Part shown: in pieces, positions 1 through 64,000 of the stretch
Layout of the letters: every line of letters begins with the position of its first letter
How positions within the stretch are numbered: position 1 is the first letter of the stretch
Virus record (IMG/VR): IMGVR_UViG_3300037264_006630
Coordinates: 32,001-96,000 of that record
Source: a virus
Direction: 5' to 3' (one strand)
DNA: 64,000 bases
Made by a program: the position numbers and the translations under genes
The notes under the pieces: model-generated
What the model was told of the DNA's origin: nothing
The model's input: only the letters and a program-made list of their open reading frames with translations
Databases searched by the model: none

Positions 1-123
1 CGGCGTGACGGTGGTGATCAACATGGCCGCGCTGGCGATCCTCGTCACCGAGGCCGCGGTGCAGATCGCCGCTTGGCGCACCGCCTGGGCGGCTCAGTCC
101 ACCCCATCGCCGTCGGCCACCCC

Positions 124-423
124 GTGAGCATCGACCCGACTGTCCGCCGCATCTTCACCGGGACCGGCATCATCTCGCCCGAGATCCGCAAGCAGTACGC
201 GCCCGCGCCTGGCACCCGTTGCAAGCGCTGCCACCGCACGGCGCCGCGCGCGGACGGCATCCCTTGCGCCCTGTGCGCGCCCAGCGACTACTCGCCCGAG
301 GCCGCGGAGGAGCGACACCGCGAGACGGCGGCCTCGGTGGGTCGGGCGATGGGCGACCTGTTCGTCGGCGTCATGGTCCGCCACGTCCATCGCTCTGATG
401 CGAACGACGGGTGGGGCCAGTGA
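124..423 (+). CDS. hypothetical protein with CxxC...CxxC motif
   Basis: GTG start overlaps upstream TGA; GC3-rich codons; coupled to the next gene. Confidence 0.6.
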   Translation: MSIDPTVRRIFTGTGIISPEIRKQYAPAPGTRCKRCHRTAPRADGIPCALCAPSDYSPEAAEERHRETAASVGRAMGDLFVGVMVRHVHRSDANDGWGQ

Positions 424-731
424 GCAACGACTTCCACCTGCGGTGCGCCACCTGCCATCCGTCCAGCGACTCGGAGCACGGCGTCGGATTCGACATGAAC
501 TGGCAGGGGGACCAATTGCTCGCGCTGGTCCCGCAAATGCCTCTCTTCGCTGCGGTCGGAGGAGCCGGCTACGACATCGATCCGGAGAGCCTGAACCTGT
601 GCGGCTCGAGCGCCCTGAAAGGGCTGGCGGCGTGGGCTCTGGCGCACCGAGGCCACGTGTTCGAGGTGTGGTCGGAGTACGGCGACCGGTGGACCGGGGA
701 GGCGGACTACGCCCGGCAGAGGGGCTTATGA
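420..731 (+). CDS. hypothetical protein
   Basis: GTGA overlap with upstream gene, ATGA overlap downstream. Confidence 0.6.
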   Translation: MSNDFHLRCATCHPSSDSEHGVGFDMNWQGDQLLALVPQMPLFAAVGGAGYDIDPESLNLCGSSALKGLAAWALAHRGHVFEVWSEYGDRWTGEADYARQRGL

Positions 732-1081
732 CCCGCCCTCGCGTCGAGAACCTCTCCTTGGCGCTTGTCTCGGCGCGCTGCGATCAGCCCCATCGGGGCA
801 AGGGCGCCGGCGCGCGGATGCTCACCTGTCGGTCGATCGGTTCCGGCACGGCTGCGACGATGATGCATCAAGGTCGGTGGTCGTCTGAAAGCGTGATCGG
901 CTCGGCGCTACCGGCGGCCGGCGGCGTCGGCAGTCACGTCCTGCCCAACGCCGCGCCAGCGGTCGGCACAGGGTTCGATTCGACAGCGGTTCAGATCGTC
1001 GACTTGTTTGCCACCTGGCAGACTGCCAACGCGGGCAACACGATCCAGTGTCACCAGTTCATTCTCGAGGCACTGAACTAG
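728..1081 (+). CDS. possible virion structural protein fragment
   Basis: C-terminus GTGFDSTAVQIVDLFATWQTANAGNTIQCHQFILEALN resembles small beta-rich phage virion proteins (recalled, not searched). Confidence 0.4.
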   Translation: MTRPRVENLSLALVSARCDQPHRGKGAGARMLTCRSIGSGTAATMMHQGRWSSESVIGSALPAAGGVGSHVLPNAAPAVGTGFDSTAVQIVDLFATWQTANAGNTIQCHQFILEALN

Positions 1082-1082
1082 C

Positions 1083-1865
1083 GTGACCGCACGGTTCCGG
1101 CGCGGGCCTGGCGGACCTATTTCGTTCGCGCGGACGCGGCGCGCCGGCACGGTCGATATCGTCGGATCGTCGTCGCCGACGTTGGGGCAGCTCACCACCC
1201 TAGGAGAGGGCACGGTGGATGTGGTTGGCCAGGGGGCGGTCACCCTGGGGCAGCTCACCTCGGCTGGCGCTGGCACGGTCGATGTCGTCGGATCGTCGGC
1301 GGGCACACTTGGCGTGCTGACCTCGAGCGCGACCGGCACAGTGGCGGTTGCTGGTGCGGCAGCGATCAACCTTGGGGTCCTGACCTCGAGTGGCGAGGGC
1401 GTGATCCCGTCGATCGGCGCTCATGGTCGCCCGCAAGCACGCGCGCCGCATCCTGGCGGCGCTGGGAGGTGGGTCGTGACGGCCGGCCGCGAGGTCTACT
1501 GGCGGAAGGACGGGGTCGAGATCGTGTGGTCCGTGAGCGACGACGAGACGAGCGCCGAGGCGCAGATGGGGGCGCTGCGGCTGGTGGTCCAGGAGGTCGT
1601 GGCCATCGGCTACGCCTGGCGCGTCTTCTGGATGAAGGAGGGCTCGTTCCCGACGCCCACTCCCATCGAGCTTCGCTACGACGTCGCCAAGGGCGTCATC
1701 ACCGCGGCAATGAACGAGGCTGCGACGTGGGCCGTGGCTCGCCTCGACGCGCTGGCCGCCTGGTTCAGTGTGAAGCCGCCGACCATCGCGCGCCGGCACC
1801 CCAGCCCACGTCGCGCTCTGGGACGCCGTCAACGCCTACATGATCGCCTGCGGTGGTCGGCATGA
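1083..1865 (+). CDS. repeat-containing protein, probably a fusion of two genes (second start GTG ~1477 has its own GGAGG)
   Basis: ORF track; four 21-aa repeats; internal SD plus GTG. Confidence 0.5.
   Translation: MTARFRRGPGGPISFARTRRAGTVDIVGSSSPTLGQLTTLGEGTVDVVGQGAVTLGQLTSAGAGTVDVVGSSAGTLGVLTSSATGTVAVAGAAAINLGVLTSSGEGVIPSIGAHGRPQARAPHPGGAGRWVVTAGREVYWRKDGVEIVWSVSDDETSAEAQMGALRLVVQEVVAIGYAWRVFWMKEGSFPTPTPIELRYDVAKGVITAAMNEAATWAVARLDALAAWFSVKPPTIARRHPSPRRALGRRQRLHDRLRWSA
1146..1397 (+). repeat. 4 x 63-bp (21-aa) tandem coding repeat GTV(D/A)(I/V)xG....LG(Q/V)LT....
   Basis: GTVDIVGSSSPTLGQLTTLGE / GTVDVVGQGAVTLGQLTSAGA / GTVDVVGSSAGTLGVLTSSAT / GTVAVAGAAAINLGVLTSSGE. Confidence 0.9.
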
Positions 1866-2490
1866 GGCAAGGTCGGGCGCCCGGATGAACGCGGTCGTGA
1901 AGGTCGAAGCCGCCGCGGTCGGCTACGCCACTGAGTTGGTTGAGGCCGCCTACCGCGACGTCGCTCCGAGCCGGTGTTCGCGCGCGGCCTGTGGCGTCGT
2001 CATCGAGCCGGGGGTGGCCGGCATCCACAAGGACACCGACCTGCCCTACTGCCCCGGCTGCACGCGCCGCATCAACGAGGCCAACGGCCAGGAGCTCGTG
2101 GTGCGAGAACGGCGTCGGCCGCCGACGGTCGACCGCATCGAGGGCGCCGCTGCCCCGCCGCCGCCGCCGCTCCTGGTCGGGGTTGCGCTGACCGACCCTC
2201 GCGTCTGGCCCGAGCGCACCCACGTCATCGAGTGGACGATCCCGGCAGGCGACACGCAGTGGCAGATCCGACTCGGCTCCGAAGGCGCGTCGGAAGGCCA
2301 GGTTCGCGTGATGCGCTGGGAGCCTGCCGCGAGACACCGCGAGGCCGGCTGGTACCGGATGTCCCAGGTGGACCTCGAAGCAGACGACTACCGCATGCCC
2401 TGCTACTTGGTGCCGCTCGAGGAGGCCAGCCTCTATCCGTCTACCCGAATCGCGCAGGCCGCGATCGTGGCCGAGGCCGACGAGGCGTAG
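1840..2490 (+). CDS. hypothetical protein (true start may lie upstream across a frameshift at ~1800)
   Basis: ORF track; GC3-rich codons extend upstream in this frame to ~1804. Confidence 0.55.
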   Translation: MIACGGRHEARSGARMNAVVKVEAAAVGYATELVEAAYRDVAPSRCSRAACGVVIEPGVAGIHKDTDLPYCPGCTRRINEANGQELVVRERRRPPTVDRIEGAAAPPPPPLLVGVALTDPRVWPERTHVIEWTIPAGDTQWQIRLGSEGASEGQVRVMRWEPAARHREAGWYRMSQVDLEADDYRMPCYLVPLEEASLYPSTRIAQAAIVAEADEA

Positions 2491-2753
2491 GTTGTGGCGA
2501 CTCTGCTGACCCTCACTACCTGGCCGCACCTGATGCCGGCCCCGACGTGCATCCTCACGGCGAGGCTGGCGAGCGGAGGTGAAGCCATCGCCCGCACCGT
2601 CGCCAGCAACCTGCCGGGGTTCCGGTTCGAGGTCTCAAGCCTCGAGTACACCAGCGAGCCGACCGCCGAAGAGCGCGAGGGGTTCGAGCTGGCGGTGGCG
2701 CGGATGATGATCGGTGCCGACCCACTGCCGACCGGGTGGCCCGGCAACGGCGC

Positions 2754-2793
2754 TTGACGGCACCCGGGCATCGTGCGTATCGTCAAGCGCATG
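2754..2793 (+). promoter_or_regulatory. class A sigma70-like leaderless promoter
   Basis: TTGACG-18-TATCGT-7nt-ATGAA, with TCGTGCG abutting the -10 box. Confidence 0.7.
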
Positions 2794-3159
2794 AACCTGC
2801 GCGGCACCATCCTGGCCACCGTCGAGCACATGCGGGCGGTCATCCGGGGCCCGCGCATCAACCGCGACACCCTCGAGTTGCTGGCGCAGGATCTCCAGGG
2901 TGTCGGCGACGCGATGGGCCTCACCGTTGGTGAGATCGTCGTCTCGGACGAGTTCCGCGCCGGCCGCGCGTTCAAGTTCACCTCGAGCTACGGCCACACC
3001 GTCGAGGTTCGCTGCACCGACGGCGTGGTCTACGCGCGGGGTGACCACGACGGCGAGCCCTGCCCGGTCGGCGGCGACTGCCACCTGTGGGCGCCGATCA
3101 GGCTCCTGCCGATCCTCGATCTCGACATGCCGGCCGCCTTCGTCACGGAGCACAAGTGA
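2791..3159 (+). CDS. hypothetical protein
   Basis: ATG at the end of the class A promoter; ORF track. Confidence 0.65.
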   Translation: MNLRGTILATVEHMRAVIRGPRINRDTLELLAQDLQGVGDAMGLTVGEIVVSDEFRAGRAFKFTSSYGHTVEVRCTDGVVYARGDHDGEPCPVGGDCHLWAPIRLLPILDLDMPAAFVTEHK

Positions 3160-3650
3160 TGGTCCCTTGGTACATCGCCCAGGGCCGCCCGGTGCGGAAG
3201 AACCCGAACGGCCGGGCCGGCATCATCCAGAGCGATGTGCCGTCCGAGGCCGAGTACGTCGGCGTGCAGTGGAGCGACGGCCACGCCTCGATGCAGCCGG
3301 TCGGCGAACTCATCCGCTGGGAGCCGAACGTCGGCGACCTCGTGGTCACGCTCACCGGTAGTTGGGTCGACACCGTTCTCGAGGTCCAGGACGGTCGCTA
3401 CTACTTCGCCCGGGTCGCCTGGCCACGTTTCCTGCACGAGCTCCGGCCGCGAATGCAGGACGACGTGTGGTTCCCGGTCCCGGGCGAGCAGGTCCGCATC
3501 CGCGACACCGATCAGGTCGGCATCGTGCGCCCGCCCTGGCACGACAGCGAGCGCGGCCATCGCGTCGACCTGGGTGACGGCGGCGACCGCGGCGACCGCA
3601 AGTACCTCCCCTACCAACTCGCCCCGGTGGCGCCGATGCGGGAGGTCTGA
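3159..3650 (+). CDS. hypothetical protein, possibly tandem SH3/KOW-like barrels
   Basis: TGATG coupling; repeated GDLV / GEQVRI...VGIV beta motifs. Confidence 0.55.
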   Translation: MVPWYIAQGRPVRKNPNGRAGIIQSDVPSEAEYVGVQWSDGHASMQPVGELIRWEPNVGDLVVTLTGSWVDTVLEVQDGRYYFARVAWPRFLHELRPRMQDDVWFPVPGEQVRIRDTDQVGIVRPPWHDSERGHRVDLGDGGDRGDRKYLPYQLAPVAPMREV

Positions 3651-4078
3651 TGTCGGTCGTCGAGGAGTACGACGAGTACGGGCCGCGGCTCAAGCCCAAG
3701 CGGCTGTCGACCTACCGATGGCGGATGACGGCGCGGCGCATGCGCGACAGCCAGTGGTTGTTCATGGAGAGGGCGGTCGCACGCGGAACGCTGTGGTTCT
3801 GCACCTGGAATCGCAGCCGCCGCGAGGAGAAGCCCGACGAGATCCGGTGCAGCCTGATTGGGGGCGACACCTACAGCCAGTGGATCCGCTGCCACCCGGA
3901 CTGGTTCGTTGTCGGTGAGTGGGACCACGCGCGAGAGGCGTTCCCGGTCCAGGTGACGGATGCCGGCCGGGCCGCTCTTGCCGACCGCGCCCCGTACGAT
4001 CACGAACCGATTGAGGGCGGCATGGTCGATCCGGGGTGGGACGCGATCCCATTCCCTCCCCGCAAGCGGAGGAACTGA
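3650..4078 (+). CDS. hypothetical protein
   Basis: TGATG overlaps on both sides. Confidence 0.65.
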   Translation: MSVVEEYDEYGPRLKPKRLSTYRWRMTARRMRDSQWLFMERAVARGTLWFCTWNRSRREEKPDEIRCSLIGGDTYSQWIRCHPDWFVVGEWDHAREAFPVQVTDAGRAALADRAPYDHEPIEGGMVDPGWDAIPFPPRKRRN

Positions 4079-4356
4079 TGGCGCGCCAGCCGCTCACCCC
4101 AGGACTTCTGACCTGGGCCAAGTCCGAGAAGCGTCGCTGCCCGACCTGCAAACGCCTCGTCGGCTTCGTCGGTGGCGCCTTCGCGCCGCATCCGCGCGAC
4201 CAGGGCATGTGCCCGGTGAACGAGATCCTGGGCCTCGAGCGGAAGCCAGCGCCGAGACGCCGGCCAGTGCGCGCGGCGGCGCCCGTGGCTAAGCCCGTGC
4301 CCGACCGGGTCGCCATCATGCGCGCGCTCGGCGCGAGGAAGCGGCCGACCGGATGA
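4078..4356 (+). CDS. small Zn-ribbon protein
   Basis: CPTCK...HP..MCP; coupled start. Confidence 0.55.
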   Translation: MARQPLTPGLLTWAKSEKRRCPTCKRLVGFVGGAFAPHPRDQGMCPVNEILGLERKPAPRRRPVRAAAPVAKPVPDRVAIMRALGARKRPTG

Positions 4357-5165
4357 GCCTGCGGTCGGTCGGCGACTTGCTGCGGAAGGTTGCGGTGCGA
4401 GCTGGCGCCGATGCGCCGGTGCGTCCCGGCCGCAAGAGCCTGCCGCTCTCGATGACCATCGCTGAGGCGGTGTCGATCGCCGGCACGCTGGGCAAGCCCT
4501 CCAAGATGCCGGGCTACTCCTACGGGCTCGATGCCCGGCGGTGCCATCGCGGCTCGGTCATGCACAAGGTGCCCGGCTCGATCTGCGCCGGCTGCTACGC
4601 GCTGACCGACTTCTACTTGACGTGGCGCGCGGCGGAGCGCGGACGTGAGCGCCGGGAGTCGGGCCTTGAGCATCCGAGGTGGGTCGATGCGATGGTGCGG
4701 CAGATCAGCCACTACTGCGTCGGCGAGAACGACTACTTCCGCTGGCACGACTCCGGCGATCTCCACAGCGTGGAGCACCTCGAGCGGATCGTTGCGGTCT
4801 GCCGCCGCACTCCGCAGGTGAAGCACTGGCTGCCCACCCGCGAGTACGAGATGGTGAAGGAGTACCGGAGCCGGCACGGCGCGTTCCCCGCCAACCTGTG
4901 CGTGCGGCTGTCGGCTCTCATGATCGACGCCGAGCCGCCGGTGGCGCTACCCGGCCAGGTCGTGCCGCCCGGCGTCATCGTCATCCCGCCCGAGCTCTAC
5001 GATCTGCCGACTTCGACCGTCCACACCCCCGGCGCACCACCGCCGCTGCACGGGGTGAAGGGCGCGATCGTGTGCCGCGCGGTCGAGTTGCGCGACAACA
5101 GGTGCGGTAAGTGTCGAGCCTGCTGGTCAAACCGCGTCCGCTGTGTGTCCTACGGCCAGCACTAA
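4353..5165 (+). CDS. GP88 (gene product 88)-like phage protein
   Basis: SKMPG, ICAGCYA, FRWHDSGD, HWLPTRE, NLCVRLS and C-terminal CGKCRACW motifs. Confidence 0.8.
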   Translation: MSLRSVGDLLRKVAVRAGADAPVRPGRKSLPLSMTIAEAVSIAGTLGKPSKMPGYSYGLDARRCHRGSVMHKVPGSICAGCYALTDFYLTWRAAERGRERRESGLEHPRWVDAMVRQISHYCVGENDYFRWHDSGDLHSVEHLERIVAVCRRTPQVKHWLPTREYEMVKEYRSRHGAFPANLCVRLSALMIDAEPPVALPGQVVPPGVIVIPPELYDLPTSTVHTPGAPPPLHGVKGAIVCRAVELRDNRCGKCRACWSNRVRCVSYGQH

Positions 5166-5174
5166 GGAGACCCC

Positions 5175-5372
5175 ATGCCCGCCCCCGGAAGCATCACGCC
5201 GCCCGATCCCTCAACCGAAGAACAACAGCGCATCATCGACGACCTGCTGAGACAGATTCCGCGCCGGTCGCGTCGAGATGAAGATCGCAAAGGGCCCTTC
5301 AAGCCGCCCGGGATCGACAACCCGTTCCGGCGGCCTGGAATCGATAACCCCTACTCGCCACCGCCCCTCTGA
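5175..5372 (+). CDS. small Pro-rich protein with a duplicated PGIDNP motif
   Basis: AAGGAG SD; ORF track. Confidence 0.6.
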   Translation: MPAPGSITPPDPSTEEQQRIIDDLLRQIPRRSRRDEDRKGPFKPPGIDNPFRRPGIDNPYSPPPL

Positions 5373-5382
5373 TCGGACCCCG

Positions 5383-5967
5383 ATGATCCTCTCCGACAGC
5401 GCCATCGACTTCGCCCGGCAAGCCGGCCGCATCGTCATCGAGCCCTACGACCCAGCCTGCCTGGGCGGCAACAGCTACGACGTCCACCTGAGCAAGCACC
5501 TGGCGACCTACGCCTTGCCGCTCGCCCACGCGCAGCCCGGCCAGCATGCGATGTTCGAGCCGGTCTACCTGGACGTGAAGAAGGAGCCGACGGTCTACCG
5601 GTTCGAGATCCCGGAAGACGGCTACCTCCTGCGGCCGGGCGTCCTCTACCTCGCCTCGACGGAGGAGTACACCGAGACGCTCGACCACGTCCCGTACCTG
5701 GACGGCCGCAGCTCGGTCGGCCGGTACGGCGTCTCCATCCACGTCACGGCTGGCCGCGGCGACGTCGGGTTCAAGGGCCACTGGACGATGGAGATCACCG
5801 TCGTCCACCCGATCAAGGTCTACGCCGGTATGCCGATCGGGCAGCTCACCTTCCACTCGGTCCTGGGCGATGTGCAGAGCCGCTACGACACCAAGCCCGG
5901 CGCCAAGTACGCCGAGCGCGACCCGCTCCCGCAGCCGTCGCGGATGTTCAAGAACTTCACGCCATGA
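5383..5967 (+). CDS. dcd: dCTP deaminase
   Basis: MILSD start, SYDVHL, LASTEE, GRSSVGRYG, AGRGDVGFKGHWTMEI, IGQL motifs. Confidence 0.9.
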   Translation: MILSDSAIDFARQAGRIVIEPYDPACLGGNSYDVHLSKHLATYALPLAHAQPGQHAMFEPVYLDVKKEPTVYRFEIPEDGYLLRPGVLYLASTEEYTETLDHVPYLDGRSSVGRYGVSIHVTAGRGDVGFKGHWTMEITVVHPIKVYAGMPIGQLTFHSVLGDVQSRYDTKPGAKYAERDPLPQPSRMFKNFTP

Positions 5968-6359
5968 CGCTCTCCCCGCCGACCCGCTCTAGCTGGTGGC
6001 GCCGCGGCCTGCGCCGCTTGGCGCAAGGCATCCGCCGTCGCCAGACGCCGCCCGTGCTGGGCCGGCTGCGGGCGCCCGAGCTCGTCATCCATCACGAGCG
6101 CGCGGACGACATCCGGGCCTGGGCCGCGCGCTACCTGCCGTGCTCCTTCACTGCGACCGACGGCTTCGTGCATGTCGTCACCCGCATCACGGTCACCGGC
6201 GACGCTACCGGCATCCGGGTCCGGCTCGACTTCGGCCGCTCGTGGTGGACCAACGCCGAAGACGAGCGCCTTGCGTGGAGCCTGGCGCAGCGGACGGCAC
6301 TGGCCATCGCGACGTGGATCGGGGCCTCCACCCTGTGGCAGTCGGAAGGGCAAGCCTGA
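5964..6359 (+). CDS. hypothetical protein
   Basis: ATGA overlap; ORF track. Confidence 0.55.
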   Translation: MTLSPPTRSSWWRRGLRRLAQGIRRRQTPPVLGRLRAPELVIHHERADDIRAWAARYLPCSFTATDGFVHVVTRITVTGDATGIRVRLDFGRSWWTNAEDERLAWSLAQRTALAIATWIGASTLWQSEGQA

Positions 6360-6745
6360 TGGCGACCCGCACCAAGCGCCTGCGGCTGCTCGGCGAGGCC
6401 CTCGCCTCGATCCCCGAGGTCGAGTGCAAGGGTTTGTGCTGGGAGTCGTGCGGGCCGGTCCCGCTCTCGGGCGTCGAGGTGATGGCGATCGAGCAGTCGA
6501 CCGGCGCGTCCGCGGATCTCGATCCCGAGGGCCTGCCGGGAGCGAACCTGCTGGCGACCGGGGATGACCTCCGGTGCCGGTACCTGTCGGCCGACCACCG
6601 CTGCACGGTCTACGCGGTGAGGCCGCTCATCTGCCGGGTGTTCGGCGTCGCAGCCAAGCTGCCATGCCCGCACGGCTGCGTGCCCAAGGAGCCGATGCCG
6701 GAGCCAAATGTTCGCGCCTTGATCGATCGAGTTCGGAGGATCTGA
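6359..6745 (+). CDS. YkgJ-family cysteine-cluster (CxxCxxCC-type) protein
   Basis: CKGLCWESCG...CRYL...RCTVYAVRPLICRVFG. Confidence 0.8.
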   Translation: MATRTKRLRLLGEALASIPEVECKGLCWESCGPVPLSGVEVMAIEQSTGASADLDPEGLPGANLLATGDDLRCRYLSADHRCTVYAVRPLICRVFGVAAKLPCPHGCVPKEPMPEPNVRALIDRVRRI

Positions 6746-8121
6746 TGCCCGTCATGAAGTTCGAGCGCCGCCAGTACGCCGAGAAGGCAATTACCTACCT
6801 GCGGGCGGCACTCGCCAAGCACAAGCGAGTGATCGCTGTCTCCCCGACCGGATCAGGCAAGACCGTGATCGTGTCGCAACTCGTGAAGCGCGAGACGCGC
6901 TGGCGTCGTGTGCTGTTCCTCGCCCACCGCTACGAGCTCGTCGATCAGGCGTATCGCACGCTGACCGCGCTCGGCCTGGACGTGGGCGTGATGATGGCGT
7001 CGGACCAGGAGCTCCACGGCAACGAGCGCGTCAACCCGAAGGCACGGGTCCAGGTGGGCAGCGTCCAGACGATCGCCGCCCGTGGCGTCCCGCCCGGTGT
7101 CGACCTAATCGTGTTCGACGAAGCCCACCGGACGATGGCCGATAGCTACCAGAGCATCGCCGACGCCTGTCCGAAGGCGCAGATCCTCGGAGTGACGGCG
7201 ACGCCATGCCGTCTGGACGGCAAGGGGCTGGGCGACTTCTACCGGGACATGTACGTCATCGCGAGGCCAAGCAAGCTCTACGAGGACGGCTACCTCGCCA
7301 AGCCACGAACGTACTCGGCGCCACCGGACGTGCTCGCCAGGCTTGCCAGCGAGTTGAAGGGCGCCAGGTCGCAGGCCGGTGACTTCGCGCCCAAGAGCTT
7401 GTCCGATGCCGTCGACAAGAAGTACCTCATCGGCCGTGTCGTCGAGGAGACATTGCGCCTAGCGCCTGGCGTTCCGAAGGTGGTGTTCGCCTGCAACGTG
7501 GCGCACTCGAAGCACCTGGCCCGTTCCTTCAAGCGCGCCGGTGTCGTTGCTGCGCACGTTGACGGAGCGACGCCAGCCGAGGAGCGTTCCGCTCTCCTCA
7601 CGGCGCTGCGGGAGCGGGATGTTGAGGTGGTCTGCAACGTGGACGTGCTCAGTGAGGGCTGGGATCTCCCAGCCCTTGGCGCCGTGGTTGTCGCGCGGCC
7701 GACCAAGAGCCTCGCCCGCTTTCTCCAGATGGTCGGCCGCGTCCAGCGCACCTTCCACGGGAAGAAGCCGATCATCATCGACCACGGTGCCAACGTGCAA
7801 CGTCTCGACTGTCTACCGGGCGAAGACCTCGACTGGTCGCTCGATGCCGGGGTGGACCGGGCCGACGGCGAGGGACAGTGGTCTCGGGTGAAGGTGTGCA
7901 AGCAGTGCCAGTCCTGCATCCCAGAGGGGTGTCGGATCTGCCCGGACTGCGATAGCGCGCAGCCCAAGACGGCACGCGAGGAACGCGAAGAAGTGGAGGC
8001 GCAACTGGTGGAAGTCACAGCAACGCGCATGGCCGAACGCCGCGCGCGTGTGGAGGCGCTGGCGAAGCAGAAGAACGCTCCTCCTGGCTGGGTAGACAAA
8101 GTGATAGCGGCGTTTCGGTGA
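6745..8121 (+). CDS. SF2 DEAD/DEAH-box helicase with C-terminal Zn ribbon (YejH/RadD-like)
   Basis: PTGSGKT, LAHRYEL, FDEAH, GVTATP, NVDVLSEGWD, QMVGRVQR, CKQC...CPDC. Confidence 0.9.
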   Translation: MPVMKFERRQYAEKAITYLRAALAKHKRVIAVSPTGSGKTVIVSQLVKRETRWRRVLFLAHRYELVDQAYRTLTALGLDVGVMMASDQELHGNERVNPKARVQVGSVQTIAARGVPPGVDLIVFDEAHRTMADSYQSIADACPKAQILGVTATPCRLDGKGLGDFYRDMYVIARPSKLYEDGYLAKPRTYSAPPDVLARLASELKGARSQAGDFAPKSLSDAVDKKYLIGRVVEETLRLAPGVPKVVFACNVAHSKHLARSFKRAGVVAAHVDGATPAEERSALLTALRERDVEVVCNVDVLSEGWDLPALGAVVVARPTKSLARFLQMVGRVQRTFHGKKPIIIDHGANVQRLDCLPGEDLDWSLDAGVDRADGEGQWSRVKVCKQCQSCIPEGCRICPDCDSAQPKTAREEREEVEAQLVEVTATRMAERRARVEALAKQKNAPPGWVDKVIAAFR

Positions 8122-8125
8122 ATTG

Positions 8126-8521
8126 ATGGGCCGTCGACGTGAACCAAAGCCGTGCCTTTACTGCAAGTTGCTGTTCTGGCCAAAGAAACCAAACAACTGG
8201 TACGGGTTCGGCGCCAAGAAGTATTGCGGTTCCGAGTGCGCCATCGCTGCGCAGAAACAACGATTCGTTCCAATGGAAAAGAAGTGTCGAGGATGCGACA
8301 CCATTCTGGTGAGGACCCCACTCCAGGGAGAGGCATCATTTGGATATCGCAAGTATTGCTCTGTCGCATGTTCAGTCGCCAAGCAGCGGCGTGAGTTCTA
8401 CGAGACTGGCGGGTTCGTCTTGTTCGGTATCAGGTGTTCGGTAAAGGAGTTGGCGCTGGCCATCGGGGTGTCAGGCAACAAGGTGCGCACGGTGTGCGCT
8501 GCGATCGGATGTCCGCAGTGA
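8126..8521 (+). CDS. Zn-finger repeat protein (2 CxxC-x(n)-[YF]CxxxC units) with C-terminal HTH
   Basis: YCGSEC, YCSVAC; KELALAIGVS; more A/T-ending codons than neighbours. Confidence 0.65.
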   Translation: MGRRREPKPCLYCKLLFWPKKPNNWYGFGAKKYCGSECAIAAQKQRFVPMEKKCRGCDTILVRTPLQGEASFGYRKYCSVACSVAKQRREFYETGGFVLFGIRCSVKELALAIGVSGNKVRTVCAAIGCPQ

Positions 8522-9252
8522 AGACGAGGGATTGCCAGTATTGCGGCGATCTGGTCGTCGGACCCAATCGGAGTCGAGCCACCTACTGCAACAAGCGGTG
8601 CGCCGACCTCGCCAGGACCACCAAGGTCCGTGCTGGTCGCCGTTGCGGTACGTGCAAGAAGCTACTCGTGGCCAGACCTCGCGAGTTGACGTGCCGATTC
8701 GCGGTCCGCCGGTTCTGCGACAAGCACTGCCAGGGCCTTGCGGCTCGCAAGCACAAGATGACGCCAAAGAAGTGCCGGCAGTGCTCGAGGTGGATCAAGC
8801 CGCGGCCCGGCGGTTCCACCACCGAGTACGCCAAGCGCCGCTTCTGCGGCAAGCGATGCGCTGGCGACGCGCTAAAGATGGAGCTGCCCGTCTCCAAGCA
8901 GTGCCACCACTGCAAGGCAAAGATGAAGCGTCGAGTCGGCGAGCGGTCCGCGGGATGGGCGCGTCGCGTGTTCTGCGACGCCGACTGCTCCGGTGCGTCC
9001 CGCTCTGCATCAGCAGGGATGCCGGTGAGCAAGGTCTGTGCGGCTCCTGCCTGCGCAGCGACGATGACTCGCCGGCCGAACGAGGTGTCCCACCAATGGC
9101 GCAAGCGTCGTTTCTGCAACACCAAGTGCGCGGGATGGAACCATCAGATGCGCCTGTTCGGCGTGGTGGTCCCGCGTGATGAACTGGCCGAGGCGCTCGG
9201 GATAACGCCGACTGCGGCGACGTACCACGCCAGAAAGGCAGGTGGCCTGTGA
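8518..9252 (+). CDS. Zn-finger repeat protein (5 units) with C-terminal HTH; paralog of the upstream gene
   Basis: YCNKRC, FCDKHC, FCGKRC, FCDADC, FCNTKC; DELAEALGIT. Confidence 0.7.
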   Translation: MKTRDCQYCGDLVVGPNRSRATYCNKRCADLARTTKVRAGRRCGTCKKLLVARPRELTCRFAVRRFCDKHCQGLAARKHKMTPKKCRQCSRWIKPRPGGSTTEYAKRRFCGKRCAGDALKMELPVSKQCHHCKAKMKRRVGERSAGWARRVFCDADCSGASRSASAGMPVSKVCAAPACAATMTRRPNEVSHQWRKRRFCNTKCAGWNHQMRLFGVVVPRDELAEALGITPTAATYHARKAGGL

Positions 9253-9806
9253 AGCTGCGCGCCGTCCACCAGCGCGGGATCAAGGGGAAGCCGGCCTGCG
9301 GCTACCACCGTTGGAGCTCGCAGACCTTCACGACCACCGACAACCCCGAGAAGGTAACCTGTCGGCGGAAGGGCTGCGTCACCCTCAAACCGCAGGAGTC
9401 GTTGGCCGAGGTCGACCGCGGCGGCTCCACCTTTGTGACCCTTCCGGCCGAGGTGGAGATCGAGACCTGGCCGTCGCTCGCCGGGAGCGGCGTCCGCGGC
9501 GGCTGGGTGTCGAAGGTGACCATCCGAACCAAGAACGTGGAGACCGGACACGACACGTACATCGGCTGCGAGTGGCCGCGCGCCACCAAACCCACCCCGG
9601 CCGAGCTCGCCGCGCAGGTGACCGCCGTGCTCGCGCACAAGGTCGCCGAGCAGCTCGGCCTCAACCCTCACGCCGTGAAGGCACCAGATGTTCAAGACGG
9701 ACGACCTACCGGGCAGGCTACGGCGGTTCCGCCGCCACGTCGCCGACCGCATGCACGACCGGTGGAACAGCCGAGAGAAGAGCCGCCGGCTGCACCTGGA
9801 GTTTGA
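9249..9806 (+). CDS. hypothetical protein (original stop probably near 9688)
   Basis: GTGA coupling; codon usage degrades after ~9685. Confidence 0.55.
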   Translation: MKLRAVHQRGIKGKPACGYHRWSSQTFTTTDNPEKVTCRRKGCVTLKPQESLAEVDRGGSTFVTLPAEVEIETWPSLAGSGVRGGWVSKVTIRTKNVETGHDTYIGCEWPRATKPTPAELAAQVTAVLAHKVAEQLGLNPHAVKAPDVQDGRPTGQATAVPPPRRRPHARPVEQPREEPPAAPGV

Positions 9807-10068
9807 GGCGGTCGAAGTCGCGATCCGCTGCCTCGACTCCCTGGCCCTGCCGCCCGTTCAGATCCTCCAGACGGCGGCCCGCGTCCTGCGGCGCAAGGCC
9901 GACTTCTTCCGCGACGAGTCCCGCTTCGAGGCCGTCGAGGCGACCGACGAGGAGCGTTCGATCGACTACGCGATCTGCGACATGTTCTACCTCGCCGAGG
10001 AGGTGATCCTCGAGAAGTTGAGCGAGATCGCCGCACCCCATCACACCGAGAAAGCACCGCCCCCATGA
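9688..10068 (+). CDS. hypothetical protein
   Basis: GC3-rich codons; ATGA overlap downstream. Confidence 0.6.
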   Translation: MFKTDDLPGRLRRFRRHVADRMHDRWNSREKSRRLHLEFEAVEVAIRCLDSLALPPVQILQTAARVLRRKADFFRDESRFEAVEATDEERSIDYAICDMFYLAEEVILEKLSEIAAPHHTEKAPPP

Positions 10069-10772
10069 GCACCGCCCAAGACCACGACGAGCCCGCGTTC
10101 CCGCCGCCCACGCCGCGTTGTCCGGACCCCGCGCCCCGCCACCTCGAGCTCGTCGGCTTCTGTCCGATGTGCTTCGCCAGCACCGACGACGCGTCGGGCG
10201 GCGGCGAGGTGATGACCGACGGCTGCACCAACTGCGGCGCGATGGGTGAGATCCCCATGCTGCGACGCGGCGATGTCGAGTGCATCCGCCGGTCGGCGTC
10301 CTGGGTTGGCCGGCGCCACTACCCGCAGGACGAGGACAAGGAGATCTTGGCCGAACGGCGCGCGCTCCTGTCGATGGTCACCGGGTTCCCGGGGCGGACC
10401 GCCGAGCCCGCAACGAACGGCGCGGACAAGCGCTGGCTGGTGCGGCAACAGATCAGCCCGACCAAGGCGATCTCGATCACGGTATCCGGCGTCACCACGG
10501 CGGCCAACGCGATCGCGGCCACGCGCTACTCGGTGCTGCCCTACGTCCCGGCGGCGATGCTCGAGCCCGACAACCCCACGGCGCCGGAGTTGATGAGCAC
10601 GGACGACCTGATGGGCGAAGTCGCCCGGCTCGTGGCGGCCAACGTCGCGGGCAAGGCCATCGACCAGGAGCGCTTCAAGGCCGTCATGGACGAGTCGGCG
10701 CGTCGCGGGATCAAGTGGGCCGTGGTGAAGGCGGGCGACAAGGCGCCGCCGCCGTCCGGTCCCGCGAACTGA
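10065..10772 (+). CDS. hypothetical protein with Zn-ribbon (CPMC...CTNC)
   Basis: ORF track, coupling. Confidence 0.6.
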   Translation: MSTAQDHDEPAFPPPTPRCPDPAPRHLELVGFCPMCFASTDDASGGGEVMTDGCTNCGAMGEIPMLRRGDVECIRRSASWVGRRHYPQDEDKEILAERRALLSMVTGFPGRTAEPATNGADKRWLVRQQISPTKAISITVSGVTTAANAIAATRYSVLPYVPAAMLEPDNPTAPELMSTDDLMGEVARLVAANVAGKAIDQERFKAVMDESARRGIKWAVVKAGDKAPPPSGPAN

Positions 10773-10776
10773 CCCC

Positions 10777-10816
10777 TTGACGCTGTAGCAGCTTCGTGCG
10801 CATATGCGAGCGCATG
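10777..10816 (+). promoter_or_regulatory. class A leaderless promoter
   Basis: TTGACG-18-CATATG-7nt-ATGAA, with TTCGTGCG. Confidence 0.65.
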
Positions 10817-11668
10817 AACGCCGCGCGGTCCTGGGAGCCGTTGACCATCGTCAGCGGCGTCGAGCAGAAGGTGGACGCCACACCGCTGCGCTGGGACGCG
10901 CCCAAGCAGGTGACCGTCATCAGCGATCCGCCGGCGGGCTGCCACTGGAGCGACCTCGGGCTGGCTGCGATGTGGGGCGTGATGGCGCTCTGCCGCGACC
11001 ACACCTTCCAGATCGTCACCCGCGACATGACCCGGGCGTTGGCCTGGTGGCGCGACTACATGCAGTCGAGCCCGCGTGAGCGCCTGCTCCACGCCCTACA
11101 GCACGGCACGGAGCCCGTGGACACCGGCGAGCACCTGTTCCATTGGACCGACGACCGCTGGCCCCTGCCCAACGTCTGGGTGACCGTCGAGGTGTCGACC
11201 CAGGCGGATGTCACCGCGCAGTGCCACATGCTCGCCGCCTTCCCGGCGTCCGTCCGCGGCCTGCGCCTGACGGCGATGGAGAGCCAACTCGACATCGAGA
11301 ACCTGCTCTACGTGCCGGTCCGCTGCGACGACTGCGGCCACACCGAGGCGTTTTACGACACCAACCCGGACGGACTCCCGGCCATCAAGAACCGCGACGG
11401 CACCGACCTGACCTGCCTCATGGGCGTCCCGGTGACCGGCGAGCCCGGTGACACCCGCTGTCGCCGGTGCAAGAGCCGCTTGGTCGCCGAGTTGGCGCCG
11501 ATAGACTGGATCATCGCCAACTACGACGGCGCCAACCACGAGTGGCTGCGTCACCTCCGTGACCAAGCGGCAGAGGCGCGGGTTCCGTTCCGGTTGACCA
11601 GCTCGCAGGTGTCGACCCCGCGACTGGACGGCGAGCTCCACGACGGTCGCCCTGGAGATCACGCGTGA
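10814..11668 (+). CDS. degenerate DUF5131 (phage Gp37/Gp68) family protein
   Basis: HTFQIVTR, WPLPNVWV, IDWII, WLRHLRDQA..ARVPF; lacks the N-terminal CxxCYA and the EPLL/GGESG motifs. Confidence 0.7.
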   Translation: MNAARSWEPLTIVSGVEQKVDATPLRWDAPKQVTVISDPPAGCHWSDLGLAAMWGVMALCRDHTFQIVTRDMTRALAWWRDYMQSSPRERLLHALQHGTEPVDTGEHLFHWTDDRWPLPNVWVTVEVSTQADVTAQCHMLAAFPASVRGLRLTAMESQLDIENLLYVPVRCDDCGHTEAFYDTNPDGLPAIKNRDGTDLTCLMGVPVTGEPGDTRCRRCKSRLVAELAPIDWIIANYDGANHEWLRHLRDQAAEARVPFRLTSSQVSTPRLDGELHDGRPGDHA

Positions 11669-11825
11669 TCCGCCGCAACCTGCACCACGTCTGCACCGCC
11701 TGCGCAGTCGCCCTCCTGCCAGCGACGGCCGCCAAGGTCGCCTGGCTGGCCGCCGCCCTGGTCCTGGTCGGCGTCACCGTGGGCGTCCTGGGCGTGGTGC
11801 TCAACCCGCAGTCATCGCCGCATCG

Positions 11826-12206
11826 ATGACCCCGTCCGTGGGCGCGGTCCATGCGGTGCTGGCGCCGCTGGCCAAGATGACGATCTGTGGCGAGAAACCT
11901 CCGCGTGGTCTTGTCGTCGACCGGGACGACAAGGTGGCGCGGTTCCTGACGAGCATCGCGCGATGCGAGCGATGCCGATCCGGGCTGCACGCGCACCGCG
12001 CTCGCGTCAAGGCTGCGCATGAGAGCAACGAACGCAAGCTGGCCGCGGCGAGAGCGGCTCAACAGGCCGCCGCCGCACCGCCGATCTCTACTGGCCGCGA
12101 CGCCAGACGCGCCGAACAGGCGAAGGCCGCGCGGGAACGATCGGCTGCTCTGTACGCCGCGCGGACGCGGGCGCTCGTGTACCAGCCTCCGAAGAGAAGT
12201 CCATGA
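11826..12206 (+). CDS. hypothetical protein
   Basis: ATGA coupling on both sides. Confidence 0.55.
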   Translation: MTPSVGAVHAVLAPLAKMTICGEKPPRGLVVDRDDKVARFLTSIARCERCRSGLHAHRARVKAAHESNERKLAAARAAQQAAAAPPISTGRDARRAEQAKAARERSAALYAARTRALVYQPPKRSP

Positions 12207-12796
12207 CCCCTCCATCCCACATCATCGAGGCCGCCGTCCGCGCGGCGCGTCAGTCTCCCTGCGCCAAGAGCCAGCGGGGCGTGGTCGTCTACTCCCGGTC
12301 GAGCGGCATCGACATCGCCTCGGGATTCAACGGGCCGCCGGGCCGCGGCGTCTGCGCCAGGGACGACGCCTGCCGGGAAGCCTGCGGCAAGATCTGCGTT
12401 CACGCCGAGATGAGGGCGCTCCGCGCGGCGCGCGACATCCTCAAGCGGCCCGAGTTCAACGTCCTCTACATGGCCGAGTGCGATGCTGTCCACGTCAAGA
12501 TCGGCGGCGGGCCGGTGCGTGGCCTGGTCGACGGCGGCGGGCCCTCGTGCTGGCAGTGCTCGCGCGAGGTGGTAGACGTGGGGCTGGGCGGCTTCTGGCT
12601 GTACGAGACGGCACGCTGCGTCTGTCCGGCTGCCTGCGGCTCGCATCGTCACCCGGGCGAGGACGGCTGCACCTGTTCGATGCACGGCACCGGCGAGGGC
12701 GGCGCGCTCGCGCTGGGCCGGTGGCGCCGATACAACGGGATCGAGTTCCACGCCGCTACCCTCTTGGCCTGCGGCTTGCCGCCGCTGGTGGGCTGA
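12203..12796 (+). CDS. cytidine/deoxycytidylate deaminase family protein
   Basis: SPCAKSQRGVV, SGFNG, HAEMRAL, PSCWQCSREV. Confidence 0.85.
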   Translation: MTPPSHIIEAAVRAARQSPCAKSQRGVVVYSRSSGIDIASGFNGPPGRGVCARDDACREACGKICVHAEMRALRAARDILKRPEFNVLYMAECDAVHVKIGGGPVRGLVDGGGPSCWQCSREVVDVGLGGFWLYETARCVCPAACGSHRHPGEDGCTCSMHGTGEGGALALGRWRRYNGIEFHAATLLACGLPPLVG

Positions 12797-12996
12797 TGGA
12801 GTTCGAGGCCACGCTGGCAACGCCCGTGCCCCGCCCGACCTGCGCCCGCTGCAAGCGCCCGGTCGATCGGTTCGCTGTCACGGTGGAATCGGCGTCGGTT
12901 AAGTTTGAGGCCGAGTGCCACGGCGCCTACGAGATGAACCGCATCTTCGAGCGCGATCAGGTCACCGGGATCCGGATGACCGAGGCGTTTCGATGA
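12796..12996 (+). CDS. small Zn-ribbon protein
   Basis: CARCKRPV...ECHG; TGATG coupling. Confidence 0.55.
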   Translation: MEFEATLATPVPRPTCARCKRPVDRFAVTVESASVKFEAECHGAYEMNRIFERDQVTGIRMTEAFR

Positions 12997-13209
12997 TCAG
13001 GAGACCTGCATGCTGACCACCGCCATCCTCGCCCTCGTCATCCTCTCCGCCGTCATGACCGGCCCGCCCGAGCCGGTGAAGGTCTACCGCAAGGAGGGCG
13101 ACTCGATCCCCACCGAGCTCAAGACCCCGGTGGTCCGCACCGTCTGCTGGGGCGCGTGCATCCTCGTCCCGTCCTTCGTGATCCTCGTGCTCGAGAAGGG
13201 CTGGCCGCA

Positions 13210-14022
13210 GTGAGCGAGGTCGACGACCTGTCGGCCGAGATCGCTGCGCTCGCCTCGACGCGTGCTCGCTATGTCGGCATCATCACCGAAACCCAGGCTG
13301 AGTTGACCGCGCTCGAGGCGATGGACCTCGACGATGCCGACTACTACGCGAAACGGACCGAGTACGCCCGGACCATCGCCGGGCACCAAGCCGAGGTCGC
13401 CCGCATCAACGCGCAGCTCAAGGCGGCGAACATCGCGCGCGCCGACCGCCAGGTCGCCGACGCCGAGACGAAGCGGATCGAGCGGGCCGCACGCGCGGCC
13501 GAGAACGCGATCCCGAAGCGGCGGAAGCCGCATCTCGCGGTGCTGCCTCCGGTTCAGATCACGCAGGCGCCGCTGACCGTGCCGCTCGGCGAGCTGGCCG
13601 GCATCGCCAGGACGAAGCGCAAGGGGCCCTCCGATCTGGGTGCGGTGATCCTCCGCTTCGCTTACGGGCTGCGTCACGTCACCGGCATCCCGAGCAAGCC
13701 CGGCTCCTACTTGACAGCCTTCCTGGCCGAGCTCGACGCCTTCATCGCGAAGCACAAGGCCCACCTCCAGACACGCAACGAGCCGCCGGGGCCGGCACCA
13801 GCGATCGATGCGGGCTCGGTCATTCTGGAGGTCGATGCAGACGTGGTCATCCTGGAGAACGGAGTCCGGGTCGACGCCGAGGAGATGCGGCGCGCGTTCC
13901 AGGAGCGGACCGGCCTCTCCGTGGTGGATTGGCTGGTCGAGTGGCGAGCTGGCCGCCTCGCCACCAACGGCTCGACGATCACACTGTCGTACGAGGCGGC
14001 GCTCCTGGAGAAGCGGCCGTGA
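13210..14022 (+). CDS. coiled-coil hypothetical protein
   Basis: heptad-rich N-terminus; GTGA coupling. Confidence 0.6.
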   Translation: MSEVDDLSAEIAALASTRARYVGIITETQAELTALEAMDLDDADYYAKRTEYARTIAGHQAEVARINAQLKAANIARADRQVADAETKRIERAARAAENAIPKRRKPHLAVLPPVQITQAPLTVPLGELAGIARTKRKGPSDLGAVILRFAYGLRHVTGIPSKPGSYLTAFLAELDAFIAKHKAHLQTRNEPPGPAPAIDAGSVILEVDADVVILENGVRVDAEEMRRAFQERTGLSVVDWLVEWRAGRLATNGSTITLSYEAALLEKRP

Positions 14023-14492
14023 GCGACCACGGCTGCAAGAGCGAGTGGCCGCGCGGCTGCGCGCCGCACGGGGCGCACTTCGCGGACCGGCACCAGACCG
14101 TGATCTCCGACGAGGAGATGCGACTCGGGCGCCAGAGCATCTACCGGGAACCTAAGGACAACTGGCCCTCGTTCGTCATGTGGATGCACCACCACGCCGA
14201 CGGGACCTGGAGCCTCGCTAGGTGCGACGTCGATGGAGGCGAAGAGGACGATGGCTGGATGGTCAGTGGACGCATCGAATCGAACCATGAGCACAATCCG
14301 ACCACCGGGGACTACGACGAGTTTCACCGCCTGACCGTGCTGTACAGGGCCGATGTGGTTCCTGACCCAGACGACGATCTGCTAGCCAGCAAGCTGGTTG
14401 CCCGCGAACAACTCTGGCCCTACATCCCGCCTGAGGTCGACGTGGAAGCGATGCTCGCGGTTCTGCAAGGTCTGGTCACCAAGGAGTCCTGA
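14019..14492 (+). CDS. hypothetical protein
   Basis: GTGA coupling; ORF track. Confidence 0.55.
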   Translation: MSDHGCKSEWPRGCAPHGAHFADRHQTVISDEEMRLGRQSIYREPKDNWPSFVMWMHHHADGTWSLARCDVDGGEEDDGWMVSGRIESNHEHNPTTGDYDEFHRLTVLYRADVVPDPDDDLLASKLVAREQLWPYIPPEVDVEAMLAVLQGLVTKES

Positions 14493-14800
14493 TGCAGCCG
14501 CTCGATCTCACCGACAACCAGAAGGCCGCGCTCATGGCGCTGGTCGAACACCGGGCGCTGGTGCGCAGCTCAGGTGGGCGCTGGGCGCCGCCGGGCATCA
14601 CGTCGCCGTCCTTCGGGACCAAGGTCATCTCCGCGCTCATGGAGATGGGTCTCGTAGTGAAGCAGCGCGGTCTCCGCGAGGAGCAGAGCTACCCGGAGGG
14701 CCAGCGCTTCACGCCGGTCTGCCTGGCCGATCACCTCAACCACACCACCCCGGCCGAGCGAGCGCTGGCGGTGGAGAAGCACATCAAGGGAGTTCCGTGA
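14492..14800 (+). CDS. hypothetical protein, possible winged helix
   Basis: LTDNQKAALMAL...KVISALMEMGLV. Confidence 0.55.
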   Translation: MQPLDLTDNQKAALMALVEHRALVRSSGGRWAPPGITSPSFGTKVISALMEMGLVVKQRGLREEQSYPEGQRFTPVCLADHLNHTTPAERALAVEKHIKGVP

Positions 14801-15471
14801 CCAAGCCGCACTCATCGCCCGGCGAAGCCGCCGACCCGCCCGCCGTAGTCGCGTGGGCTCGATGGGCCGAGGGCAACCTTGACCATCGCGAGGGCGCCTA
14901 CGACGACGTGCCGGGCGTGGGGCCTGAGCCGCCCGACGTGCGGGCGCTGATCGAGGCGTACGGGCGCGAGTGCCACCGGCTCGGCGAGATGCACCCGCAG
15001 ACCCGCGAGCGCGGCGAGAAGCGCGTGACCGCCGCGAAGGACGCGCTACTCCGCGCCCTCGAGATCGACGGGGCGGCCCCAGCGTCCGTCGGCCGCGACG
15101 GCGAGGGCAACCCGCTGCACATCCAGTTCGTCCACGAGACGCGCAACGTGATGGTCCCGGCGCGGCACCACGTCGATCGACTGCTCGAGGGCAACGTGAC
15201 CCCTGCGCAGCGCGACCGCCTGCTGGCGATCCGCCGGGCGGTTGTCCGCATGCTCGCGGCGGCGGAAGACGTGGCCAGCGGCGCCAGCGCCATCACCGAT
15301 CGGTCAGCGACCGACGCCCATGTCGAGCCGCTGTGTACCGGCCTCACCGCGCGCTGGTGTCCGCGCTGCGGGACCTGCGCCTGCCAGCCGGACCCGGCCG
15401 AGATGAGCAGTCCGCTGTGCCCGCTGCACGCGGCGACCAGCCAGCATGCCGAGGCTGGGGTGGCGCCATGA
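14797..15471 (+). CDS. hypothetical protein
   Basis: coupling; ORF track. Confidence 0.55.
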   Translation: MTKPHSSPGEAADPPAVVAWARWAEGNLDHREGAYDDVPGVGPEPPDVRALIEAYGRECHRLGEMHPQTRERGEKRVTAAKDALLRALEIDGAAPASVGRDGEGNPLHIQFVHETRNVMVPARHHVDRLLEGNVTPAQRDRLLAIRRAVVRMLAAAEDVASGASAITDRSATDAHVEPLCTGLTARWCPRCGTCACQPDPAEMSSPLCPLHAATSQHAEAGVAP

Positions 15472-15962
15472 CTTCCCGGCTGATCCACACGGGAGATCTG
15501 ACCTACACGGGCGAGATCGGGTCCATGACCGAGACGCGCTGGATCGGTGCAAGCGACCCCGTTCCGCCCGAGATCGACTTCGACGATCTGATGGGGTTCG
15601 GCCCCGACGCCAAGGCGATGATCGCCAAGCGGCCCGGCTGGTACACGTCGACCGGCCACGACTACCGCCTGTGGGGCCCGCCCACCGCGCGCCGGTTGCG
15701 CACCCTATCGCGCAAGACGATCAAGCGGAAGATGCGGCGTGCCCACCGTCAGGGCCGGCACATCCACGCCTGCGACCTGGCGCACGAGGACACCAGCCGT
15801 CCGCGTGCGGACGCCGCGGCGGATCGCCGCCGAGGGCAAGCGCTGGCTCGCCAGGACCGCCGCCGCAAGCGGCGCATCCGTGCGTGGGTCCGCCGGGTCG
15901 GCCCGATCTCCGCGGTGCGGATGGAGTGGTGCCCGGACGACATCAAGCACATGTCCACCTGA
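15468..15962 (+). CDS. Arg-rich hypothetical protein
   Basis: ATGA coupling. Confidence 0.55.
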   Translation: MTSRLIHTGDLTYTGEIGSMTETRWIGASDPVPPEIDFDDLMGFGPDAKAMIAKRPGWYTSTGHDYRLWGPPTARRLRTLSRKTIKRKMRRAHRQGRHIHACDLAHEDTSRPRADAAADRRRGQALARQDRRRKRRIRAWVRRVGPISAVRMEWCPDDIKHMST

Positions 15963-16267
15963 TGGAAGACGAGCTCCTGCCCATCGACAGCGAGGGCGAG
16001 GCCACCAGCGTCTCGGCGCTGGGAGGCGAGGTCGTTGTCACCGCTACCGACGGCGAGGAGTCTGCGATGGTCATCGGCGCCCTGATCGATGGCGGCCGAG
16101 CGCTCATCGGCCTCTTCGCCGAGCGCTACTTCCGCTTCCGCAGCAACGGCAAGATGATGGCTTGGCGCTGCGCGAAGTGCGGCGAGTTCGGCCGGGTAGC
16201 CGCCCGCAACGGCCTGGGCGTTGTCCAGGAACATCGGCACCTGCCACCGACTCGGGAGGCTCTCTGA
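15962..16267 (+). CDS. hypothetical protein
   Basis: TGATG coupling. Confidence 0.5.
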   Translation: MEDELLPIDSEGEATSVSALGGEVVVTATDGEESAMVIGALIDGGRALIGLFAERYFRFRSNGKMMAWRCAKCGEFGRVAARNGLGVVQEHRHLPPTREAL

Positions 16268-16560
16268 TGCGAGACTTCATGCTGGACGGCCGGATTCACT
16301 GGCAGCTCGGGGGCAGGTCGCCATGCGGCGCCCAGCCAGCCCCCACACGCGAAACCAGCGGGCTTCATGCGATGCTTCATGCGCTCGGCCACCGGACGGC
16401 CAGTCCCGTCCCGGCCGATGCGAAAGCCGACGATCCGGTACAAGCGCCGTGCGAGGTGTGCGCCGAGAAGCGCACGGCGTACTTGGCGCTCCTGCGGAAC
16501 GGCGGCTCGATGCAGGGCTGGGACATCCGGCCCAACCTTCCTCGCGGTGAGGTGACCTGA
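16267..16560 (+). CDS. hypothetical protein
   Basis: TGATG coupling. Confidence 0.5.
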   Translation: MRDFMLDGRIHWQLGGRSPCGAQPAPTRETSGLHAMLHALGHRTASPVPADAKADDPVQAPCEVCAEKRTAYLALLRNGGSMQGWDIRPNLPRGEVT

Positions 16561-17009
16561 TGCGCATGCTCACCCTGCACCGGCCCTGGGCCTGGTGCGT
16601 CGTCTACGGCGGCAAGCTGGTGGAGAACCGCCCGATGAAGCCGCCGCCTGCCGTGCTCGGGAAGTGGATGGCGATCCACGCCGGCAAGACCTGGAGCGAC
16701 GCCGACGCCGAGCGCATCACCGCCGCCGGGATCGTCATGCCGCCGGAAGAAGACCAACCGGCGGGCGCCATCATCGGCGTCTGCCGCGTCATCGGCTACG
16801 CCACCCACGTCGATGAAGTGGTCCGCCGGCTGGGCGAGGAGCAGCGCCGGTGGTTCTTCGGCCCCTACGGCTGGCTCCTGGCCGACATGCATCCTCTGCC
16901 CAGGCCGGTCTTCGAGCGTGGCTTCCAGGGCGTCCCGCACATCCCGGAGTGGACGTTGTCCGCGGTCCGCGCTCAGGTGGAGCTCCCAGCGATTGCATGG
17001 GTTGCTTGA
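16560..17009 (+). CDS. ASCH-domain protein
   Basis: LTLHRPWAW, GKLVENR, AIHAGK, GAIIGV, FFGPYGWLL, GFQG. Confidence 0.85.
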   Translation: MRMLTLHRPWAWCVVYGGKLVENRPMKPPPAVLGKWMAIHAGKTWSDADAERITAAGIVMPPEEDQPAGAIIGVCRVIGYATHVDEVVRRLGEEQRRWFFGPYGWLLADMHPLPRPVFERGFQGVPHIPEWTLSAVRAQVELPAIAWVA

Positions 17010-17044
17010 CACCCTGACGTTTCGCGCGTAACAGTGAGCGCATG
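17006..17044 (+). promoter_or_regulatory. class A leaderless promoter
   Basis: TTGACA-17-TAACAG-7nt-ATGAA, with TTCGCGCG. Confidence 0.7.
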
Positions 17045-17287
17045 AAACACTGCGAAGCGACCGTGACCGTCACGGTCCCCGTTGAGGTGGTTGTCCGCCT
17101 CCGTGGGAGGGACGGCGCCGACTTGACGCCCGATGCCTGGGAGGTCTGCGACATCGTGCAGTTGTCGAGTCCGGATCCAGATCTCGTGGACCGGGCGATG
17201 CACGAGACCTACCGCGAGCTCGTCTCCGCGCAGGTCAGGACGTACTTGGCCAAGGGCGCCAAGGCCGGCGCCAGGAAGCGGAGGTAG
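17042..17287 (+). CDS. hypothetical protein
   Basis: ATG at class A promoter. Confidence 0.6.
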   Translation: MKHCEATVTVTVPVEVVVRLRGRDGADLTPDAWEVCDIVQLSSPDPDLVDRAMHETYRELVSAQVRTYLAKGAKAGARKRR

Positions 17288-17290
17288 CCC

Positions 17291-17641
17291 ATGGACCGGT
17301 TCGCGATCTACCTGATGAAGCAGAACGGCAGTCGCATGCGCGTCGTCGCGCGCGCGGTCGATGCCGTCGGCTACGCCTACGACCTGGAGCTCGACCTCGG
17401 CGGCGGGACCTGGGTTCCGTACGGCGAGCGGACCACCGAGCCGTTCGTTGGGGTCGACGCGCGCTTCCGCGCCATCACGTCCCTGGTCACCAGCGCGCTC
17501 GCGCTCGGCGTTCCGCCCCGCATGTGCGCCATGGAGGGCCTCGACGAGATGCCGGTCTGGGTCGTCCACGAGACGTCCACGCCGGCCCTGGTGCTGGCCA
17601 AGCTCCACGAGCGAGTGCAGCGGGCCGAGGCAGCGGCGTGA
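17291..17641 (+). CDS. hypothetical protein
   Basis: GAGG SD; ORF track. Confidence 0.6.
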   Translation: MDRFAIYLMKQNGSRMRVVARAVDAVGYAYDLELDLGGGTWVPYGERTTEPFVGVDARFRAITSLVTSALALGVPPRMCAMEGLDEMPVWVVHETSTPALVLAKLHERVQRAEAAA

Positions 17642-18000
17642 TCACCATCGCGGGCGACCGCGACACCCACGCCCATCATCCGCACCCGCCCACCCCCGGC
17701 ACTCTGCGGTTCATCGGCGCCGCCGCGTACCGCGCCGCGCAGGCGGTGTGCTCGCGACCGAACCTGGCCGTCACTGCCACCCCGGTCGGCGTCTTCTCGG
17801 TCGAGGTCACGGTGCGCTACGACAACCCGGTCTTCGGCCGGTTCGGTTTCGTCCGGCTGTCGGTCCGCCGGGCCCGCCGAGCTGCGGCTCGGCTGCGCGA
17901 GATCGTGCTCAAGGCCGTCGCCGCCGCCACCAAGAACCTCGGGCTGCCCGGGGTGCGCGTTCACGTCGAGGTCAGCACCCGTCAGGGAGGAGCCTCGTAG
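17638..18000 (+). CDS. hypothetical protein
   Basis: GTGA coupling. Confidence 0.5.
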   Translation: MITIAGDRDTHAHHPHPPTPGTLRFIGAAAYRAAQAVCSRPNLAVTATPVGVFSVEVTVRYDNPVFGRFGFVRLSVRRARRAAARLREIVLKAVAAATKNLGLPGVRVHVEVSTRQGGAS

Positions 18001-19137
18001 ATGCTCGCCATAATCCACAAGCGCCAGCGCTACCGCGTCTACCCGACGGCCGAGCAGGCTGTGCGGCTCGACGCGTGGACACACGCGCTGCGGTTCCTGT
18101 GGAACCTGGCGCACGAGCAGCGGTTGGAGTGGATGCGGAAGCCGCGCTGCGAGCGGCGGTATCCGACCAACTACGATCAGAGTAACCAAGTCACGCCGCT
18201 GCGAGCGGAGCTGCCTTGGTTGGCCGATGTGCCATCGCAACTCTGCTCGACTATTTTGGCTAGGTTGCATGTGGCCTGGCGGCAGTGTTTCGGCAAGATC
18301 TCAAGGGCGCCGCGTTGGAAGAAGCGTGGCGATGCGCTCTCCATGGGCACGTCATCTAGATGGCACCTCGTCGGCACCACGCTCCATTTCCCGAAGCTCG
18401 GCCCGATCCGAGCCGTGGTTCACCGGCCGCTCGAGGGCGTGGCGAAGTCCTGCACGCTCCTCCGGGATGGGGACCAGTGGTTCGCATCGATCGTCTGCGA
18501 GGTAACGATCCCGGCGCCAACGCCGCGAACCTCACCGGTGGTAGCGATCGACCGCGGGATCACCGTTCTCGCGGCGACGTCGGACGGGGAGCTCATCGCG
18601 AACCCACGGTTCGGGGAGCGGTCGGCGAGGCGGCTGGCACGAGCACAGCGGCGGGTCGCGCGGCGGAAGAAAGGCTCGGCGAACCGGGCCAAGGCGGCGC
18701 TCGCGGCAGAGAAGATCCACCGGAAAATCCGGCGCCAGCGGGCGCACCACCACCACGTTCTATCGACGAGGATCGCCAAGAGCCACGGCGTCGTCATCGT
18801 CGAGAAGTTGAACGTGGCGGGGTTGAAGCAGGGTTCGTTGGGTCGCGTGATCTCGGACGCCGGCTGGTCGCAACTTGCTTCGATGCTGCGGTACAAACTG
18901 GCGTGGACAGGTGGGATTCTCGTCGAGGTGCCAGCGGCATACTCGTCGCAGACCTGCTTCGCCTGCGGCGCCATCGACCGGGCCTCTCGCAAGGGGATCG
19001 TGTTCCGCTGCACGTCGTGTGGTCACGTTGACCACGCCGACCTGAACGCAGCGAAGGTATTGAAAAGCCGTGCGAATCGCTCGGCTCTGCCTGGGGAGGG
19101 TGCTGCTTGTGGGCGCCCCGTGAACCAGGAAATTTGA
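18001..19137 (+). CDS. tnpB: TnpB RNA-guided endonuclease (IS200/IS605/IS607 OrfB)
   Basis: RYRVYPTAEQ HTH; RuvC D (AIDRG), E (IVEKL) and D (HADLNAA); CFACG/CTSCG Zn finger. Confidence 0.92.
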   Translation: MLAIIHKRQRYRVYPTAEQAVRLDAWTHALRFLWNLAHEQRLEWMRKPRCERRYPTNYDQSNQVTPLRAELPWLADVPSQLCSTILARLHVAWRQCFGKISRAPRWKKRGDALSMGTSSRWHLVGTTLHFPKLGPIRAVVHRPLEGVAKSCTLLRDGDQWFASIVCEVTIPAPTPRTSPVVAIDRGITVLAATSDGELIANPRFGERSARRLARAQRRVARRKKGSANRAKAALAAEKIHRKIRRQRAHHHHVLSTRIAKSHGVVIVEKLNVAGLKQGSLGRVISDAGWSQLASMLRYKLAWTGGILVEVPAAYSSQTCFACGAIDRASRKGIVFRCTSCGHVDHADLNAAKVLKSRANRSALPGEGAACGRPVNQEI

Positions 19138-19270
19138 TTACCAATGGCCACGCAACGTTAATTTTCCGTGAAGCGCGGGCTGTGGTAGCCGAGCCGAGGC
19201 ATGCCTTCGGGCAATGTGCGGTGAACCCTCGAGAGAGGGGACGGGAGATCCCGGCACGAGGCGCGTTGTG
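19060..19270 (+). ncRNA. putative TnpB omega/reRNA scaffold (boundaries uncertain)
   Basis: overlaps the tnpB 3' end, includes GTGAACCAGGAA and a hairpin near 19199-19219; this is the usual position for the family. Confidence 0.45.
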
Positions 19271-19335
19271 TCCTCATGAATCACCCGCCGCTTCACCCTT
19301 TTTGTTCGATCACCTCACCTCTGAATGGACGCGCG

Positions 19336-19805
19336 ATGAGCCAAGACGACGACGATGCTTGCTCGGATCTGCAAGTCTCTCGGTTGAAGCGCGAGCGCGA
19401 CGATCTCGCGCGACGACTGGCCGAGATCGATCGGAGCCCGCCCTGGGACGTGAGCAGCGCGGACGTGCTGGCCATCCGCGACACGCTGTCCGAGGACTCG
19501 CCGCTCCGCGAGAAGTTCCTGCGGCTGGCGGCGGCGGCGCGATTCCGCCACGACGAGAAGTGCGCGATCATCGAGGACAACGCCCGGCGCTGGCGAGAGG
19601 AAGTGCAGACGTTGGCACGGCGGCTCGGTGCCGAGAAGCGTCCGGATGGGAGTGCCTTCGAGGGAGCCATCGACGCGATCATCCAGATCGAGACGATGGC
19701 CACCCCGCACTACGAGGAGAGCCTGCCGGCGGCGGTCAAGCGGGTCATCGGTGCGGTGTTCCGCGAGGGCGCCAGCGAGCCGCGGCGCGAAAGCTCCTGT
19801 CGTGA
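19336..19805 (+). CDS. hypothetical protein
   Basis: ORF track; GTGA coupling. Confidence 0.55.
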
Positions 19806-20494
19806 GCACCGCTCCTCACCGCTACAAGAGCCGGCCCGGCCGCGCCATCGACTCGTGCGAGCGCGAGGGCTGCGACGTCCAGCGCAAGCACGTCATGCGG
19901 CGCGGCCGGAAGACCCCCGTTGCCGTCTACCGGACCGGGGTCGGAGGGCTGTGGTCGGAGGCCCGCCCGCCCTGCATCAGCGTGGCGCCGGACGACGCGC
20001 TGCCCTACGTGCCGCCGCGCGGGCGCGACCCCATCCCGTTGGCGCCGATCGGGAGCCGCATCATCCACGTCGCGACGCTGGTGATCTACGGGGTCGGCGA
20101 AGCCGGCCATCACCACGGGCCCAAGGGCTCCTGCCTCTACTCGCTGCGGCCAGACAACGTGCTGCGCCCCGGCCTGTGGGAGCACCCCGGCGGCAAGGTC
20201 GAGAAGGGTGAGACGGTCGACGAGGCCGGTCTCCGCGAAGGCGTCGAGGAGCTCGGCGTCATCGTCCAGATCGACAGCACCCTCACCACGATCAGCATGG
20301 ATCTGGTGACCCACGTCATCGTCCTGACCGCGCTCGCCGCGCGCATCCAACCCAACGAACCGGCGCCGCAGCCGCTCACGTCGAAGAAGCTGCTCTGGCT
20401 TGAGCCGCAACAGGCGATCGACCACCTGCCCTGCTCGCCCGGTACCTACCCGATCCACCGCGCCGTGATGAACTGGATGGAGCGCCACCGATGA
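19802..20494 (+). CDS. NUDIX hydrolase with N-terminal extension
   Basis: Nudix box WEHPGGKVEKGETVDEAGLREGVEELG. Confidence 0.85.
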   Translation: MSTAPHRYKSRPGRAIDSCEREGCDVQRKHVMRRGRKTPVAVYRTGVGGLWSEARPPCISVAPDDALPYVPPRGRDPIPLAPIGSRIIHVATLVIYGVGEAGHHHGPKGSCLYSLRPDNVLRPGLWEHPGGKVEKGETVDEAGLREGVEELGVIVQIDSTLTTISMDLVTHVIVLTALAARIQPNEPAPQPLTSKKLLWLEPQQAIDHLPCSPGTYPIHRAVMNWMERHR

Positions 20495-22236
20495 CCAAGC
20501 CAGCTCGCCAGGATTCGGAGATCGTGCTCGGCATCCTGGCCGACGGAGGGCCGCTCCACCTCATCCTCCCCAAGCTCGTCGCCGCTCGCGTGCTGGTGAC
20601 AGCGACCAGCGGTGGCGGCAAGTCCTACGCGATCCGCAAGCTGCTCGAGGTCACCGCCAACCTCGTCGGTCCGCAGATCGTGATCGATCCGGAGGGTGAG
20701 TTCTACACGCTTCGCGATCGGTTCGAGCACCTGCTGGTCGGCCGTCCGGCGGGCCGGGCCGGCGACATCCCAGCATCGGTGAAGACGGCGGCGCTGCTTG
20801 CGCGCGAGCTGATGACCACCGGTGCGTCGGCCGTGATCGATCTCTCCGAGATGGACGAGGACGAGCAGCGGGAGTACGTGCGCGAGTTCGCCACTGCGCT
20901 GGTCGGCTTGCCGCGCGCGCTGTGGCGCCCAGCGCTGGTCGTGATCGACGAGGCGCAGATTTTCATCGCGGAGGGCGCCAAGGACGACGTGGCGATCGCC
21001 GTGCGGCGCCTCATGACGCGCGGGCGCAAGCGCGGGATCGCCACGGTCCTGGGCACGCAGCGGGTGAGCGCCATCGACAAGACGGCGGTCGCGCAGTGCG
21101 CCAACGTGCTGATCGGGCAGAACACCCTGGACATCGATGCCGACCGCTGCGCCAAGGCGCTCGGCATGCGCGCGGCCGACGCGCGTGACGTCCTGGCCGA
21201 CCTCGAGCCCGGCGAGTTCTTCGCGCGCGGCCCCGCGCTCACCAGGAAGGTGACGAAGTGTAAGATCGGCCTGGTCGCGACGCGGCACCCGGAGCCGGGC
21301 GAGGCGATGCCGACACCGCCTCCCGCGCCGGCCACGATGACCGCGCTGATCCAGAAGTTTGCGGCGATCCCGGCGGAGGCCGAGGTGGAGGCGCGGACTG
21401 TCGAGGAGCTGCGCGCGCAGGTGCGCGAGCTCGAGCACAAGCTCCGGGCCAAGCAGCCCACGGCCGCAGCGCCAGATCACGACGCGATCGAGCGCGCCGT
21501 CCGCGAGGCGAACACCCAGGCGCGCGACCACTTCCACGTCCAGATGCAGACCGTCCTGGACGCGGTCGAGAAGGAATCCATCGCAGTCGCCACCGTGTCG
21601 ATCGGGACCGCCATCAAGGCGGCGGTCGGGACGGTCCGCAACCTCTCGTTGCCGCCACCCCGTGCCAAGCGCAAGCCTGAGCCGTTCCGCGCAAGCGACA
21701 TCGAGCCTCCGCCCGCGGCGCCGAAGCCAGCGCCTCCGCGACGACGAGAACCGGCCGCCGGCATCACCGGCCCCGAGCAGCGGATCGTGGACGCGCTCGC
21801 CTGGTGGGAGCACTACAAGGTCTCACCGCCCACGCTACCGGCGCTCGCCTTCCGGGCCAGCTACAGCCCGAAGTCCAGCGGCTTCGTCAAGGCCCGCAGC
21901 CTGTGCCAGTCGAAGGGCCTCCTCACCTCCGAGGCTGGCGGTCGCACCCGCATCACCGACGCCGGGCGTGCGATCGCGAACGACACCGCGGGCGACCTGA
22001 TGACCCAGGTGTACGAGATGCTGGCCACTCCCGAGGAGCGCTTGCTTCGTGCGCTCGTGGCGCATCGCAGCGGCCTCACCGACGACCACTTGGCCGAGCT
22101 CGGCGGCTACAGCCCGAACACTTCGGGCTACGTGAAGGCACGAGGCCACCTCTGCTCGCTCGGCCTCGCGGTCCGCGTGCGGCCCGACTGGACCGAGCCG
22201 GCGCCGTTCCTGTTCGCCGAGGACCCGCCGCCGTGA
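20491..22236 (+). CDS. HerA/FtsK-superfamily (DUF87/DUF853-like) ATPase with two C-terminal winged-helix-like repeats
   Basis: ATSGGGKS, VIDPEGEF, LVVIDEAQ, RGRKRGI, TQR; repeats YSPKSSGFVKAR / YSPNTSGYVKAR. Confidence 0.85.
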   Translation: MTKPARQDSEIVLGILADGGPLHLILPKLVAARVLVTATSGGGKSYAIRKLLEVTANLVGPQIVIDPEGEFYTLRDRFEHLLVGRPAGRAGDIPASVKTAALLARELMTTGASAVIDLSEMDEDEQREYVREFATALVGLPRALWRPALVVIDEAQIFIAEGAKDDVAIAVRRLMTRGRKRGIATVLGTQRVSAIDKTAVAQCANVLIGQNTLDIDADRCAKALGMRAADARDVLADLEPGEFFARGPALTRKVTKCKIGLVATRHPEPGEAMPTPPPAPATMTALIQKFAAIPAEAEVEARTVEELRAQVRELEHKLRAKQPTAAAPDHDAIERAVREANTQARDHFHVQMQTVLDAVEKESIAVATVSIGTAIKAAVGTVRNLSLPPPRAKRKPEPFRASDIEPPPAAPKPAPPRRREPAAGITGPEQRIVDALAWWEHYKVSPPTLPALAFRASYSPKSSGFVKARSLCQSKGLLTSEAGGRTRITDAGRAIANDTAGDLMTQVYEMLATPEERLLRALVAHRSGLTDDHLAELGGYSPNTSGYVKARGHLCSLGLAVRVRPDWTEPAPFLFAEDPPP

Positions 22237-22490
22237 CGCAGTTGGATCTGAGCTACGCTCCGCCCCGCCGCGTCATCACGTTCACCGTGTTCGAGTCGGT
22301 GGTGACCGTAGCCGCCGATGGCACCGAGACCTGCGAGACGCGCATCCGCTGGACGGCCGAGCACGATGGCAGGTCCTACGGGGACGAGGTGGCTGTCCCT
22401 GGGCTGACCGCCGTCGGCTACGTGATGTGCCAGGCGCTCTACCGCGCCGAAGCGACCATGGCCGCCGCGCGCGGCGAGAAGGAGACCTGA
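22233..22490 (+). CDS. hypothetical protein
   Basis: GTGA coupling. Confidence 0.55.
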   Translation: MTQLDLSYAPPRRVITFTVFESVVTVAADGTETCETRIRWTAEHDGRSYGDEVAVPGLTAVGYVMCQALYRAEATMAAARGEKET

Positions 22491-22990
22491 TGACGAGCCA
22501 CACTCCGATCGAATACTTCACCGAAGACACCAAGGACGACGGACTACGAGCCAAGAGCCAGACCTGGCGGGCCGAGCACAACGGCAACCAGTACGGCGTC
22601 TGTATCGTCACGGCACTCGACGACGTGAAGGGCGCGCCGATCCCGGACGCCGCCGCGGCCCGCATGCTGGCCGCGGACCGCCTGGCGTTGGAACGGAACG
22701 CCGAGGCGACCATGGCGATCGTGTGGAACGTACGCCCGGAGGTACTGGATGCAGCGAACAGGTACCACGACGGCTACTGCATGAACCTCATGCTCGGTCG
22801 GTTGCTCGAGAAGGCGACGCTGGCAGATGTGCTGGAGCTCGTGAGGCTGACCGACCTCGTGGGCAACGAGGGTGTGCTCAATCTGTACGCTCGTGACGCG
22901 GTGCTTACCAGCGATCAGCAAGCACTCCGCATGCTGCGGCATGGCGAGCCGGAGGCTGAGTTCAAGGCGAAGCACGGCATCGCAACCTGA
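22490..22990 (+). CDS. hypothetical protein
   Basis: TGATG coupling; GGAG SD. Confidence 0.55.
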   Translation: MTSHTPIEYFTEDTKDDGLRAKSQTWRAEHNGNQYGVCIVTALDDVKGAPIPDAAAARMLAADRLALERNAEATMAIVWNVRPEVLDAANRYHDGYCMNLMLGRLLEKATLADVLELVRLTDLVGNEGVLNLYARDAVLTSDQQALRMLRHGEPEAEFKAKHGIAT

Positions 22991-23040
22991 CGCGTGGCAT
23001 CGTGCGCCGCCTCCCCTCGACGAAGTAGAACGGATCCCCC

Positions 23041-23406
23041 ATGACGAAAGCCGTAGCCGTGACCGTGCCCCTTCACCGACGAGACGAAGACAAGGGGGAC
23101 GACGGAGAGGTGGCGTCAGCGGAGTCGCTCGCGGTCGAGCTCGAGAAGGCGACCGCGCCCATCCGAGCGCGACAGGAGAAGGCCGCGGCGGCGCGCGCCA
23201 AGATCCTGGCGCGTGAGCGCTTGGTTCCCGGCGCCGTCGTGATCATCGAGGTCGCCCATCCCGACGAGGGCGTGGGCGCCGGGCAACTCGGGCGCATCAC
23301 CAGCCTCCGCGGCGGCGATGCCGCTCTGGTGTCCACGAAGGGCGCCACCCGGACCGTCGAGGTTCTCTGTCCGCTCGATCGCCTCCACTGGATCTGGTCG
23401 GACTGA
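23041..23406 (+). CDS. hypothetical protein with KOW/SH3-like C-terminus
   Basis: LVPGAVVII...GQLGRI pattern. Confidence 0.5.
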   Translation: MTKAVAVTVPLHRRDEDKGDDGEVASAESLAVELEKATAPIRARQEKAAAARAKILARERLVPGAVVIIEVAHPDEGVGAGQLGRITSLRGGDAALVSTKGATRTVEVLCPLDRLHWIWSD

Positions 23407-23515
23407 CCGCGGGTCGAACCGGCAACCGGGCGGCGGTGGCGTGCAAGGTGCTGGAAGCAGGTGGGTACTGAACGGGCATGCAGCGATTTTGGCGTTGCGC
23501 GCCCTTCGATTCATC

Positions 23516-23554
23516 TTGCGCGCCCTCCAGTTCACACACACCATCGTGTGCATG
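23516..23554 (+). promoter_or_regulatory. class A leaderless promoter (divergent variant)
   Basis: TTGCGC-17-CACCAT-7nt-ATGAA. Confidence 0.45.
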
Positions 23555-23944
23555 AAGAACACGACGCTCATCGCCGCCATCCTGACCGCCCTCGCCGCCT
23601 GCACCGAGCCGGCCGCCCCGCACTGGTACCCGACCGTGGTCTACCAGACCACCATGTCCGACGGGCGGCAGGCCACGCTCTACGGGGCGGAGATCACGGA
23701 CGTGTGCCTGGCCATCGCCGATGCCGCCTGCCAGGAGGACGTTCCGTGCAGCTACGACTTCTACGCCCACTGCAATCCGGGCCACGGGCAGGGCAGCAGC
23801 CAGATCATGGCCGGCTCGCTCATCGGCTGGGACGAGCTCTGGGTCGACTGCTTCGACGCGACGGCGGACCTGCCGCGCGACTACGCCGGCAAGACGACGA
23901 TCCACGGCTGCGAGAAGCTCACGCCGTACTGGACCGGGTCGTGA
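23552..23944 (+). CDS. lipoprotein
   Basis: signal peptide MKNTTLIAAILTALAA followed by lipobox Cys; Cys-rich mature part. Confidence 0.7.
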   Translation: MKNTTLIAAILTALAACTEPAAPHWYPTVVYQTTMSDGRQATLYGAEITDVCLAIADAACQEDVPCSYDFYAHCNPGHGQGSSQIMAGSLIGWDELWVDCFDATADLPRDYAGKTTIHGCEKLTPYWTGS

Positions 23945-24149
23945 GCCTGGGCCACACCATCGTCGGCCGTCGCGCCGTCGCGCGGCGTAGCCCCGACCCC
24001 TGGCGGGTACTTCGCTGGTTCACGCTCCTGCCGGCCGCGGCGCGGCAAGCTCGGCCGGTCGTGCTCCTGGGGCCGGACACGCCGTTCTGGACGATCCCCC
24101 GTTGACACCCGGTCGACGCCTGGACTAGGGTCTGCGTGCTGGGTGACAG

Positions 24150-24175
24150 GGCCTCCGAGGGCAACTTCGGAGGCC
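24150..24175 (+). terminator. 10-bp hairpin downstream of a TTGACA...TAGGGT promoter-like site
   Basis: GGCCTCCGAG / TTCGGAGGCC followed by ATTCGCTTTT. Confidence 0.5.
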
Positions 24176-24269
24176 ATTCGCTTTTCGGAAGAAATCGACA
24201 TGGGGCGCGAGGGATTTCTGGAAACGCCGACATATGAGGAGGGAGCAGGGCGAGCGCACTACAACCCGA

Positions 24270-24309
24270 TGGACAGTCGCCGCACATCGCGCGTATGGTG
24301 AGGCGCATG
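24270..24309 (+). promoter_or_regulatory. class A leaderless promoter
   Basis: TGGACA-18-TATGGT-7nt-ATGAA. Confidence 0.6.
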
Positions 24310-24537
24310 AACAAGAAGAAGAAGTGGTTCGGCAGGGAAGACGGCGTCAGCGTGCTGGCCAATCCGGACTGGAGCGGGGAGGCGACGATCCAGGCCACCG
24401 TCGATGGCTTCGTGCGGCGCTGGGTGGTCTTGGCCGATGAGCTCGTTGTCGGCCTCGCGTCCTCCGACGCGCCGCCATTCGTGCTGAGCCAAGCGACGGC
24501 GATCGCCGCAGCGGCCAAGGCGCGGGTGTCTGCGTGA
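24307..24537 (+). CDS. hypothetical protein
   Basis: ATG at class A promoter. Confidence 0.55.
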   Translation: MNKKKKWFGREDGVSVLANPDWSGEATIQATVDGFVRRWVVLADELVVGLASSDAPPFVLSQATAIAAAAKARVSA

Positions 24538-25160
24538 ACATCGTCGATGTGCCAACTCCTCCGTTCGAGGATCTGAGCACCGACCACATGCCGTTCTGGC
24601 GCGTGCGTCACGACAAGTTCGGTGCGCCGGTCGTCGTCTGCCTGCGCTGCAAGCAAGAGACGAACGTACCGATGACCTCCACGTTGGAGAACATGACGCG
24701 GGTGGCGGTGCGTCATCAGCAAGAGGCGCACGCCGCCGTCGTTCGACCTGTCGACTCCAAATACGAACAAGCGACGGCCGGACCGCACTACTTGGTCCGG
24801 GTCGTGGTCGCTCCGGGCGAAGACCTGCCGGTGTGGGTGGCCCACCGCCTGACGTTCGACTGCGTCTCGCAGGGCGACACCATCGAGCAGGCGCTCGAGG
24901 CCATCAACGAGGCGATGCAGATGGTGATCGAGGACGACACCGCTGCCGGCCTGGACCCGCGCGAGCGGTCGGCGCCGTCGGAATACTGGCAGTTCGCGCG
25001 AGAGGTCGCTGCGGCCTCCGAGATCACCGAGGGCGCAGCGGCGGGCTGGCCTCGCACGGAGGAGGGCGCGGCCGTGCTGGTGATGGACTACACCTTCCCG
25101 GCCAACGGATCGCCGCCTACCTTCCGGCGCTGGGCGAGAGCGCGTACTCTGCCCGAGTGA
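24534..25160 (+). CDS. HicB-like antitoxin domain protein (no adjacent hicA)
   Basis: WVAHRLTFDCVSQGDTIEQALEAINEAMQMVIE. Confidence 0.7.
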   Translation: MNIVDVPTPPFEDLSTDHMPFWRVRHDKFGAPVVVCLRCKQETNVPMTSTLENMTRVAVRHQQEAHAAVVRPVDSKYEQATAGPHYLVRVVVAPGEDLPVWVAHRLTFDCVSQGDTIEQALEAINEAMQMVIEDDTAAGLDPRERSAPSEYWQFAREVAAASEITEGAAAGWPRTEEGAAVLVMDYTFPANGSPPTFRRWARARTLPE

Positions 25161-25486
25161 GTTGCTCCGCGGGAACGATCACGATTCGCCAGGGCGACCG
25201 CTGGCCGGCGCTCGAGCTTCCCGTGGCCGCTGGTTGCGACGAGGTGTTCGCCGCCGCCGACTACACCGGCTGGACGCTCCTCCTCGTAGGCCCGGCGACG
25301 ATCACCGGGGCGATGACCTTCGACGGGGTGGAGATGGTCGCGGTCTACACCTGGGCCGCCGGGTCCACCGACGTGCCCGGGACCTACGTGGCGCTGGTCC
25401 AGGCCACGCACATCGCGTCCGGCACCACCCGCACCTTCCCCGCCTCCGGTGGGGCCGAGGTCATCATCGTGGCCCTGCCGTCGTGA
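25157..25486 (+). CDS. BppU N-terminal-like Ig-fold virion domain
   Basis: IRQGDRWPAL...YTWAAGSTDVPGTY...TFPASG pattern. Confidence 0.6.
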   Translation: MSCSAGTITIRQGDRWPALELPVAAGCDEVFAAADYTGWTLLLVGPATITGAMTFDGVEMVAVYTWAAGSTDVPGTYVALVQATHIASGTTRTFPASGGAEVIIVALPS

Positions 25487-25595
25487 AGCGCCTCGCCTTC
25501 CTCCTGCACAACCTGATCGGCCACCCGATCGCCGGCGTGCTGTGGTTCCTGGGCTTCGAGAGGGCCGGCAACGCCATCCACCGGCTGGGCGCGCC

Positions 25596-25958
25596 GTGAG
25601 CGATCCGCCCCTGCCCTTCGACCTGTCCGAGCCAGCCGAGCTGAAGCGCCCGCTCGTAGTCGAGATGCCGCCACCGCGGGTCGAGATCCGCCACGACGAG
25701 CGCGGCCCGCGGGCCGTGGTACTGCCTGACCCGCCCGACGACGAGGTTGCGGAATGCCGCCGCCGCCGCATCGTCGCCGCGCGTGAGGGGACGACCGAGT
25801 GGGGGGACCTGGTGAAGTGCAGCGGGTGCTCCGATCAGTTCTTCGTCACGGAGGGCATGCACGCCTTCCACCTCGCCGTTTGCCCCGGCTGCGGTGCGGT
25901 TGGTGCGGAACCCGTCGACACGAGCCCGCACCGCGAGCCACCGGAAGGACCACGATGA
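25596..25958 (+). CDS. Zn-ribbon hypothetical protein
   Basis: CSGC...CPGC; coupling. Confidence 0.5.
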   Translation: MSDPPLPFDLSEPAELKRPLVVEMPPPRVEIRHDERGPRAVVLPDPPDDEVAECRRRRIVAAREGTTEWGDLVKCSGCSDQFFVTEGMHAFHLAVCPGCGAVGAEPVDTSPHREPPEGPR

Positions 25959-26296
25959 GCAACCCCGACGACGATCCCCCGGACGCGACCCAGGTGGAGA
26001 CCGAGCTCCCACGCGCGGCGCCGCCGGCGGGGATGGTGGTGCAGCTCGTGCCGCGACCGACGCCGGACACCAAGGGGCCGACCGTCCACGCGACCACCAT
26101 CGAGATCCTCGAGCTGATGCTGGCGCAGGCCCGCAAGGGCGAAGCGACCTGCATCGTCGCCGTCACCTGGCACCCCGGTGGCCCGCCGCAGATCCGCATG
26201 AGCACCGATGACAAGGTGCTGGCCCTGGGCGCGCTCCGCACGATGGAGCACTGCGTCGTCCGCGACTGGCTCGACGGCGGAGTGATCAGCAAGTGA
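25955..26296 (+). CDS. hypothetical protein
   Basis: ATGA coupling. Confidence 0.55.
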   Translation: MSNPDDDPPDATQVETELPRAAPPAGMVVQLVPRPTPDTKGPTVHATTIEILELMLAQARKGEATCIVAVTWHPGGPPQIRMSTDDKVLALGALRTMEHCVVRDWLDGGVISK

Positions 26297-26673
26297 CCGC
26301 CCCTGCCGCCGACATCCCCGGCATCATCGCCAGGATCCGGGACGAGCTCGCCCGGTACGCCTGCGCGGGCCCGATCCCCATCACCTTCGAGGTCAGCCGC
26401 CACCCGACCTACGAGCGGGTCGTCATCACAGCGGTCGCCTCCGTGCCCGACGTGGACATCCACCGCGCGACAGGCGAGATGGTGATGCGCACGGTCCGGC
26501 ACACGCGCGTGATGAGCCCGCACGACCTGACGGAGACGGGCGAGGTCGTCGCGCAACTGGTGCGAGTGGCCTTCTCGCACGAGGCGGCGGAGTGGCTGAC
26601 CCGCGATGGGGTCGTGATCGACGACCGCCACAGGGCGCACCCGGCGCAGAAGACACCGTCCCCAACCGCATGA
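26293..26673 (+). CDS. conserved phage hypothetical protein
   Basis: HEAAEWL..DG..I.D.H motif; coupling. Confidence 0.55.
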   Translation: MTAPAADIPGIIARIRDELARYACAGPIPITFEVSRHPTYERVVITAVASVPDVDIHRATGEMVMRTVRHTRVMSPHDLTETGEVVAQLVRVAFSHEAAEWLTRDGVVIDDRHRAHPAQKTPSPTA

Positions 26674-27419
26674 CCGAGGTACCCATGACGACCGATCCGA
26701 ACCAGCCAACCTTCACCAACGTCGCCGCGTTCAAGTCGCTCTATGCCGACATCGGCCGCGACTTCTACGCCGTCTACTGCGCGAGCAGCGGCGGCAAGAA
26801 CTTCCAGGGCAATCCCTGTCCTGCCTGGGACGATCTACCGGAGGCCGTGCGGGGCCACTGGAGCGTGGTCGCCCACCGCGCCTTCGAGTGGGTCCACGAC
26901 GCGGTCAAGGTCCCGGCGGAGAGCCTGGATGGCCTGCCCGACCCGCTGGCGGCGCTGGCGACCTACCAGTCGTACGCGGGGCCGAGCGCGCCGGTCCCGG
27001 CCAAGGCCGCCGCTCGCGCGGCGATGAAGGAGAGGCTGCTGGCAGAGGCCGCGCTCGGGACCATGCGCTGCGGCCGACGCGATGAAGGCGGTCCGCCCTC
27101 GGACTCGCCGACCCCGGACCGCTGGCACGATCGCGACGGCCGCCTGGTCTGTTCGTACTGCGGCTCCGCGCGCCCGGAGGACTTCCTCGCTCGCGCCGCC
27201 GCTGGCGAGCCGGTGACGCCGACCGACAAGAACTACAAGGTGTACATCGGCAAGAACTACAAGGTGTACTTCCAGCACTTCGACACCGCGCAGCGCGACG
27301 AGCTCGTCCGGCTGGTCAACGCCGGGGAACTGGTCTTCGAGCACCCCGGCTTCTTCTACGTGACGCCGTTCTTCATGACCCGCGTGGAGCCGCCGCCCAC
27401 GGTGACGGTGACCCCATGA
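26670..27419 (+). CDS. hypothetical protein (possibly two fused domains)
   Basis: ORF track; CSYCGS motif. Confidence 0.55.
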   Translation: MTEVPMTTDPNQPTFTNVAAFKSLYADIGRDFYAVYCASSGGKNFQGNPCPAWDDLPEAVRGHWSVVAHRAFEWVHDAVKVPAESLDGLPDPLAALATYQSYAGPSAPVPAKAAARAAMKERLLAEAALGTMRCGRRDEGGPPSDSPTPDRWHDRDGRLVCSYCGSARPEDFLARAAAGEPVTPTDKNYKVYIGKNYKVYFQHFDTAQRDELVRLVNAGELVFEHPGFFYVTPFFMTRVEPPPTVTVTP

Positions 27420-27742
27420 GCGACGTCCCTACCCACCTGCGCGGCGCCACCATCATGACGCCCGGCGACCGCATCCGACACGAGATCGCCCGCGCCGACC
27501 GTCGTGCCGAGGAGAAACTGGCGGCGGCCTTCCCGACCGACGATGGACCGGTGACCGATGTGGAGGTCAGGTCGCTGCGGGAGTGGCTGGCCTCCTGGGG
27601 GTCGGGGCCGAATCGGTACGACGGCACGGGTGCAACGGTGCCGTTCGCCAAGGTCACCCTGATCCGCCTGCTCGACGAGATCGAGCGCCTCCGCGCGTCC
27701 ACGCCCGCGCCCGTCTGCGAGAACGGCGAGGACGGGGCCTGA
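27416..27742 (+). CDS. hypothetical protein
   Basis: ATGA coupling. Confidence 0.55.
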   Translation: MSDVPTHLRGATIMTPGDRIRHEIARADRRAEEKLAAAFPTDDGPVTDVEVRSLREWLASWGSGPNRYDGTGATVPFAKVTLIRLLDEIERLRASTPAPVCENGEDGA

Positions 27743-27749
27743 TCGGTTC

Positions 27750-27825
27750 TGGTACCACCTGCGGGACTCGAACCCGCACCACCCGGGTCTGAGCCGGGTA
27801 CCTCTACCAGTTGGGCTAAGGTGGC
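27750..27825 (-). tRNA. tRNA-Leu(CAG), short variable loop, CCA encoded
   Basis: GCCACCT/AGGTGGT acceptor, A73, CCCGG-CTCAGAC-CCGGG anticodon arm, GCGGG-TTCGAGT-CCCGC T arm. Confidence 0.9.
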
Positions 27826-27829
27826 GTCG

Positions 27830-27904
27830 TGTCGCGGGCGGGGGTCGAACCCGCACTGTCCGGTCCCTCAGACCGGTGCCTCCTGCCAATTGGGCTACCG
27901 CGAC
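27830..27904 (-). tRNA. tRNA-Leu(GAG), short variable loop
   Basis: GTCGCGG/CCGCGAC acceptor, A73, CCGGT-CTGAGGG-ACCGG anticodon arm, intact T arm. Confidence 0.9.
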
Positions 27905-27908
27905 GAGG

Positions 27909-27980
27909 TGCCGGCGAGTGGACTCGAACCACCAACTCGCGATTTTTGGGATCGCAGCCTCTGCCTTGGGCTACGCCGGC
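27909..27980 (-). tRNA. tRNA-Leu(CAA), short variable loop, C33
   Basis: GCCGGCG/CGCCGGC acceptor, A73, GCGAT-CCCAAAA-ATCGC anticodon arm. Confidence 0.8.
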
Positions 27981-28098
27981 CAGCTCGTCAGACGCACGAA
28001 CGACAACTCACGCCGATAGGCGGAGAAGTCGAAGTCGTGCGGAGAGCAATCGGCGGGTCACGTCACCCTGGTAGCACCGCGGCGCCGCCGTCGTCAAG

Positions 28099-28181
28099 CG
28101 GAAGGTGTAGGACTCGAACCCGCCCCACGAGGGGGCCACCGAGCTAGCAACCCGGGTCGCGCCCATGCGCGCTCACCTTCC
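28099..28181 (-). tRNA. tRNA-Ser(GCT), non-canonical 9/3-like fold
   Basis: G73, long variable arm, loop TTGCTAG, G8 pairs in an extended acceptor, 3-bp T stem, 5-bp D stem with 4-nt loop. Confidence 0.8.
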
Positions 28182-28186
28182 AGTCG

Positions 28187-28272
28187 CGGAGGCGTAGGGA
28201 GTCGAACCCGGCCCCTTGCGGGGCATCCTGTTTTCGGGACAGGCGTGGCCACCAACGGCCACCTCCACCTCC
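28187..28272 (-). tRNA. tRNA-Ser(CGA), non-canonical 9/3-like fold, C33
   Basis: G73, variable arm GCCCC-GCAA-GGGGC, CCTGT-CCCGAAA-ACAGG anticodon arm, 6-bp D stem, 3-bp T stem. Confidence 0.75.
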
Positions 28273-28344
28273 ATGCAGTGCGAGCCCCGAGAGGGGCTTC
28301 AAGAGCGACTGGATGAAGACGAGCGGCGGGTCACGAGCCGGACC

Positions 28345-28587
28345 CTACTCGTCCGAGCTCGGCGGCGCAAGCGCGATCTTGCAGGTCGTGCAACGAGCAC
28401 GGACACCGCCCCAGGACTCGGCCTCGTGGCCGCACTCGAGCTGGACGTGGTCGGGTGAGAAGATGGTCCCGGACGGCCGGAGCACTGCGACCACGCGGCG
28501 GAGTGGCGCACCACGTTTCTTCTTGCCGAGTCCGCCCGGCCCGATCGATCCGCCCTGCCGCATGTGCCTGTTGCTGATCCAACCCAT
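28345..28587 (-). CDS. small basic Cys/His protein
   Basis: AGGAGG SD; LECGH...CTTC. Confidence 0.6.
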   Translation of the reverse strand: MGWISNRHMRQGGSIGPGGLGKKKRGAPLRRVVAVLRPSGTIFSPDHVQLECGHEAESWGGVRARCTTCKIALAPPSSDE

Positions 28588-28838
28588 CGTGACCTCCTGT
28601 GGTGTAGACGGTGCGCGTTGCACTCGATCCACGTACCGGGCGTCTCACCCAGCGCTGGACATCGGTTGGGTGGCCTGATACGAAGGTCGGAGCTCGTCTG
28701 CCAACGGCAGAAGGAGTACCGGGGCCGTCACCGCAAGGCGGCGTCTCCGAACTAGGGTTGCTAGCCTCGTAGATTCTCGAGACGCCGCTGTAAACGGCGC
28801 GCCTTGGCCAGCGTGGTGAGACTCCACGGCAACCCACG

Positions 28839-29087
28839 ATGAGCGCCCCTGTGATGTACCGCCAGTGCGAGCTGCGCCGCGAGACGGCGACGGGAGTGGA
28901 GCGCTACGTCGCCTGGCTGCCCGCCGAGTTCCGCACCGGACGCATCGTGCGCATCGACGGTGAGGACTGTGTCTGGAAGATCGCGAGCCAGGGAGAAGCG
29001 CGCCCGGCCGAGATCGTCGAAGCGTACGAATCCAACGGACGGCGGGGCCTACCGTCAGTCTCGGGACACGCGCAGGAGATGGCGTAG
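28839..29087 (+). CDS. hypothetical protein
   Basis: ORF track; GC3-rich codons. Confidence 0.55.
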   Translation: MSAPVMYRQCELRRETATGVERYVAWLPAEFRTGRIVRIDGEDCVWKIASQGEARPAEIVEAYESNGRRGLPSVSGHAQEMA

Positions 29088-29312
29088 GTGAGCGAGGACG
29101 GCGACCCGCCTGACGAGGTGGCGGCGATGCGCGCCCGGAAGCATCCCGTGCTGGAGGATGATCTCCCCGGTGTCCCGGGAAAATTCGTGCTGCGTCTGCC
29201 CGGCTGCAAGCCGAACTACGTCTCCTCGTTCCGCGAGGACATGCGACGGGCAGACGCCTTCGTGGAGTCGTTCATGCGCGACTTCAAGAAGCCGCCGCGC
29301 GATCGCGCTTGA
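29088..29312 (+). CDS. hypothetical protein
   Basis: ORF track; abuts upstream stop. Confidence 0.5.
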   Translation: MSEDGDPPDEVAAMRARKHPVLEDDLPGVPGKFVLRLPGCKPNYVSSFREDMRRADAFVESFMRDFKKPPRDRA

Positions 29313-29398
29313 CTCCGGGCCCGGCCTTGGACTAGACAATGATTCCGGCCCGGCCGCCTGGGAGTCGCGCTCCAGGGGGCCGGGAACCACCGGGATGA

Positions 29399-29472
29399 TG
29401 CGGGGTAGAGCAGCCTGGTCGCTCATCGGGCCCATAACCCGAAGATCGGTGGTTCAAATCCACTCCCCGCAA
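29399..29472 (+). tRNA. tRNA-Met(CAT), initiator-like, C33, U1-A72
   Basis: GGG/CCC at the base of the anticodon stem, A11-U24, loop CCCATAA, T arm GGTGG-TTCAAAT-CCACT. Confidence 0.88.
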
Positions 29473-29486
29473 CTTGCCAAATGAAA

Positions 29487-29523
29487 GGACCGACGGCTGA
29501 TCACCGTCGGTCCGCTGTGTTTT
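29487..29523 (+). terminator. intrinsic terminator after tRNA-Met
   Basis: 10-bp perfect stem GGACCGACGG / CCGTCGGTCC followed by a T-rich tail. Confidence 0.65.
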
Positions 29524-29535
29524 CGGCCCATGACG

Positions 29536-29575
29536 TTGTCGCCCGCGACCGTTCGCGCGTACGGTGCGGCGCATG
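29536..29575 (+). promoter_or_regulatory. class A leaderless promoter
   Basis: TTGTCG-18-TACGGT-7nt-ATGAA, with TTCGCGCG. Confidence 0.6.
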
Positions 29576-30001
29576 AAGATCACCCTGACCCTCGACATCC
29601 CGGGACTGCCGTCACCCGACGCGCCCCACTCCTACCAGCTCGACGCGGCGTGCTTCAAGCTGCACGACATCGCCGACCCGGACGCCAAGCCGATCTACGT
29701 GGCCGCCACCGACAAGGACTTCGGCACCAGCGCGGTCGTCAGTGGCGACCTCCTGGTGACCGGCGAGGGCCACGTGGTCGACGGGTGCTGCCCGACCGAG
29801 GACGAGGAGTGCTGCGGCAACAGCAACTACTACGACCTCCGGGGCGCGACCATCAGCATCAGCCACGGCGAGTGCATCACCTCGGACGGCCTGGTCGCCG
29901 CTCTCAAGGCGGGTATCGCGCGAGCGTCGGCCGACGGTGCGGTGCGGCCTCGCTCCGGCTTCGACCCGCTCGTCGACTTCGCCCCGCCCAAGGAGACCTG
30001 A
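29573..30001 (+). CDS. acidic hypothetical protein
   Basis: ATG at class A promoter. Confidence 0.6.
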   Translation: MKITLTLDIPGLPSPDAPHSYQLDAACFKLHDIADPDAKPIYVAATDKDFGTSAVVSGDLLVTGEGHVVDGCCPTEDEECCGNSNYYDLRGATISISHGECITSDGLVAALKAGIARASADGAVRPRSGFDPLVDFAPPKET

Positions 30002-30063
30002 TCGGGCTTGACGGTGGCGCGGGCGAGGTGCATGTTCAAGGCGTAGAGCCCTGTCAGCGCGAG

Positions 30064-30100
30064 GTGGCCCCGGATGATCTCCGGGGCCACTGGCCTTTTC
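30064..30100 (+). terminator. 11-bp perfect hairpin plus T tract, ~55 nt after a TTGACG-17-CATGTT promoter
   Basis: GTGGCCCCGGA-TGATC-TCCGGGGCCAC. Confidence 0.55.
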
Positions 30101-30131
30101 GGCGTCACACCTGGGCGGTATCCTCACGGGC

Positions 30132-30602
30132 ATGCGGCTCATCGTCGCTGGCTCGCGGTGGATCCCGGAGGGGGTCGCGCTCCTGATCGTGGACGCGATG
30201 ATCCGGGTCCACGATCTGCGCCCGACGGTCATCCTGTGCGGCAAGGCCCGCGGCCCGGACACCGCCGGTGAGACCTGGGCCAAACAGCGCGGCGTGAAGG
30301 TGGGCTACTACCCGGCGCTCTGGGGGATGTACGGCAACGGCGCCGGGCCGGAGCGGAATGAGCGGATGGCGATCGACGGGACCGACATGGTGGCGCTCTG
30401 GGACGGTCATTCGACCGGCACCGCGGACATGATCACCCGCGCCCGCAAGCGCTACGGCGACCTCCACGTCCACATCGCCAGACTCGAGCCGAGCCCGGCG
30501 ACGGCCGCGCGGTTGGACGAGGAACGGCGGGCGAAGGCGCGAGCTCGCCGGAAGCCACGGCCGCGTGCGGCGGATCTCGCGGCGGCGCCGGCACCCGCGT
30601 AG
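30132..30602 (+). CDS. SLOG-family (DUF2493/YspA-like) protein
   Basis: RLIVAGSR, GKARGPD, WAKQRG, YPALW..YGNGAGPERNERM, WDGHSTGTADMI. Confidence 0.85.
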   Translation: MRLIVAGSRWIPEGVALLIVDAMIRVHDLRPTVILCGKARGPDTAGETWAKQRGVKVGYYPALWGMYGNGAGPERNERMAIDGTDMVALWDGHSTGTADMITRARKRYGDLHVHIARLEPSPATAARLDEERRAKARARRKPRPRAADLAAAPAPA

Positions 30603-30612
30603 CCTCCGGCGC

Positions 30613-31002
30613 ATGTCCTCCAACACCCAGCTCCGCACGGACTTCCTGGCGATCCACACCGCGGTCGCCACCTTGCCGGTCCCGACCGACGCTACCGGCG
30701 GCGTCGCCGTGCCGCCCGAGTGGACGAACGAGCGGGCGTCCTCGATCTTCCTGCGGTTCACGAAGGCCGCCGCCGCCATGTCACTGGCCGCAGTCCAGGT
30801 CGCGATCTTCATGGACGACGGCAACTGGTACCGGACCGGACCCATCCTGAACGGCGGCACCGCCATCGTCCTCACCGACGCCGGCTACGTCGTCGAGGTC
30901 CCCGTCATGCTCAAGTCAGCCAAGCGGATCTCGGTGGTGGGTACGCCGACCGGGGCCGGCACGTTCACGGTCGCCGCCGCCGTGGTCGCCACCCAATACT
31001 GA
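30613..31002 (+). CDS. hypothetical beta-rich protein (virion-like)
   Basis: Ala/Val/Thr-rich; ORF track. Confidence 0.5.
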   Translation: MSSNTQLRTDFLAIHTAVATLPVPTDATGGVAVPPEWTNERASSIFLRFTKAAAAMSLAAVQVAIFMDDGNWYRTGPILNGGTAIVLTDAGYVVEVPVMLKSAKRISVVGTPTGAGTFTVAAAVVATQY

Positions 31003-31020
31003 CGGTCGGATGGGCACCCC

Positions 31021-31440
31021 TCAGGGGTACGTGATGGTGGCGGTGTAGTGGCTGTAGCAGTGACCACCCTCCTCCGGGGAGATGACCTCGGCCGTCTCCG
31101 CGTAGAAGTCGATCCGCATGAAGTCGTGCTCGCCGATCTTGGAACCGAAGACGTGCGGGCAGATCCAGGTGCAGGTGGGCGACGGCCAGTTGGGCACGCA
31201 CTGCCAGTAGCAGAACGGCACGCCCTCCCAGGCGCCCGGCCTCGGCTCGCCGACGATCTGCGGCGTGTCGGTGTCGAGGTCGACCACCTCGAGCTCGTAC
31301 TGGTAGGTCGCCGCCGAGTAGAGGCAGGTCGTGTAGTCGATGCCGAGATCGACCTCGGCGGTCGGGGGCCAGGCCGCCGCCGTTCCGGTGGTGAGAGTGA
31401 GGACTGCGAGGGCTGCGATGACGATTCGTGAGGTCTTCAT
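31021..31440 (-). CDS. secreted protein
   Basis: signal peptide MKTSRIVIAALAVLTLTTGTAAA. Confidence 0.65.
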   Translation of the reverse strand: MKTSRIVIAALAVLTLTTGTAAAWPPTAEVDLGIDYTTCLYSAATYQYELEVVDLDTDTPQIVGEPRPGAWEGVPFCYWQCVPNWPSPTCTWICPHVFGSKIGEHDFMRIDFYAETAEVISPEEGGHCYSHYTATITYP

Positions 31441-31543
31441 GGCTGACGCTTTCTCACCCGTAGGGGTGGGAGTCAAGAAGCCGCGAGCAACGTGTTCGCG
31501 ACCGCCATCAAGACGCTACCCACTCGCCCGAGCGAACAGCCGA

Positions 31544-31837
31544 TCAGCGCCGCTGGCGCTTGCCGGTGGCCTTGGACTCGGACTCGCGGGCCATCTCGAC
31601 GAACGCCTCATCCCAGGTCTTGCCGGCGAGGATGCGGCGCAACTGCTCCTCGTAGTACCGCGCGGTCTCGGACCGGGCGCTCAGGAGCTCGGCTCGGTCG
31701 TCTTCGACGTCGGCGGCCTGCCCATCCTCGTCGGCGTTGTCCTTGGCTTCCTTGGCCAACTTCGAGATCTGGTCGCGCAGCCAGGAGGGATCGTTGACGC
31801 GGACGGCGGGGTCGGTTGGGGCGGCGGGCTTGGCCAT
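31544..31837 (-). CDS. hypothetical protein
   Basis: GGAGG SD. Confidence 0.55.
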   Translation of the reverse strand: MAKPAAPTDPAVRVNDPSWLRDQISKLAKEAKDNADEDGQAADVEDDRAELLSARSETARYYEEQLRRILAGKTWDEAFVEMARESESKATGKRQRR

Positions 31838-31839
31838 GG

Positions 31840-32349
31840 CTACACCTCCTCCGTGTCGGGCAGCGACCAGCCGGTGATCTCGATCGAGACGTTGTCGGGG
31901 CCGCCGGGCGTCACGTCCGAGTAGTAGGTCCCGCGGTGGTGCTTGAGGTTGATGGCGCGCGTGCCGAAGGCGCGGTGGAGCCGGTCGAGCGCGTCGAAGG
32001 TGATGAGGTGGGTGTTGCAGGAGTCGACGTGGACGGAGAGGACTTCGGTGGTGACCGAGCCGAAGACGGCGCCCCCGATCCCGATGGCCTCGCCGATGCG
32101 TCGCTGGACCTCGGGGTCGAGCTGCTCGAGCCGGGCTCGCTCCGCCTTGGCCGCCTCCCAGGCGACCCGCGCGGTCTCCCACTTGAGCACCTCGGCCGCA
32201 CGCTCGGCGGCGACGCGGTGCCGCGGCTGGCACTTCGCGACGCAGAGGTAGCGACCGGCCTCCGGCATCCAGGGGGAGTCGGGGACGTGGCACTCTTGGC
32301 AGGTGTCAGTGGAGTCGGCGAGGGCAGGATCGAAGGTGGCGGCGGACAT
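31840..32349 (-). CDS. hypothetical protein
   Basis: ORF track; GC3-rich codons. Confidence 0.55.
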   Translation of the reverse strand: MSAATFDPALADSTDTCQECHVPDSPWMPEAGRYLCVAKCQPRHRVAAERAAEVLKWETARVAWEAAKAERARLEQLDPEVQRRIGEAIGIGGAVFGSVTTEVLSVHVDSCNTHLITFDALDRLHRAFGTRAINLKHHRGTYYSDVTPGGPDNVSIEITGWSLPDTEEV

Positions 32350-32351
32350 GG

Positions 32352-32861
32352 TCACTCCGAGTCGGGGATGGCGGGGACGAGCAGCACGAGCTTGTGCAGG
32401 TCGGGGAAGTTGAGACGCGAGCCGTACCAGTCCGGCTTCTTGGACTCGTTGTCGTGACGCAGCCACTGCTCCATGTAGGGGGCGCCGCGACCGTCGGTGC
32501 GAATGCGGTAGGTGGTGGTCCAAGCGCCCTTCCGGTTCACCGCCCACATCGAGCCGTTGGCGAACTCGTGGCGGTCGATCACGTCGAGCAGCCGGAGCGG
32601 CGCGGGCTGCTCGGTGGTGGCACTCGCGACCGGCGCCGGGGTGGGTTGAAGGCTCCGCTGGTGAACCTCCAGCGCGGTGGCGATCGCATCGAGGCAGGCC
32701 CGGTCGTCGTTGTCGCGGCGCGTGGCCTGGTCGCTGCGCAGCCACGCCAACGCGATGCCGATGGCCTCGGCGCCGAAGACCTCGGCCAGCGCGATCACCT
32801 CCAGCACGAGCTCGTAGAACCGGAGCGCGTTGCGTGTGGTGAGGTTGGGGATGGGCGTCAC
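32352..32861 (-). CDS. hypothetical protein
   Basis: GTGA coupling. Confidence 0.55.
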   Translation of the reverse strand: MTPIPNLTTRNALRFYELVLEVIALAEVFGAEAIGIALAWLRSDQATRRDNDDRACLDAIATALEVHQRSLQPTPAPVASATTEQPAPLRLLDVIDRHEFANGSMWAVNRKGAWTTTYRIRTDGRGAPYMEQWLRHDNESKKPDWYGSRLNFPDLHKLVLLVPAIPDSE

Positions 32862-33084
32862 GGCCGGACCTCGACAGTGCCGACGATGGGGCCGTTGATG
32901 GTGTGGCAGGGGATGAGCCCACGGACACCGGCCGCTTGCGCGGCGGCACGGCAGACCTCGCGGAGCTCGTCGTCGAAGGCGAACATGTCGGCCTCCTCCC
33001 GCGATAGGAGCACTCCGGGCATGCCGTTGGTGAGGACCCAGCGCCCATCGACGCGGGTCCAGTTGACGTTGACGACTTCGATCT

Positions 33085-33396
33085 TCACGACGCCAGCACT
33101 TTCTCGATCGCCTCGGCCAGCGCGACGACGCGCGCGAGGATGGTGACCCGCTTGTGGGCGTACCCGATCGGCTCGTGGCCGTGCGAGAAGATCAGGGAGA
33201 CCTCCATCGGGCGCCCATCGCGGTCGTCGCCGATGCGCATCTCGATGAGCGTCACCCGCTCCAGCACCCACTTCACGAAGGTGGTGTGGCCGTTGGTCAG
33301 ACTGAGCCGGAGGTTGTCGCCCGGGTTCTGCGAGGCGCCACCATCGACGTCGATGAGCGCCAAGATCTGTTCGACTTGGGCGGGCGTCGGGTTCAC
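33085..33396 (-). CDS. hypothetical protein
   Basis: GTGA coupling on both sides. Confidence 0.5.
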   Translation of the reverse strand: MNPTPAQVEQILALIDVDGGASQNPGDNLRLSLTNGHTTFVKWVLERVTLIEMRIGDDRDGRPMEVSLIFSHGHEPIGYAHKRVTILARVVALAEAIEKVLAS

Positions 33397-33770
33397 GCCA
33401 GCACCGCCTCGAGCGCGGCGGCGAGCGCGAGAACGATCTGGTGGAGCGCGGCGACCTTGACCAGCTCGGCGCGCGAGCCGGAGGCGTACATGAGGGTGAC
33501 CCCCACGCGGGGATTGTCGCGGGTGACCTCGGCCGGAGTGCGGAGGGTGATGGCGGCGTGGTCGGCCGTCTCGCACCAGACCGAGGCGTCGGACCGGTAG
33601 CGAACCTCGACACGCTCACCGCGCGCGAAGGCGTCACGCATCATCGCGGCGTCGATCAGTGCCCCGTTGTGGTCGTACAGCCAGGGCTCTTTGGCGAGGA
33701 GCAGCATCACGAGGTTGACCTGGTTGTCGGTCGGGACGGCGGACGCGATCGTGGGCTGCGGTGCGTTCAT
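33393..33770 (-). CDS. hypothetical protein
   Basis: ATG at class A promoter. Confidence 0.6.
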   Translation of the reverse strand: MNAPQPTIASAVPTDNQVNLVMLLLAKEPWLYDHNGALIDAAMMRDAFARGERVEVRYRSDASVWCETADHAAITLRTPAEVTRDNPRVGVTLMYASGSRAELVKVAALHQIVLALAAALEAVLA

Positions 33771-33806
33771 ACACACGTTGATACGCACGAAACGCGCGCT
33801 CGTCAA
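33768..33806 (-). promoter_or_regulatory. class A leaderless promoter
   Basis: TTGACG-17-TATCAA-7nt-ATGAA, with TTCGTGCG. Confidence 0.7.
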
Positions 33807-33857
33807 GCACCATGATCGACCGAGTTGCAGGGCCTCCGATCTGGTAGCGTCGTGCGC

Positions 33858-34103
33858 GTGAAGCCTGCCGGCTCGGTGTGCCGCCTGACCTACCAGACGC
33901 CCGAGGTGGTTGAGGTTGGCGACGCCATCGTGACCGCTACGACCGGCCGGGCCTACCTCGTGATCGCCGCCAGGCGGATGCGGTCGAAGAAGCCCGGGAT
34001 GTGGATGCTCGACTGCATCGTGGCCGACGAGCTGCCGCCGGATGGCGTTCGGGTTCACCCGCTGGTCTGGTGGAGCCGAGAGCGTAAGACGCCTCGCCGG
34101 TGA
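33858..34103 (+). CDS. hypothetical protein
   Basis: GC3-rich codons; divergent from 33770. Confidence 0.5.
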   Translation: MKPAGSVCRLTYQTPEVVEVGDAIVTATTGRAYLVIAARRMRSKKPGMWMLDCIVADELPPDGVRVHPLVWWSRERKTPRR

Positions 34104-34373
34104 CCACCCGATGCGCGCCTGCGCCCCGCGCATTCCCGCCACGCCGTGACTTCCGGGCACGGCCCGAATGTGCTATCTGGGCGACCCTCCGTTCACCCTG
34201 CTGGCATGAGTGGAGCAGGGAGCAGCGCCATGGACCACCGCACCGAGGACGAGAACACCCTGCCGCGCTCGGCGGCGCCGCGATCAGATGGCCAGCGGCT
34301 GGAGGCCAAGAGCGGCTTGCGGCGGCGCCTGCGGCGGACGACCCTCGGCGTCCTGCTCCGCAGCGACGAGGCG

Positions 34374-35441
34374 CTACGCGCGCTTCTCGAGGCTCTGCGC
34401 TGATGCCCCGTGGCCTTCGCCGCACTTGTTGACATCGACGCCCGCTGGCCAGCCGCTCCGCCAGAAGACCGGTGGCCGGGCGCCGGGGGCCTCGCAGCGG
34501 TCGCTCAGGAGCATCAGGTTGTGGCACAGGCACATGAGGACGAGCTCGTTCATCTGGCTCGTGAGCATCCGCGACATGAAGGCGTGGCCGAGGTGCCGCT
34601 TGATCTTGCTGACCGTTGGCCCGTCTCCGCACGCCGTCGACTGCGTGGTTGCGGCCAAGGCGACGATGACCCCGGTCCGGTCGCAGATCTCCAGGGTCAC
34701 CTCCACCCAGGTCTTCTTGTGGTAGTCCCGCTGGAAGGCGCCGCGTTCGATCCGCGTGTAGTCCCGCTCGTCTCGTTGCACCGCGGCCGATTCGGCGAGG
34801 AGTGCGGTGAAGACCGGAGTCATGTCCTCGCCAGCCAAGTAGCGCTCGTAGGCCGTGTGGCCCAGCGGGCGCCAGCCGCGCGGACGGAGGTTGATCGCTT
34901 CGATCGCCATCTCCCGGCCGCTCAGGCGCATGTACACTCGCGCTCCAACCAAGTAGACGATCTCGGCCGGGGGCACGCGAGGGCGTCCGCGCTTGGCGGG
35001 TGCCTTGGGGATGCCAGCGCAGAGATGCTCCATCAGGCCGAGAACCGTAGCGTCGTCGGCGGTGAGGGGGCCGTAGACGGTGTCCCGGGCCGGGGCGCTG
35101 GGGAGCGTTGGTGCCGCATCGGCCGAGGGTGGGGCATGGAACAGATGCGCGTGCTCGGGACGGATCGGCTCGTCACCCTCGCTCTCGGCCGACGCGGCGA
35201 TGAAGTCGAGGATCGCATCGAAGCGGGCCAGCGCCAGCCGGCCTCGCTCACTCTCGTCGTTCAGTACGCCATCGCGCATGTGGACCAGCGAGATGATCGT
35301 GTCGCGCGTGATCCCCTGCTCGGGCTCCGGGTCGCGAGCGACGTAGCCGCGCCGCTGGAGCTCGGCAAGGATCTCCTCCTCGGTCATGGGACCGGAGTCC
35401 TGCACGACGCGGAGGATGTGTTCCTGGAGTGACGCTGCCAT
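34374..35441 (-). CDS. catalytically dead IS5-like transposase derivative with N-terminal HTH
   Basis: GRPR..., RVY..LSGR, SKIKRHLG..., NELVLMCLCHN match the IS5-like pattern; central DDE region missing. Confidence 0.55.
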   Translation of the reverse strand: MAASLQEHILRVVQDSGPMTEEEILAELQRRGYVARDPEPEQGITRDTIISLVHMRDGVLNDESERGRLALARFDAILDFIAASAESEGDEPIRPEHAHLFHAPPSADAAPTLPSAPARDTVYGPLTADDATVLGLMEHLCAGIPKAPAKRGRPRVPPAEIVYLVGARVYMRLSGREMAIEAINLRPRGWRPLGHTAYERYLAGEDMTPVFTALLAESAAVQRDERDYTRIERGAFQRDYHKKTWVEVTLEICDRTGVIVALAATTQSTACGDGPTVSKIKRHLGHAFMSRMLTSQMNELVLMCLCHNLMLLSDRCEAPGARPPVFWRSGWPAGVDVNKCGEGHGASAQSLEKRA

Positions 35442-35888
35442 CAGGCCCTCATGCCGGTGATGAAGTCGACCCGCAGGGAGCCGCGGCTGGCAACCACCCA
35501 GGGCTTCGCGCCCGGCCGGAGCCAGAGGAACCAGTGCGAGGTGGTGAGGCCGGCGAGCTCGGCGCGCGCGACGACCTCGAGCGCCTTGCGGTAGATGAAC
35601 GGCCGGTGCCAGCGCGGGCTCACACCACGCAGTCCCGGTGCCGGCGCACGAACGCCGCGAGGATGTAGCGCCGGAGGAGTCGCCCGGGGTCGTTGTCGGG
35701 AGCGGCCAGCGTGCTGGCGACCCCGCAGGTGCAGAGCCACCCGCGCTCCGTCACCCGGACGTGGCCGAGCTTGGTCTCCTCGCGCATGCGCGCGAGGATG
35801 AGGGCGGGCTGGGTGTTGGCGAAGATGCCAGCGTTCCCGATCTTGGCGTCGTCGCGTTCGCGCCGCGTGGGACCGCGACGATGGTCGG

Positions 35889-36179
35889 TCACGTCCCGCG
35901 CACGACGCCGCCATCCGGCGTCCAGCGGTCGGCCTGCGCGATCTCGCCGGAGCGCAGCGCCAGACGCGCGAGGTCGGCGTTGTTGCGGATGCCGAACGAC
36001 TTCGTCTTCTGCAAGACGTGGCCGCGGTGGGTGTCGACCGTCTTGACGGAGGTGCCGAGCCACTGGCCGATCTCCCGGTTGGTGGCGCCCAGCGCCAGGG
36101 CCAGGAAGACCTCGTGCTCGCGCTGGGACAGGGTGCCGATGGCTTCGAGCTCGGTGGTGGGCGGGGTGCGCTTCTTCAT
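35889..36179 (-). CDS. LuxR/GerE-type HTH transcription factor
   Basis: LSQREHEVFLALALGATNREIGQWLGTSVKTVDTHRGHV. Confidence 0.9.
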   Translation of the reverse strand: MKKRTPPTTELEAIGTLSQREHEVFLALALGATNREIGQWLGTSVKTVDTHRGHVLQKTKSFGIRNNADLARLALRSGEIAQADRWTPDGGVVRGT

Positions 36180-36233
36180 CTTCGGTTCCTCGGTCTTGGT
36201 GATGTCGGTGGTTATTAGGTCGGAGACGATCGG

Positions 36234-37685
36234 TCAGGCCCGCGACTGGAAGAACGCGGGGTCGCGTCGGGCGAGGTCCATGCCGAGCGCGCCGAGCTTG
36301 GTGGCCATGTCGTGGTAGCCGCTCTCGAGGTGGTGCCCTCCCTCGTGCGCCATCTCGTGGATGAGCAGGTCGTCGACCTCGACGCAGGGGCCGTGCTGGA
36401 ACCATGTCGACCCGAGCTTGCTGCGGTTGAGGGTGAGCACCGGCACCTTGCCGCGCAGCCATGTCGCGGCGGACGAGAGGTTGGGGCCGTCGATGACACG
36501 GACCCGGATGTGGAGGTCGAGCAGGCGCGAGGCCAGCGCGGAGGCGTAGCCGACCGCGCGCTGGTAGTGCTCGGGCAGGTCGTCGAACGGGATGGTGGTG
36601 TAGTCGTCGCTGGGCTTGGGGCTGGGGAAGACCTGGCCGGCGGGCTTGGCGAGCTCGTGCGCCTTGATCTTCGCCCACGTCGCGCCGGCCTCGGCGCCGC
36701 CGCGGATGGTCGCGTAGCCGGCCGCCACCGCCTTGTGGTTGGCTTCGGGGTCGGAGGCGTCGAAGATGACGCGCTTGTCGCCGTACTTCGCGTCGAGGTA
36801 CTTGTCCACGGCCTCCGCGGTCACGGCATCGTGCTGCACCGCCTCCGCCACCCATGGCGCGGTGAAGTCCTTGGGCGACATCTCCTTGGCGACCTGGTTG
36901 AGGACCAGGGTCTGCACCTTGACCACGTAGGCCGGCGCCACCGCGTCGCGGTCGAGCCCCTGGGGCAGCTTCTGGCACACGTCGATCGTCCAGCCGCCGT
37001 CGATCTCCGTGACCGGGATGCCCAGCTCGCAGAGCCACGCTTGGCCCTCGGCCGTGTGGACGTTGACCGCGGTCGAGCGGTCGCGGCGCGTGAGCCGCCC
37101 GGCACCGTCGGTCACCTCGGTCTGGAGCCGGGCCTCGAAGAGATGACGCGGCTCGCGGTAGGGGACGACCAGGGCCGGTTCGTCGTCGATGCGGATCGTG
37201 AGGGTCACGTCCATGGGCACGAGCAGGATGGCGAGCCGGGCCTGGACGTCGCGCAGCTCGGCGCGGGTCATGGGCATGCGGCCCGTGAAGGCCGACCCGA
37301 CCTCGGTCTTCCGGGTGAGGCGCCTGCGGCCGTCCTTGTTGAAGCCGAATCCGCCCTTGGTGCTGATCACCGTGGCCTCTTCGCAGAGCGCCAGGACCAT
37401 CTTGCAGCCGGCGTTGAACCGGCCGCGCTTCTCGGGGTCGTCGCCGCGCAAGCTGGTGGCGAACAGGGTGTGGATGTCCGACAGCCGCTGGAAGCCCTGC
37501 GGGTCGTCGTCCGTGACAGTGAGCCAGACCTGGGGCACGCCGGTGATCGCGGTGATCTCCACCGAGACGTTCTGGGCCTTGGTGTCGAGCGCGTTCTGGA
37601 TGAGCTCGTAGAGCGCCCACGCGCGCCCGCGGCGCTCGAGCAGGCGGGCCAGTCCTTCGCGGTCGGTGTCGAACCAGTCGTTCAT
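36234..37685 (-). CDS. GHKL (HATPase_c) ATPase fused to a C-terminal HExxH metallopeptidase-like motif
   Basis: ELIQNALD, VTDDDPQG, RGRFNAGCK; LLIHEMAH. Confidence 0.8.
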   Translation of the reverse strand: MNDWFDTDREGLARLLERRGRAWALYELIQNALDTKAQNVSVEITAITGVPQVWLTVTDDDPQGFQRLSDIHTLFATSLRGDDPEKRGRFNAGCKMVLALCEEATVISTKGGFGFNKDGRRRLTRKTEVGSAFTGRMPMTRAELRDVQARLAILLVPMDVTLTIRIDDEPALVVPYREPRHLFEARLQTEVTDGAGRLTRRDRSTAVNVHTAEGQAWLCELGIPVTEIDGGWTIDVCQKLPQGLDRDAVAPAYVVKVQTLVLNQVAKEMSPKDFTAPWVAEAVQHDAVTAEAVDKYLDAKYGDKRVIFDASDPEANHKAVAAGYATIRGGAEAGATWAKIKAHELAKPAGQVFPSPKPSDDYTTIPFDDLPEHYQRAVGYASALASRLLDLHIRVRVIDGPNLSSAATWLRGKVPVLTLNRSKLGSTWFQHGPCVEVDDLLIHEMAHEGGHHLESGYHDMATKLGALGMDLARRDPAFFQSRA

Positions 37686-37711
37686 TGGCGTCTCGTTTCG
37701 TGGGGGTGGGG

Positions 37712-38011
37712 TCAGTGGTACATGCCGAGGACGGCGATGACCGCGAGGAGTTGATGTTGCAGGCACGCGTCATCGCGGTCGAAGTCGGCTCGCAACTGCA
37801 CGGCGATGGCTTCGGTGGCGCAGGGGACGAGCACCTCGTACTCATTGACGATGATCTCGCTGGTGTCGTAGCGGCGGGAGTAGGGATGGACGCAGGCTGC
37901 CAGCGCGTGCGCCGCCTGCATGTTGCCGATGCGCTTGCTGCCCGTGATGCGGACCGCGACACGATGGCCGGCCCCCTCGCGACGATCGATCGTGGTCTGG
38001 ATGAAGATCAT
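37712..38011 (-). CDS. hypothetical protein
   Basis: ATGA coupling. Confidence 0.55.
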   Translation of the reverse strand: MIFIQTTIDRREGAGHRVAVRITGSKRIGNMQAAHALAACVHPYSRRYDTSEIIVNEYEVLVPCATEAIAVQLRADFDRDDACLQHQLLAVIAVLGMYH

Positions 38012-38313
38012 GGCGGGTACGCTCCGAGGACGGTGAGGAGCGCGCCGAGGGTGGCGACGTGCTTGGTGGTGTCGGCGTTGAAGCGGTCGACGAACTCGTG
38101 GGCGCCGCCCATCGTCGTCTGCATCGAGTAGAGCAGGACCGCGACTCGACCGATCTCCACGATGACGTTCGACGAGAACCGGCGCAGGTCGTCGAAGACG
38201 ATCGTCGCGACCAGATGCGCAGCGATCCCCGGGACTCCGGTGCCGGCGATGTCGAGACAGATGGCCGAGTGCCCGTAGTCCCCGTGGTTGATGGAGGCGC
38301 GGATGGTGATCAC
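38008..38313 (-). CDS. hypothetical protein
   Basis: GTGA coupling. Confidence 0.55.
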   Translation of the reverse strand: MITIRASINHGDYGHSAICLDIAGTGVPGIAAHLVATIVFDDLRRFSSNVIVEIGRVAVLLYSMQTTMGGAHEFVDRFNADTTKHVATLGALLTVLGAYPP

Positions 38314-38471
38314 CGCGGCCCCCGCAGCCTCTCGCGCACGAGCAGCACCAGCGCGGGCGTGCAGGCGGCGAGCGCGAAGACCAGCGGCCAGCCGTCGATC
38401 TCGCGGGACAGTCCGACCGGCAACAGGGCCAGCGGCACGACCGCGAGCACGAGCCAGCGCCGACGCGGCAT
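38310..38471 (-). CDS. small two-helix membrane protein
   Basis: MPRRRWLVLAVVPLALLPV...WPLVFALAACTPALVLLV; coupled on both sides. Confidence 0.55.
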   Translation of the reverse strand: MPRRRWLVLAVVPLALLPVGLSREIDGWPLVFALAACTPALVLLVRERLRGPR

Positions 38472-39067
38472 CACGAGCTACCTCCGCTGGTGACACGCTG
38501 CCAGTCCTCGATGGGCACCAGGATCCCCTGGAAATGGGGCGTGTGGTTCCAGGGGGAGTCGCGAAGTTGCTCCCAGGCGGTGGCCGTCTTCGTCCACAGC
38601 AGGGGGTGGCTCTTCGGGTCGATGAGCGCCGTCCGGTAGGTGCGGCCTCGATCGCCCGTGTACTCGACCCCCATGGAGCCGCTCCCGAAGAGCGGGTGGT
38701 TGAGGAGCTGATGGAGTGCGCCGGAGATCCGGGCGACTGCCCCATGGGGCTGCGTCTGGTTGCACGCGTAGGCGGCGATGACCAGGGCTTGAACCAGGAG
38801 CGCCGGCTGGAGCCCGTCGATGGCGTCCTGGAGATCGCGCGCGGCGCGGTGCGAATCGCACTCGATGAGCAGGTCGCCGCCGCCGTTGACCCGACGCGGG
38901 AAGCGCTTCGGGAAGCCGTTGCCGTCCTGGGCGTCCATGGCCGGCGCGATCGCGGCGACGATGAAGGCGGCGAGTTGCGTGGAGGCGACGTGATCGAAGC
39001 CCTCGCTGATGACCACTACCTGCGGCACGTCCTGGTGCGTGCAGGCGTAGACCCGCTGCGGCTTCAC
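38471..39067 (-). CDS. hypothetical protein
   Basis: GTGA coupling. Confidence 0.55.
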   Translation of the reverse strand: MKPQRVYACTHQDVPQVVVISEGFDHVASTQLAAFIVAAIAPAMDAQDGNGFPKRFPRRVNGGGDLLIECDSHRAARDLQDAIDGLQPALLVQALVIAAYACNQTQPHGAVARISGALHQLLNHPLFGSGSMGVEYTGDRGRTYRTALIDPKSHPLLWTKTATAWEQLRDSPWNHTPHFQGILVPIEDWQRVTSGGSS

Positions 39068-39369
39068 GACGCGCACCCGAGGACTGCGAGGGCGGCGCGC
39101 ACGTAGTCGGCGAACGACGGGATGGCGTTGATGACGGCGGCGATCTCCTTGGCGTGCTCGTGGCTCTTGCACTTGATGAGCACGTTCTTGGTGTCGGCCG
39201 GAATGACTGGCTCCTCCACGCCGCTGAGGTGATGTACGGTGCGCCAGACGCCGGCGGCGACGGCGTGGGCGGCGACGGCGCGCGGAACGCCGATCCCGAC
39301 CAGGTTGTCGTGGGTGATGAACACGCCGCTGCCGAGCGCGATGGCTTCGATGCGGGGGCGCGTCGTCAC
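39064..39369 (-). CDS. hypothetical protein
   Basis: ORF track; coupled to the micro-ORF. Confidence 0.55.
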   Translation of the reverse strand: MTTRPRIEAIALGSGVFITHDNLVGIGVPRAVAAHAVAAGVWRTVHHLSGVEEPVIPADTKNVLIKCKSHEHAKEIAAVINAIPSFADYVRAALAVLGCAS

Positions 39370-39398
39370 GGGGACGCCTCGGGCTGCGTTGGTTTCAT
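39366..39398 (-). CDS. 10-aa leaderless micro-ORF MKPTQPEASP
   Basis: ATG at class A promoter; its TGA overlaps the GTG of the next gene. Confidence 0.55.
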   Translation of the reverse strand: MKPTQPEASP

Positions 39399-39434
39399 GC
39401 GCTTCATCGTACGCACGAAGCCGTGCGAGGTCAA
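39396..39434 (-). promoter_or_regulatory. class A leaderless promoter
   Basis: TTGACC-17-TACGAT-7nt-ATGAA, with TTCGTGCG. Confidence 0.75.
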
Positions 39435-39459
39435 GAGGTTTACTCAGGCTTCCCGGCGA

Positions 39460-39636
39460 TCAGGTGAGGTAGCCGCCGCGGAAGTCGACGGGGGCGCCCT
39501 CGGGGTCGATGCGCTCGGCGCGCCGGCGCAGGCGGGTGACAGCGTGCTTGGCGGTGCGGCGGCGACGCGCGGCCTTCTTCGAGGTGCGGGCGATGAGACG
39601 GGTGGCAGCGGCGATGGACTCGGGCTTGAGGGCCAT
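39460..39636 (-). CDS. small basic protein
   Basis: GAGGA SD. Confidence 0.55.
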   Translation of the reverse strand: MALKPESIAAATRLIARTSKKAARRRRTAKHAVTRLRRRAERIDPEGAPVDFRGGYLT

Positions 39637-39662
39637 GGCGTTTCCTCGGGTGCGACGGGTGG

Positions 39663-39956
39663 TCAGCGGGGGACGGTGTGGCTGGCGATGAAGTCGCTGG
39701 CGATGATGCGGAGGGCCTCGTCCACCAGTGCGGCGATGTTGGTGCAGATCCACCGCTGGCCGAAGTCGATGTAGATGCCGTTCTTGAGGTCGGCCTCCAT
39801 CAAGGTCTTGAGGCACCACGACCCTGCGGTATCGTCGATCTTGAGCCCCGGGCCGCCGCCGAATCGGTCAGCGGTGATCTGGGCGGTGTGCTCGTACTTG
39901 CCGCGGGTGTCCGCGCAGTGGGCGACGGTGGTGAGCTTGAAGGGGAGGGTCAGCAT
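39663..39956 (-). CDS. hypothetical protein (in-frame upstream ATG at 40133)
   Basis: ORF track. Confidence 0.55.
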   Translation of the reverse strand: MLTLPFKLTTVAHCADTRGKYEHTAQITADRFGGGPGLKIDDTAGSWCLKTLMEADLKNGIYIDFGQRWICTNIAALVDEALRIIASDFIASHTVPR

Positions 39957-40146
39957 GGTCGTCGTCCTGGGTGCGGGGTCGTGGCCGGGTCGCGGGGCGG
40001 TATCTTTCCTCGGTCCGTCGGGGGCGACCCTGTGCAGAGCACCTGGGCGGTGATGCGGGATCCTCGTTCCCCCGACGGCCGCTCGACAGAGCCTCTGGGC
40101 GAGGATGCCGAGTACCGCCCGCCGCCCGTCCATGTCCGAGTGATAG

Positions 40147-40162
40147 AGCACGTCGCGTGCCG
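40147..40162 (-). promoter_or_regulatory. sigma54-type -24/-12 promoter
   Basis: CGGCAC-GCGAC-GTGCT; ATG 14 nt after the -12 C; palindrome and paired upstream sites present. Confidence 0.65.
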
Positions 40163-40214
40163 ATTCGTGCGCTCGTCGAAGTGTGCGAACCGGCTAGGAC
40201 GGCCACGGTCCGGA

Positions 40215-40313
40215 GTGTCGCTGGCGACGACAAAATCGGTGGCCCCGAGACGGTGGCGGCTCGATTGTCGTTCGATGCCGGATGGTTAGCCTCGGTGTCG
40301 CCGCCGACGACAG
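40215..40313. promoter_or_regulatory. pair of 19-bp GTGTCR-N5-GACGAC sites (40215-40233, 40295-40313)
   Basis: GTGTCGCTGGCGACGACAA and GTGTCGCCGCCGACGACAG. Confidence 0.7.
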
Positions 40314-40331
40314 TGCGACGGGTTGGCGCGG

Positions 40332-43300
40332 TCAGGCCGCCAGGACTTCGTGCGCCAACTCCAAGAGGAAGTTGCCCCCGCCCGCATCGAACTGCGCCAA
40401 GCCGCCAGCCTCGTCGCCGTCGACCAGCTCGGCCGCTCGCATCTTCCGGGCGATCAGGTCGGTCGCTGTCGCCTGCATCGTGCCGGCGTAGGCCAGGAAC
40501 ACGACCCGCACGGGCTTGATCTGCCCGAGCCGCCAACTCCGGCGGATCGACTGGCGCAGCGTGTTGATGCTGTACTCGATCCCGTACTGGACGATCGTGT
40601 TGGCGAACATCAGGTCCAGTCCCGTCTCGACCAACCTCCCGTTGGTGAACATCACATCGAAGCCGTCCTCGCAGCGATCGCGCATCCACTGCTCCCGCTT
40701 CTCGGGATCGACGCTCGAGTCGAGTTGGACGACACGCAGGCCAGAGGCTTCGAGCGCGGCACGGACGCGGGGACGGGCATCGCGGCGCTGGGTCTGGGTG
40801 AAGAACACCAGCACCTTGCGACCCTTGGCGTGCTCCTCGCGCACCAGCGCGATCAGCTCATCGTCCTTGGGGTAGGAGTCCGGCTCGATTGCCGGGGCCG
40901 ACGCCAGGAGGTCGCCGCGCTCACCGTCGTCGTCGGTGTCGTAGATCTCCTCGCTCTGGTCCGGGCGATCGGGGTAGCCGAGGCACGCCTGGAGGTAGGC
41001 GCCGAGCGCCTTGGGGTGCTTGCGGATCAGCTTCTTCAACTTGCCCTGGAGGTCGGCAACCGCCGCGAGGACGGCCGGGTCCGGCTGCACCAAGCGCACT
41101 TCCTCGGTGTAGTCGGGCAGCTCGAGCCGCAGGTCCCGGAGCTTGACGAACACCGTGAAGGGCAAGAGCAGCGGGATCATGGCCGGCGACATGCCTGGGA
41201 TCTCGCGGATGCGCCCGCCGGTGGTGCCCTTCCGGTAGCCGTACGTGCTGGTGCGCTCCTCCTCCTTGTAGACCGTCTCGAAGAGGCCGTGATGCTCGAC
41301 GAAGGTCGCGCAGTCGGTGTGCTTGTACGTGCGGCGGAACGTCGGGGAGAGGCGGAAGAGCAGGTGGAAGATTGAGGACGCCCGGCCGCCGTAGAGCGTG
41401 CCGGTCATGACCAGCACCTTCCGCGCGCTCGAGATCAGTTGGTGGACGGCGCGCGCCTGGTCGGTCTCCCCCTTCGCGTGCTGGTGCGCTTCGTCGACCA
41501 CCAGCACGTAGCGGCGCGCGTAGTGGTCGTGGATGTAGGCCGCCAGCGGCCAGCGCTTGGTGCCCTTGTTCGTGATCGGCACGACCTGCCAGAGCGGGCT
41601 GCGGCACTCGCTGCACTTCGCCTGGACCTTCCGGTCGATGACCTTCACCTCGGCGCCGCATGCCGGGCAGGCGGCGAAGCTTCGGCGCTCCGTGACCATC
41701 TCCGTGCTGGTCTTGTACGGCCACTCGGTCGATCGGGTGGACACCTCGCGCTCGACGATCTCGCTACCCCGGGTCCAGGCCGACTCCCAGCGGCACCCGA
41801 GCTTGGCGACCTCCTTGCTCAAGACCAAGTAGGTGGCCGTCGGGGAGGCAAAGAACGCATCCACGTCCGCCAACTTCCGGGCGATCATCGCGACGCCGCG
41901 CCGGCCAGTGATGGCCGTGATCTCGCGGACCCACTTGCGGGTGAGATGGGTCGGGCAGACGACCACGACCTTCCGCGCGTGCGCCAACTCGGTGGCGACG
42001 GTGGCCACGCTCGTCTTGCCGCACCCCATTTCGCCGCACAGGATCACCTCCTTGTGCCTGCGCCAGCGGTGAACCACGGCCGCCGCCGCCTCGCGCTGGA
42101 TCGGGAGGATCTCTGGCTCGTCCCGGCCGGGCAGGATTCCAGGCGCGGACAGGCCAGTGAAGTCGTAGGCGTCGAGGTCGCTCGGCTTGAACTGCGGGAC
42201 GTGCGCAGCGAGGATGCCGGCCGCCAACTCGTCGCCGTGCTGCGCGAACCAAGCGCTGGTCTTGGGCTGGTCGTCCTCGACTTGCCACGAATCGAGCACG
42301 CCGGTCTTGAGGTCGAGCACCGAGAGGTACGAGGCGATGCGCTCGCGCACGGTCCGCTCGCCCTCGCCCTGGATCTCGACGGTGGTCTTCACGCTCCCGC
42401 CCTTCACGAGCAACCCCCGAGGGATCGGAGCCACCGGATCGCCGCCGCAGGTGGCGGCGCAACCGCCGGACATGTCGGTGAGCTCGAGCCCGTTCAGGGC
42501 GCCGGCCGCCAGGAGCATCGCTTGGTGACCAGGCCGCGGCGCGAGTAGCGGCGCCAGCTCGTGCGCGGCACCCTCGCCGGTGTGGGCGATCCACTGCTGC
42601 GACAGCCACGCGCCTTCATCGTCGGCGGGCGCGTAGCTCTCAGGCGCGCGGCCGATCAGATCGACCTTCGCGGCGATGACCGGGACGCGGATCGGATAGG
42701 GCTCGGCGTCGACCAGCGAGGGCAGACCGTCGGGGTCGTCGAAGCACTCCACGTTGCCGTAGCCGTAGGTCGAGTTGGTGCGCTGCGCGAAGACCACGAC
42801 TTGATCGAAGGCGGTGACCTCGGGGGCCGGGAAGGCGTAGGCACGGATCGACGAGTAGTGGTTCCGCATGAAGGTGCGGAAGGACTCGATGCGCAGGAGC
42901 TTCCGCGGCACGATGTAGATCAGCAAACCGTAGGGGGCGAGGAAGCGAGTCGTCGCGCGCAGGAATTCGATCTCCTGGCGCATGTTGGCGCCCGTCTCGT
43001 CGGTGCCCTCGTCGTACGGTGGGTTGAGGAACAGGATCCCGAACGGCCGCGCCGCCCGGTCCGGCTCGTGCGTGTCGGGGTTGAGCGCTTTGCCCTTGCC
43101 GTCGAGCACGGCGAGCTGGTGGTAGGAGCCGTGCCGCACCCAGATCATCACGCGAGCAGCCATCGCCGCCCGCTCCTGGTGCAGCTCGATGCCGTACGTG
43201 ACAGCGCCCCACAACTTGCCCAGCGCCGCGGCGGCGTACCCCTCGCCAGCGCAGGGATCGAGGAGCGCAGTGCCGGCCGATTCCGGGTCGAGCCGAACGA

Positions 43301-43376
43301 TGCGCCCGATCATCTGGGTCGGGCGGTCCGGGGTCGGGTAGTAGAGCGCCTTGGCGACGGCTTCGAGGCGCGCCAT
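40332..43376 (-). CDS. DUF6094-type N6-adenine methyltransferase fused to an SNF2-like SF2 helicase (DarB-like architecture)
   Basis: YYPTP, LLDPCAGEG, GIEL, FLNPPY; GEMGCGKT, VVDEAH, TGTLYGG, VETGLDL, RQSIRRSWRLGQ. Confidence 0.88.
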   Translation of the reverse strand: MARLEAVAKALYYPTPDRPTQMIGRIVRLDPESAGTALLDPCAGEGYAAAALGKLWGAVTYGIELHQERAAMAARVMIWVRHGSYHQLAVLDGKGKALNPDTHEPDRAARPFGILFLNPPYDEGTDETGANMRQEIEFLRATTRFLAPYGLLIYIVPRKLLRIESFRTFMRNHYSSIRAYAFPAPEVTAFDQVVVFAQRTNSTYGYGNVECFDDPDGLPSLVDAEPYPIRVPVIAAKVDLIGRAPESYAPADDEGAWLSQQWIAHTGEGAAHELAPLLAPRPGHQAMLLAAGALNGLELTDMSGGCAATCGGDPVAPIPRGLLVKGGSVKTTVEIQGEGERTVRERIASYLSVLDLKTGVLDSWQVEDDQPKTSAWFAQHGDELAAGILAAHVPQFKPSDLDAYDFTGLSAPGILPGRDEPEILPIQREAAAAVVHRWRRHKEVILCGEMGCGKTSVATVATELAHARKVVVVCPTHLTRKWVREITAITGRRGVAMIARKLADVDAFFASPTATYLVLSKEVAKLGCRWESAWTRGSEIVEREVSTRSTEWPYKTSTEMVTERRSFAACPACGAEVKVIDRKVQAKCSECRSPLWQVVPITNKGTKRWPLAAYIHDHYARRYVLVVDEAHQHAKGETDQARAVHQLISSARKVLVMTGTLYGGRASSIFHLLFRLSPTFRRTYKHTDCATFVEHHGLFETVYKEEERTSTYGYRKGTTGGRIREIPGMSPAMIPLLLPFTVFVKLRDLRLELPDYTEEVRLVQPDPAVLAAVADLQGKLKKLIRKHPKALGAYLQACLGYPDRPDQSEEIYDTDDDGERGDLLASAPAIEPDSYPKDDELIALVREEHAKGRKVLVFFTQTQRRDARPRVRAALEASGLRVVQLDSSVDPEKREQWMRDRCEDGFDVMFTNGRLVETGLDLMFANTIVQYGIEYSINTLRQSIRRSWRLGQIKPVRVVFLAYAGTMQATATDLIARKMRAAELVDGDEAGGLAQFDAGGGNFLLELAHEVLAA

Positions 43377-43919
43377 CTAGCGAAGCTCCCCGGCGACCAG
43401 GGCATCGCGGACGATCGGCTCCCAGACCTCGCGCTTGGTCGCCACATGCCAGACCTCGCGCCCGTGGCCGGTGACCTCGGTGATGGCGCCGCGCGCGCGG
43501 CCGATGTCCCAGAGCGGCTCACGCCACGCCGCGCGCAGCGGAACCGGGCACCAGCGCGCCAGCCGGTCGAAGTAGCGGCGCTCGGCGTCCGGCCCGGTCT
43601 GGTAGACGTACCCCAGGTCCGGCGCGTTGTGGCCGAGCTGCTGGTGGAAGATCACGCAGTGCAGAAGCCCGCGCTCGAGGGGGGGGTTCACGGTGGTGTA
43701 GGACGCCCGCTCGGACTTCGCGATGTAGGTGTCGCCGACCTGGATCGACTCCCGGCGCCCGCGCCGGCCGACCACCGACAGGGTGGCCCATGCTGCACGC
43801 ACCGCGTTGCGGGGGCCGAACATGGAGATCAGCACCAACTCGGACCGGTAGCCGTTGCCGGTCACGCGCAGCGCGTCGGCATGGCAGGTGAGCGCGCCTT
43901 TGATTGCGAGGAGGATCAT
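43377..43919 (-). CDS. conserved partner protein upstream of the methyltransferase-helicase
   Basis: stop abuts the helicase ATG; LVLISMFGPRNAVRAAWATL; RWCPVPLRAAWREPLW. Confidence 0.6.
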   Translation of the reverse strand: MILLAIKGALTCHADALRVTGNGYRSELVLISMFGPRNAVRAAWATLSVVGRRGRRESIQVGDTYIAKSERASYTTVNPPLERGLLHCVIFHQQLGHNAPDLGYVYQTGPDAERRYFDRLARWCPVPLRAAWREPLWDIGRARGAITEVTGHGREVWHVATKREVWEPIVRDALVAGELR

Positions 43920-43957
43920 GGGTAGTCCAGGTATCACGTTGTCGGTGGAGCCCCGCC

Positions 43958-44203
43958 TCAGATGGCGCGGCGAACGAAGCGGATGTCCCGGGCGATCACG
44001 TCGCCGATGCGGTAGACGCCGTGCTGCACCGCAGCCAGGCCAGCGACGCTCATCACCACGGTCCCGTCCGCGATCGACTTCACCCGAGCGGTCACGTCCC
44101 GGCCCGCGTAGTCCTCGAAGACGCACAGACAGCCGGGCTCGAGGTCGGGCGCGATGGTCAGGTGGGCAGCGAGCTCGGGGGCCAGGATCGTCGCGTCGGG
44201 CAT
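43958..44203 (-). CDS. hypothetical protein
   Basis: ATG 13 nt after a sigma54 box. Confidence 0.6.
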   Translation of the reverse strand: MPDATILAPELAAHLTIAPDLEPGCLCVFEDYAGRDVTARVKSIADGTVVMSVAGLAAVQHGVYRIGDVIARDIRFVRRAI

Positions 44204-44215
44204 GTCAGGGTGTAC

Positions 44216-44231
44216 TGCACGCGCGGTGCCA
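44216..44231 (-). promoter_or_regulatory. sigma54-type -24/-12 promoter
   Basis: TGGCAC-CGCGC-GTGCA. Confidence 0.75.
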
Positions 44232-44284
44232 CTTCGTGCGCGCGTGCAAGTGTACGAAAGCCCCACGCACGGGCCCCCGTGGGG

Positions 44285-44395
44285 GTGTCATCACGGACGA
44301 CACTCGCGCGATCCGGCTGGAAATCAGCCGCGAGAATACGCAACAAGTGAAGCATCCACGCGATGTTGCCACCAGGGCGTCGTCGCCACCGACAC
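44285..44395. promoter_or_regulatory. pair of 19-bp GTGTCR-N5-GACGAC sites (44285-44303 on +, 44377-44395 on -)
   Basis: GTGTCATCACGGACGACAC and GTGTCGGTGGCGACGACGC, between divergent sigma54 promoters. Confidence 0.7.
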
Positions 44396-44526
44396 CGCGT
44401 GACAGGCGGTCACGGCGTCTCCTAACCACGCGGATTGTGGCGGCGGTCGGGCGCTGGTTTCGAGGCCGATCGGCGGCGGCGCGACGAGGTTACGCGCGCT
44501 TATACGGGAGCGCAAACGCCGTGACT

Positions 44527-44542
44527 TGGCCCGCCGACTGCA
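44527..44542 (+). promoter_or_regulatory. sigma54-type -24/-12 promoter
   Basis: TGGCCC-GCCGA-CTGCA; ATG 13 nt later. Confidence 0.75.
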
Positions 44543-44554
44543 ATACAACTCGGC

Positions 44555-44824
44555 ATGACCACGACGCCGAACGAGGCCGCGCCGCCCACCTTCTTCATCG
44601 TCACCGAGGACGGCAACGTCGATGCGCCGGACGTCGACTCCTTCCTCATGGCGGCGAAGATCCTCGGCCACGAGCCCACCGGCGCCCTGCGCCAGCGCGG
44701 CTCGATCCCGCTCCGGCCGGTGCTGCTCGGCCAGCCAACGTTCAAGACCCTCGCCGGCCCCATGTTCGACGGTGGCCGCATCCGCTACGAGACGATCAAG
44801 ATGAACGAGCGCCTCGCGACCTGA
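44555..44824 (+). CDS. hypothetical protein
   Basis: ORF track; leaderless start. Confidence 0.65.
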   Translation: MTTTPNEAAPPTFFIVTEDGNVDAPDVDSFLMAAKILGHEPTGALRQRGSIPLRPVLLGQPTFKTLAGPMFDGGRIRYETIKMNERLAT

Positions 44825-44834
44825 GCCCCACCCC

Positions 44835-45203
44835 ATGAGCAACCCCGACCCCGACCGCCTCGCGCTCACCTTCATGCTGGGCGCGGCGACGCGCGCAGGC
44901 GACTACCAGTTGGTGTCCGACGTGGCCCGTGCGCTCCTCGGCAACCCCGAGCTACGCGCCGCTTGCCTCGCCAGGAACGCCGCCAACGTGGTCAGGGTGC
45001 GTGCCCTGATGGCTCTCCGCTTCGAGCCCTGCGACGCCGCCTGCCCCGGCTGGGCCCTCATGAACGAGACCACGCACCCCGAGATCCAGCGCTGTGCCGC
45101 CTGCTTCTATGGCGTCAAGGGACCAACCGACGATGACGTGGGCGCGCTGCCCGAGGCGCAAGCGGCGCTGGCGCAGTACCAGCACAACGACAGCGAGGAC
45201 TGA
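44835..45203 (+). CDS. hypothetical protein
   Basis: ORF track. Confidence 0.6.
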   Translation: MSNPDPDRLALTFMLGAATRAGDYQLVSDVARALLGNPELRAACLARNAANVVRVRALMALRFEPCDAACPGWALMNETTHPEIQRCAACFYGVKGPTDDDVGALPEAQAALAQYQHNDSED

Positions 45204-45205
45204 CC

Positions 45206-45454
45206 ATGAACGCCAAGCTCCTGACCGTCGCAGACGTAGCCGCCTACGTGGTCGAACGGCCCTTCATCCCCAACCAGATCGCCGTCCTGATCCAAGACGG
45301 CAAGGCGCCGATCGACATCATCACCTGGCTGCGCGCCGGCATCCGGGCGGCCGGCGACACGGTCAACCCGATCGCCCTGCTCCACTGGCTGGAGCGCACC
45401 TTCCCGCAGGCGTGGCCGCCGTGCCTGCCGGCCACCGAGTTCACCGAGATCTGA
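45206..45454 (+). CDS. hypothetical protein
   Basis: ORF track. Confidence 0.6.
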   Translation: MNAKLLTVADVAAYVVERPFIPNQIAVLIQDGKAPIDIITWLRAGIRAAGDTVNPIALLHWLERTFPQAWPPCLPATEFTEI

Positions 45455-45492
45455 GCCGCCACCGTCTCGCGCGCTCCATCGAGTGTGTGAAC

Positions 45493-45508
45493 TGGCACCC
45501 GAAGTGCA
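45493..45508 (+). promoter_or_regulatory. sigma54-type -24/-12 promoter
   Basis: TGGCAC-CCGAA-GTGCA; ATG 13 nt later. Confidence 0.75.
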
Positions 45509-45520
45509 ATGCATCCGACC

Positions 45521-46426
45521 ATGACCAACACGACGATCCCGGCCGCGACCGCCGATCACCCCATCGCGAAGTGGTACACGGGCAAGGCCCGCCAGATCAT
45601 CCTGACCTTCGTCCTCCCCACGCTGGCGGAGGCCGAGGCTCTCGGCTACTGGCCGCCCAACACCAGCCGGAAGGTCGCCGCCGCCCTCAACAAGCAGACG
45701 GTGGCGGCGAGGTTCGGCAAGTCGCAGGAGCGCTACACCGGCGGCGGCCACAGCGACAGGTCGCCCGACCTGCTCTCCAACATCGGCGCCCCGGACGCGC
45801 ACCACGCCGAGACCGGATGGCAGCTCGTCCACGCGATGCAGTTCGGGCAAGTCGGCTACGCGCCCAAGGCGCTCGCCCTGGTCGAGAAACTGCGGCCCTA
45901 CGCCACGACGCCGGCGGCTGTGGCTGCGCTCGAGACGGCCGCGCAGTGGGCCCGGGACTTCGCCCCGATCGGAGAGCTGCTCGCCATCCTGGACGCCACC
46001 CGCCCGCGCCCCACGATCGTCCTCGGCTCGCTCTCCCCGACCGTCGCTGGCAACGTGGGAAAGCTGATGGGGATCGACTTCGCAACGATCGTCTACCCGA
46101 AGATCGAGTGGTCTTACAAGTGGATGGAGGTGATGGTGAAGGGGAAGCCGGTGCGGGCTCGCGTGAGCGTCGCGACGATCATCTGGCCGGACGGCACGCG
46201 TCACGACGTGTCGCGCTACGCCCACGGGTCCAAGTCGGGCAACGACCAGTGCCACGCCTGCGGCCACGCCATCTTCGACGGCTTCAACTGGTGCCCCCTC
46301 GTCGCCACCACCGCGGACGGTCCCGTGTCCCTGTGGGTCGGCCGGGACTGCGCCCGCAAGCTCTTTGCGGTCGACGTGAAGGGCGACGCGCTCTACGACC
46401 GCACCGCCGTCTCCGCCCCGGTGTGA
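45521..46426 (+). CDS. hypothetical protein with C-terminal Zn motif (CHACGH...WVGRDC)
   Basis: ORF track; leaderless start. Confidence 0.65.
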   Translation: MTNTTIPAATADHPIAKWYTGKARQIILTFVLPTLAEAEALGYWPPNTSRKVAAALNKQTVAARFGKSQERYTGGGHSDRSPDLLSNIGAPDAHHAETGWQLVHAMQFGQVGYAPKALALVEKLRPYATTPAAVAALETAAQWARDFAPIGELLAILDATRPRPTIVLGSLSPTVAGNVGKLMGIDFATIVYPKIEWSYKWMEVMVKGKPVRARVSVATIIWPDGTRHDVSRYAHGSKSGNDQCHACGHAIFDGFNWCPLVATTADGPVSLWVGRDCARKLFAVDVKGDALYDRTAVSAPV

Positions 46427-46440
46427 ATCTGGGACACGGG

Positions 46441-46542
46441 GTGTCGGTGGTGACGACAGGTAGCCGGCAACGCCGCGCGTTCACTGGAGAAAACACCCGG
46501 TATCCATAGGATTCCGGGTGTGGGTGTCGGTGGCGACGACAC
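46441..46542. promoter_or_regulatory. pair of 19-bp GTGTCR-N5-GACGAC sites (46441-46459, 46524-46542)
   Basis: GTGTCGGTGGTGACGACAG and GTGTCGGTGGCGACGACAC. Confidence 0.75.
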
Positions 46543-46601
46543 TCCGGACGCCGCGTCCTCCCCGGGCGCCACGTTTCGTGCGCTTCCACGCGTGTGCAAA
46601 C

Positions 46602-46617
46602 TGGCCCGCACCCTGCA
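46602..46617 (+). promoter_or_regulatory. sigma54-type -24/-12 promoter
   Basis: TGGCCC-GCACC-CTGCA; ATG 13 nt later. Confidence 0.75.
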
Positions 46618-46629
46618 ATACACCCAGAC

Positions 46630-47049
46630 ATGACCACCTCGACGATCTGCGGTACCTGCGGCTGCGACACCACGGCCACCGATGGTCGGGTTGCCTGCTC
46701 CGCCTGCAAGCCGTCGTTCGCCCGGGTCACCCTGACGCTCCCGACCGGCACGGTCGAGCATGCCGAGTTGGCGATGTACGCCTGGTGCGGCGGCGGCACC
46801 CTCACCACCGCGCGCTTCACCGTCTGCGGTCTCGAGTTCGTGGCTCGTCGCTTCTGGCGTCGGGACATGGGCTGCGCTGGCATCGAGCTCTACACCGTCT
46901 GCCGCGGCGGCCTCGGGTCGGAGGATCCGATCGAGGGCTACTACTGCGACGCCAAGACCGACCCGGCGTCGCGCCGCGCCAAGTACCTCATCGCGGCGGG
47001 TCTGGCCGGGACCTCCGATCGCCCCCTGGATCTCGACCTCGCGGCCTGA
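46630..47049 (+). CDS. Cys-rich hypothetical protein
   Basis: CGTCGC...CSAC; leaderless start. Confidence 0.6.
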   Translation: MTTSTICGTCGCDTTATDGRVACSACKPSFARVTLTLPTGTVEHAELAMYAWCGGGTLTTARFTVCGLEFVARRFWRRDMGCAGIELYTVCRGGLGSEDPIEGYYCDAKTDPASRRAKYLIAAGLAGTSDRPLDLDLAA

Positions 47050-47054
47050 CCCGC

Positions 47055-47070
47055 TGGCACGCAGCATGCT
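47055..47070 (+). promoter_or_regulatory. sigma54-type -24/-12 promoter
   Basis: TGGCAC-GCAGC-ATGCT; ATG 14 nt later. Confidence 0.6.
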
Positions 47071-47083
47071 CAAGAGGAAAACC

Positions 47084-47398
47084 ATGGCCCGCATCGCTTT
47101 CGACCCCGCCGCCTACGCCCGCCTCTGCCGCCTCGCCACCGCTCTCCAGCGGCTCGTGCAGCGCTGGGAAGGCTACGCGGCCGACGCCCGGGACGATGCT
47201 ACCGAGGCCCGCTGGGTGCTCAACCTGGCGACCGCCCGCGCCTTCCAGCGCGACGTGCGCGCCGACCTCCTGACGGAGACCATCCGGAGCGAGATGGAGC
47301 CCCGACTCCTGACGCGCGCCGTCTACTCCGGCCCGGCTCCGGACCGCTGCAACAGCCGCGAGATCGACGCCGCGCCCTACGTCGCCGACGTTCGCTAA
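47084..47398 (+). CDS. hypothetical protein
   Basis: GAGGA SD; GC3-rich codons. Confidence 0.6.
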   Translation: MARIAFDPAAYARLCRLATALQRLVQRWEGYAADARDDATEARWVLNLATARAFQRDVRADLLTETIRSEMEPRLLTRAVYSGPAPDRCNSREIDAAPYVADVR

Positions 47399-47407
47399 CC
47401 AACCCCC

Positions 47408-47445
47408 TTGACCGCGCACGGTTCGTGCGTATGATGGTGTGTATG
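47408..47445 (+). promoter_or_regulatory. class A leaderless promoter
   Basis: TTGACC-16-TATGAT-7nt-ATGAA, with TTCGTGCG. Confidence 0.75.
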
Positions 47446-47793
47446 AACGCAGCGCAGTTGCAGCCCGTCACGTTCGCGACCGTCATCACCGCGATGACCG
47501 TCGACATCCTCCTGGGCATGACCGACGCCGAGCTCATCGCGGCCTGCACGGACCCGACGAGCCCGGCCTACAAGTTCGTCACCGACACCGACCGGTCCCA
47601 CGCCGAGGAGCAGCTCCGGCTTCGCGCGCCGCAGACGATCGACGAGTTCCGCAACCGCCGCACCCGCAACGCGGCCGTGGACGCCGCGACCCGCGCCGCC
47701 GAGTACCTCCGGTCCCGCCTGGCGGCCCGATGCCGTTCGTGCTGGCGCGTGATCGTCGCTCGCGGACTCTCCACCGAGGAGCGATCGTCGTGA
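47443..47793 (+). CDS. hypothetical protein
   Basis: ATG at class A promoter. Confidence 0.6.
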   Translation: MNAAQLQPVTFATVITAMTVDILLGMTDAELIAACTDPTSPAYKFVTDTDRSHAEEQLRLRAPQTIDEFRNRRTRNAAVDAATRAAEYLRSRLAARCRSCWRVIVARGLSTEERSS

Positions 47794-48407
47794 CCCTCTC
47801 TCTCGACGCGCCCGGCATGGCGCACACCTCTGACGGACCCGCCAGCCATCCGGGTGCGGCGCCCCTGTCCGCCGCTTCCGCGGAGGTGTGCGCCCCCTCG
47901 GGCTCGTCGATCGTCGGGTCCGTCGCGCTGTTCACTTACAACTGCGACCGCTCCGACGGTTCCAATCACGTCGAATGGCGGAGGCGCACCGGCCAGCGCG
48001 TCACGGTCGTGGCGCTCGACGCCCCCGCCGACGGATGGGCGCGCTCCACCCGCGAGGAGCGGATCGCGGCGGCGATGCCGTTCACCTACACGGTGCGGTG
48101 GGCGGATGGCTTCGAGGGCTCCGTGTTCGAGGACGAGATCTTGCCGGCCGCGGCCAGCGCTCCGGGCGTGATCGTCGGTCGCATCGGCCCCGCCCCCCGC
48201 CCGCCCGTCACCATTGACGCCTCCGTGCTCGCCCTGGTCCGCGCGCCGGTCCACCTGCGCGAGCGCCAGGCCCTCGGCACCTCCTACGCATCCGTGCGCC
48301 AGCTCGCCAGGCTGTCCCGCGCCGACGTCGCCGACGCGCTGGGCTGCGACGAGCAGCGCCTGGCCGACTTCGAGGCCGGGTCGATCCCGATCGACCGGAG
48401 GGGCTGA
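47790..48407 (+). CDS. protein with C-terminal XRE/Cro-CI HTH
   Basis: VRQLARLSRADVADALGCDEQRLADFEAG. Confidence 0.7.
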   Translation: MTLSLDAPGMAHTSDGPASHPGAAPLSAASAEVCAPSGSSIVGSVALFTYNCDRSDGSNHVEWRRRTGQRVTVVALDAPADGWARSTREERIAAAMPFTYTVRWADGFEGSVFEDEILPAAASAPGVIVGRIGPAPRPPVTIDASVLALVRAPVHLRERQALGTSYASVRQLARLSRADVADALGCDEQRLADFEAGSIPIDRRG

Positions 48408-48615
48408 CCATGTGCACGCCCGACCCCGACGACCTCACCACCGACCCGACGCCGGCGCTGCTCGCGGCCGAGCTCGACTGCTCGCTCAACGACCAGGCCG
48501 ACGAACTGGCCGCGCGCGCCACGTCGCGGCGCGACTTCCTCTACCGCGTCGCCGCGGTGGCCGTGCTGATCGCGGCGGCCGTCGCGTACCGACTCACCTG
48601 ACCCCGAGGATTTCC

Positions 48616-48924
48616 ATGCCCACCGAGATCACCACCCACGGCGCGAACCCGATCGAGTTCTCCGGCGACATGGAAGGCTACATCGTCGTCGACGAGGCGA
48701 AGGCCGCGATCGCTCGCTGCCCGAAGTGCTCGGAGTGCCCCGACCGCGGCCACCACTGGCTGATCGGGTGCATGGATCCAGACGACGACGAAGCCGTCGC
48801 GGAATTCAAGGCGTCGCATCCGCAGGTCAAGCCAACGCGCGGGCTGCTCGAGGCGCACGTCGCCTGCAAGCACTGCCCCGCGGTCCGCCGCTACGACGAC
48901 CGCCGCGATTCGGAGCGCCCGTGA
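48616..48924 (+). CDS. Zn-binding hypothetical protein
   Basis: CPKCSECP...CKHCP; GAGGA SD. Confidence 0.55.
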   Translation: MPTEITTHGANPIEFSGDMEGYIVVDEAKAAIARCPKCSECPDRGHHWLIGCMDPDDDEAVAEFKASHPQVKPTRGLLEAHVACKHCPAVRRYDDRRDSERP

Positions 48925-49427
48925 CCGCCCCCGACCTCACCGCCGCGCTTGCCCTCGCCGAGGAGGTGGAGCGGCTCGACGATCCGCGCAAGGTTCCCGC
49001 CTCGCCGTGGATCGTCAACAGGTTCGACAACGACGAGGGCGGCGTCGACTACCAGATCCAGTCCGAGGGCACGGCGCCCGACGGCGGCACCGACGGCTCC
49101 ATCGTCGGCTGGTGCGATGAAGTCGAACTGAAGGGCCGTGCCCGTCACACCGCCACGCTCATCGCTGCCTACCGCACCGCCGCCCCCGCACTGGCCGCCA
49201 CCCTCCGCACGCACGCCCCGGTGCTGCGCGCGGTCGCGGAATGGGTCGCGGCGCACCGTGCCTGCGATGCGGCGGGTGAGGAGTGCAGAGCCACGGAGCG
49301 CGGTGGCGTCGCTGCCGGGTTCGATTCGTTGGCCGCCACGCGCGAGCGGTGGAGCGCCGCCAAGCGCCGCCTGACGATCGCCGATGCCGCGCTGTTCGCC
49401 GCCGCGGCCGGGATGGTGTCGCCGTGA
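48921..49427 (+). CDS. hypothetical protein (Ead/Ea22-like N-terminus)
   Basis: ATLIAAYRTAAPAL pattern; coupling. Confidence 0.5.
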   Translation: MTAPDLTAALALAEEVERLDDPRKVPASPWIVNRFDNDEGGVDYQIQSEGTAPDGGTDGSIVGWCDEVELKGRARHTATLIAAYRTAAPALAATLRTHAPVLRAVAEWVAAHRACDAAGEECRATERGGVAAGFDSLAATRERWSAAKRRLTIADAALFAAAAGMVSP

Positions 49428-49804
49428 CGCCGGCAGAGCGGGATGCGGTGCGCTACCTAGCGCGGTGCATCGTCGACTGCGAGACGCCGATCCGTGGCCG
49501 CCGCGAACTGGCCCGCGCCGTCCTCGCGTTCGTGCCTCCTGACGGCGCCGGACCGCCGCCCGGGATGCGCGTCTTCTACGACGGCCAGATCAAGATCTAC
49601 GACCACCGCGAGCGCAAGGGTCCGACGCTCATCCTCGACGACACCGACTCCGAGCGCCTCGCATGGGCGCTGCTCGCCGCCGTCGCCAAGGCACGAGACG
49701 CATGCACGAGAGGTGACCGCGGTCCGTACCGATGCCGCGCGGTCCCGGATCGCATCGACGTGATCGCCCGCCTCCGCACCATCCGCGCCGGCGGTGGCGC
49801 GTGA
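49424..49804 (+). CDS. hypothetical protein
   Basis: GTGA coupling. Confidence 0.5.
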   Translation: MTPAERDAVRYLARCIVDCETPIRGRRELARAVLAFVPPDGAGPPPGMRVFYDGQIKIYDHRERKGPTLILDDTDSERLAWALLAAVAKARDACTRGDRGPYRCRAVPDRIDVIARLRTIRAGGGA

Positions 49805-50286
49805 CCGCCATCCTCTCGCCGTGCCGCCTCTACCGCTACCGACTCGAGCGCGAGTTGACGCCGCGCCTCGACACGTTCATGAGCGCCGTCGCGATCCTCA
49901 TGCTCAACCCGTCAGTGGCCGCCGAGACCGTAGACGACCCGACGGTCCGCCGGTGCATGGGGTTCGCGACAGCGTGGGGATTCCGGCGCCTGATCGTCGG
50001 CAACGCCTACGGTCTGCGATCGACGGACCCCCGCGGGCTGTGGGCTTCTGCCGATCCGGTCGGCCCTGACAACGATGCGCACGTCGAGCAAATCGCCCGC
50101 GACGCCGATCTCGTCGTCTGCGCATGGGGCGCGCACGCCAAGCCTGGTCGCGTCGCGGCCGTGCTCGCGGCGATCGGTCGCGCCGGCAGGACGCCACACG
50201 CCCTCCGGCTCACCGCCGCTGGTGCGCCCGGCCACCCGCTCTACCTGCCGGGGTCACTCCTACCGTTCGAGTGGGCCGCGCCATGA
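49801..50286 (+). CDS. DUF1643 family protein
   Basis: SPCRLYRYRL, MLNPSVA, DDPTVRRC, NAYGLRSTDP, CAWG, PGHPLY. Confidence 0.88.
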   Translation: MTAILSPCRLYRYRLERELTPRLDTFMSAVAILMLNPSVAAETVDDPTVRRCMGFATAWGFRRLIVGNAYGLRSTDPRGLWASADPVGPDNDAHVEQIARDADLVVCAWGAHAKPGRVAAVLAAIGRAGRTPHALRLTAAGAPGHPLYLPGSLLPFEWAAP

Positions 50287-50343
50287 CGCCGAGCAAGCGC
50301 ATGGTGATGCGCGCGATCGCGAATGACCGAGGAGCAACCGACT

Positions 50344-52821
50344 ATGACCCACGCCGACGACATCGAGACGATCCGCAACCACAACCCGCACACGTCCGTC
50401 ACCACGGCCGTCGAGGCGCTGTGCCGCATCGTGCTCGATCACGCGGTGGCCCTGACGCGCGTGTCAGATCTGGCCCAGCCGATCGACGCTATCGCCGCGC
50501 GCGACGTCGAGATCCTCGGGCTGCGCGGGGCGCTCGCGGTCGCGCGCGCGGCGCACGCCGACGCGATCGACCGGCTCGCCGGCGAGGGAGCCCGCCTCTC
50601 CGACCTGCTCGCCACCGCCACGAGCGCCTGCCAGCAGAACGCCGGGGCGCTCGACCGGGCGCGCAATGATGCCGCCGTCCTGCGCGCCAACATGGCGGGC
50701 GTGCGTGCCGACAGGGCCCGGATCACCGCCGAGCGCGACGAGGCCCGCGCCTCGCTCGACCGGGTGCTGCGCGAGTCGGCGGAGGTGCGCGACCGCCTCG
50801 CCGCGCGCGTGGCGGAACTGGAGGCGCCCCCGCCGCTCGACGTGTACCCGCCGCGCACCTACGCCGGCCTCATCGCCGAGACCGCGCCGAGCGATGAGGA
50901 GATACTCGCTGCGTACGACACGGCGAGCAGGAGCGCGCGGGCCGATGACCCGGGCATCGCAGGCGTTCGCGCCGTCGCCGATCTCGTCCGCGCCCGCCTC
51001 GCACCCGCGCCGGTGCTGACCGCGGTGGCACTCGGCCGTGCCATCTCGGCCGCGCACGAGGACGCGGTTGCACGGTGGGCCGGCGCCGACCCGAAGGCAC
51101 GAGAGGCCGCGACGATGACGCTGATCGCGGGCAACGACGTGATGCGGCACCTCGGGGCCGTGCATGTCGCGGCGCCCGCGCCCGAGGCGGACGATCTGCG
51201 CGACCGCATCCGCACGATCGCCGACGAGGCGTTCGGCCCGTTCCCGACGGCCTCGGCGGACGAGGCGCTGACGGCGATCGAGCGCGGGATCGCCAAGATG
51301 CGGCAGACCGCCCCGGCGGCGCTCACGGCGGTGCGGCTGACGGGCGCCATGCGGTCCTGGGCCGCGAGCGGCGGGTGCTGGCGCGAACTCGAAGGCACCG
51401 GACCTGCGTCACCGTATGCAGCCACCGAGAGCGCGGCACGGGGCATCCTCGCCCGCCTCGGCCCGATGACGCTGCCGAGTCGCGTCGATCTGGGCCCGGT
51501 CTCGGTGCAGCCCGGGCATCTCGCCGAACCCGCATGCCCGCCGCAATCGGTCTTGCTCATCCGCGGCGGCGTCGAGTATGTGATGGACGCGCACGACGCC
51601 TGCGCCCTCGGCGCGACGCTGACGGCGGTTGGCCGGCGCGTGCTCGGGCTGGATGCCCCGGTGACGCTGCCGACGGGCGCGCGGACGGAGTGGACCGCCT
51701 CCGACGAGGACGGCGAGGACGGCTGCCAGTTTCGCAGCGTCGGCCCGTTCACGCTGCGCGTGACGAACGGCGGCCACTGGCGCGAGTCGATCCGTGGCAA
51801 CATCGGGAAGCAGTCGATGGCCGACGAGAACGGCCGCAGTGCCGCGACCGCGCGTGCCAACGCCGACGCCTGGTCCGCTGCCACCCTCGCCGCGATGGCG
51901 CGGGACGAGGGGCAGGCGACGGGCGCATCGGTCACTTCGCCGACGCCCGTCGAAGGTGCCGCTGCCTGCCATGATGACGGGTGTGGCTGGTCCGGGTCCA
52001 TGGCCGACCTCGAGATCGCCGTCGGCGGCGTGACGCACTGCCCGCGCTGCTACTCGACTGCGATCGAGGAGCGCCCCAGCGCCGCCCCGCCGGTGACGCC
52101 GGTGCAGGGCGAGCCGGTGACGTGGGCCGCGCGGCTGCCTGGCGGCGAGTTGCTCTGCCACGATGACACCGTCGTGACGTACGAGAGCCGCGAGATGGTC
52201 GAGATGACCGCGAGCGCGTTCCGCACCGGCGGCGTGCCCGTCCCGCTCTACACCAGCCCGCCCGCCCCGGTCGCGCACGTCCCGGTGCAGGCGATGAGGG
52301 ACGCGCTCGCGCTGGCCGGGCGGGTGACGATCCCGCCGCCGAATCTCGAGGCTGGCATCGAAGACCGCGCCATCTACATGCGGCTGCGGGGCGTCGCTGA
52401 CGCTGCGGACCGAGCCGTCCCGGTCGCGCCGTCGGTCGTGACCGGGGATCCGTCGCCCAACGCCTGGCGGACCGAGTACCTGCACCACCCAGACCCGCGG
52501 ATCGAAGCCGCGGTGAGCGAAGGCATGGTCGACGATCTCGCCCGTGACGCCACTGCCAGGGCGTGGGCGCATCACGTCGTCGCCGAGTTCGCGCAGCTAA
52601 TCCAACCGGAGCCCCTGGACTTCATTGCGGCACGCACCATCCTCGCCTACCTCGCGGACGCGCCGACGGAGTGGGCCGTCCTGGATGCGTCGGGCAACGT
52701 GCGCGGCTACTTCGACAGCAAGGAGGTGGCTGATCGACAGTCGCCGCCGCCAGGCCAGGGGCGTGTCGAGTACACCGTGATCCCGATCTACGTCCGGCGG
52801 TTGGGCGGGGGCAGCCGGTGA
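50344..52821 (+). CDS. large Ala-rich mosaic protein with N-terminal coiled coil
   Basis: ORF track; GGAG SD. Confidence 0.6.
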   Translation: MTHADDIETIRNHNPHTSVTTAVEALCRIVLDHAVALTRVSDLAQPIDAIAARDVEILGLRGALAVARAAHADAIDRLAGEGARLSDLLATATSACQQNAGALDRARNDAAVLRANMAGVRADRARITAERDEARASLDRVLRESAEVRDRLAARVAELEAPPPLDVYPPRTYAGLIAETAPSDEEILAAYDTASRSARADDPGIAGVRAVADLVRARLAPAPVLTAVALGRAISAAHEDAVARWAGADPKAREAATMTLIAGNDVMRHLGAVHVAAPAPEADDLRDRIRTIADEAFGPFPTASADEALTAIERGIAKMRQTAPAALTAVRLTGAMRSWAASGGCWRELEGTGPASPYAATESAARGILARLGPMTLPSRVDLGPVSVQPGHLAEPACPPQSVLLIRGGVEYVMDAHDACALGATLTAVGRRVLGLDAPVTLPTGARTEWTASDEDGEDGCQFRSVGPFTLRVTNGGHWRESIRGNIGKQSMADENGRSAATARANADAWSAATLAAMARDEGQATGASVTSPTPVEGAAACHDDGCGWSGSMADLEIAVGGVTHCPRCYSTAIEERPSAAPPVTPVQGEPVTWAARLPGGELLCHDDTVVTYESREMVEMTASAFRTGGVPVPLYTSPPAPVAHVPVQAMRDALALAGRVTIPPPNLEAGIEDRAIYMRLRGVADAADRAVPVAPSVVTGDPSPNAWRTEYLHHPDPRIEAAVSEGMVDDLARDATARAWAHHVVAEFAQLIQPEPLDFIAARTILAYLADAPTEWAVLDASGNVRGYFDSKEVADRQSPPPGQGRVEYTVIPIYVRRLGGGSR

Positions 52822-53798
52822 ACGCCCACGAACGGCGCGCATGGCGCTCGCTGGTCGATCTCGGCGCCAGGGAACTGGAGCTCGGCGGCCTCCAGGCGCT
52901 GGACCTCTCGACGGTGCGCGTCCGTTCCGATAGCGCGTGTTCGACCTTCATCGACGCGATCATCAACGTCGCCGGCCGCTCCGGCACCCGTGGTCACCGA
53001 CGACAAGAACCCCAAGGCCCCGGAGCCCATCCGATGACCACCGGCATCTTCACCCCCCAAGGAGTGCGAGTGCCCGCTCGACCACTCCATCACCAAGCTC
53101 GGGCACTGCCGGACCTGCCCGCACTACGGCACCGAGAGCGACACGCGGATGGAGCCGCTGATCGCCTGCGCTCCCGGCTGCGGGCCCCGTCTACACGTCG
53201 ATGGGACCCCGCACGACTTCGACTACGCGACCTATGCCGACGAGCGGACGAGCTACGGCGTCTGTCGGTGCGGCTTCGACTCGATGTCCGAGTCGCTCTG
53301 GGAGGGACCATGAGCATCGTCGATGATCCGAATTTTCAGGCATTGGTCCAGGAGTCCGTTCTCGGCGAGATCGTGGGAAGCACTGCCGCGGTCATCGCCA
53401 TCTTCGGACAGACTCCCGTGACCGACCGCCGATCCGAAGTCCTGAACGCCGCCGCCGAGGTCGTGGAAGCCTCGGTCGCCGCCGACCTGCTCGGCAAGGA
53501 CCATCCGAGCATCGTGGCCGAAGCGGCGTGGATCCGCGCTGGCATGCCGCCGCGTGAACCCGTCGCACCTTCGCGTCTTCGCCTGGAGGACGTGATGCGC
53601 GAGGTCGCGGTCATCGAAGGCGACATCGCCAACGGGACCACGGTCTACACCTCGACTCGCCGCATGGCCGAGTTCCTCCGGGCCATCGAACCGCACCTGG
53701 CCGCGATCGAGCGCGCGGCGCTCTCCGAGTCCGACGTGGAGATCCTCGATGCGGTCGAAGGACTGCGGGACGAGATCGATCTGGAGACCAACCCGTGA
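52818..53798 (+). pseudogene. three ancestral coupled genes apparently fused by two +1 frameshifts (52818-53037, 53034-53313, 53310-53798)
   Basis: codon-usage frame switches at C runs 52987-52989 and 53053-53058; ATGA overlaps at 53034 and 53310. Confidence 0.55.
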
Positions 53799-54034
53799 CC
53801 GGCCTCTTCGGCCTCGGCGAGCGCGTGGTATGGACGCTCATCGCCCGCGGCGTCCCCCGCCAGCAACAGGGCATCATCACCCAGGTGGTGCCGGCCGGTG
53901 AGCGGCCGGTCGGGATGAAGCGCGGCCTGCCGCGCGACCACGAGTCATACGCCGTCACCGCCAGCGGGGTGCTCTACTGGCCGACGATCGACGCCCTCGC
54001 GCCGGCCCCGGCGCTGACCTCCGGCCGGGTGTGA
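53795..54034 (+). CDS. hypothetical protein
   Basis: GTGA coupling. Confidence 0.5.
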   Translation: MTGLFGLGERVVWTLIARGVPRQQQGIITQVVPAGERPVGMKRGLPRDHESYAVTASGVLYWPTIDALAPAPALTSGRV

Positions 54035-54522
54035 TGCTGGCGATCGACGACGTGAAGGATCTGGCGGTCCGGTTCTGCACCTACCCGGCGGCCGACCGGC
54101 AGATCATGCGCGTCTGGTCGCCGCCGCTGGGCTACGCCCACGAGATCGGCCACCTGCTCATCTCGACATCGGAAGATCGAGCGCAACTCTGGTACGGGCT
54201 CGGTGAGCCGGGAGGAGTGCCCGACCACGAGTTGGACGCGGAAGCTCCGGCCGTCGAGCTCGCGGCCTCCATCGTCCACGCCTGGATCGTCGTGGCCACC
54301 GACTGGTTCCGCCGGCGCCGGAGCAACCGCGCCGACCTGCGGCTCTCGATCAGCCCGCGCGATCCGCTGTCCGATTCGGCGTTCGCGCCCGAGTTCTTCT
54401 ACGAACCCGACGAGTGGCGTCGCGCCCGCGACCTGCTCACCGCCCGCGGGCTCCGAGCTCGCGACGTGCAGACCAAGACGGCCCTCAGGCGGACCATCAT
54501 CCGCACCCTGGAGACGACATGA
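54031..54522 (+). CDS. HExxH metallopeptidase-like (ImmA/IrrE-like) protein
   Basis: YAHEIGHLL...ELAA. Confidence 0.5.
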   Translation: MMLAIDDVKDLAVRFCTYPAADRQIMRVWSPPLGYAHEIGHLLISTSEDRAQLWYGLGEPGGVPDHELDAEAPAVELAASIVHAWIVVATDWFRRRRSNRADLRLSISPRDPLSDSAFAPEFFYEPDEWRRARDLLTARGLRARDVQTKTALRRTIIRTLETT

Positions 54523-55013
54523 ACCACCAGCGCAAGCGCGACCCCAACCACTGGCTCTCGAGGATCGAAGACCTCAAGCCCGGCGACCCGTGCGACGTGC
54601 GCGGCGGCCTCGATGGTCGCTGGTACCCGGGCGTCGTCGAGGTCAACGGCGGCGCCCACTACTGGCGCGTGCGGGTCGCCGGCTACGCCGCCAAGCAGCG
54701 GCTCTACAAGTCGTTCCTCGCGGCCTCCCAGCGAACCGGCCGCTTCGACCCGCCTGACCGACTGATGGAGGCGGTCCGCGCGCTGCCCGACACCACGCTC
54801 CTGCCGCGCCTGGCGATGGAGATGCGGACGCCGCTCCTGGACGCGCTCGCGATGGGGCGCCGCGAGGACGACGTGTTCTCGCCGTACATCGAGAACGTCC
54901 GGTGCCGCGGCCAGCTCGATGCGTGGCCACCGGGCGGGGGAGAGCAAGCTCCGCCGCCGCACCGCAAGCCGTTCGAGGACGAGGTGTGGGCGGTGGTCTG
55001 GGGGCCGACGTGA
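54519..55013 (+). CDS. hypothetical protein
   Basis: ATGA coupling. Confidence 0.55.
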   Translation: MNHQRKRDPNHWLSRIEDLKPGDPCDVRGGLDGRWYPGVVEVNGGAHYWRVRVAGYAAKQRLYKSFLAASQRTGRFDPPDRLMEAVRALPDTTLLPRLAMEMRTPLLDALAMGRREDDVFSPYIENVRCRGQLDAWPPGGGEQAPPPHRKPFEDEVWAVVWGPT

Positions 55014-55450
55014 GCGACGATCCCAAGCCGTTCACGGTCATCGACCTGAACACCACCGCAGGCGTCTACGACCGAGAGGCGCGCGCGTACCTCATGCGCC
55101 ACCCGGCGCCGACCATCCCGGACGTGGTGGTGCGGCGCATCCTCGAGCGGAACCCCGGAAGCCGGCGCGAGCCGCCGACGGAGCGGCAGGTCTGGGAGTA
55201 CGATGTCGCCTGCCCGCATGGGTGCCACGGACTGATCCACTTCCGCTGGATGGAGGTCGTCCCGATGGATCTGATCGGCTACGAGCGGGACCGGGCCTCG
55301 CGCGAGCGCTACGAGCAGCAACGCCGGCACGAGGCCGAGGTGGCGCGCCTGACCGCAGCGCTCGAGCTGGCCAACCGCGAGCGCGCCGCGCTCCGGTCCA
55401 AGGTCGTGAAGCAGGCACATCGCCGCAGCAAGCGCGACCGCGGGTACTGA
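55010..55450 (+). CDS. hypothetical protein
   Basis: GTGA coupling. Confidence 0.55.
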   Translation: MSDDPKPFTVIDLNTTAGVYDREARAYLMRHPAPTIPDVVVRRILERNPGSRREPPTERQVWEYDVACPHGCHGLIHFRWMEVVPMDLIGYERDRASRERYEQQRRHEAEVARLTAALELANRERAALRSKVVKQAHRRSKRDRGY

Positions 55451-55468
55451 CGCTGCGGCGATCGGAGG

Positions 55469-55507
55469 TTGACGGCGGCGGCGTTCGTGCGTATGTTCAG
55501 GCGCATG
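55469..55507 (+). promoter_or_regulatory. class A leaderless promoter
   Basis: TTGACG-17-TATGTT-7nt-ATGAA, with TTCGTGCG. Confidence 0.75.
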
Positions 55508-55684
55508 AAACCCGCGAAGCCGACCACGATCGTGGTGACCGAGCGTCACAACGTCTTCCAAGCCTGCATCAAGGACAGTCCCGAGATCTGGGAGGCTGGA
55601 GCGACTCGTGCCGATGCGATCGGCAAGTTGATCATCGCGCGAGCCGAGCGCTTCTTCGGCATCACCATCCAGATCGAGGCGTGA
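55505..55684 (+). CDS. small HicB-like fold protein
   Basis: VFQACIKDSPEIWEAGATRADAIGKL. Confidence 0.45.
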   Translation: MKPAKPTTIVVTERHNVFQACIKDSPEIWEAGATRADAIGKLIIARAERFFGITIQIEA

Positions 55685-55688
55685 CCCG

Positions 55689-55982
55689 GTGAGCATCCTG
55701 GACGCGGACGTTCAACTGAACGCGGTGGCGCTGGCAGACGGATGGCAGTCGACGCCGCGTCAGCGCACCGAGGCCGCTCGCATCTGCGCGATGGTGGCGT
55801 CGTCCGGTCACCGTCACAGAAAGCTGGGCGAGCACGCGCGGGCGGCGATCGGTGCCAGCCACGCCGCTCTCAAGCTGGCGAGGGACGTGGTGTTCTGGTC
55901 GGTCTGCCTCGGGAAGGCCAGCGACAGCAAGCGCGAGACGTTCGCGCGCGCCGAAGCTATGCTGCGCACGGTGCAGCCGTGA
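55689..55982 (+). CDS. hypothetical protein
   Basis: ORF track. Confidence 0.5.
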   Translation: MSILDADVQLNAVALADGWQSTPRQRTEAARICAMVASSGHRHRKLGEHARAAIGASHAALKLARDVVFWSVCLGKASDSKRETFARAEAMLRTVQP

Positions 55983-56794
55983 CCGTCAGCCAGCGCTGGC
56001 AGGGCGGCCGGACGAGCTACAAGCCGCCGGGCCCGCCGTTCGTCCCCGCGATCCACGAGGTCGCGTTCATCGATCGCACGGCTGCGCGGCGGTTCACCCT
56101 CGAGCATCACTACGCGGACACGGTGCCGGCTTGGGTCTACAGCGTCGGCCTGTGGCGCCGCGGGGCGCTGGTCGGCGTCGCGATGTTCAGTCAGCCGGCG
56201 GCGCAAGCCGTCCTCGACATCCTGCCCGACGGCCGCGAGAGCGGGACCGAGCTCGGGCGGCTGGTGCTCACGCCCGAGGTGGAGACCAACGGCGAGACGT
56301 GGTTCATCAAGCGCGCTTTCGCGCTCGCTCACCGGCACGGCTACGAGCACGTCATGTCGTACGCCGACCCGCTCGAGCGGACTACCAGCGACGGGACGTT
56401 GGTGAAGCCCGGCCACGTTGGGCTGATCTATCAGGCGCACAACGGCATCTACACCGGCCGAGGTCGCGGCCGTCCGTTGTGGCTCCTGCCGTCGGGGCAG
56501 GTCTTGAACGAGCGCTCGATCTCCAAGTCAAAGGCCGGTCACCGAGGGGCGAGCACGGCGATCGGGAAGCTCGTCCAGTTCGGCGCGCCGCGGCCCGGGG
56601 ACGGAGACGATGTCGCCGCCTGGGTCGCCGAGTGGGTGCCGCGGCTGTGCCGTCGCGTCTCGCATCCAGGGAATTACCGGTACGTGTGGCCGCTCGGCGG
56701 CGACTCGCGCGCCCGCCGCGCGCTGGTCCGGCACCTCGCCGAGCGCGGCATCCCCGACAACCTCGAGCGCCCTCGCGCCGTGGAGGCAGCATGA
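55979..56794 (+). CDS. mom: Mom-like (GNAT-fold) DNA adenine modification enzyme
   Basis: HHY, GVAMF, ELGRLVL, NGETWF, SYADP...GHVGLIYQAHN..YTGR. Confidence 0.8.
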   Translation: MTVSQRWQGGRTSYKPPGPPFVPAIHEVAFIDRTAARRFTLEHHYADTVPAWVYSVGLWRRGALVGVAMFSQPAAQAVLDILPDGRESGTELGRLVLTPEVETNGETWFIKRAFALAHRHGYEHVMSYADPLERTTSDGTLVKPGHVGLIYQAHNGIYTGRGRGRPLWLLPSGQVLNERSISKSKAGHRGASTAIGKLVQFGAPRPGDGDDVAAWVAEWVPRLCRRVSHPGNYRYVWPLGGDSRARRALVRHLAERGIPDNLERPRAVEAA

Positions 56795-57264
56795 ACCGCG
56801 TCATCGACTTCATCGGCACCGCCCTTCACCCGCAGATCGCGGCGCGCACCCACTGCCTCCGGTTCGTCGACATGGTCCACGGTGCCGAGGCGTTCATCTT
56901 CCTCGACGAGCAAGACCGGCTGATGCTCCGGCGGCTGGGCAACCTCTACTCCTGGCCGCCCCTGAACGACTGGCACGCCGGCGCGATGATGTACGCGCTC
57001 GGCGAGTTGGTCGAGCACGACGGCAAGGGCAACCCGACGGCGCGCCCGCGCGGCCGGTTCGAGAGCGCCTTCCAGATCCTCCACTGCGGCGTGGAGCCCG
57101 TGTACCTCGGCAACATGTCCTTGCGGGAGGCTGGCGCCCGCTTCACCCAGGTCGCCTACCGCTGCCCGGCGTGCCTCCAGGAGTTCCTGCTCGTGGACCA
57201 GATCAACCTCAACACGCCCGAGGGCCAGGCCGCGATCAACGTGCTGCACGACGCGGTGGAGTAG
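56791..57264 (+). CDS. hypothetical protein with C-terminal Zn ribbon
   Basis: GGAGG SD; HCG...CPAC. Confidence 0.55.
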   Translation: MNRVIDFIGTALHPQIAARTHCLRFVDMVHGAEAFIFLDEQDRLMLRRLGNLYSWPPLNDWHAGAMMYALGELVEHDGKGNPTARPRGRFESAFQILHCGVEPVYLGNMSLREAGARFTQVAYRCPACLQEFLLVDQINLNTPEGQAAINVLHDAVE

Positions 57265-57273
57265 ACTCCGCCG

Positions 57274-58014
57274 GTGGGCGACGCGACGGACATCGGCATC
57301 GCCCGGAAGGCGCGCGACGCTGCGGCCGAGGTGGAGCAGCTCCGCGAGAGCAACGCGGCCCTCGCCGCGCAGCTCGATGCATACCGGGCGAACATGCCGG
57401 GGACAGCGCTGCCCGACGCCAAGGACACGCCGCACGGCTGGCGTTGCGGCAACGGGCATCCGTCCATCCTCGTCGACTCGAACAAGCGGAAGGTGACCTG
57501 CCGATACTGCGGCGCAGTGCTCGATGCGTTCACCGTGCTCTTGGAGTTCGCGACCGAGGAGCGCCGCTTCTGGAACGAGAACGAGCACGCGAAGCGCGAG
57601 CACGACCGCGTCAAGGCGCAGACAGAGTCGATGAAGGAGGCCATCGCCGCGGTGCATCGCGAGCGTCAGCGCGTCGAGTGCCCTCGCGGGTGCGGCGCGA
57701 AGATCGTCGCTGACTCGTGCGTGACCGGCGGCATCACGGCCCACGACTGCTACAAGCGGCGGGCGAAGGACGGCAAGGTGCCGCGTTTCACGGAGGAGCG
57801 CTGGCGCGCCGTCGTCGTCGACAAAGCGACGCGCTGGTGCGACCGCGTGACGGCAACGCGCTCGGCGACTGAACATGGTGGGAACGTCGAGGAGTTCAAG
57901 GGGCCGATCGGCGACAAGGCCGAGCGCGCGGCCGAGCGAGTCGCCGCGTTCACGAAGCAAGAGGCCGAGCGCGCCGCCGCGAGGCCACGCCGGACTCGGT
58001 CGCCCCGCACCTGA
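57274..58014 (+). CDS. Zn-ribbon/coiled-coil hypothetical protein
   Basis: VTCRYCGAVLDAF..L motif. Confidence 0.55.
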   Translation: MGDATDIGIARKARDAAAEVEQLRESNAALAAQLDAYRANMPGTALPDAKDTPHGWRCGNGHPSILVDSNKRKVTCRYCGAVLDAFTVLLEFATEERRFWNENEHAKREHDRVKAQTESMKEAIAAVHRERQRVECPRGCGAKIVADSCVTGGITAHDCYKRRAKDGKVPRFTEERWRAVVVDKATRWCDRVTATRSATEHGGNVEEFKGPIGDKAERAAERVAAFTKQEAERAAARPRRTRSPRT

Positions 58015-58053
58015 CCTTGCGGGTGTTGCCCGGAAATCGGACCGTGGCCGCCG

Positions 58054-58443
58054 ATGTCCTCGGCGCTCAACCCGGCGATCCGCCGCCGCCTCCATGCCAT
58101 CGGCCTGGTGAACGAGCGCGACCGGCTGATCCTCTTCCTGCGGGCGATCGTGAACCGGGCGATCCGCTGCTACGAGAACGAGTTCCTGGAGGACGGCTAC
58201 GCCTTGGTGCAGCGCTGCGCTGAGATCTTCGTCGGTGACACCGCCGATCTCGGCGCCTTCTCCTGGTTCGGCATCCGCGACGGCGGTGACCTGATCGCGG
58301 TGCCCTGGCTCATCGCGCCTGGCCCCGACCGCGGCCTGATCGTGCCGGACGTGGGCGAGCTGGCGCGCTTGATCTTGAGCGGTGGCACACGTCGGGAGTG
58401 GCTAAGGCCGCGGGACCTGGAATTTACGGGTGATGCCCGGTAG
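58054..58443 (+). CDS. hypothetical protein
   Basis: ORF track. Confidence 0.5.
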   Translation: MSSALNPAIRRRLHAIGLVNERDRLILFLRAIVNRAIRCYENEFLEDGYALVQRCAEIFVGDTADLGAFSWFGIRDGGDLIAVPWLIAPGPDRGLIVPDVGELARLILSGGTRREWLRPRDLEFTGDAR

Positions 58444-58517
58444 CCTGGATCGTGGAATGCGGTTTCCGGGCCAACACGATGTGATGCAGGAGGGGGCGCG
58501 CAAGCGCTCGCCTTGAC

Positions 58518-59240
58518 GTGCCGCGCGCCAAGGCCACGGCCGAGTCGAAGACCAAGGACCCGGGCGCGATCGTCACGGCGAAGCGGCAGAAGCTCGCCGC
58601 CAAGATCGCCGAGAAGGGGCCACCGTCGGTCTTCCAGCGGGGCGGCCGGCTGGTGCAGGTGCAGTTGCTGCTCGCCGAGTCGGTGAGCGAGCCGGAAATC
58701 GTCCGCTGGCTCACCACCGAGATCACCCCAGCGATGGTGACCGCCGCCGCCGCCGAGGGGCGCGCGCTCACCGTGAAGCCGTGGAAGGTGACCCCGGCGA
58801 CGGCGCGCGACTACATCAAGTCGGCCTGGCGCGAGTGGCAGGAAGACGAGCGCGCACCGCTGGGCAAGGTCCGCACCCTCGATCGCCAGCGCATCCTTCA
58901 CGTCTACCGGACCGCCCTCAAGGACGGCAACCTGATCGTGGCCCTGCGCGCGGCCGAGTCCGTGGCCCGGATGAACGGCTCGTTCGTGCCGCAGCTCGAG
59001 GCCCCGGTTGGGGTGGACATGGAAGCCGACGAGGCGGCGGAGGCGATCGAGCACGGCTACGCGACGCTCCTGCTCGCGCGGCGCCGCGGCGCGCTCTCGT
59101 TCAAGCAGACCGCCAACGCCATCGACGTGCCAGCCGGCGGCGATGCCGGTGATGATGCGCTCGAGGTGGAGGTCAAGGACGCGCTGTCGGCTGCGCCGCC
59201 GGTGCCTGTGGTCGAGCCCCCGCTGGGGAGCGCGAACTGA
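58518..59240 (+). CDS. putative terminase small subunit
   Basis: position directly before TerL (TGATG overlap); HTH-like TPATARDYIKSAW. Confidence 0.55.
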   Translation: MPRAKATAESKTKDPGAIVTAKRQKLAAKIAEKGPPSVFQRGGRLVQVQLLLAESVSEPEIVRWLTTEITPAMVTAAAAEGRALTVKPWKVTPATARDYIKSAWREWQEDERAPLGKVRTLDRQRILHVYRTALKDGNLIVALRAAESVARMNGSFVPQLEAPVGVDMEADEAAEAIEHGYATLLLARRRGALSFKQTANAIDVPAGGDAGDDALEVEVKDALSAAPPVPVVEPPLGSAN

Positions 59241-60820
59241 TGGGCGCCGCCGCGAAGAAGAAGCCGGCGGCGAGGCCGGAGCGGAAGTCGCACGCCGCCG
59301 CCAAGCACGAGCGCGGCTCGCGCGCCGACGTGATCGCCGCTGGCGCCAAGACCAAGCAGGCGACCGACGCGGTGCTGGTCCGCGCAGCTCGCCGCGACCC
59401 GGCGGTCTTCAACCAGTACGTCCTCCGGGACGAGTCGACCAACCGACCGATCCTGCTCTGCGACATGCACGCGGAGTGGCAAGACCTGCTCACCGCGCAT
59501 CCCCGCGTCGTGATCTGGTCGGGCACAGAGCAAGGAAAATCGGTTCAGTTGTCGGTGGGCCGGGTGCTGTGGGAGATCGGCAAGAACCCTTCGCTGCGCG
59601 TACTCATCGTCTGCGCCGCGCAGAGCGTCGCCAAGAACATCGTCGAGTCGATCCGCCGCTACATCGAGCAGTCGATCGAACTCGCCGCGGTCTTCCCGCA
59701 CTTGAAGAAGGGCAAGATCTGGAAGCAGTCCGAGATCACCGTGGCGCGGCCTGGCCAGTCGCGCGACCCGACGGTCAAGGCCGTGGGCTACGGGAGCAGG
59801 TCGGTGCTCGGCTCGCGCGTCGATCTGGTGGTCTGCGACGACTACCTGAACGATCAGAACACCGCGACCGAGAAGCAGCGCAAGCAGGCTTACTCCTGGC
59901 TCAAGTCGATCGTCGAGGGCCGCAAGACCCCCAACGCTCGGTGGTGGTTCATCGGCAACACCTGGCATGTGCGCGACGCGATGCACATGTACGCCAAGGA
60001 GCCGGGCACGGTCTCAAGGAAGTACCCGATCCTAGACGAGCACGGCAAGCCGCGCTGGGCCGAGCGCTGGCCGATCGAACGCTACTTGCAGGAGCGTGCG
60101 AACCGCGGTCCGGTCGCCGCCGCGCAGTCGCTCGACTGCATCGCTGCCAACGACAACTCGGTCTACTTCCCGATCAAGAGCATCTGGCCGGCGCTCGTCA
60201 AGGGTGACGGGTTCACCCTGCACCCGACCTTCCCGCCGCACCTCTCCCACGAGGGCTGGGCGACGTACACCGGCGTCGACCTCGCGTTCTCCGAGGAGAG
60301 CGACTCCGACGACACTGCGATCGTGACCATCTCCGTCGACCCCAAGGGGGAGTGCCGCATCCTCTGGATCGACGCGGGGAAGTGGACCGGGCCGGAGATC
60401 ATCGACCGCGTCATCGACCACCACAACCGCTACGGGTCGATCGTCTGGGTCGAGGACAACGCCGGTCAGATCTACATCAAGCAGGGGGTCAGCGAGCGGA
60501 AGATCTCGGTGCCGGTTCGCGGCCACACCACCACCGCGACCAACCGCCTCCACCGCCGGACCGGCATCGCCTCTCTCGCGGTCACCATGCAGAACGGACG
60601 CTACCTGATCCCGAACCGCAACGCCGGGAAGGTTGATCCCGTCGCCGCTGGCCTGGGGGCGCTGATCCTGGCTCCCGAGATCAAGAAGCTGATCGCCGAG
60701 ATGATGGAGTGGTCACCGGAGTCGCACACCGGCGACCGCTTGCAGGCGCTCTGGATCGCCACGCTGGCCGCCAACAAGCACGGCTCGACCGCCGTGGTGA
60801 AGAAGCCGAGGGGGACCTGA
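59240..60820 (+). CDS. terL: terminase large subunit
   Basis: EQGKS Walker A, GSRVDLVVCDD Walker B, GNTWH; nuclease GVDLAF...DDTA, VEDN, GDRLQAL. Confidence 0.88.
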   Translation: MGAAAKKKPAARPERKSHAAAKHERGSRADVIAAGAKTKQATDAVLVRAARRDPAVFNQYVLRDESTNRPILLCDMHAEWQDLLTAHPRVVIWSGTEQGKSVQLSVGRVLWEIGKNPSLRVLIVCAAQSVAKNIVESIRRYIEQSIELAAVFPHLKKGKIWKQSEITVARPGQSRDPTVKAVGYGSRSVLGSRVDLVVCDDYLNDQNTATEKQRKQAYSWLKSIVEGRKTPNARWWFIGNTWHVRDAMHMYAKEPGTVSRKYPILDEHGKPRWAERWPIERYLQERANRGPVAAAQSLDCIAANDNSVYFPIKSIWPALVKGDGFTLHPTFPPHLSHEGWATYTGVDLAFSEESDSDDTAIVTISVDPKGECRILWIDAGKWTGPEIIDRVIDHHNRYGSIVWVEDNAGQIYIKQGVSERKISVPVRGHTTTATNRLHRRTGIASLAVTMQNGRYLIPNRNAGKVDPVAAGLGALILAPEIKKLIAEMMEWSPESHTGDRLQALWIATLAANKHGSTAVVKKPRGT

Positions 60821-61124
60821 TGAACGACATCGAACGAGCTCGTGATCGCCGGGACGACAAGGCGGGCCCCTGGGAGGTCTGCCGGATCATGTGCCTGGTG
60901 TGCCAGTTCCGGTACGTGAGCGTCCACCCGCTGTACAAGAACGACGAGGGCGATCTGGTCGACCTCACGACACTCCAGTGCGCGCGCTGCAAGGAGCGCA
61001 TGAGCGCGGTCCTGCCGATGCCCGACGAGCCACCGCCCGGCGACTCCGACGCCCCGCCCGACGAGCCAGCGACAGACGTTGCCGCTGGCGCCAGCGTCGG
61101 CGACTCTCCCACCCGGAGCACGCC

Positions 61125-61143
<19 letters not shown>
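60820..61143 (+). CDS. small Zn-ribbon protein
   Basis: CLVC...CARC; TGATG coupling. Confidence 0.55.
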
Positions 61144-63178
<2,035 letters not shown>

Positions 63179-63182
<4 letters not shown>

Positions 63183-63346
63183 GCCACATCGAGCGGGTTA
63201 TCCGCATGCCGGCGCCGTCGCCCAAGGCGGCGGTGATCGAGGTGGTGATGATCGAGAGGCGGCCCGGTCGCTTCAGGGCCTGGGTCGCGAAGCTGCTCGT
63301 GCGGCTGGCCGGGCGCATCGCGGGGATGCGCGTCCGGATCATCTGA
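63179..63346 (+). CDS. small hypothetical protein
   Basis: GTGA overlap with the portal stop. Confidence 0.45.
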
Positions 63347-63352
63347 GCGCGG

Positions 63353-63595
63353 CTACTTCGGGACGAGCATCGACAGGCGCTTGGCCAGGCTAAACCCGCC
63401 GTCGCGCTGGTCGAGGAGCGAGCGGGCCGCGCGGCAGGCGTCCTGGTACTGACCGGGGTAACGCTCCGGATCGCGGCCCGCCGCACGCATGAGCCGCTGG
63501 ATCTCGGCCGCGAGCTCGTCGTCACTGGCGCCGTGTGGGAAGTCGCCGTCGTCGAGGTCGACGAGGATGCACCACATCTTCAAGTCGAGGCGCAT
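63353..63595 (-). CDS. hypothetical protein
   Basis: ORF track; abuts upstream gene. Confidence 0.5.
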   Translation of the reverse strand: MRLDLKMWCILVDLDDGDFPHGASDDELAAEIQRLMRAAGRDPERYPGQYQDACRAARSLLDQRDGGFSLAKRLSMLVPK

Positions 63596-63596
63596 T

Positions 63597-63992
63597 CTAC
63601 TTGCCGTCTGCCGCCGCGAAGTCGATGCCGATCACGGTCCAGCGCTCGCCGTCGATCTCGACGGTGTGCAGGCGGTCATCGATGAACCGGGACGCCCCGC
63701 GCAGGATGCGGATCACGGTGGCCAAGCGCTTGCGCGCGAGGAGGGCGAACACCTTGGCGATCGCGGTGTCCGCGTCCCGCCATCGCGCTCGCCGCACCTC
63801 GATGTCGGCCGTGGCGCCGGCGTCGATGGCCTGCCGGTAGGCGGTGATGTGGGCCAGGTAGCAGGAGCGGATGAGGTCGATCGCCTGGGCGGCTGGCACC
63901 ATCTCGTAGTAGGCGTCACCGCCGATCCAGACGTGACCCTCGGGGATGGGACCGCCGGGTGCGTCGTCGGCGGGCCCGCGGATGATGACCAA
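63597..63992 (-). CDS. hypothetical protein (start may be outside the window)
   Basis: ORF track; GC3-rich codons. Confidence 0.55.
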   Translation of the reverse strand: MVIIRGPADDAPGGPIPEGHVWIGGDAYYEMVPAAQAIDLIRSCYLAHITAYRQAIDAGATADIEVRRARWRDADTAIAKVFALLARKRLATVIRILRGASRFIDDRLHTVEIDGERWTVIGIDFAAADGK

Positions 63993-64000
63993 GTCCCGTC

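Follow-up and report, generated by a model that had tools for sequence, protein, structure and literature searches.

The window analysed here is a stretch of 64,000 nt, bases 32001-96000 of a 184,943-bp IMG/VR record (IMGVR_UViG_3300037264_006630) that is a complete virus genome with direct terminal repeats and about 69% G+C. A major head protein and a tape measure protein are recognisable among its products, and other protein matches are few. Default ARAGORN reports 7 tRNA genes in the whole phage genome; 5 of them, together with 1 more that is called only at a lowered threshold, lie at window positions 27750-29473 (Table 1). Two of these are the serine tRNA genes, Ser(CGA) and Ser(GCU), that the first-pass annotation had placed at 28099-28272, limits that prove exact, with both genes read on the minus strand. 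The three tRNA-Leu genes downstream, which are canonical 7/5 tRNAs with U8, probably belong with the two Ser genes to one transcription unit. In all three phage tRNA-Leu (74-76 nt) the variable loop is 4-5 nt long, the D arm is normal and base 73 is A (A73).

Table 1. Features of the phage tRNA region, in window coordinates
Feature	Position	Strand	Remarks
tRNA-Leu CAA, GAG, CAG (in that order)	27750..27980	minus	directly downstream of the Ser genes; 74-76 nt, short variable loops
Anticodon loop of Leu(CAA)	27941-27947	minus	C33 for U33
Spacer, Ser(GCU) to Leu genes	27981..28098	minus	118 nt
tRNA-Ser(GCU)	28181..28099	minus	83 nt including G73; CCA not encoded
Spacer CGACU	28182..28186	minus	5 nt, between Ser(CGA) and Ser(GCU)
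tRNA-Ser(CGA)	28272..28187	minus	86 nt including G73; CCA not encoded
Anticodon loop of Ser(CGA)	28231-28237	minus	CCCGAAA, C33 for U33
Interval, minus-strand tRNA cluster to Met gene	28273-29398		about 1.1 kb
tRNA-Met(CAU)	from 29399	plus	
Anticodon loop of Met(CAU)	29431-29437	plus	C33 for U33

The 118-nt spacer has no Rfam match and no complementarity to either Ser anticodon arm, and within 26501-30000 the only complement to either arm is the gene's own opposite strand. The interval that separates the cluster from the Met gene holds no frame with the coding signature of this genome, no Rfam match and no sigma-70-like promoter; a simple scan found no promoter of this type around the tRNA cluster, and some 15 nt upstream of Ser(CGA) there is a GC-rich hairpin. 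No toxin-antitoxin genes were seen beside the Ser genes. A role of the locus as attP or integration site was considered and rejected, there being no integrase beside the Ser genes here or in the related phage contigs L013, L016 and L017. A SerRS core domain, a CCA-adding enzyme and an RNA ligase were all not found in the complete phage genome, and the phage therefore depends on host enzymes for these steps. RNA ligase and polynucleotide kinase form the classic tRNA repair pair, and genes for both adjoin an HNH gene in the tRNA region of the Streptomyces phage SparkleGoddess (L055, 81537-89599), which in having an RNA ligase differs from the window phage.

What the first-pass annotation had read from the sequence of the two genes is confirmed at every point. 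Both have G8 and G73, and the anticodons are CGA and GCU. The D stems are long: that of Ser(GCU) is CGCGC/GCGCG (5 bp, plus G10·A25), closed by an ATGG loop, and that of Ser(CGA) is GTGGCC(G)/(T)GGCCAC (6-7 bp), closed by TTGG. The variable arms are long too, each a 5-bp stem that is capped by GCAA in Ser(CGA) and by five nucleotides in Ser(GCU), and the T stems are short, GGG/CCC in Ser(CGA) and GGG/CCU, including one G·U, in Ser(GCU). Besides U8, the altered core lacks A14 and A21. Rfam alignments give both genes an anticodon stem of 5 pairs, with G·A at the sixth position in Ser(CGA) and C·U in Ser(GCU). A 7/5 fold does leave mismatched T stems: the ARAGORN drawings contain two mismatches for Ser(CGA) and one C·A plus one G·U for Ser(GCU), and in ViennaRNA a forced 7/5 fold is less stable than the free minimum by 4.3 kcal/mol in Ser(CGA) and by 6.0 kcal/mol in Ser(GCU). 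Left unconstrained, Ser(GCU) folds with 8 acceptor and 3 T pairs and with A74 unpaired, and Ser(CGA) with 7 acceptor and 3 T pairs around a 2x2 internal loop (G8, A9 / U77, A78). A 9-nt acceptor with one mismatch also fits both, as had been proposed, with the mismatch at a different site in each gene, internal in Ser(CGA) (G8·A78) and terminal in Ser(GCU) (A9·A74). Read layer by layer, Ser(CGA) has 7 acceptor pairs, G8·A78, A9-U77 and the 3-bp T stem, 12 layers with a 9/3 look, and its anticodon loop has C at position 33; Ser(GCU) has 8 Watson-Crick acceptor pairs, G1-C82 to G8-C75, then A74 as an unpaired layer facing A9 or C60, and then a T stem of G·U, G-C and G-C. ARAGORN calls Ser(GCU) by default and Ser(CGA) only at the lowered threshold. 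Both genes score better on the Rfam tRNA-Sec model than on the general tRNA model, with 40.5 and 29.8 bits, both below the tRNA-Sec gathering score of 47.

In GenBank phages, blastn found matches to the Leu(GAG) and Met genes and to nothing else, and since no close phage relative was available there, relatives were sought by the tRNAs themselves. The neighbouring 275-aa protein had been tried as a lead and was abandoned, as it reached five distant viral loci, none with a tRNA; for the major head protein, a pattern method found no close relative in IMG/VR. A group I intron (L002:5716-5941, plus strand; Rfam, 92 bits) is present in a viral contig whose gene products include such a distant relative of this 275-aa protein. 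The search for the tRNAs used a DNA pattern over the T arm and the 3' acceptor strand, fixing CGGG...CC(N)UAC and leaving the 5' half, base 8 included, unconstrained. The 40 homologues that it yielded come from the tRNA arrays of Kofleriaceae, Haliangiales and other Myxococcota metagenome-assembled genomes (MAGs) and from four further phage contigs, so that with the two window genes 42 sequences could be compared. Single-sequence minimum-energy folds were too noisy for one-third of the homologues, and anchored pair counts were used instead.

Applied to a plain MAFFT alignment of all 42, RNAalifold predicts an acceptor of 8 bp and a T stem of 3 bp. The eighth acceptor pair, between base 8 and the base 3' of the T stem (alignment columns 8:91), forms in 41 of 42 sequences, as GC in 35, AU in 5 and CG in 1; the exception is Ser(CGA), with G8·A78 followed by A9-U77. 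All 42 have the three standard T pairs, and the 3' strand from the T loop to base 72 is always 12 nt long. The two outer T-stem pairs of a 7/5 fold, on the other hand, can form in only 8/42 (the outermost) and 7/42, against 93 and 94 of 97 non-Ser tRNAs from the same arrays, which sets the array Ser genes apart from the tRNAs around them. The fourth T pair of an 8/4 fold is standard in 7/42 and C·A in 35/42, a frequency inflated by the search, since the pattern fixes C·A at that layer. In eight Ser genes that adjoin pattern matches and were not themselves selected by the pattern, the eighth acceptor pair is present in all eight and an outer 7/5 pair is possible in one. The D stem begins at position 11, after a 2-nt linker, in 38/42; it has 5-7 bp and a loop of 3-6 nt (4 nt in 26/42), usually an NNGG tetraloop, and occurs in 26 distinct versions, all of them fully complementary. 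G73 is present in 40/42. A covariance model, R1, built from the 40 homologues with the window genes left out, gives Ser(CGA) 77.1 bits and Ser(GCU) 70.7 bits, within the member range of 70-78; canonical tRNA-Ser score 25-40 bits (Myxococcota core genes) and 24-42 bits (phage genes), and the resemblance is therefore not due to chance. In this the first-pass annotation is supported: the homologues keep a non-canonical fold with compensatory changes, and the two genes are not decayed copies of 7/5 genes.

Its assignment of a 9/3 cloverleaf fares less well. The genes are indeed of the allo-tRNA kind, tRNA-Sec-shaped and non-canonical, but, judged by pairing across the family, the architecture is 8/4 with a tRNA-Sec-like D arm, because the eighth pair is kept with covariation in 41/42, whereas the ninth acceptor pair of a 9/3 fold forms in only 3/42. 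That both genes are true 9/3 allo-tRNAs, with nine acceptor and three T pairs as the selected architecture, is accordingly improbable, if still the best placed of the rivals to the main reading. The idea draws on the ease with which either gene can be drawn with a 9-nt acceptor, one mismatch and a 3-bp T stem, and on A9-U77, which is a real pair in Ser(CGA). Yet the ninth layer is A·A or C·A in the rest of the family, and A·A in Ser(GCU) itself; in 6 of the 8 pattern-unselected array genes the same position instead pairs with the base before the three T pairs, making a standard fourth T pair; and the arrangement of Ser(CGA) is found in 1/42, its ninth pair sitting behind a G·A mismatch.

Within the 8/4 family, Ser(GCU) is by its alignment a typical member, 8/4 with C·A. 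One ambiguity arises from the base five positions before the T loop, which is G in Ser(GCU) and in five close relatives; with C75 as its partner, this G would permit a 7/5 fold containing one C·A. The 8/4 reading is preferred because this G pairs in the variable stem in 6/6, because the D stem begins at 11 and not at 10, and because sister Ser(GCU) genes carry C in place of this G. Ser(CGA) is the sole sequence of the 42 in a different register. Against its relatives in contigs L017 and L013, it is short of one acceptor base pair and carries two inserted bases, a G that follows the old G8 and a C on the 3' side of the T stem; after this shift the stack still has 12 layers, and the T stem is three G-C pairs. 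Its anticodon and variable stems differ from those of the relatives by compensated changes. Together, the matched indels and the compensated changes look like selection for shape and not like decay, and Ser(CGA) is, on this comparison, a derived single case that is formally 9/3 with an internal G·A. As the only copy with a shifted stack, and with C33 instead of U33, Ser(CGA) could be impaired. The C33 substitution is seen also in Leu(CAA) and Met(CAU) of the phage, and the CCCGAAA loop is found again in three Ser(CGA) homologues from Myxococcota arrays (L022, L028, L030), so that it is no one-off defect.

The pattern search of IMG/VR found four further phage contigs. L017, the closest relative, has the same Ser(CGA)-Ser(GCU) order, the same 5-nt spacer and an identical D arm, and tail tube and tape measure genes adjoin its Ser pair; L013 also has a Ser(CGA)-Ser(GCU) pair, L016 (a near-complete record of 40 kb) has Ser(CGA), and L015, a 371-kb phage contig, has several 8/4-like Ser genes. 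Beyond the Ser pair, no tRNA was detected in L017 by ARAGORN (locus) or by the Rfam tRNA model (whole record), and in the L016 record Ser(CGA) is one of two credible tRNAs, with one other match passing the Rfam threshold. That L016 and L017 retain Ser genes when hardly any other tRNA, or none, was detected in them is a hint that this serine supply has some special value. Among prokaryotes, with one genome searched per species, the pattern found 26 loci, most of them in MAGs labelled Kofleriaceae, Haliangiales, Polyangiaceae, Myxococcaceae or Deltaproteobacteria. The homologues there lie in dense tRNA clusters, some of them arrays that pack as many as 26 genes into a few kb, others small clusters of two to four Ser genes. 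R1 has matches in at least 3/151 genomes of the class and at least 2/41 of the family, counts that are lower bounds, the pre-filter having scored 29 or 110 of the thousands of candidates per genome. When 190 phage ORFs were compared by tblastn with every tRNA-bearing locus, only two weak matches came up, and the arrays are therefore not prophages of the window phage. The notion that the phage had itself remodelled its serine tRNAs must be given up: the shape is inherited, and the Ser genes are, as far as their relationships can be read, a horizontally spread lineage that is also present in other phages and in Myxococcota accessory tRNA arrays.

Two of the Myxococcota genomes, G001 (10 Mb) and G004 (8.5 Mb), carry the 8/4 family beside dispersed core tRNAs that are canonical. 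The core of each includes four tRNA-Ser in which U8 is present, the D stem is of 3 bp and its loop large, and the T stem has 5 bp; long-variable-arm core tRNA-Leu sequences come from G001 only. Each of four genomes has one full-scoring SerRS gene (G001 with an additional weak, sub-threshold match), and in every genome in which the canonical Ser cluster was placed the SerRS gene adjoins it, lying within a few kb of all four canonical tRNA-Ser genes in G001 (C102:153520-158979) and G004 (C5:76566-79223). The 8/4 Ser genes of G001 belong to an array of 24 genes that has reverse transcriptase and HNH endonuclease genes at its flanks; those of G004 form a four-gene Ser cluster beside recA, and the same genome has a separate 26-gene array without Ser genes. 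The Myxococcota arrays also contain short tRNA-Leu genes like those of the phage. The host of the phage is probably a bacterium of the Kofleriaceae or Haliangiales (Myxococcota), the whole basis for this placement being tRNA identity of 75-88%, similar G+C and near-identical codon usage.

Several other features of these loci deserve mention. The short Leu type fills the Myxococcota arrays and is found at L019, L029, L030, L034, L054 and L055; it is annotated as tRNA-Leu in Streptomyces phages, and the core Leu genes of G001 are long-armed. Of the non-Ser tRNAs in the arrays (L019, L020, L022, L025, L026, L029, L030 and L034), 37/97 lack U8 (C in 13, A in 13, G in 11) and have canonical T stems, and the Asp genes of L054 are among the array tRNAs with 6-bp D stems and tetraloops. 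By their sequences, then, the Myxococcota tRNA arrays as a whole encode irregular tRNA cores. A Kofleriaceae array also includes a tRNA with a CUA (amber) anticodon (L034:4940-5013, plus strand), called tRNA-Pyl by ARAGORN. Its acceptor end, T arm and G73 resemble those of tRNA-Asp of neighbouring arrays, and for this reason it may be a natural amber suppressor.

The reading that we favour, and hold to be distinctly probable, is that Ser(CGA) and Ser(GCU) are working serine tRNA genes of the (8/4) tRNA-Ser kind of allo-tRNA. What the sequences show is the fold (8 acceptor pairs, a 2-nt linker, a 5-7-bp D stem with an NNGG tetraloop, and 3 T pairs with one further layer that is usually non-standard), the compensatory changes by which it is conserved, and where it occurs; from these we infer expression, charging and decoding along the following lines. 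The Ser genes would be transcribed with the three downstream Leu genes as one minus-strand unit, and the primary transcript would be cut by host RNase P and 3' processing enzymes, with CCA added by a host enzyme because none is encoded. SerRS does not read the anticodon, and the single SerRS of the host would charge both tRNAs by way of the long variable arm, G73 and the G1-C72/G2-C71 acceptor end. EF-Tu could carry the products, since the acceptor/T stack keeps 12 layers, and the tRNAs would decode UCG and AGC/AGU. These are not minor codons: among the Ser codons of the phage, UCG makes up 44%, AGC 29% and AGU 2% (UCG plus AGC/AGU, 73-75%), the three Leu genes read 97% of its Leu codons, and the Myxococcota loci have the same Ser and Leu codon preferences. 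With anticodons that match the commonest codons, the phage tRNAs thus duplicate the main Ser and Leu decoding of the host and fill no rare-codon gap. What the phage probably gains is its own stock of Ser (and Leu) tRNAs for the codons it uses most, at times when those of the host are depleted or attacked.

The first-pass annotation had gone further, suggesting that structurally altered Ser tRNAs may escape host tRNA-targeting nucleases or modification-based defences, and it is possible that the altered core, without U8, A14 and A21, shields them from a tRNA-directed nuclease. An extended version of this idea, that Myxococcota and their phages keep a second, differently built set of the two long-arm tRNA classes (8/4 Ser with a tRNA-Sec-like core, and Leu lacking the long arm) as a back-up that the nuclease does not recognise, is offered tentatively and is on balance unlikely. 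The nuclease would in that case be a host defence or phage-borne. Such a back-up would explain why precisely the Ser pair persists in related phage contigs where other tRNAs are few or undetected, why the five-gene cluster of the phage is Ser and Leu only, and why its tRNAs serve the commonest and not the rare codons. As a side possibility, the long D stem may make these tRNAs substrates of host SelA.

Another use of the genes has to be weighed, in which the RNAs are made and mainly do not decode, acting as decoys or sponges for tRNA-targeting toxins of the host, as binders of tRNA-Sec enzymes via the long D stem, or as regulatory RNAs. Precedent exists in that many allo-tRNAs are inactive in translation and linked to toxin-antitoxin loci (Mukai et al., PMC5389517) and that the long D stem of allo-tRNAs binds the SelA and PSTK domains (PMC7590224), and true tRNA-Sec, at 73-75 bits, is present in two of three Myxococcota genomes searched. 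We nevertheless give this reading rather low odds, a little below those of a selected 9/3 architecture: the anticodons serve the two commonest Ser codons, every serine identity feature is retained and both the T loop and the anticodon loop are normal, and the Ser genes are clustered with Leu tRNAs, with no toxin-antitoxin genes seen beside them.

Less probable still is that the genes are decaying, functionless copies of ordinary 7/5 tRNA-Ser genes. The resemblance that invites the idea is real, because canonical tRNA-Ser of other phages (L011, L012) share the 3' end of Ser(GCU), with a GUGGG/CCUAC T stem and a one-base difference; Ser(CGA) has C33 and a G·A inside its acceptor helix, and both genes fall below the Rfam thresholds. 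Decay, however, is hard to reconcile with 40 phage and bacterial homologues that keep the non-canonical fold through compensatory changes in acceptor, anticodon and D stems, with matched indels that preserve the 12 layers of Ser(CGA), with the C33 shared by homologous Ser(CGA) genes in the three arrays noted above, or with retention in two related phage contigs in which few or no other tRNAs were detected. That the genes are selenocysteine tRNAs or part of a recoding system is already contradicted, since the tRNA-Sec model, although the best Rfam match of both, scores them below its gathering threshold and far from the true Myxococcota genes, the anticodons are CGA and GCU and not UCA, and the acceptor/T stack has 12 layers and not 13.

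The working serine tRNAs proposed here are not of a new kind, and the picture drawn in 2017 is unchanged, such 8/4 serine tRNAs having already been reported from phages. New here are the connection with accessory arrays of Myxococcota, the way in which the family stands against core tRNAs that are canonical and a SerRS that is single, a C·A layer that recurs, and one copy that has been re-registered by matched indels. What results is a natural (8/4) serine tRNA family with cognate anticodons, represented by 42 sequences with covariation from at least five phages and from bacterial arrays. It provides a clean setting for asking how a non-canonical tRNA core is used and how it is tolerated by RNase P, SerRS and EF-Tu, and also whether phage tRNAs with an altered core resist tRNA-directed defence. 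There is a practical lesson too, an annotation gap, as the Rfam general tRNA model and default ARAGORN miss part of the 8/4 Ser genes. At its threshold, the Rfam model misses those in G005-G007 (the records of L013, L016 and L017): the L016 copy scores 28.6 bits, and the L013 and L017 pairs give no match. Routine annotation therefore under-counts such genes.

Among known systems, canonical 7/5 tRNA-Ser are set apart by their U8, 3-4-bp D stem with a large loop and 5-bp T stem, which have no counterpart in the phage genes. Bacterial tRNA-Sec (RF01852) resemble the phage genes, with an 8-pair acceptor, a 6-bp D stem with a 4-nt loop, a long variable arm, G73 and charging by SerRS (predicted for the phage Ser tRNAs); they differ in their 13 layers (8/5), in the UCA anticodon and in score, 73-75 bits for true genes against 40.5 and 29.8. 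With regard to genomic setting, Tran and colleagues are said to have described long tRNA gene arrays of bacteria in 2015. Passages of Santamaria-Gomez et al. (2021, PMC8421152) describe long accessory tRNA arrays that are patchy in distribution and often adjoin homing endonuclease genes. Being dense, of 20 or more genes, HNH-adjoining and shared with phages, the arrays of those passages match the Myxococcota arrays, and the patchy distribution of the 8/4 genes fits horizontally spread arrays so described; in the same passages no mention was found of 8/4 Ser tRNAs or of Leu tRNAs without a long arm.

The nearest relatives in form are the allo-tRNAs. The (9/3) allo-tRNAs of Acidobacteria, such as Silvibacterium bohemicum (PMC5389517; PMC7590224), share with the phage genes the long D stem and variable arm, serine identity and a 3-bp T stem, and the phage Ser(CGA) can be drawn as 9/3. 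Unlike the phage tRNAs, whose anticodons are cognate, they have non-serine or stop anticodons and are missense or nonsense suppressors, and the ninth pair is unconserved in the phage Ser family. The best counterpart is the (8/4) tRNA-Ser that Mukai et al. [quoted passage not shown] Judged by the published description, the likeness covers the acceptor branch of 12 layers, apparently split 8 + 4, the long tRNA-Sec-like D stem with its tetraloop, the long variable arm, G73 and the serine anticodons. The differences are that the fourth T position of the phage family is mostly C·A, which leaves effectively 8 + 3 standard pairs, that the anticodon stem of the window genes has 5 pairs and not 6, and that the carriers are high-GC phages and Myxococcota arrays, as against the alpha-proteobacterial phages of the paper.

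Follow-up and report, generated by a model that had tools for sequence, protein, structure and literature searches.

Cassettes and genes at 40-47 kb

The phage is uncultured, and its genome is 184,943 bp long with 69% GC and terminal repeats. Most of its genes are orphans for which no family was matched, and no integrase was found in the phage. The window, a stretch of 64,000 nt, corresponds to genome bases 32001-96000. It holds six boxes with GG-N10-GC spacing, each followed closely by an ATG (Table 1). All six were found where the first-pass annotation had placed them; the gap from the C to the ATG is 13 nt at 44231, 44527, 45493 and 46602 and 14 nt at 40162 and 47055. A 26-bp palindrome, which we treat as a putative operator, precedes four boxes and is displaced at 44527, again as claimed; the 44527 copy is weak, and none was present at 47055. 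The three reported pairs of upstream sites were also recovered, as the dyad TGTCG-N7-CGACA.

Table 1. Promoter-like elements and genes of the block (window coordinates; upstream distances run from the GG of the box).
Feature	Position	Strand	Remarks
Core box 1, CGGCACGCGACGTGCT	40147..40162	-	ATG 14 nt past the C
Operator palindrome, box 1 (26 bp)	40164..40189		0 mismatches; ends 2 nt before GG
Proximal dyad, box 1	40216..40232		centre 63 bp upstream
Distal dyad, box 1	40296..40312		centre 143 bp upstream
156-aa gene, box 1 ATG as start	39663..40133	-	no Pfam family
Core box 2, TGGCACCGCGCGTGCA	44216..44231	-	ATG 13 nt past the C
Operator palindrome, box 2	44233..44258		0 mismatches; 2 nt before box
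Dyad	44286..44302		proximal to box 2 (64 bp); 234 bp from divergent box 3
Dyad	44378..44394		distal to box 2 (156 bp); 142 bp upstream of box 3
Box 2 operon	40332..44203	-	81 aa, 180 aa, then 1014-aa DUF6094 methyltransferase/SNF2-type helicase fusion
Weak operator-like palindrome, box 3	44491..44516		3 mismatches; displaced, 11 nt before box
Core box 3, TGGCCCGCCGACTGCA	44527..44542	+	ATG 13 nt past the C, at 44555
Box 3 operon, 3 small genes (89, 122, 82 aa)	44555..45454	+	no Pfam family; no alternative in-frame start upstream of cassette ATG
Operator palindrome, box 4	45466..45491		2 mismatches; 2 nt before box
Core box 4, TGGCACCCGAAGTGCA	45493..45508	+	ATG 13 nt past the C, at 45521; dyads absent
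301-aa gene, box 4	45521..46426	+	no Pfam family
Distal dyad, box 5	46442..46458		centre 153 bp upstream
Proximal dyad, box 5	46525..46541		centre 70 bp upstream
Operator palindrome, box 5	46575..46600		1 mismatch; 2 nt before box
Core box 5, TGGCCCGCACCCTGCA	46602..46617	+	ATG 13 nt past the C, at 46630
139-aa gene, box 5	46630..47049	+	no Pfam family
Core box 6, TGGCACGCAGCATGCT	47055..47070	+	SD-like GAGGA before ATG at 47084; no operator, no dyads
Second-class promoter, for contrast	47408..47447	+	TTGACC-N16-TATGAT-N7-ATG; operator 47422-47447 covers -10 box and start codon

Two points of the original description were revised. The block had been said to flank the methyltransferase-helicase operon; the cassette at 44231 on the minus strand would drive that operon. 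It had also been treated as a feature of 40-47 kb, and ten further copies of the cassette lie outside the window in the whole 185-kb genome. Among the six, confidence is lowest for box 6, because it lacks the palindrome and dyads and carries an SD-like GAGGA. Of the 16 cassettes, it scored highest with the E. coli matrix described below; it could represent an internal promoter or else a match by chance.

We searched the whole 185-kb genome for the cassette pattern GGCMC-N6-TGC-N13/14-ATG, using 60 dinucleotide-preserving shuffles as the null. The full pattern (core plus ATG at 13-14 nt) occurred 16 times, whereas the shuffled sequences contained 0.65 copies on average and never more than 3; without the ATG, the core was only weakly enriched (8 versus 3.7 in the window). 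One compact type of cassette heads operons in this phage (n = 16), and no related phage bearing it was found in the collections searched. Every copy was intergenic and pointed into a gene, with the ATG at 13-14 nt, at an operon head or a divergent junction, and for five of them an alternative in-frame start is impossible. The cassette at genome position 105313 keeps the whole core, and its gene has a leader of ~50 nt with an AGGAGGA ribosome site, indicating a promoter rather than a translation signal.

A probable sigma54-type core

Sigma54 promoters are recognized by conserved -24 (tGGCAC) and -12 (TGCW) blocks. The information content of the cassettes was concentrated in t-GGCAC and TGC-W, the spacer being unconserved, and at the level of sequence this conservation profile equals the sigma54 consensus. 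A conserved TAC, located 3-5 nt after TGC, falls outside the classical consensus. We then scored the genome with a sigma54 matrix derived from E. coli ChIP-seq data, using 42 sites given in Table 1 of PMC4591121. Ten cassettes ranked within the top 18 of ~370,000 genome positions. The test carries some circularity, since the GGCAC-N6-TGC pattern had been used to gather the cassettes. Six cassettes, having CGGCAC or a G before TGC, ranked only 59-118 or lower. The first T of TTGC varies in genuine E. coli sites, as it does in the cassettes. A consensus scan revealed no sigma70-type promoter at the six boxes, and the TAnnnT hexamer was present in only 2 of the 16 cassettes.

The sigma54-type assignment made from the six boxes was thus upheld by consensus-like conservation, by the matrix match and by the absence of -35/-10 elements, which the phage's other promoters do have. 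These sequence data support a sigma54-type core as a better fit than any rival tested, and sigma54 dependence of the cassettes appears likely. The host sigma54 (RpoN) RNA polymerase would then read the cassettes, with the core tGGCAC-N6-TGCW as the -24/-12 elements. The usual sigma54 rule sets the transcription start 12 nt past the C. Such a start would give an mRNA leader of 2-3 nt before the AUG, short enough that the message would be translated as a leaderless one.

Upstream sites, activator and host

The dyad occurred as 8 pairs and 2 singles, every one of them upstream of cassettes, with divergent promoters sharing dyads. Measured from the -24 GG, their centres clustered at two upstream distances, 60-70 and 142-157 bp, and paired dyads were ~91-92 bp apart; ~92 bp is wider than usual for assembling one activator hexamer. 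From these positions, an enhancer-like placement of the dyads is supported.

The palindrome TTCGYRCRC-N8-GYGYRCGAA showed a different distribution, with ~40 copies across two promoter classes. The second class comprises ~23 clean sigma70-type leaderless promoters (TTGAC, TAnnnT-N7-ATG), in which the same palindrome lies over the start codon as well as the -10 box. The first-pass annotation had described palindrome and paired enhancer-like sites as parts of one cassette; the palindrome was rejected as an enhancer part, being a putative operator common to the ~23 sigma70-type promoters. In the cassettes, the palindrome-to-core gap varies by 1-3 nt, and in most copies the palindrome centre lies at position -41.5 relative to the first base of the ATG, which is the classical class II activator position for sigma70 polymerase. 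Since the palindrome occurs at both classes, one putative repressor, probably phage-encoded, could silence both.

Sigma54 polymerase is unable to open DNA alone; opening depends on an AAA+ protein that has a GAFTGA loop. We infer that an AAA+ enhancer-binding protein on the upstream dyads (~62 and ~153 bp from the -24 GG) would activate the polymerase by looping. Profile searches for Sigma54_DBD, Sigma54_CBD, Sigma70_r2 and HTH_8 gave 0 matches in the whole phage, and when all six frames of the whole phage genome were searched for Sigma54_activat and Sigma54_activ_2, only two P-loop matches appeared, both sub-threshold. A search of the phage for a T7-type polymerase returned nothing, and its control gave no match either. 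One FHA/activator-like phage protein is degenerate; it has a C-terminal helix-turn-helix-like segment, and its Walker A lysine and loop segment are missing. Neither sigma54 nor a working activator is encoded by the phage; for the activator, this extends to the whole phage what had been claimed of the window. Because the phage encodes no such protein, the activator would most likely come from the host.

The FHA/activator-like gene is one of two informative genes in a transposon that is intact, with perfect inverted ends and a 9-bp target duplication, a fresh insertion. The only organism-named relatives of the transposase were Kofleriaceae and Myxococcales MAGs (61-63% identity), and the ten Atlas clusters nearest to the FHA/activator-like gene were all Myxococcota. 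The transposon alone points to the host, which is probably a member of Myxococcota (a myxobacterium). In the genomes sampled, rpoN was present in those Myxococcota MAGs, and a sigma54-bearing host is plausible. Delta-proteobacteria also rank high for leaderless genes (PMC3160421).

We surveyed 101 Myxococcota genomes for TGGCAC-N5-TTGC followed by an ATG at gaps of 11-20 nt. The 14-nt gap was found in 41 of the 150 matches listed, and the 13-nt gap in a further 18. A weaker 14-nt peak was seen in Pseudomonadota (29 of the 150 matches listed); therefore, the phylum of the host cannot be read from this peak. The core-to-ATG geometry of the cassettes is a natural one. One Myxococcota chromosomal site of this geometry also has the same dyad upstream. 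Among 301 Myxococcota genomes, dyad plus core gave 9 matches and the control 2; the 9 sites did not share a downstream gene. If the host supplies the activator, a block of phage genes would be tied to a host activator protein.

Alternative readings and known systems

It is unlikely that a phage factor redirects the host polymerase without sigma54, by sigma appropriation or as a novel sigma. GGCAC, TGC and TAC would then be factor contacts, a dimer on the palindrome at -41.5 would activate class II-style, and transcripts would begin at the A of the ATG. The position of most palindromes agrees with this, the TAC is left unexplained by sigma54, and host and rpoN are themselves presumed; the same protein would repress the sigma70 class and activate the cassettes, like lambda CI at PR/PRM. 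However, the conserved blocks correspond to both sigma54 elements with the exact spacing between them, their scores resemble those of real E. coli sites, and the core is kept without the palindrome at 47055, at genome position 113178 and at 44527, where only the displaced weak copy is found. Dyads at two phased upstream distances would not be needed, and no sigma-like or polymerase gene was detected, although novel types could escape detection.

Activation of sigma54 promoters by the phage itself is decidedly unlikely. A phage protein would bind the dyads or palindrome and act as or recruit the ATPase, and expression would follow phage timing, not a host signal. Dyads and palindrome are phage-specific, occurring nowhere else in the collections searched; the 301 Myxococcota genomes yielded no host regulon with the same dyad, and the many orphan genes and the helix-turn-helix-like C-terminus of the FHA/activator-like protein also speak for it. 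Yet an AAA+ protein with a GAFTGA loop is required, for which the two sub-threshold P-loop matches are the only trace, and the FHA/activator-like protein lacks the residues noted above; lying in a recent transposon, it is excluded as the regulator that ancestrally served the 16 promoters.

Myxococcota carry many ECF sigmas, and by eye GAAC-like sequences lie ~17 nt upstream of the TAC block in an ECF-like layout. Host ECF-type sigma70-family promoters, with CGAA of the right palindrome arm as -35 and the TAC region as -10, are nevertheless very improbable: the best-conserved GGCAC and TGC would sit in the spacer, which is not conserved in ECF promoters, palindrome-free cassettes without the putative -35 still keep the core, and the palindrome-core gap changes. 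We give almost no credence to a repeated element that serves some other purpose, for instance recombination, packaging or translation, or to a coincidental pattern: the bare core is only ~2-fold over shuffles and the promoter role is read from sequence, but the full pattern far exceeds expectation, all copies are oriented into genes from intergenic positions, and one is parted from its gene by the ~50-nt leader with a ribosome site.

The preferred reading, host-activated sigma54 promoters, resembles glnAp2/NtrC and nifH/NifA in GG-N10-GC, in TGGCAC/TGCW, in the absence of -35/-10 and in dyad sites ~85-180 bp upstream of the start (predicted here), and the matrix scores of the cassettes are similar to those of E. 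coli ChIP-seq sites. Unlike bacterial sigma54 promoters, the cassettes are in a phage, in 16 copies, with a 26-bp operator abutting the -24 box and paired dyads ~92 bp apart. The NifA site is TGT-N10-ACA, whereas the cassette dyad, TGT-N11-ACA, is one base longer. The predicted leader is only 2-3 nt, versus at least 18 nt in the protein-coding E. coli sigma54 examples (PMC4591121 Table 1).

The palindrome resembles the dispersed operators of temperate phages in being a short repeated operator at many promoters genome-wide, so that a single protein can silence all. P1 C1 operators, mycobacteriophage L5 stoperators and the phiC31 conserved inverted repeats are of this kind. Their sequences are unrelated to it, and the phiC31 early promoters have GGGTTGCCGACTCCCTTAC with a CCTACTCACGTGAGTAGG repeat and ordinary ribosome sites, unlike this phage. 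Here the operator lies over -10/+1 in the sigma70 class and just upstream of -24 in the cassettes, no integrase was found and the repressor is putative.

CtrA boxes in promoters of Alphaproteobacteria phages are described as sites for a host transcription factor (PMC9437464). There, phage expression is likewise coupled to a host regulator and thereby to host state, as we infer here; CtrA is a sigma70-type response regulator, whereas here sigma54 machinery with an ATPase activator would be used. Finally, the second promoter class matches exactly the leaderless promoters known from high-GC bacteria and from their phages, with TAnnnT ~7 nt before the start codon. In both phage classes, as in these promoters, the spacing between promoter and ATG is constant and minimal; in the cassettes, where TAnnnT is rare, the geometry follows the -12 element instead.

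Sixteen cassettes with a sigma54-like core

The phage record is a single sequence of 184,943 bp with direct terminal repeats and a GC content of about 69%, and a rough gene map of the whole genome was drawn from third-position GC. The window spans bases 32001-96000 of this IMG/VR record. It contains five clustered tRNA genes, three for Leu and one each for Ser and Met; the genes for Arg and Val tRNAs are at other places in the genome.

The first-pass annotation had described a repeated cassette, in which a sigma54-like −24/−12 core (GG-N10-GC) is followed almost at once by an ATG. This observation was confirmed and extended. All six boxes of the window lie at the positions first assigned to them, the GG-N10-GC spacing is exact at every one, and the distance from the core C (the last base of the −12 GC) to the ATG is 13 nt at four boxes and 14 nt at two. 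A 26-bp palindrome (TTCGYRCRC-N8-GYGYRCGAA) stands 2 nt upstream of the GG at four boxes; the box at 44527 has only a weak copy, shifted by 9 nt as reported, and the box at 47055 has none. The three pairs of dyads (TGTCG-N7-CGACA) were also recovered, 63 and 143, 64 and 156, and 70 and 153 bp upstream of the first G. A genome scan found ten more cassettes outside the window, making 16, all in the stretch from 72 to 115 kb of the genome. GGCMC-N6-TGC-N13/14-ATG occurred 16 times; in dinucleotide-preserving shuffles it averaged 0.65 occurrences and never exceeded 3.

All 16 cassettes are intergenic, each pointing at a gene of coding-type composition, and at five of them an alternative in-frame start is impossible. 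One cassette, in segment L125 of the genome, has the full core, the palindrome and a dyad pair but no ATG at 13–14 nt; its gene begins about 50 nt further on and is preceded by the ribosome site AGGAGGA. Because the core is kept whole despite this leader, the conserved core appears to be a transcription signal and not a translation signal. The same gene indicates that the host also uses ordinary ribosome sites.

Sigma54 promoters are defined by the bases TGGCAC-N5-TTGCW. The GG and GC doublets are exactly 10 bp apart in 16 of 16 cassettes, and the core-aligned profile concentrates its information in tGGCAC and TGCW, with an unconserved spacer. We derived a matrix from the column counts of 42 intergenic-sense E. 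coli sigma54 ChIP-seq motifs (PMC4591121, Table 1) and scored it at every phage position. Ten cassettes were among the top 18 genome positions, a test that is partly circular, the family having been collected with the pattern GGCAC-N6-TGC; with that qualification, it shows that the conserved motif scores like real sigma54 sites. Lower scores were obtained for six cassettes with CGGCAC or with G before TGC. The cassettes do not conserve the first T of TTGC, which is likewise missing from 13 of the 42 E. coli sites (PMC4591121, Table 1). The phage-wide best match to the matrix (CTGGCACGCAACCTGCT, in segment L129) has neither palindrome nor dyads and no ATG close by; it lies upstream of a DnaB-like helicase gene, where third-position GC is low and TCCGGA and CAGCACAG motifs recur.

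No sigma70-type promoter was predicted at any of the six boxes. The phage has its own sigma70 class (cTTGAC, a 16–18-nt spacer, TAnnnT, 7 nt, ATG(AA)), with about 23 clean leaderless copies genome-wide, which drives structural and replication genes. Since these promoters are present beside the cassettes, two classes coexist in the phage, and the cassettes are the one without −35/−10 elements. Sigma54 dependence is the best reading of the cassettes, and one towards which we lean. Sigma54 transcription begins about 12 nt after the GC and requires RpoN and ATP hydrolysis. Under this start rule, the transcripts would carry a leader of 2–3 nt, or none if the start lies 14–15 nt after the core C.

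The strongest competing reading is that a phage factor works together with the palindrome at −41.5. With a gap of 2 and a distance of 13, the centre of the palindrome and the A of the ATG are 41.5 bp apart, a figure relevant only if the transcript starts at the ATG, and the class II activator site of a sigma70 promoter is centred near −41.5. A class II activator-dependent sigma70 promoter is itself disfavoured, as a −10 hexamer (TAnnnT, 6–8 nt before the start) occurs in only 2 of the 16 cassettes; TAnnnT is present in all of the phage's own sigma70-type promoters. ECF sigma promoters have a GGAAC-like −35, a CGT/GTC-like −10 and an unconserved spacer of 16–17 nt, and the cassettes do not follow this plan: their strongest conservation (GGCAC and TGC) would fall in the spacer, and the core persists without the CGAA arm. 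The early promoters of phiC31, considered for a resemblance to −24/−12 boxes, show a different motif in the record; a phiC31-type early promoter with a conserved inverted repeat was dismissed on these different sequences and on the Shine–Dalgarno-led genes of NC_001978.

Dyads, the shared palindrome and phage-encoded factors

The genome contains eight dyad pairs and two single copies, every one upstream of a cassette. In 11 of the 16 cassettes, dyad centres lie 60–70 or 142–157 bp from the GG; the two distances are about 91 bp apart, which is nearly nine helical turns. One pair is common to both promoters at each of two divergent junctions. Sigma54 activator sites typically lie 80–200 bp upstream of the start. 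The placement of the dyads seems enhancer-like, and their position fits sites for a putative activator. NifA was rejected as the binder on a spacing one base off, the NifA site being one base shorter than the phage dyad. The CRP-family regulator MrpC of Myxococcus was rejected as well: the phage dyad, read as TGTC-N9-GACA, is one base longer than the imperfect palindrome TGTY-N8-RACA of the MrpC site (PMC4320627).

The same 26-bp palindrome is found in both promoter classes. In the sigma70 class, it lies over the −10 box and the start codon, with ATGAA as its right arm, and by this placement is at a presumptive repressing position; in the cassettes, it has the proximal dyad on one side and the −24 box on the other. 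About 40 copies occur, at nearly all promoter-like sites, so that the palindrome looks like the dispersed operator of one putative repressor. The phage has a ParB-like gene, and no tyrosine integrase was found in it.

Sigma54 promoters need an AAA+ enhancer-binding protein with a GAFTGA loop and are silent without an activated ATPase. The view that no such activator is encoded held for the whole phage, where a six-frame search gave only sub-threshold P-loop matches to sigma54-activator families. Six-frame family searches of the whole phage detected neither a sigma54 domain nor Sigma70_r2 nor HTH_8; a search of the phage for a T7-type polymerase gave no match, but neither did its control. Activation by a host protein would be the natural corollary of sigma54 dependence.

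The sole activator relative in the phage is a degenerate protein with an FHA-like N-terminus. Its Walker A reads GPRGTEGE, with the lysine missing, and it has no segment able to hold a GAFTGA loop; a lid domain (22.7 bits, under the cut-off) and a C-terminal helix-turn-helix-like segment are kept. A small family of relatives occurs in metagenomes (39–50% identity). Such a protein could bind activator sites without activating. Its gene lies inside an intact transposon of 6,051 bp, outside the window, indicating a recent arrival in the phage. The transposon has perfect 16-bp inverted repeats (GGCTTTGCCCGCAAAC) and a 9-bp target duplication (GCTGGCCTC). Adjoining the insertion is a gene for a protein of 335 aa, which has the PCRF domain but no other domain of class I release factors.

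Coordinates of features in the phage genome, in its segments (L123, L124, L125 and L129) and in the window
Feature	Genome	Segment or window	Strand	Remarks
Cassette without ATG at 13–14 nt	105313-105385	L125:11313-11385		
Best match to E. coli matrix	167575	L129:1575	+	
Transposon	14769-20819	L123:14769 to L124:2819		cargo: SWIM-DDE transposase; 979-aa N6-methylase/HSDR_N protein; FHA/activator-like gene
FHA/activator-like gene		L124:1771-2862	+	
PCRF-domain protein		L123:13420-14427	+	
tRNA cluster		window 27750-29473		
Sigma70-class operator		window 2770	+	26 bp
Sigma70-class operator		window 10793	+	26 bp
Sigma70-class operator		window 17021	+	26 bp
Sigma70-class operator		window 23531	-	26 bp
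Sigma70-class operator		window 24286	+	26 bp
Sigma70-class operator		window 29552	+	26 bp
Sigma70-class operator		window 33766	-	26 bp
Sigma70-class operator		window 39394	-	26 bp
Sigma70-class operator		window 47422	+	26 bp
Sigma70-class operator		window 55484	+	26 bp

The host lead and start-codon spacing in bacterial chromosomes

The transposon is the only host lead. Relatives of its transposase reach 81% identity in metagenome contigs, and the only organism-named ones are in Kofleriaceae and Myxococcales MAGs (61–63% identity). All ten of the Atlas clusters nearest to the FHA/activator-like protein belong to Myxococcota, a group generally known for abundant sigma54 activators, and rpoN is present in the two Myxococcota MAGs bearing the nearest named transposase relatives (Sigma54_DBD, E = 1e-65 in both). 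These relationships point to Myxococcota as the possible host, as a lead and not an assignment. High GC and abundant leaderless genes fit such a host; in delta-proteobacteria, leaderless genes average 15.8% among the genomes having them (PMC3160421).

Comparisons with cultured phages and plasmids gave no host information. In tblastn, the terminase, helicase and DnaB matches were at most 38% identical and came from unrelated hosts; the plasmid matches of the methyltransferase-helicase (Thermus, 37%) were not taken as host evidence, and WhiB, looked for as an actinophage marker, was absent. The terminase fell with viral clusters only in the protein atlas, which likewise gave no host information, and it had no relatives in IMG/VR or metagenomes. 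Its best match, 31% identical, comes from a MAG that belongs to the class of the Kofleriaceae MAG, and lies on a contig without cassettes.

The combination of TGGCAC-N5-TTGC with an ATG 11–20 nt further on was sought in 101 genomes of Myxococcota and 101 of Pseudomonadota. The Myxococcota genomes gave about 300 matches, versus about 45 for the reversed control. Gap lengths were read by hand off the coordinates of the 150 matches listed (half of the Myxococcota matches), with orthologous promoters counted more than once. Among the matches listed, the 14-nt gap was over-represented (41/150 in Myxococcota, 29/150 in Pseudomonadota). By these spacings, real chromosomes do couple the −12 element to a start codon at 14 nt, Myxococcota showing this most clearly, and the 13/14 nt of the phage coincides with it. 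The Kofleriaceae MAG had three such sites, versus none in the control. The excess at 14 nt hints that near-leaderless sigma54 transcripts may be a general, overlooked class.

Gap lengths among the 150 matches listed for each group
Gap (nt)	11	12	13	14	15	16	17	18	19	20
Myxococcota	13	13	18	41	16	14	11	6	7	11
Pseudomonadota	12	13	12	29	13	10	17	11	15	18

In one Myxococcota chromosome, the phage's dyad is followed by a canonical box and, after 13 nt, by the ATG of a gene for an LRR lipoprotein. A host regulon sharing the dyad was rejected: across 301 Myxococcota genomes, dyad plus core gave 9 matches versus 2 in the control, and the downstream genes, which include those for the LRR lipoprotein, an aldehyde dehydrogenase and a DUF2330 protein, are unrelated.

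Genes driven by the cassettes and comparison with other phages

Most cassette-driven genes are small orphans without a Pfam family. The recognizable products are a 1014-aa DUF6094 methyltransferase-SNF2 helicase and two PAPS-reductase-domain proteins, giving an accessory or DNA-modification-like profile. The methyltransferase-helicase has a single relative (L003, 72% identity), which lacks the cassette and relies on ribosome sites. When IMG/VR, GTDB genomes and JGI metagenomes were scanned for the cassette pattern, only chance or unrelated matches were returned.

Tentatively, these features can be combined as follows: a Myxococcota phage would give 16 operons (orphan genes, the methyltransferase-helicase and PP-loop, PAPS-reductase-like enzymes) to the host sigma54 polymerase and one host enhancer-binding protein, so that they fire only with a particular host signalling pathway on, and a single phage repressor would hold both this and the sigma70 class off through the shared operator. 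We regard this combination as possible rather than probable. With sigma54 in use, a third of the operon heads would depend on a host signal; if true, this would be a clean and testable example of a virus that reads the state of its host.

The cassette is compact, at about 65 bp from operator to ATG and about 200 bp including the enhancers. If the sigma54 reading is true, the phage supplies sigma54 expression cassettes that are minimal and near-leaderless by nature, with 16 natural variants for the study of sigma54 start-site choice and leaderless translation, and a model of activation blocked by a putative repressor between enhancer and core. As a rule, phages use sigma70-type promoters or promoters read by sigmas or polymerases that they encode themselves. 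The literature searched, with incomplete coverage, describes no phage regulon dependent on sigma54; this would be the first one built on it. Dispersed operators for a single repressor are known from phages P1 and L5, and the likeness lies in a single operator repeated at many promoters of this phage; phiC31 is kept only as an analogy for such dispersed operators.
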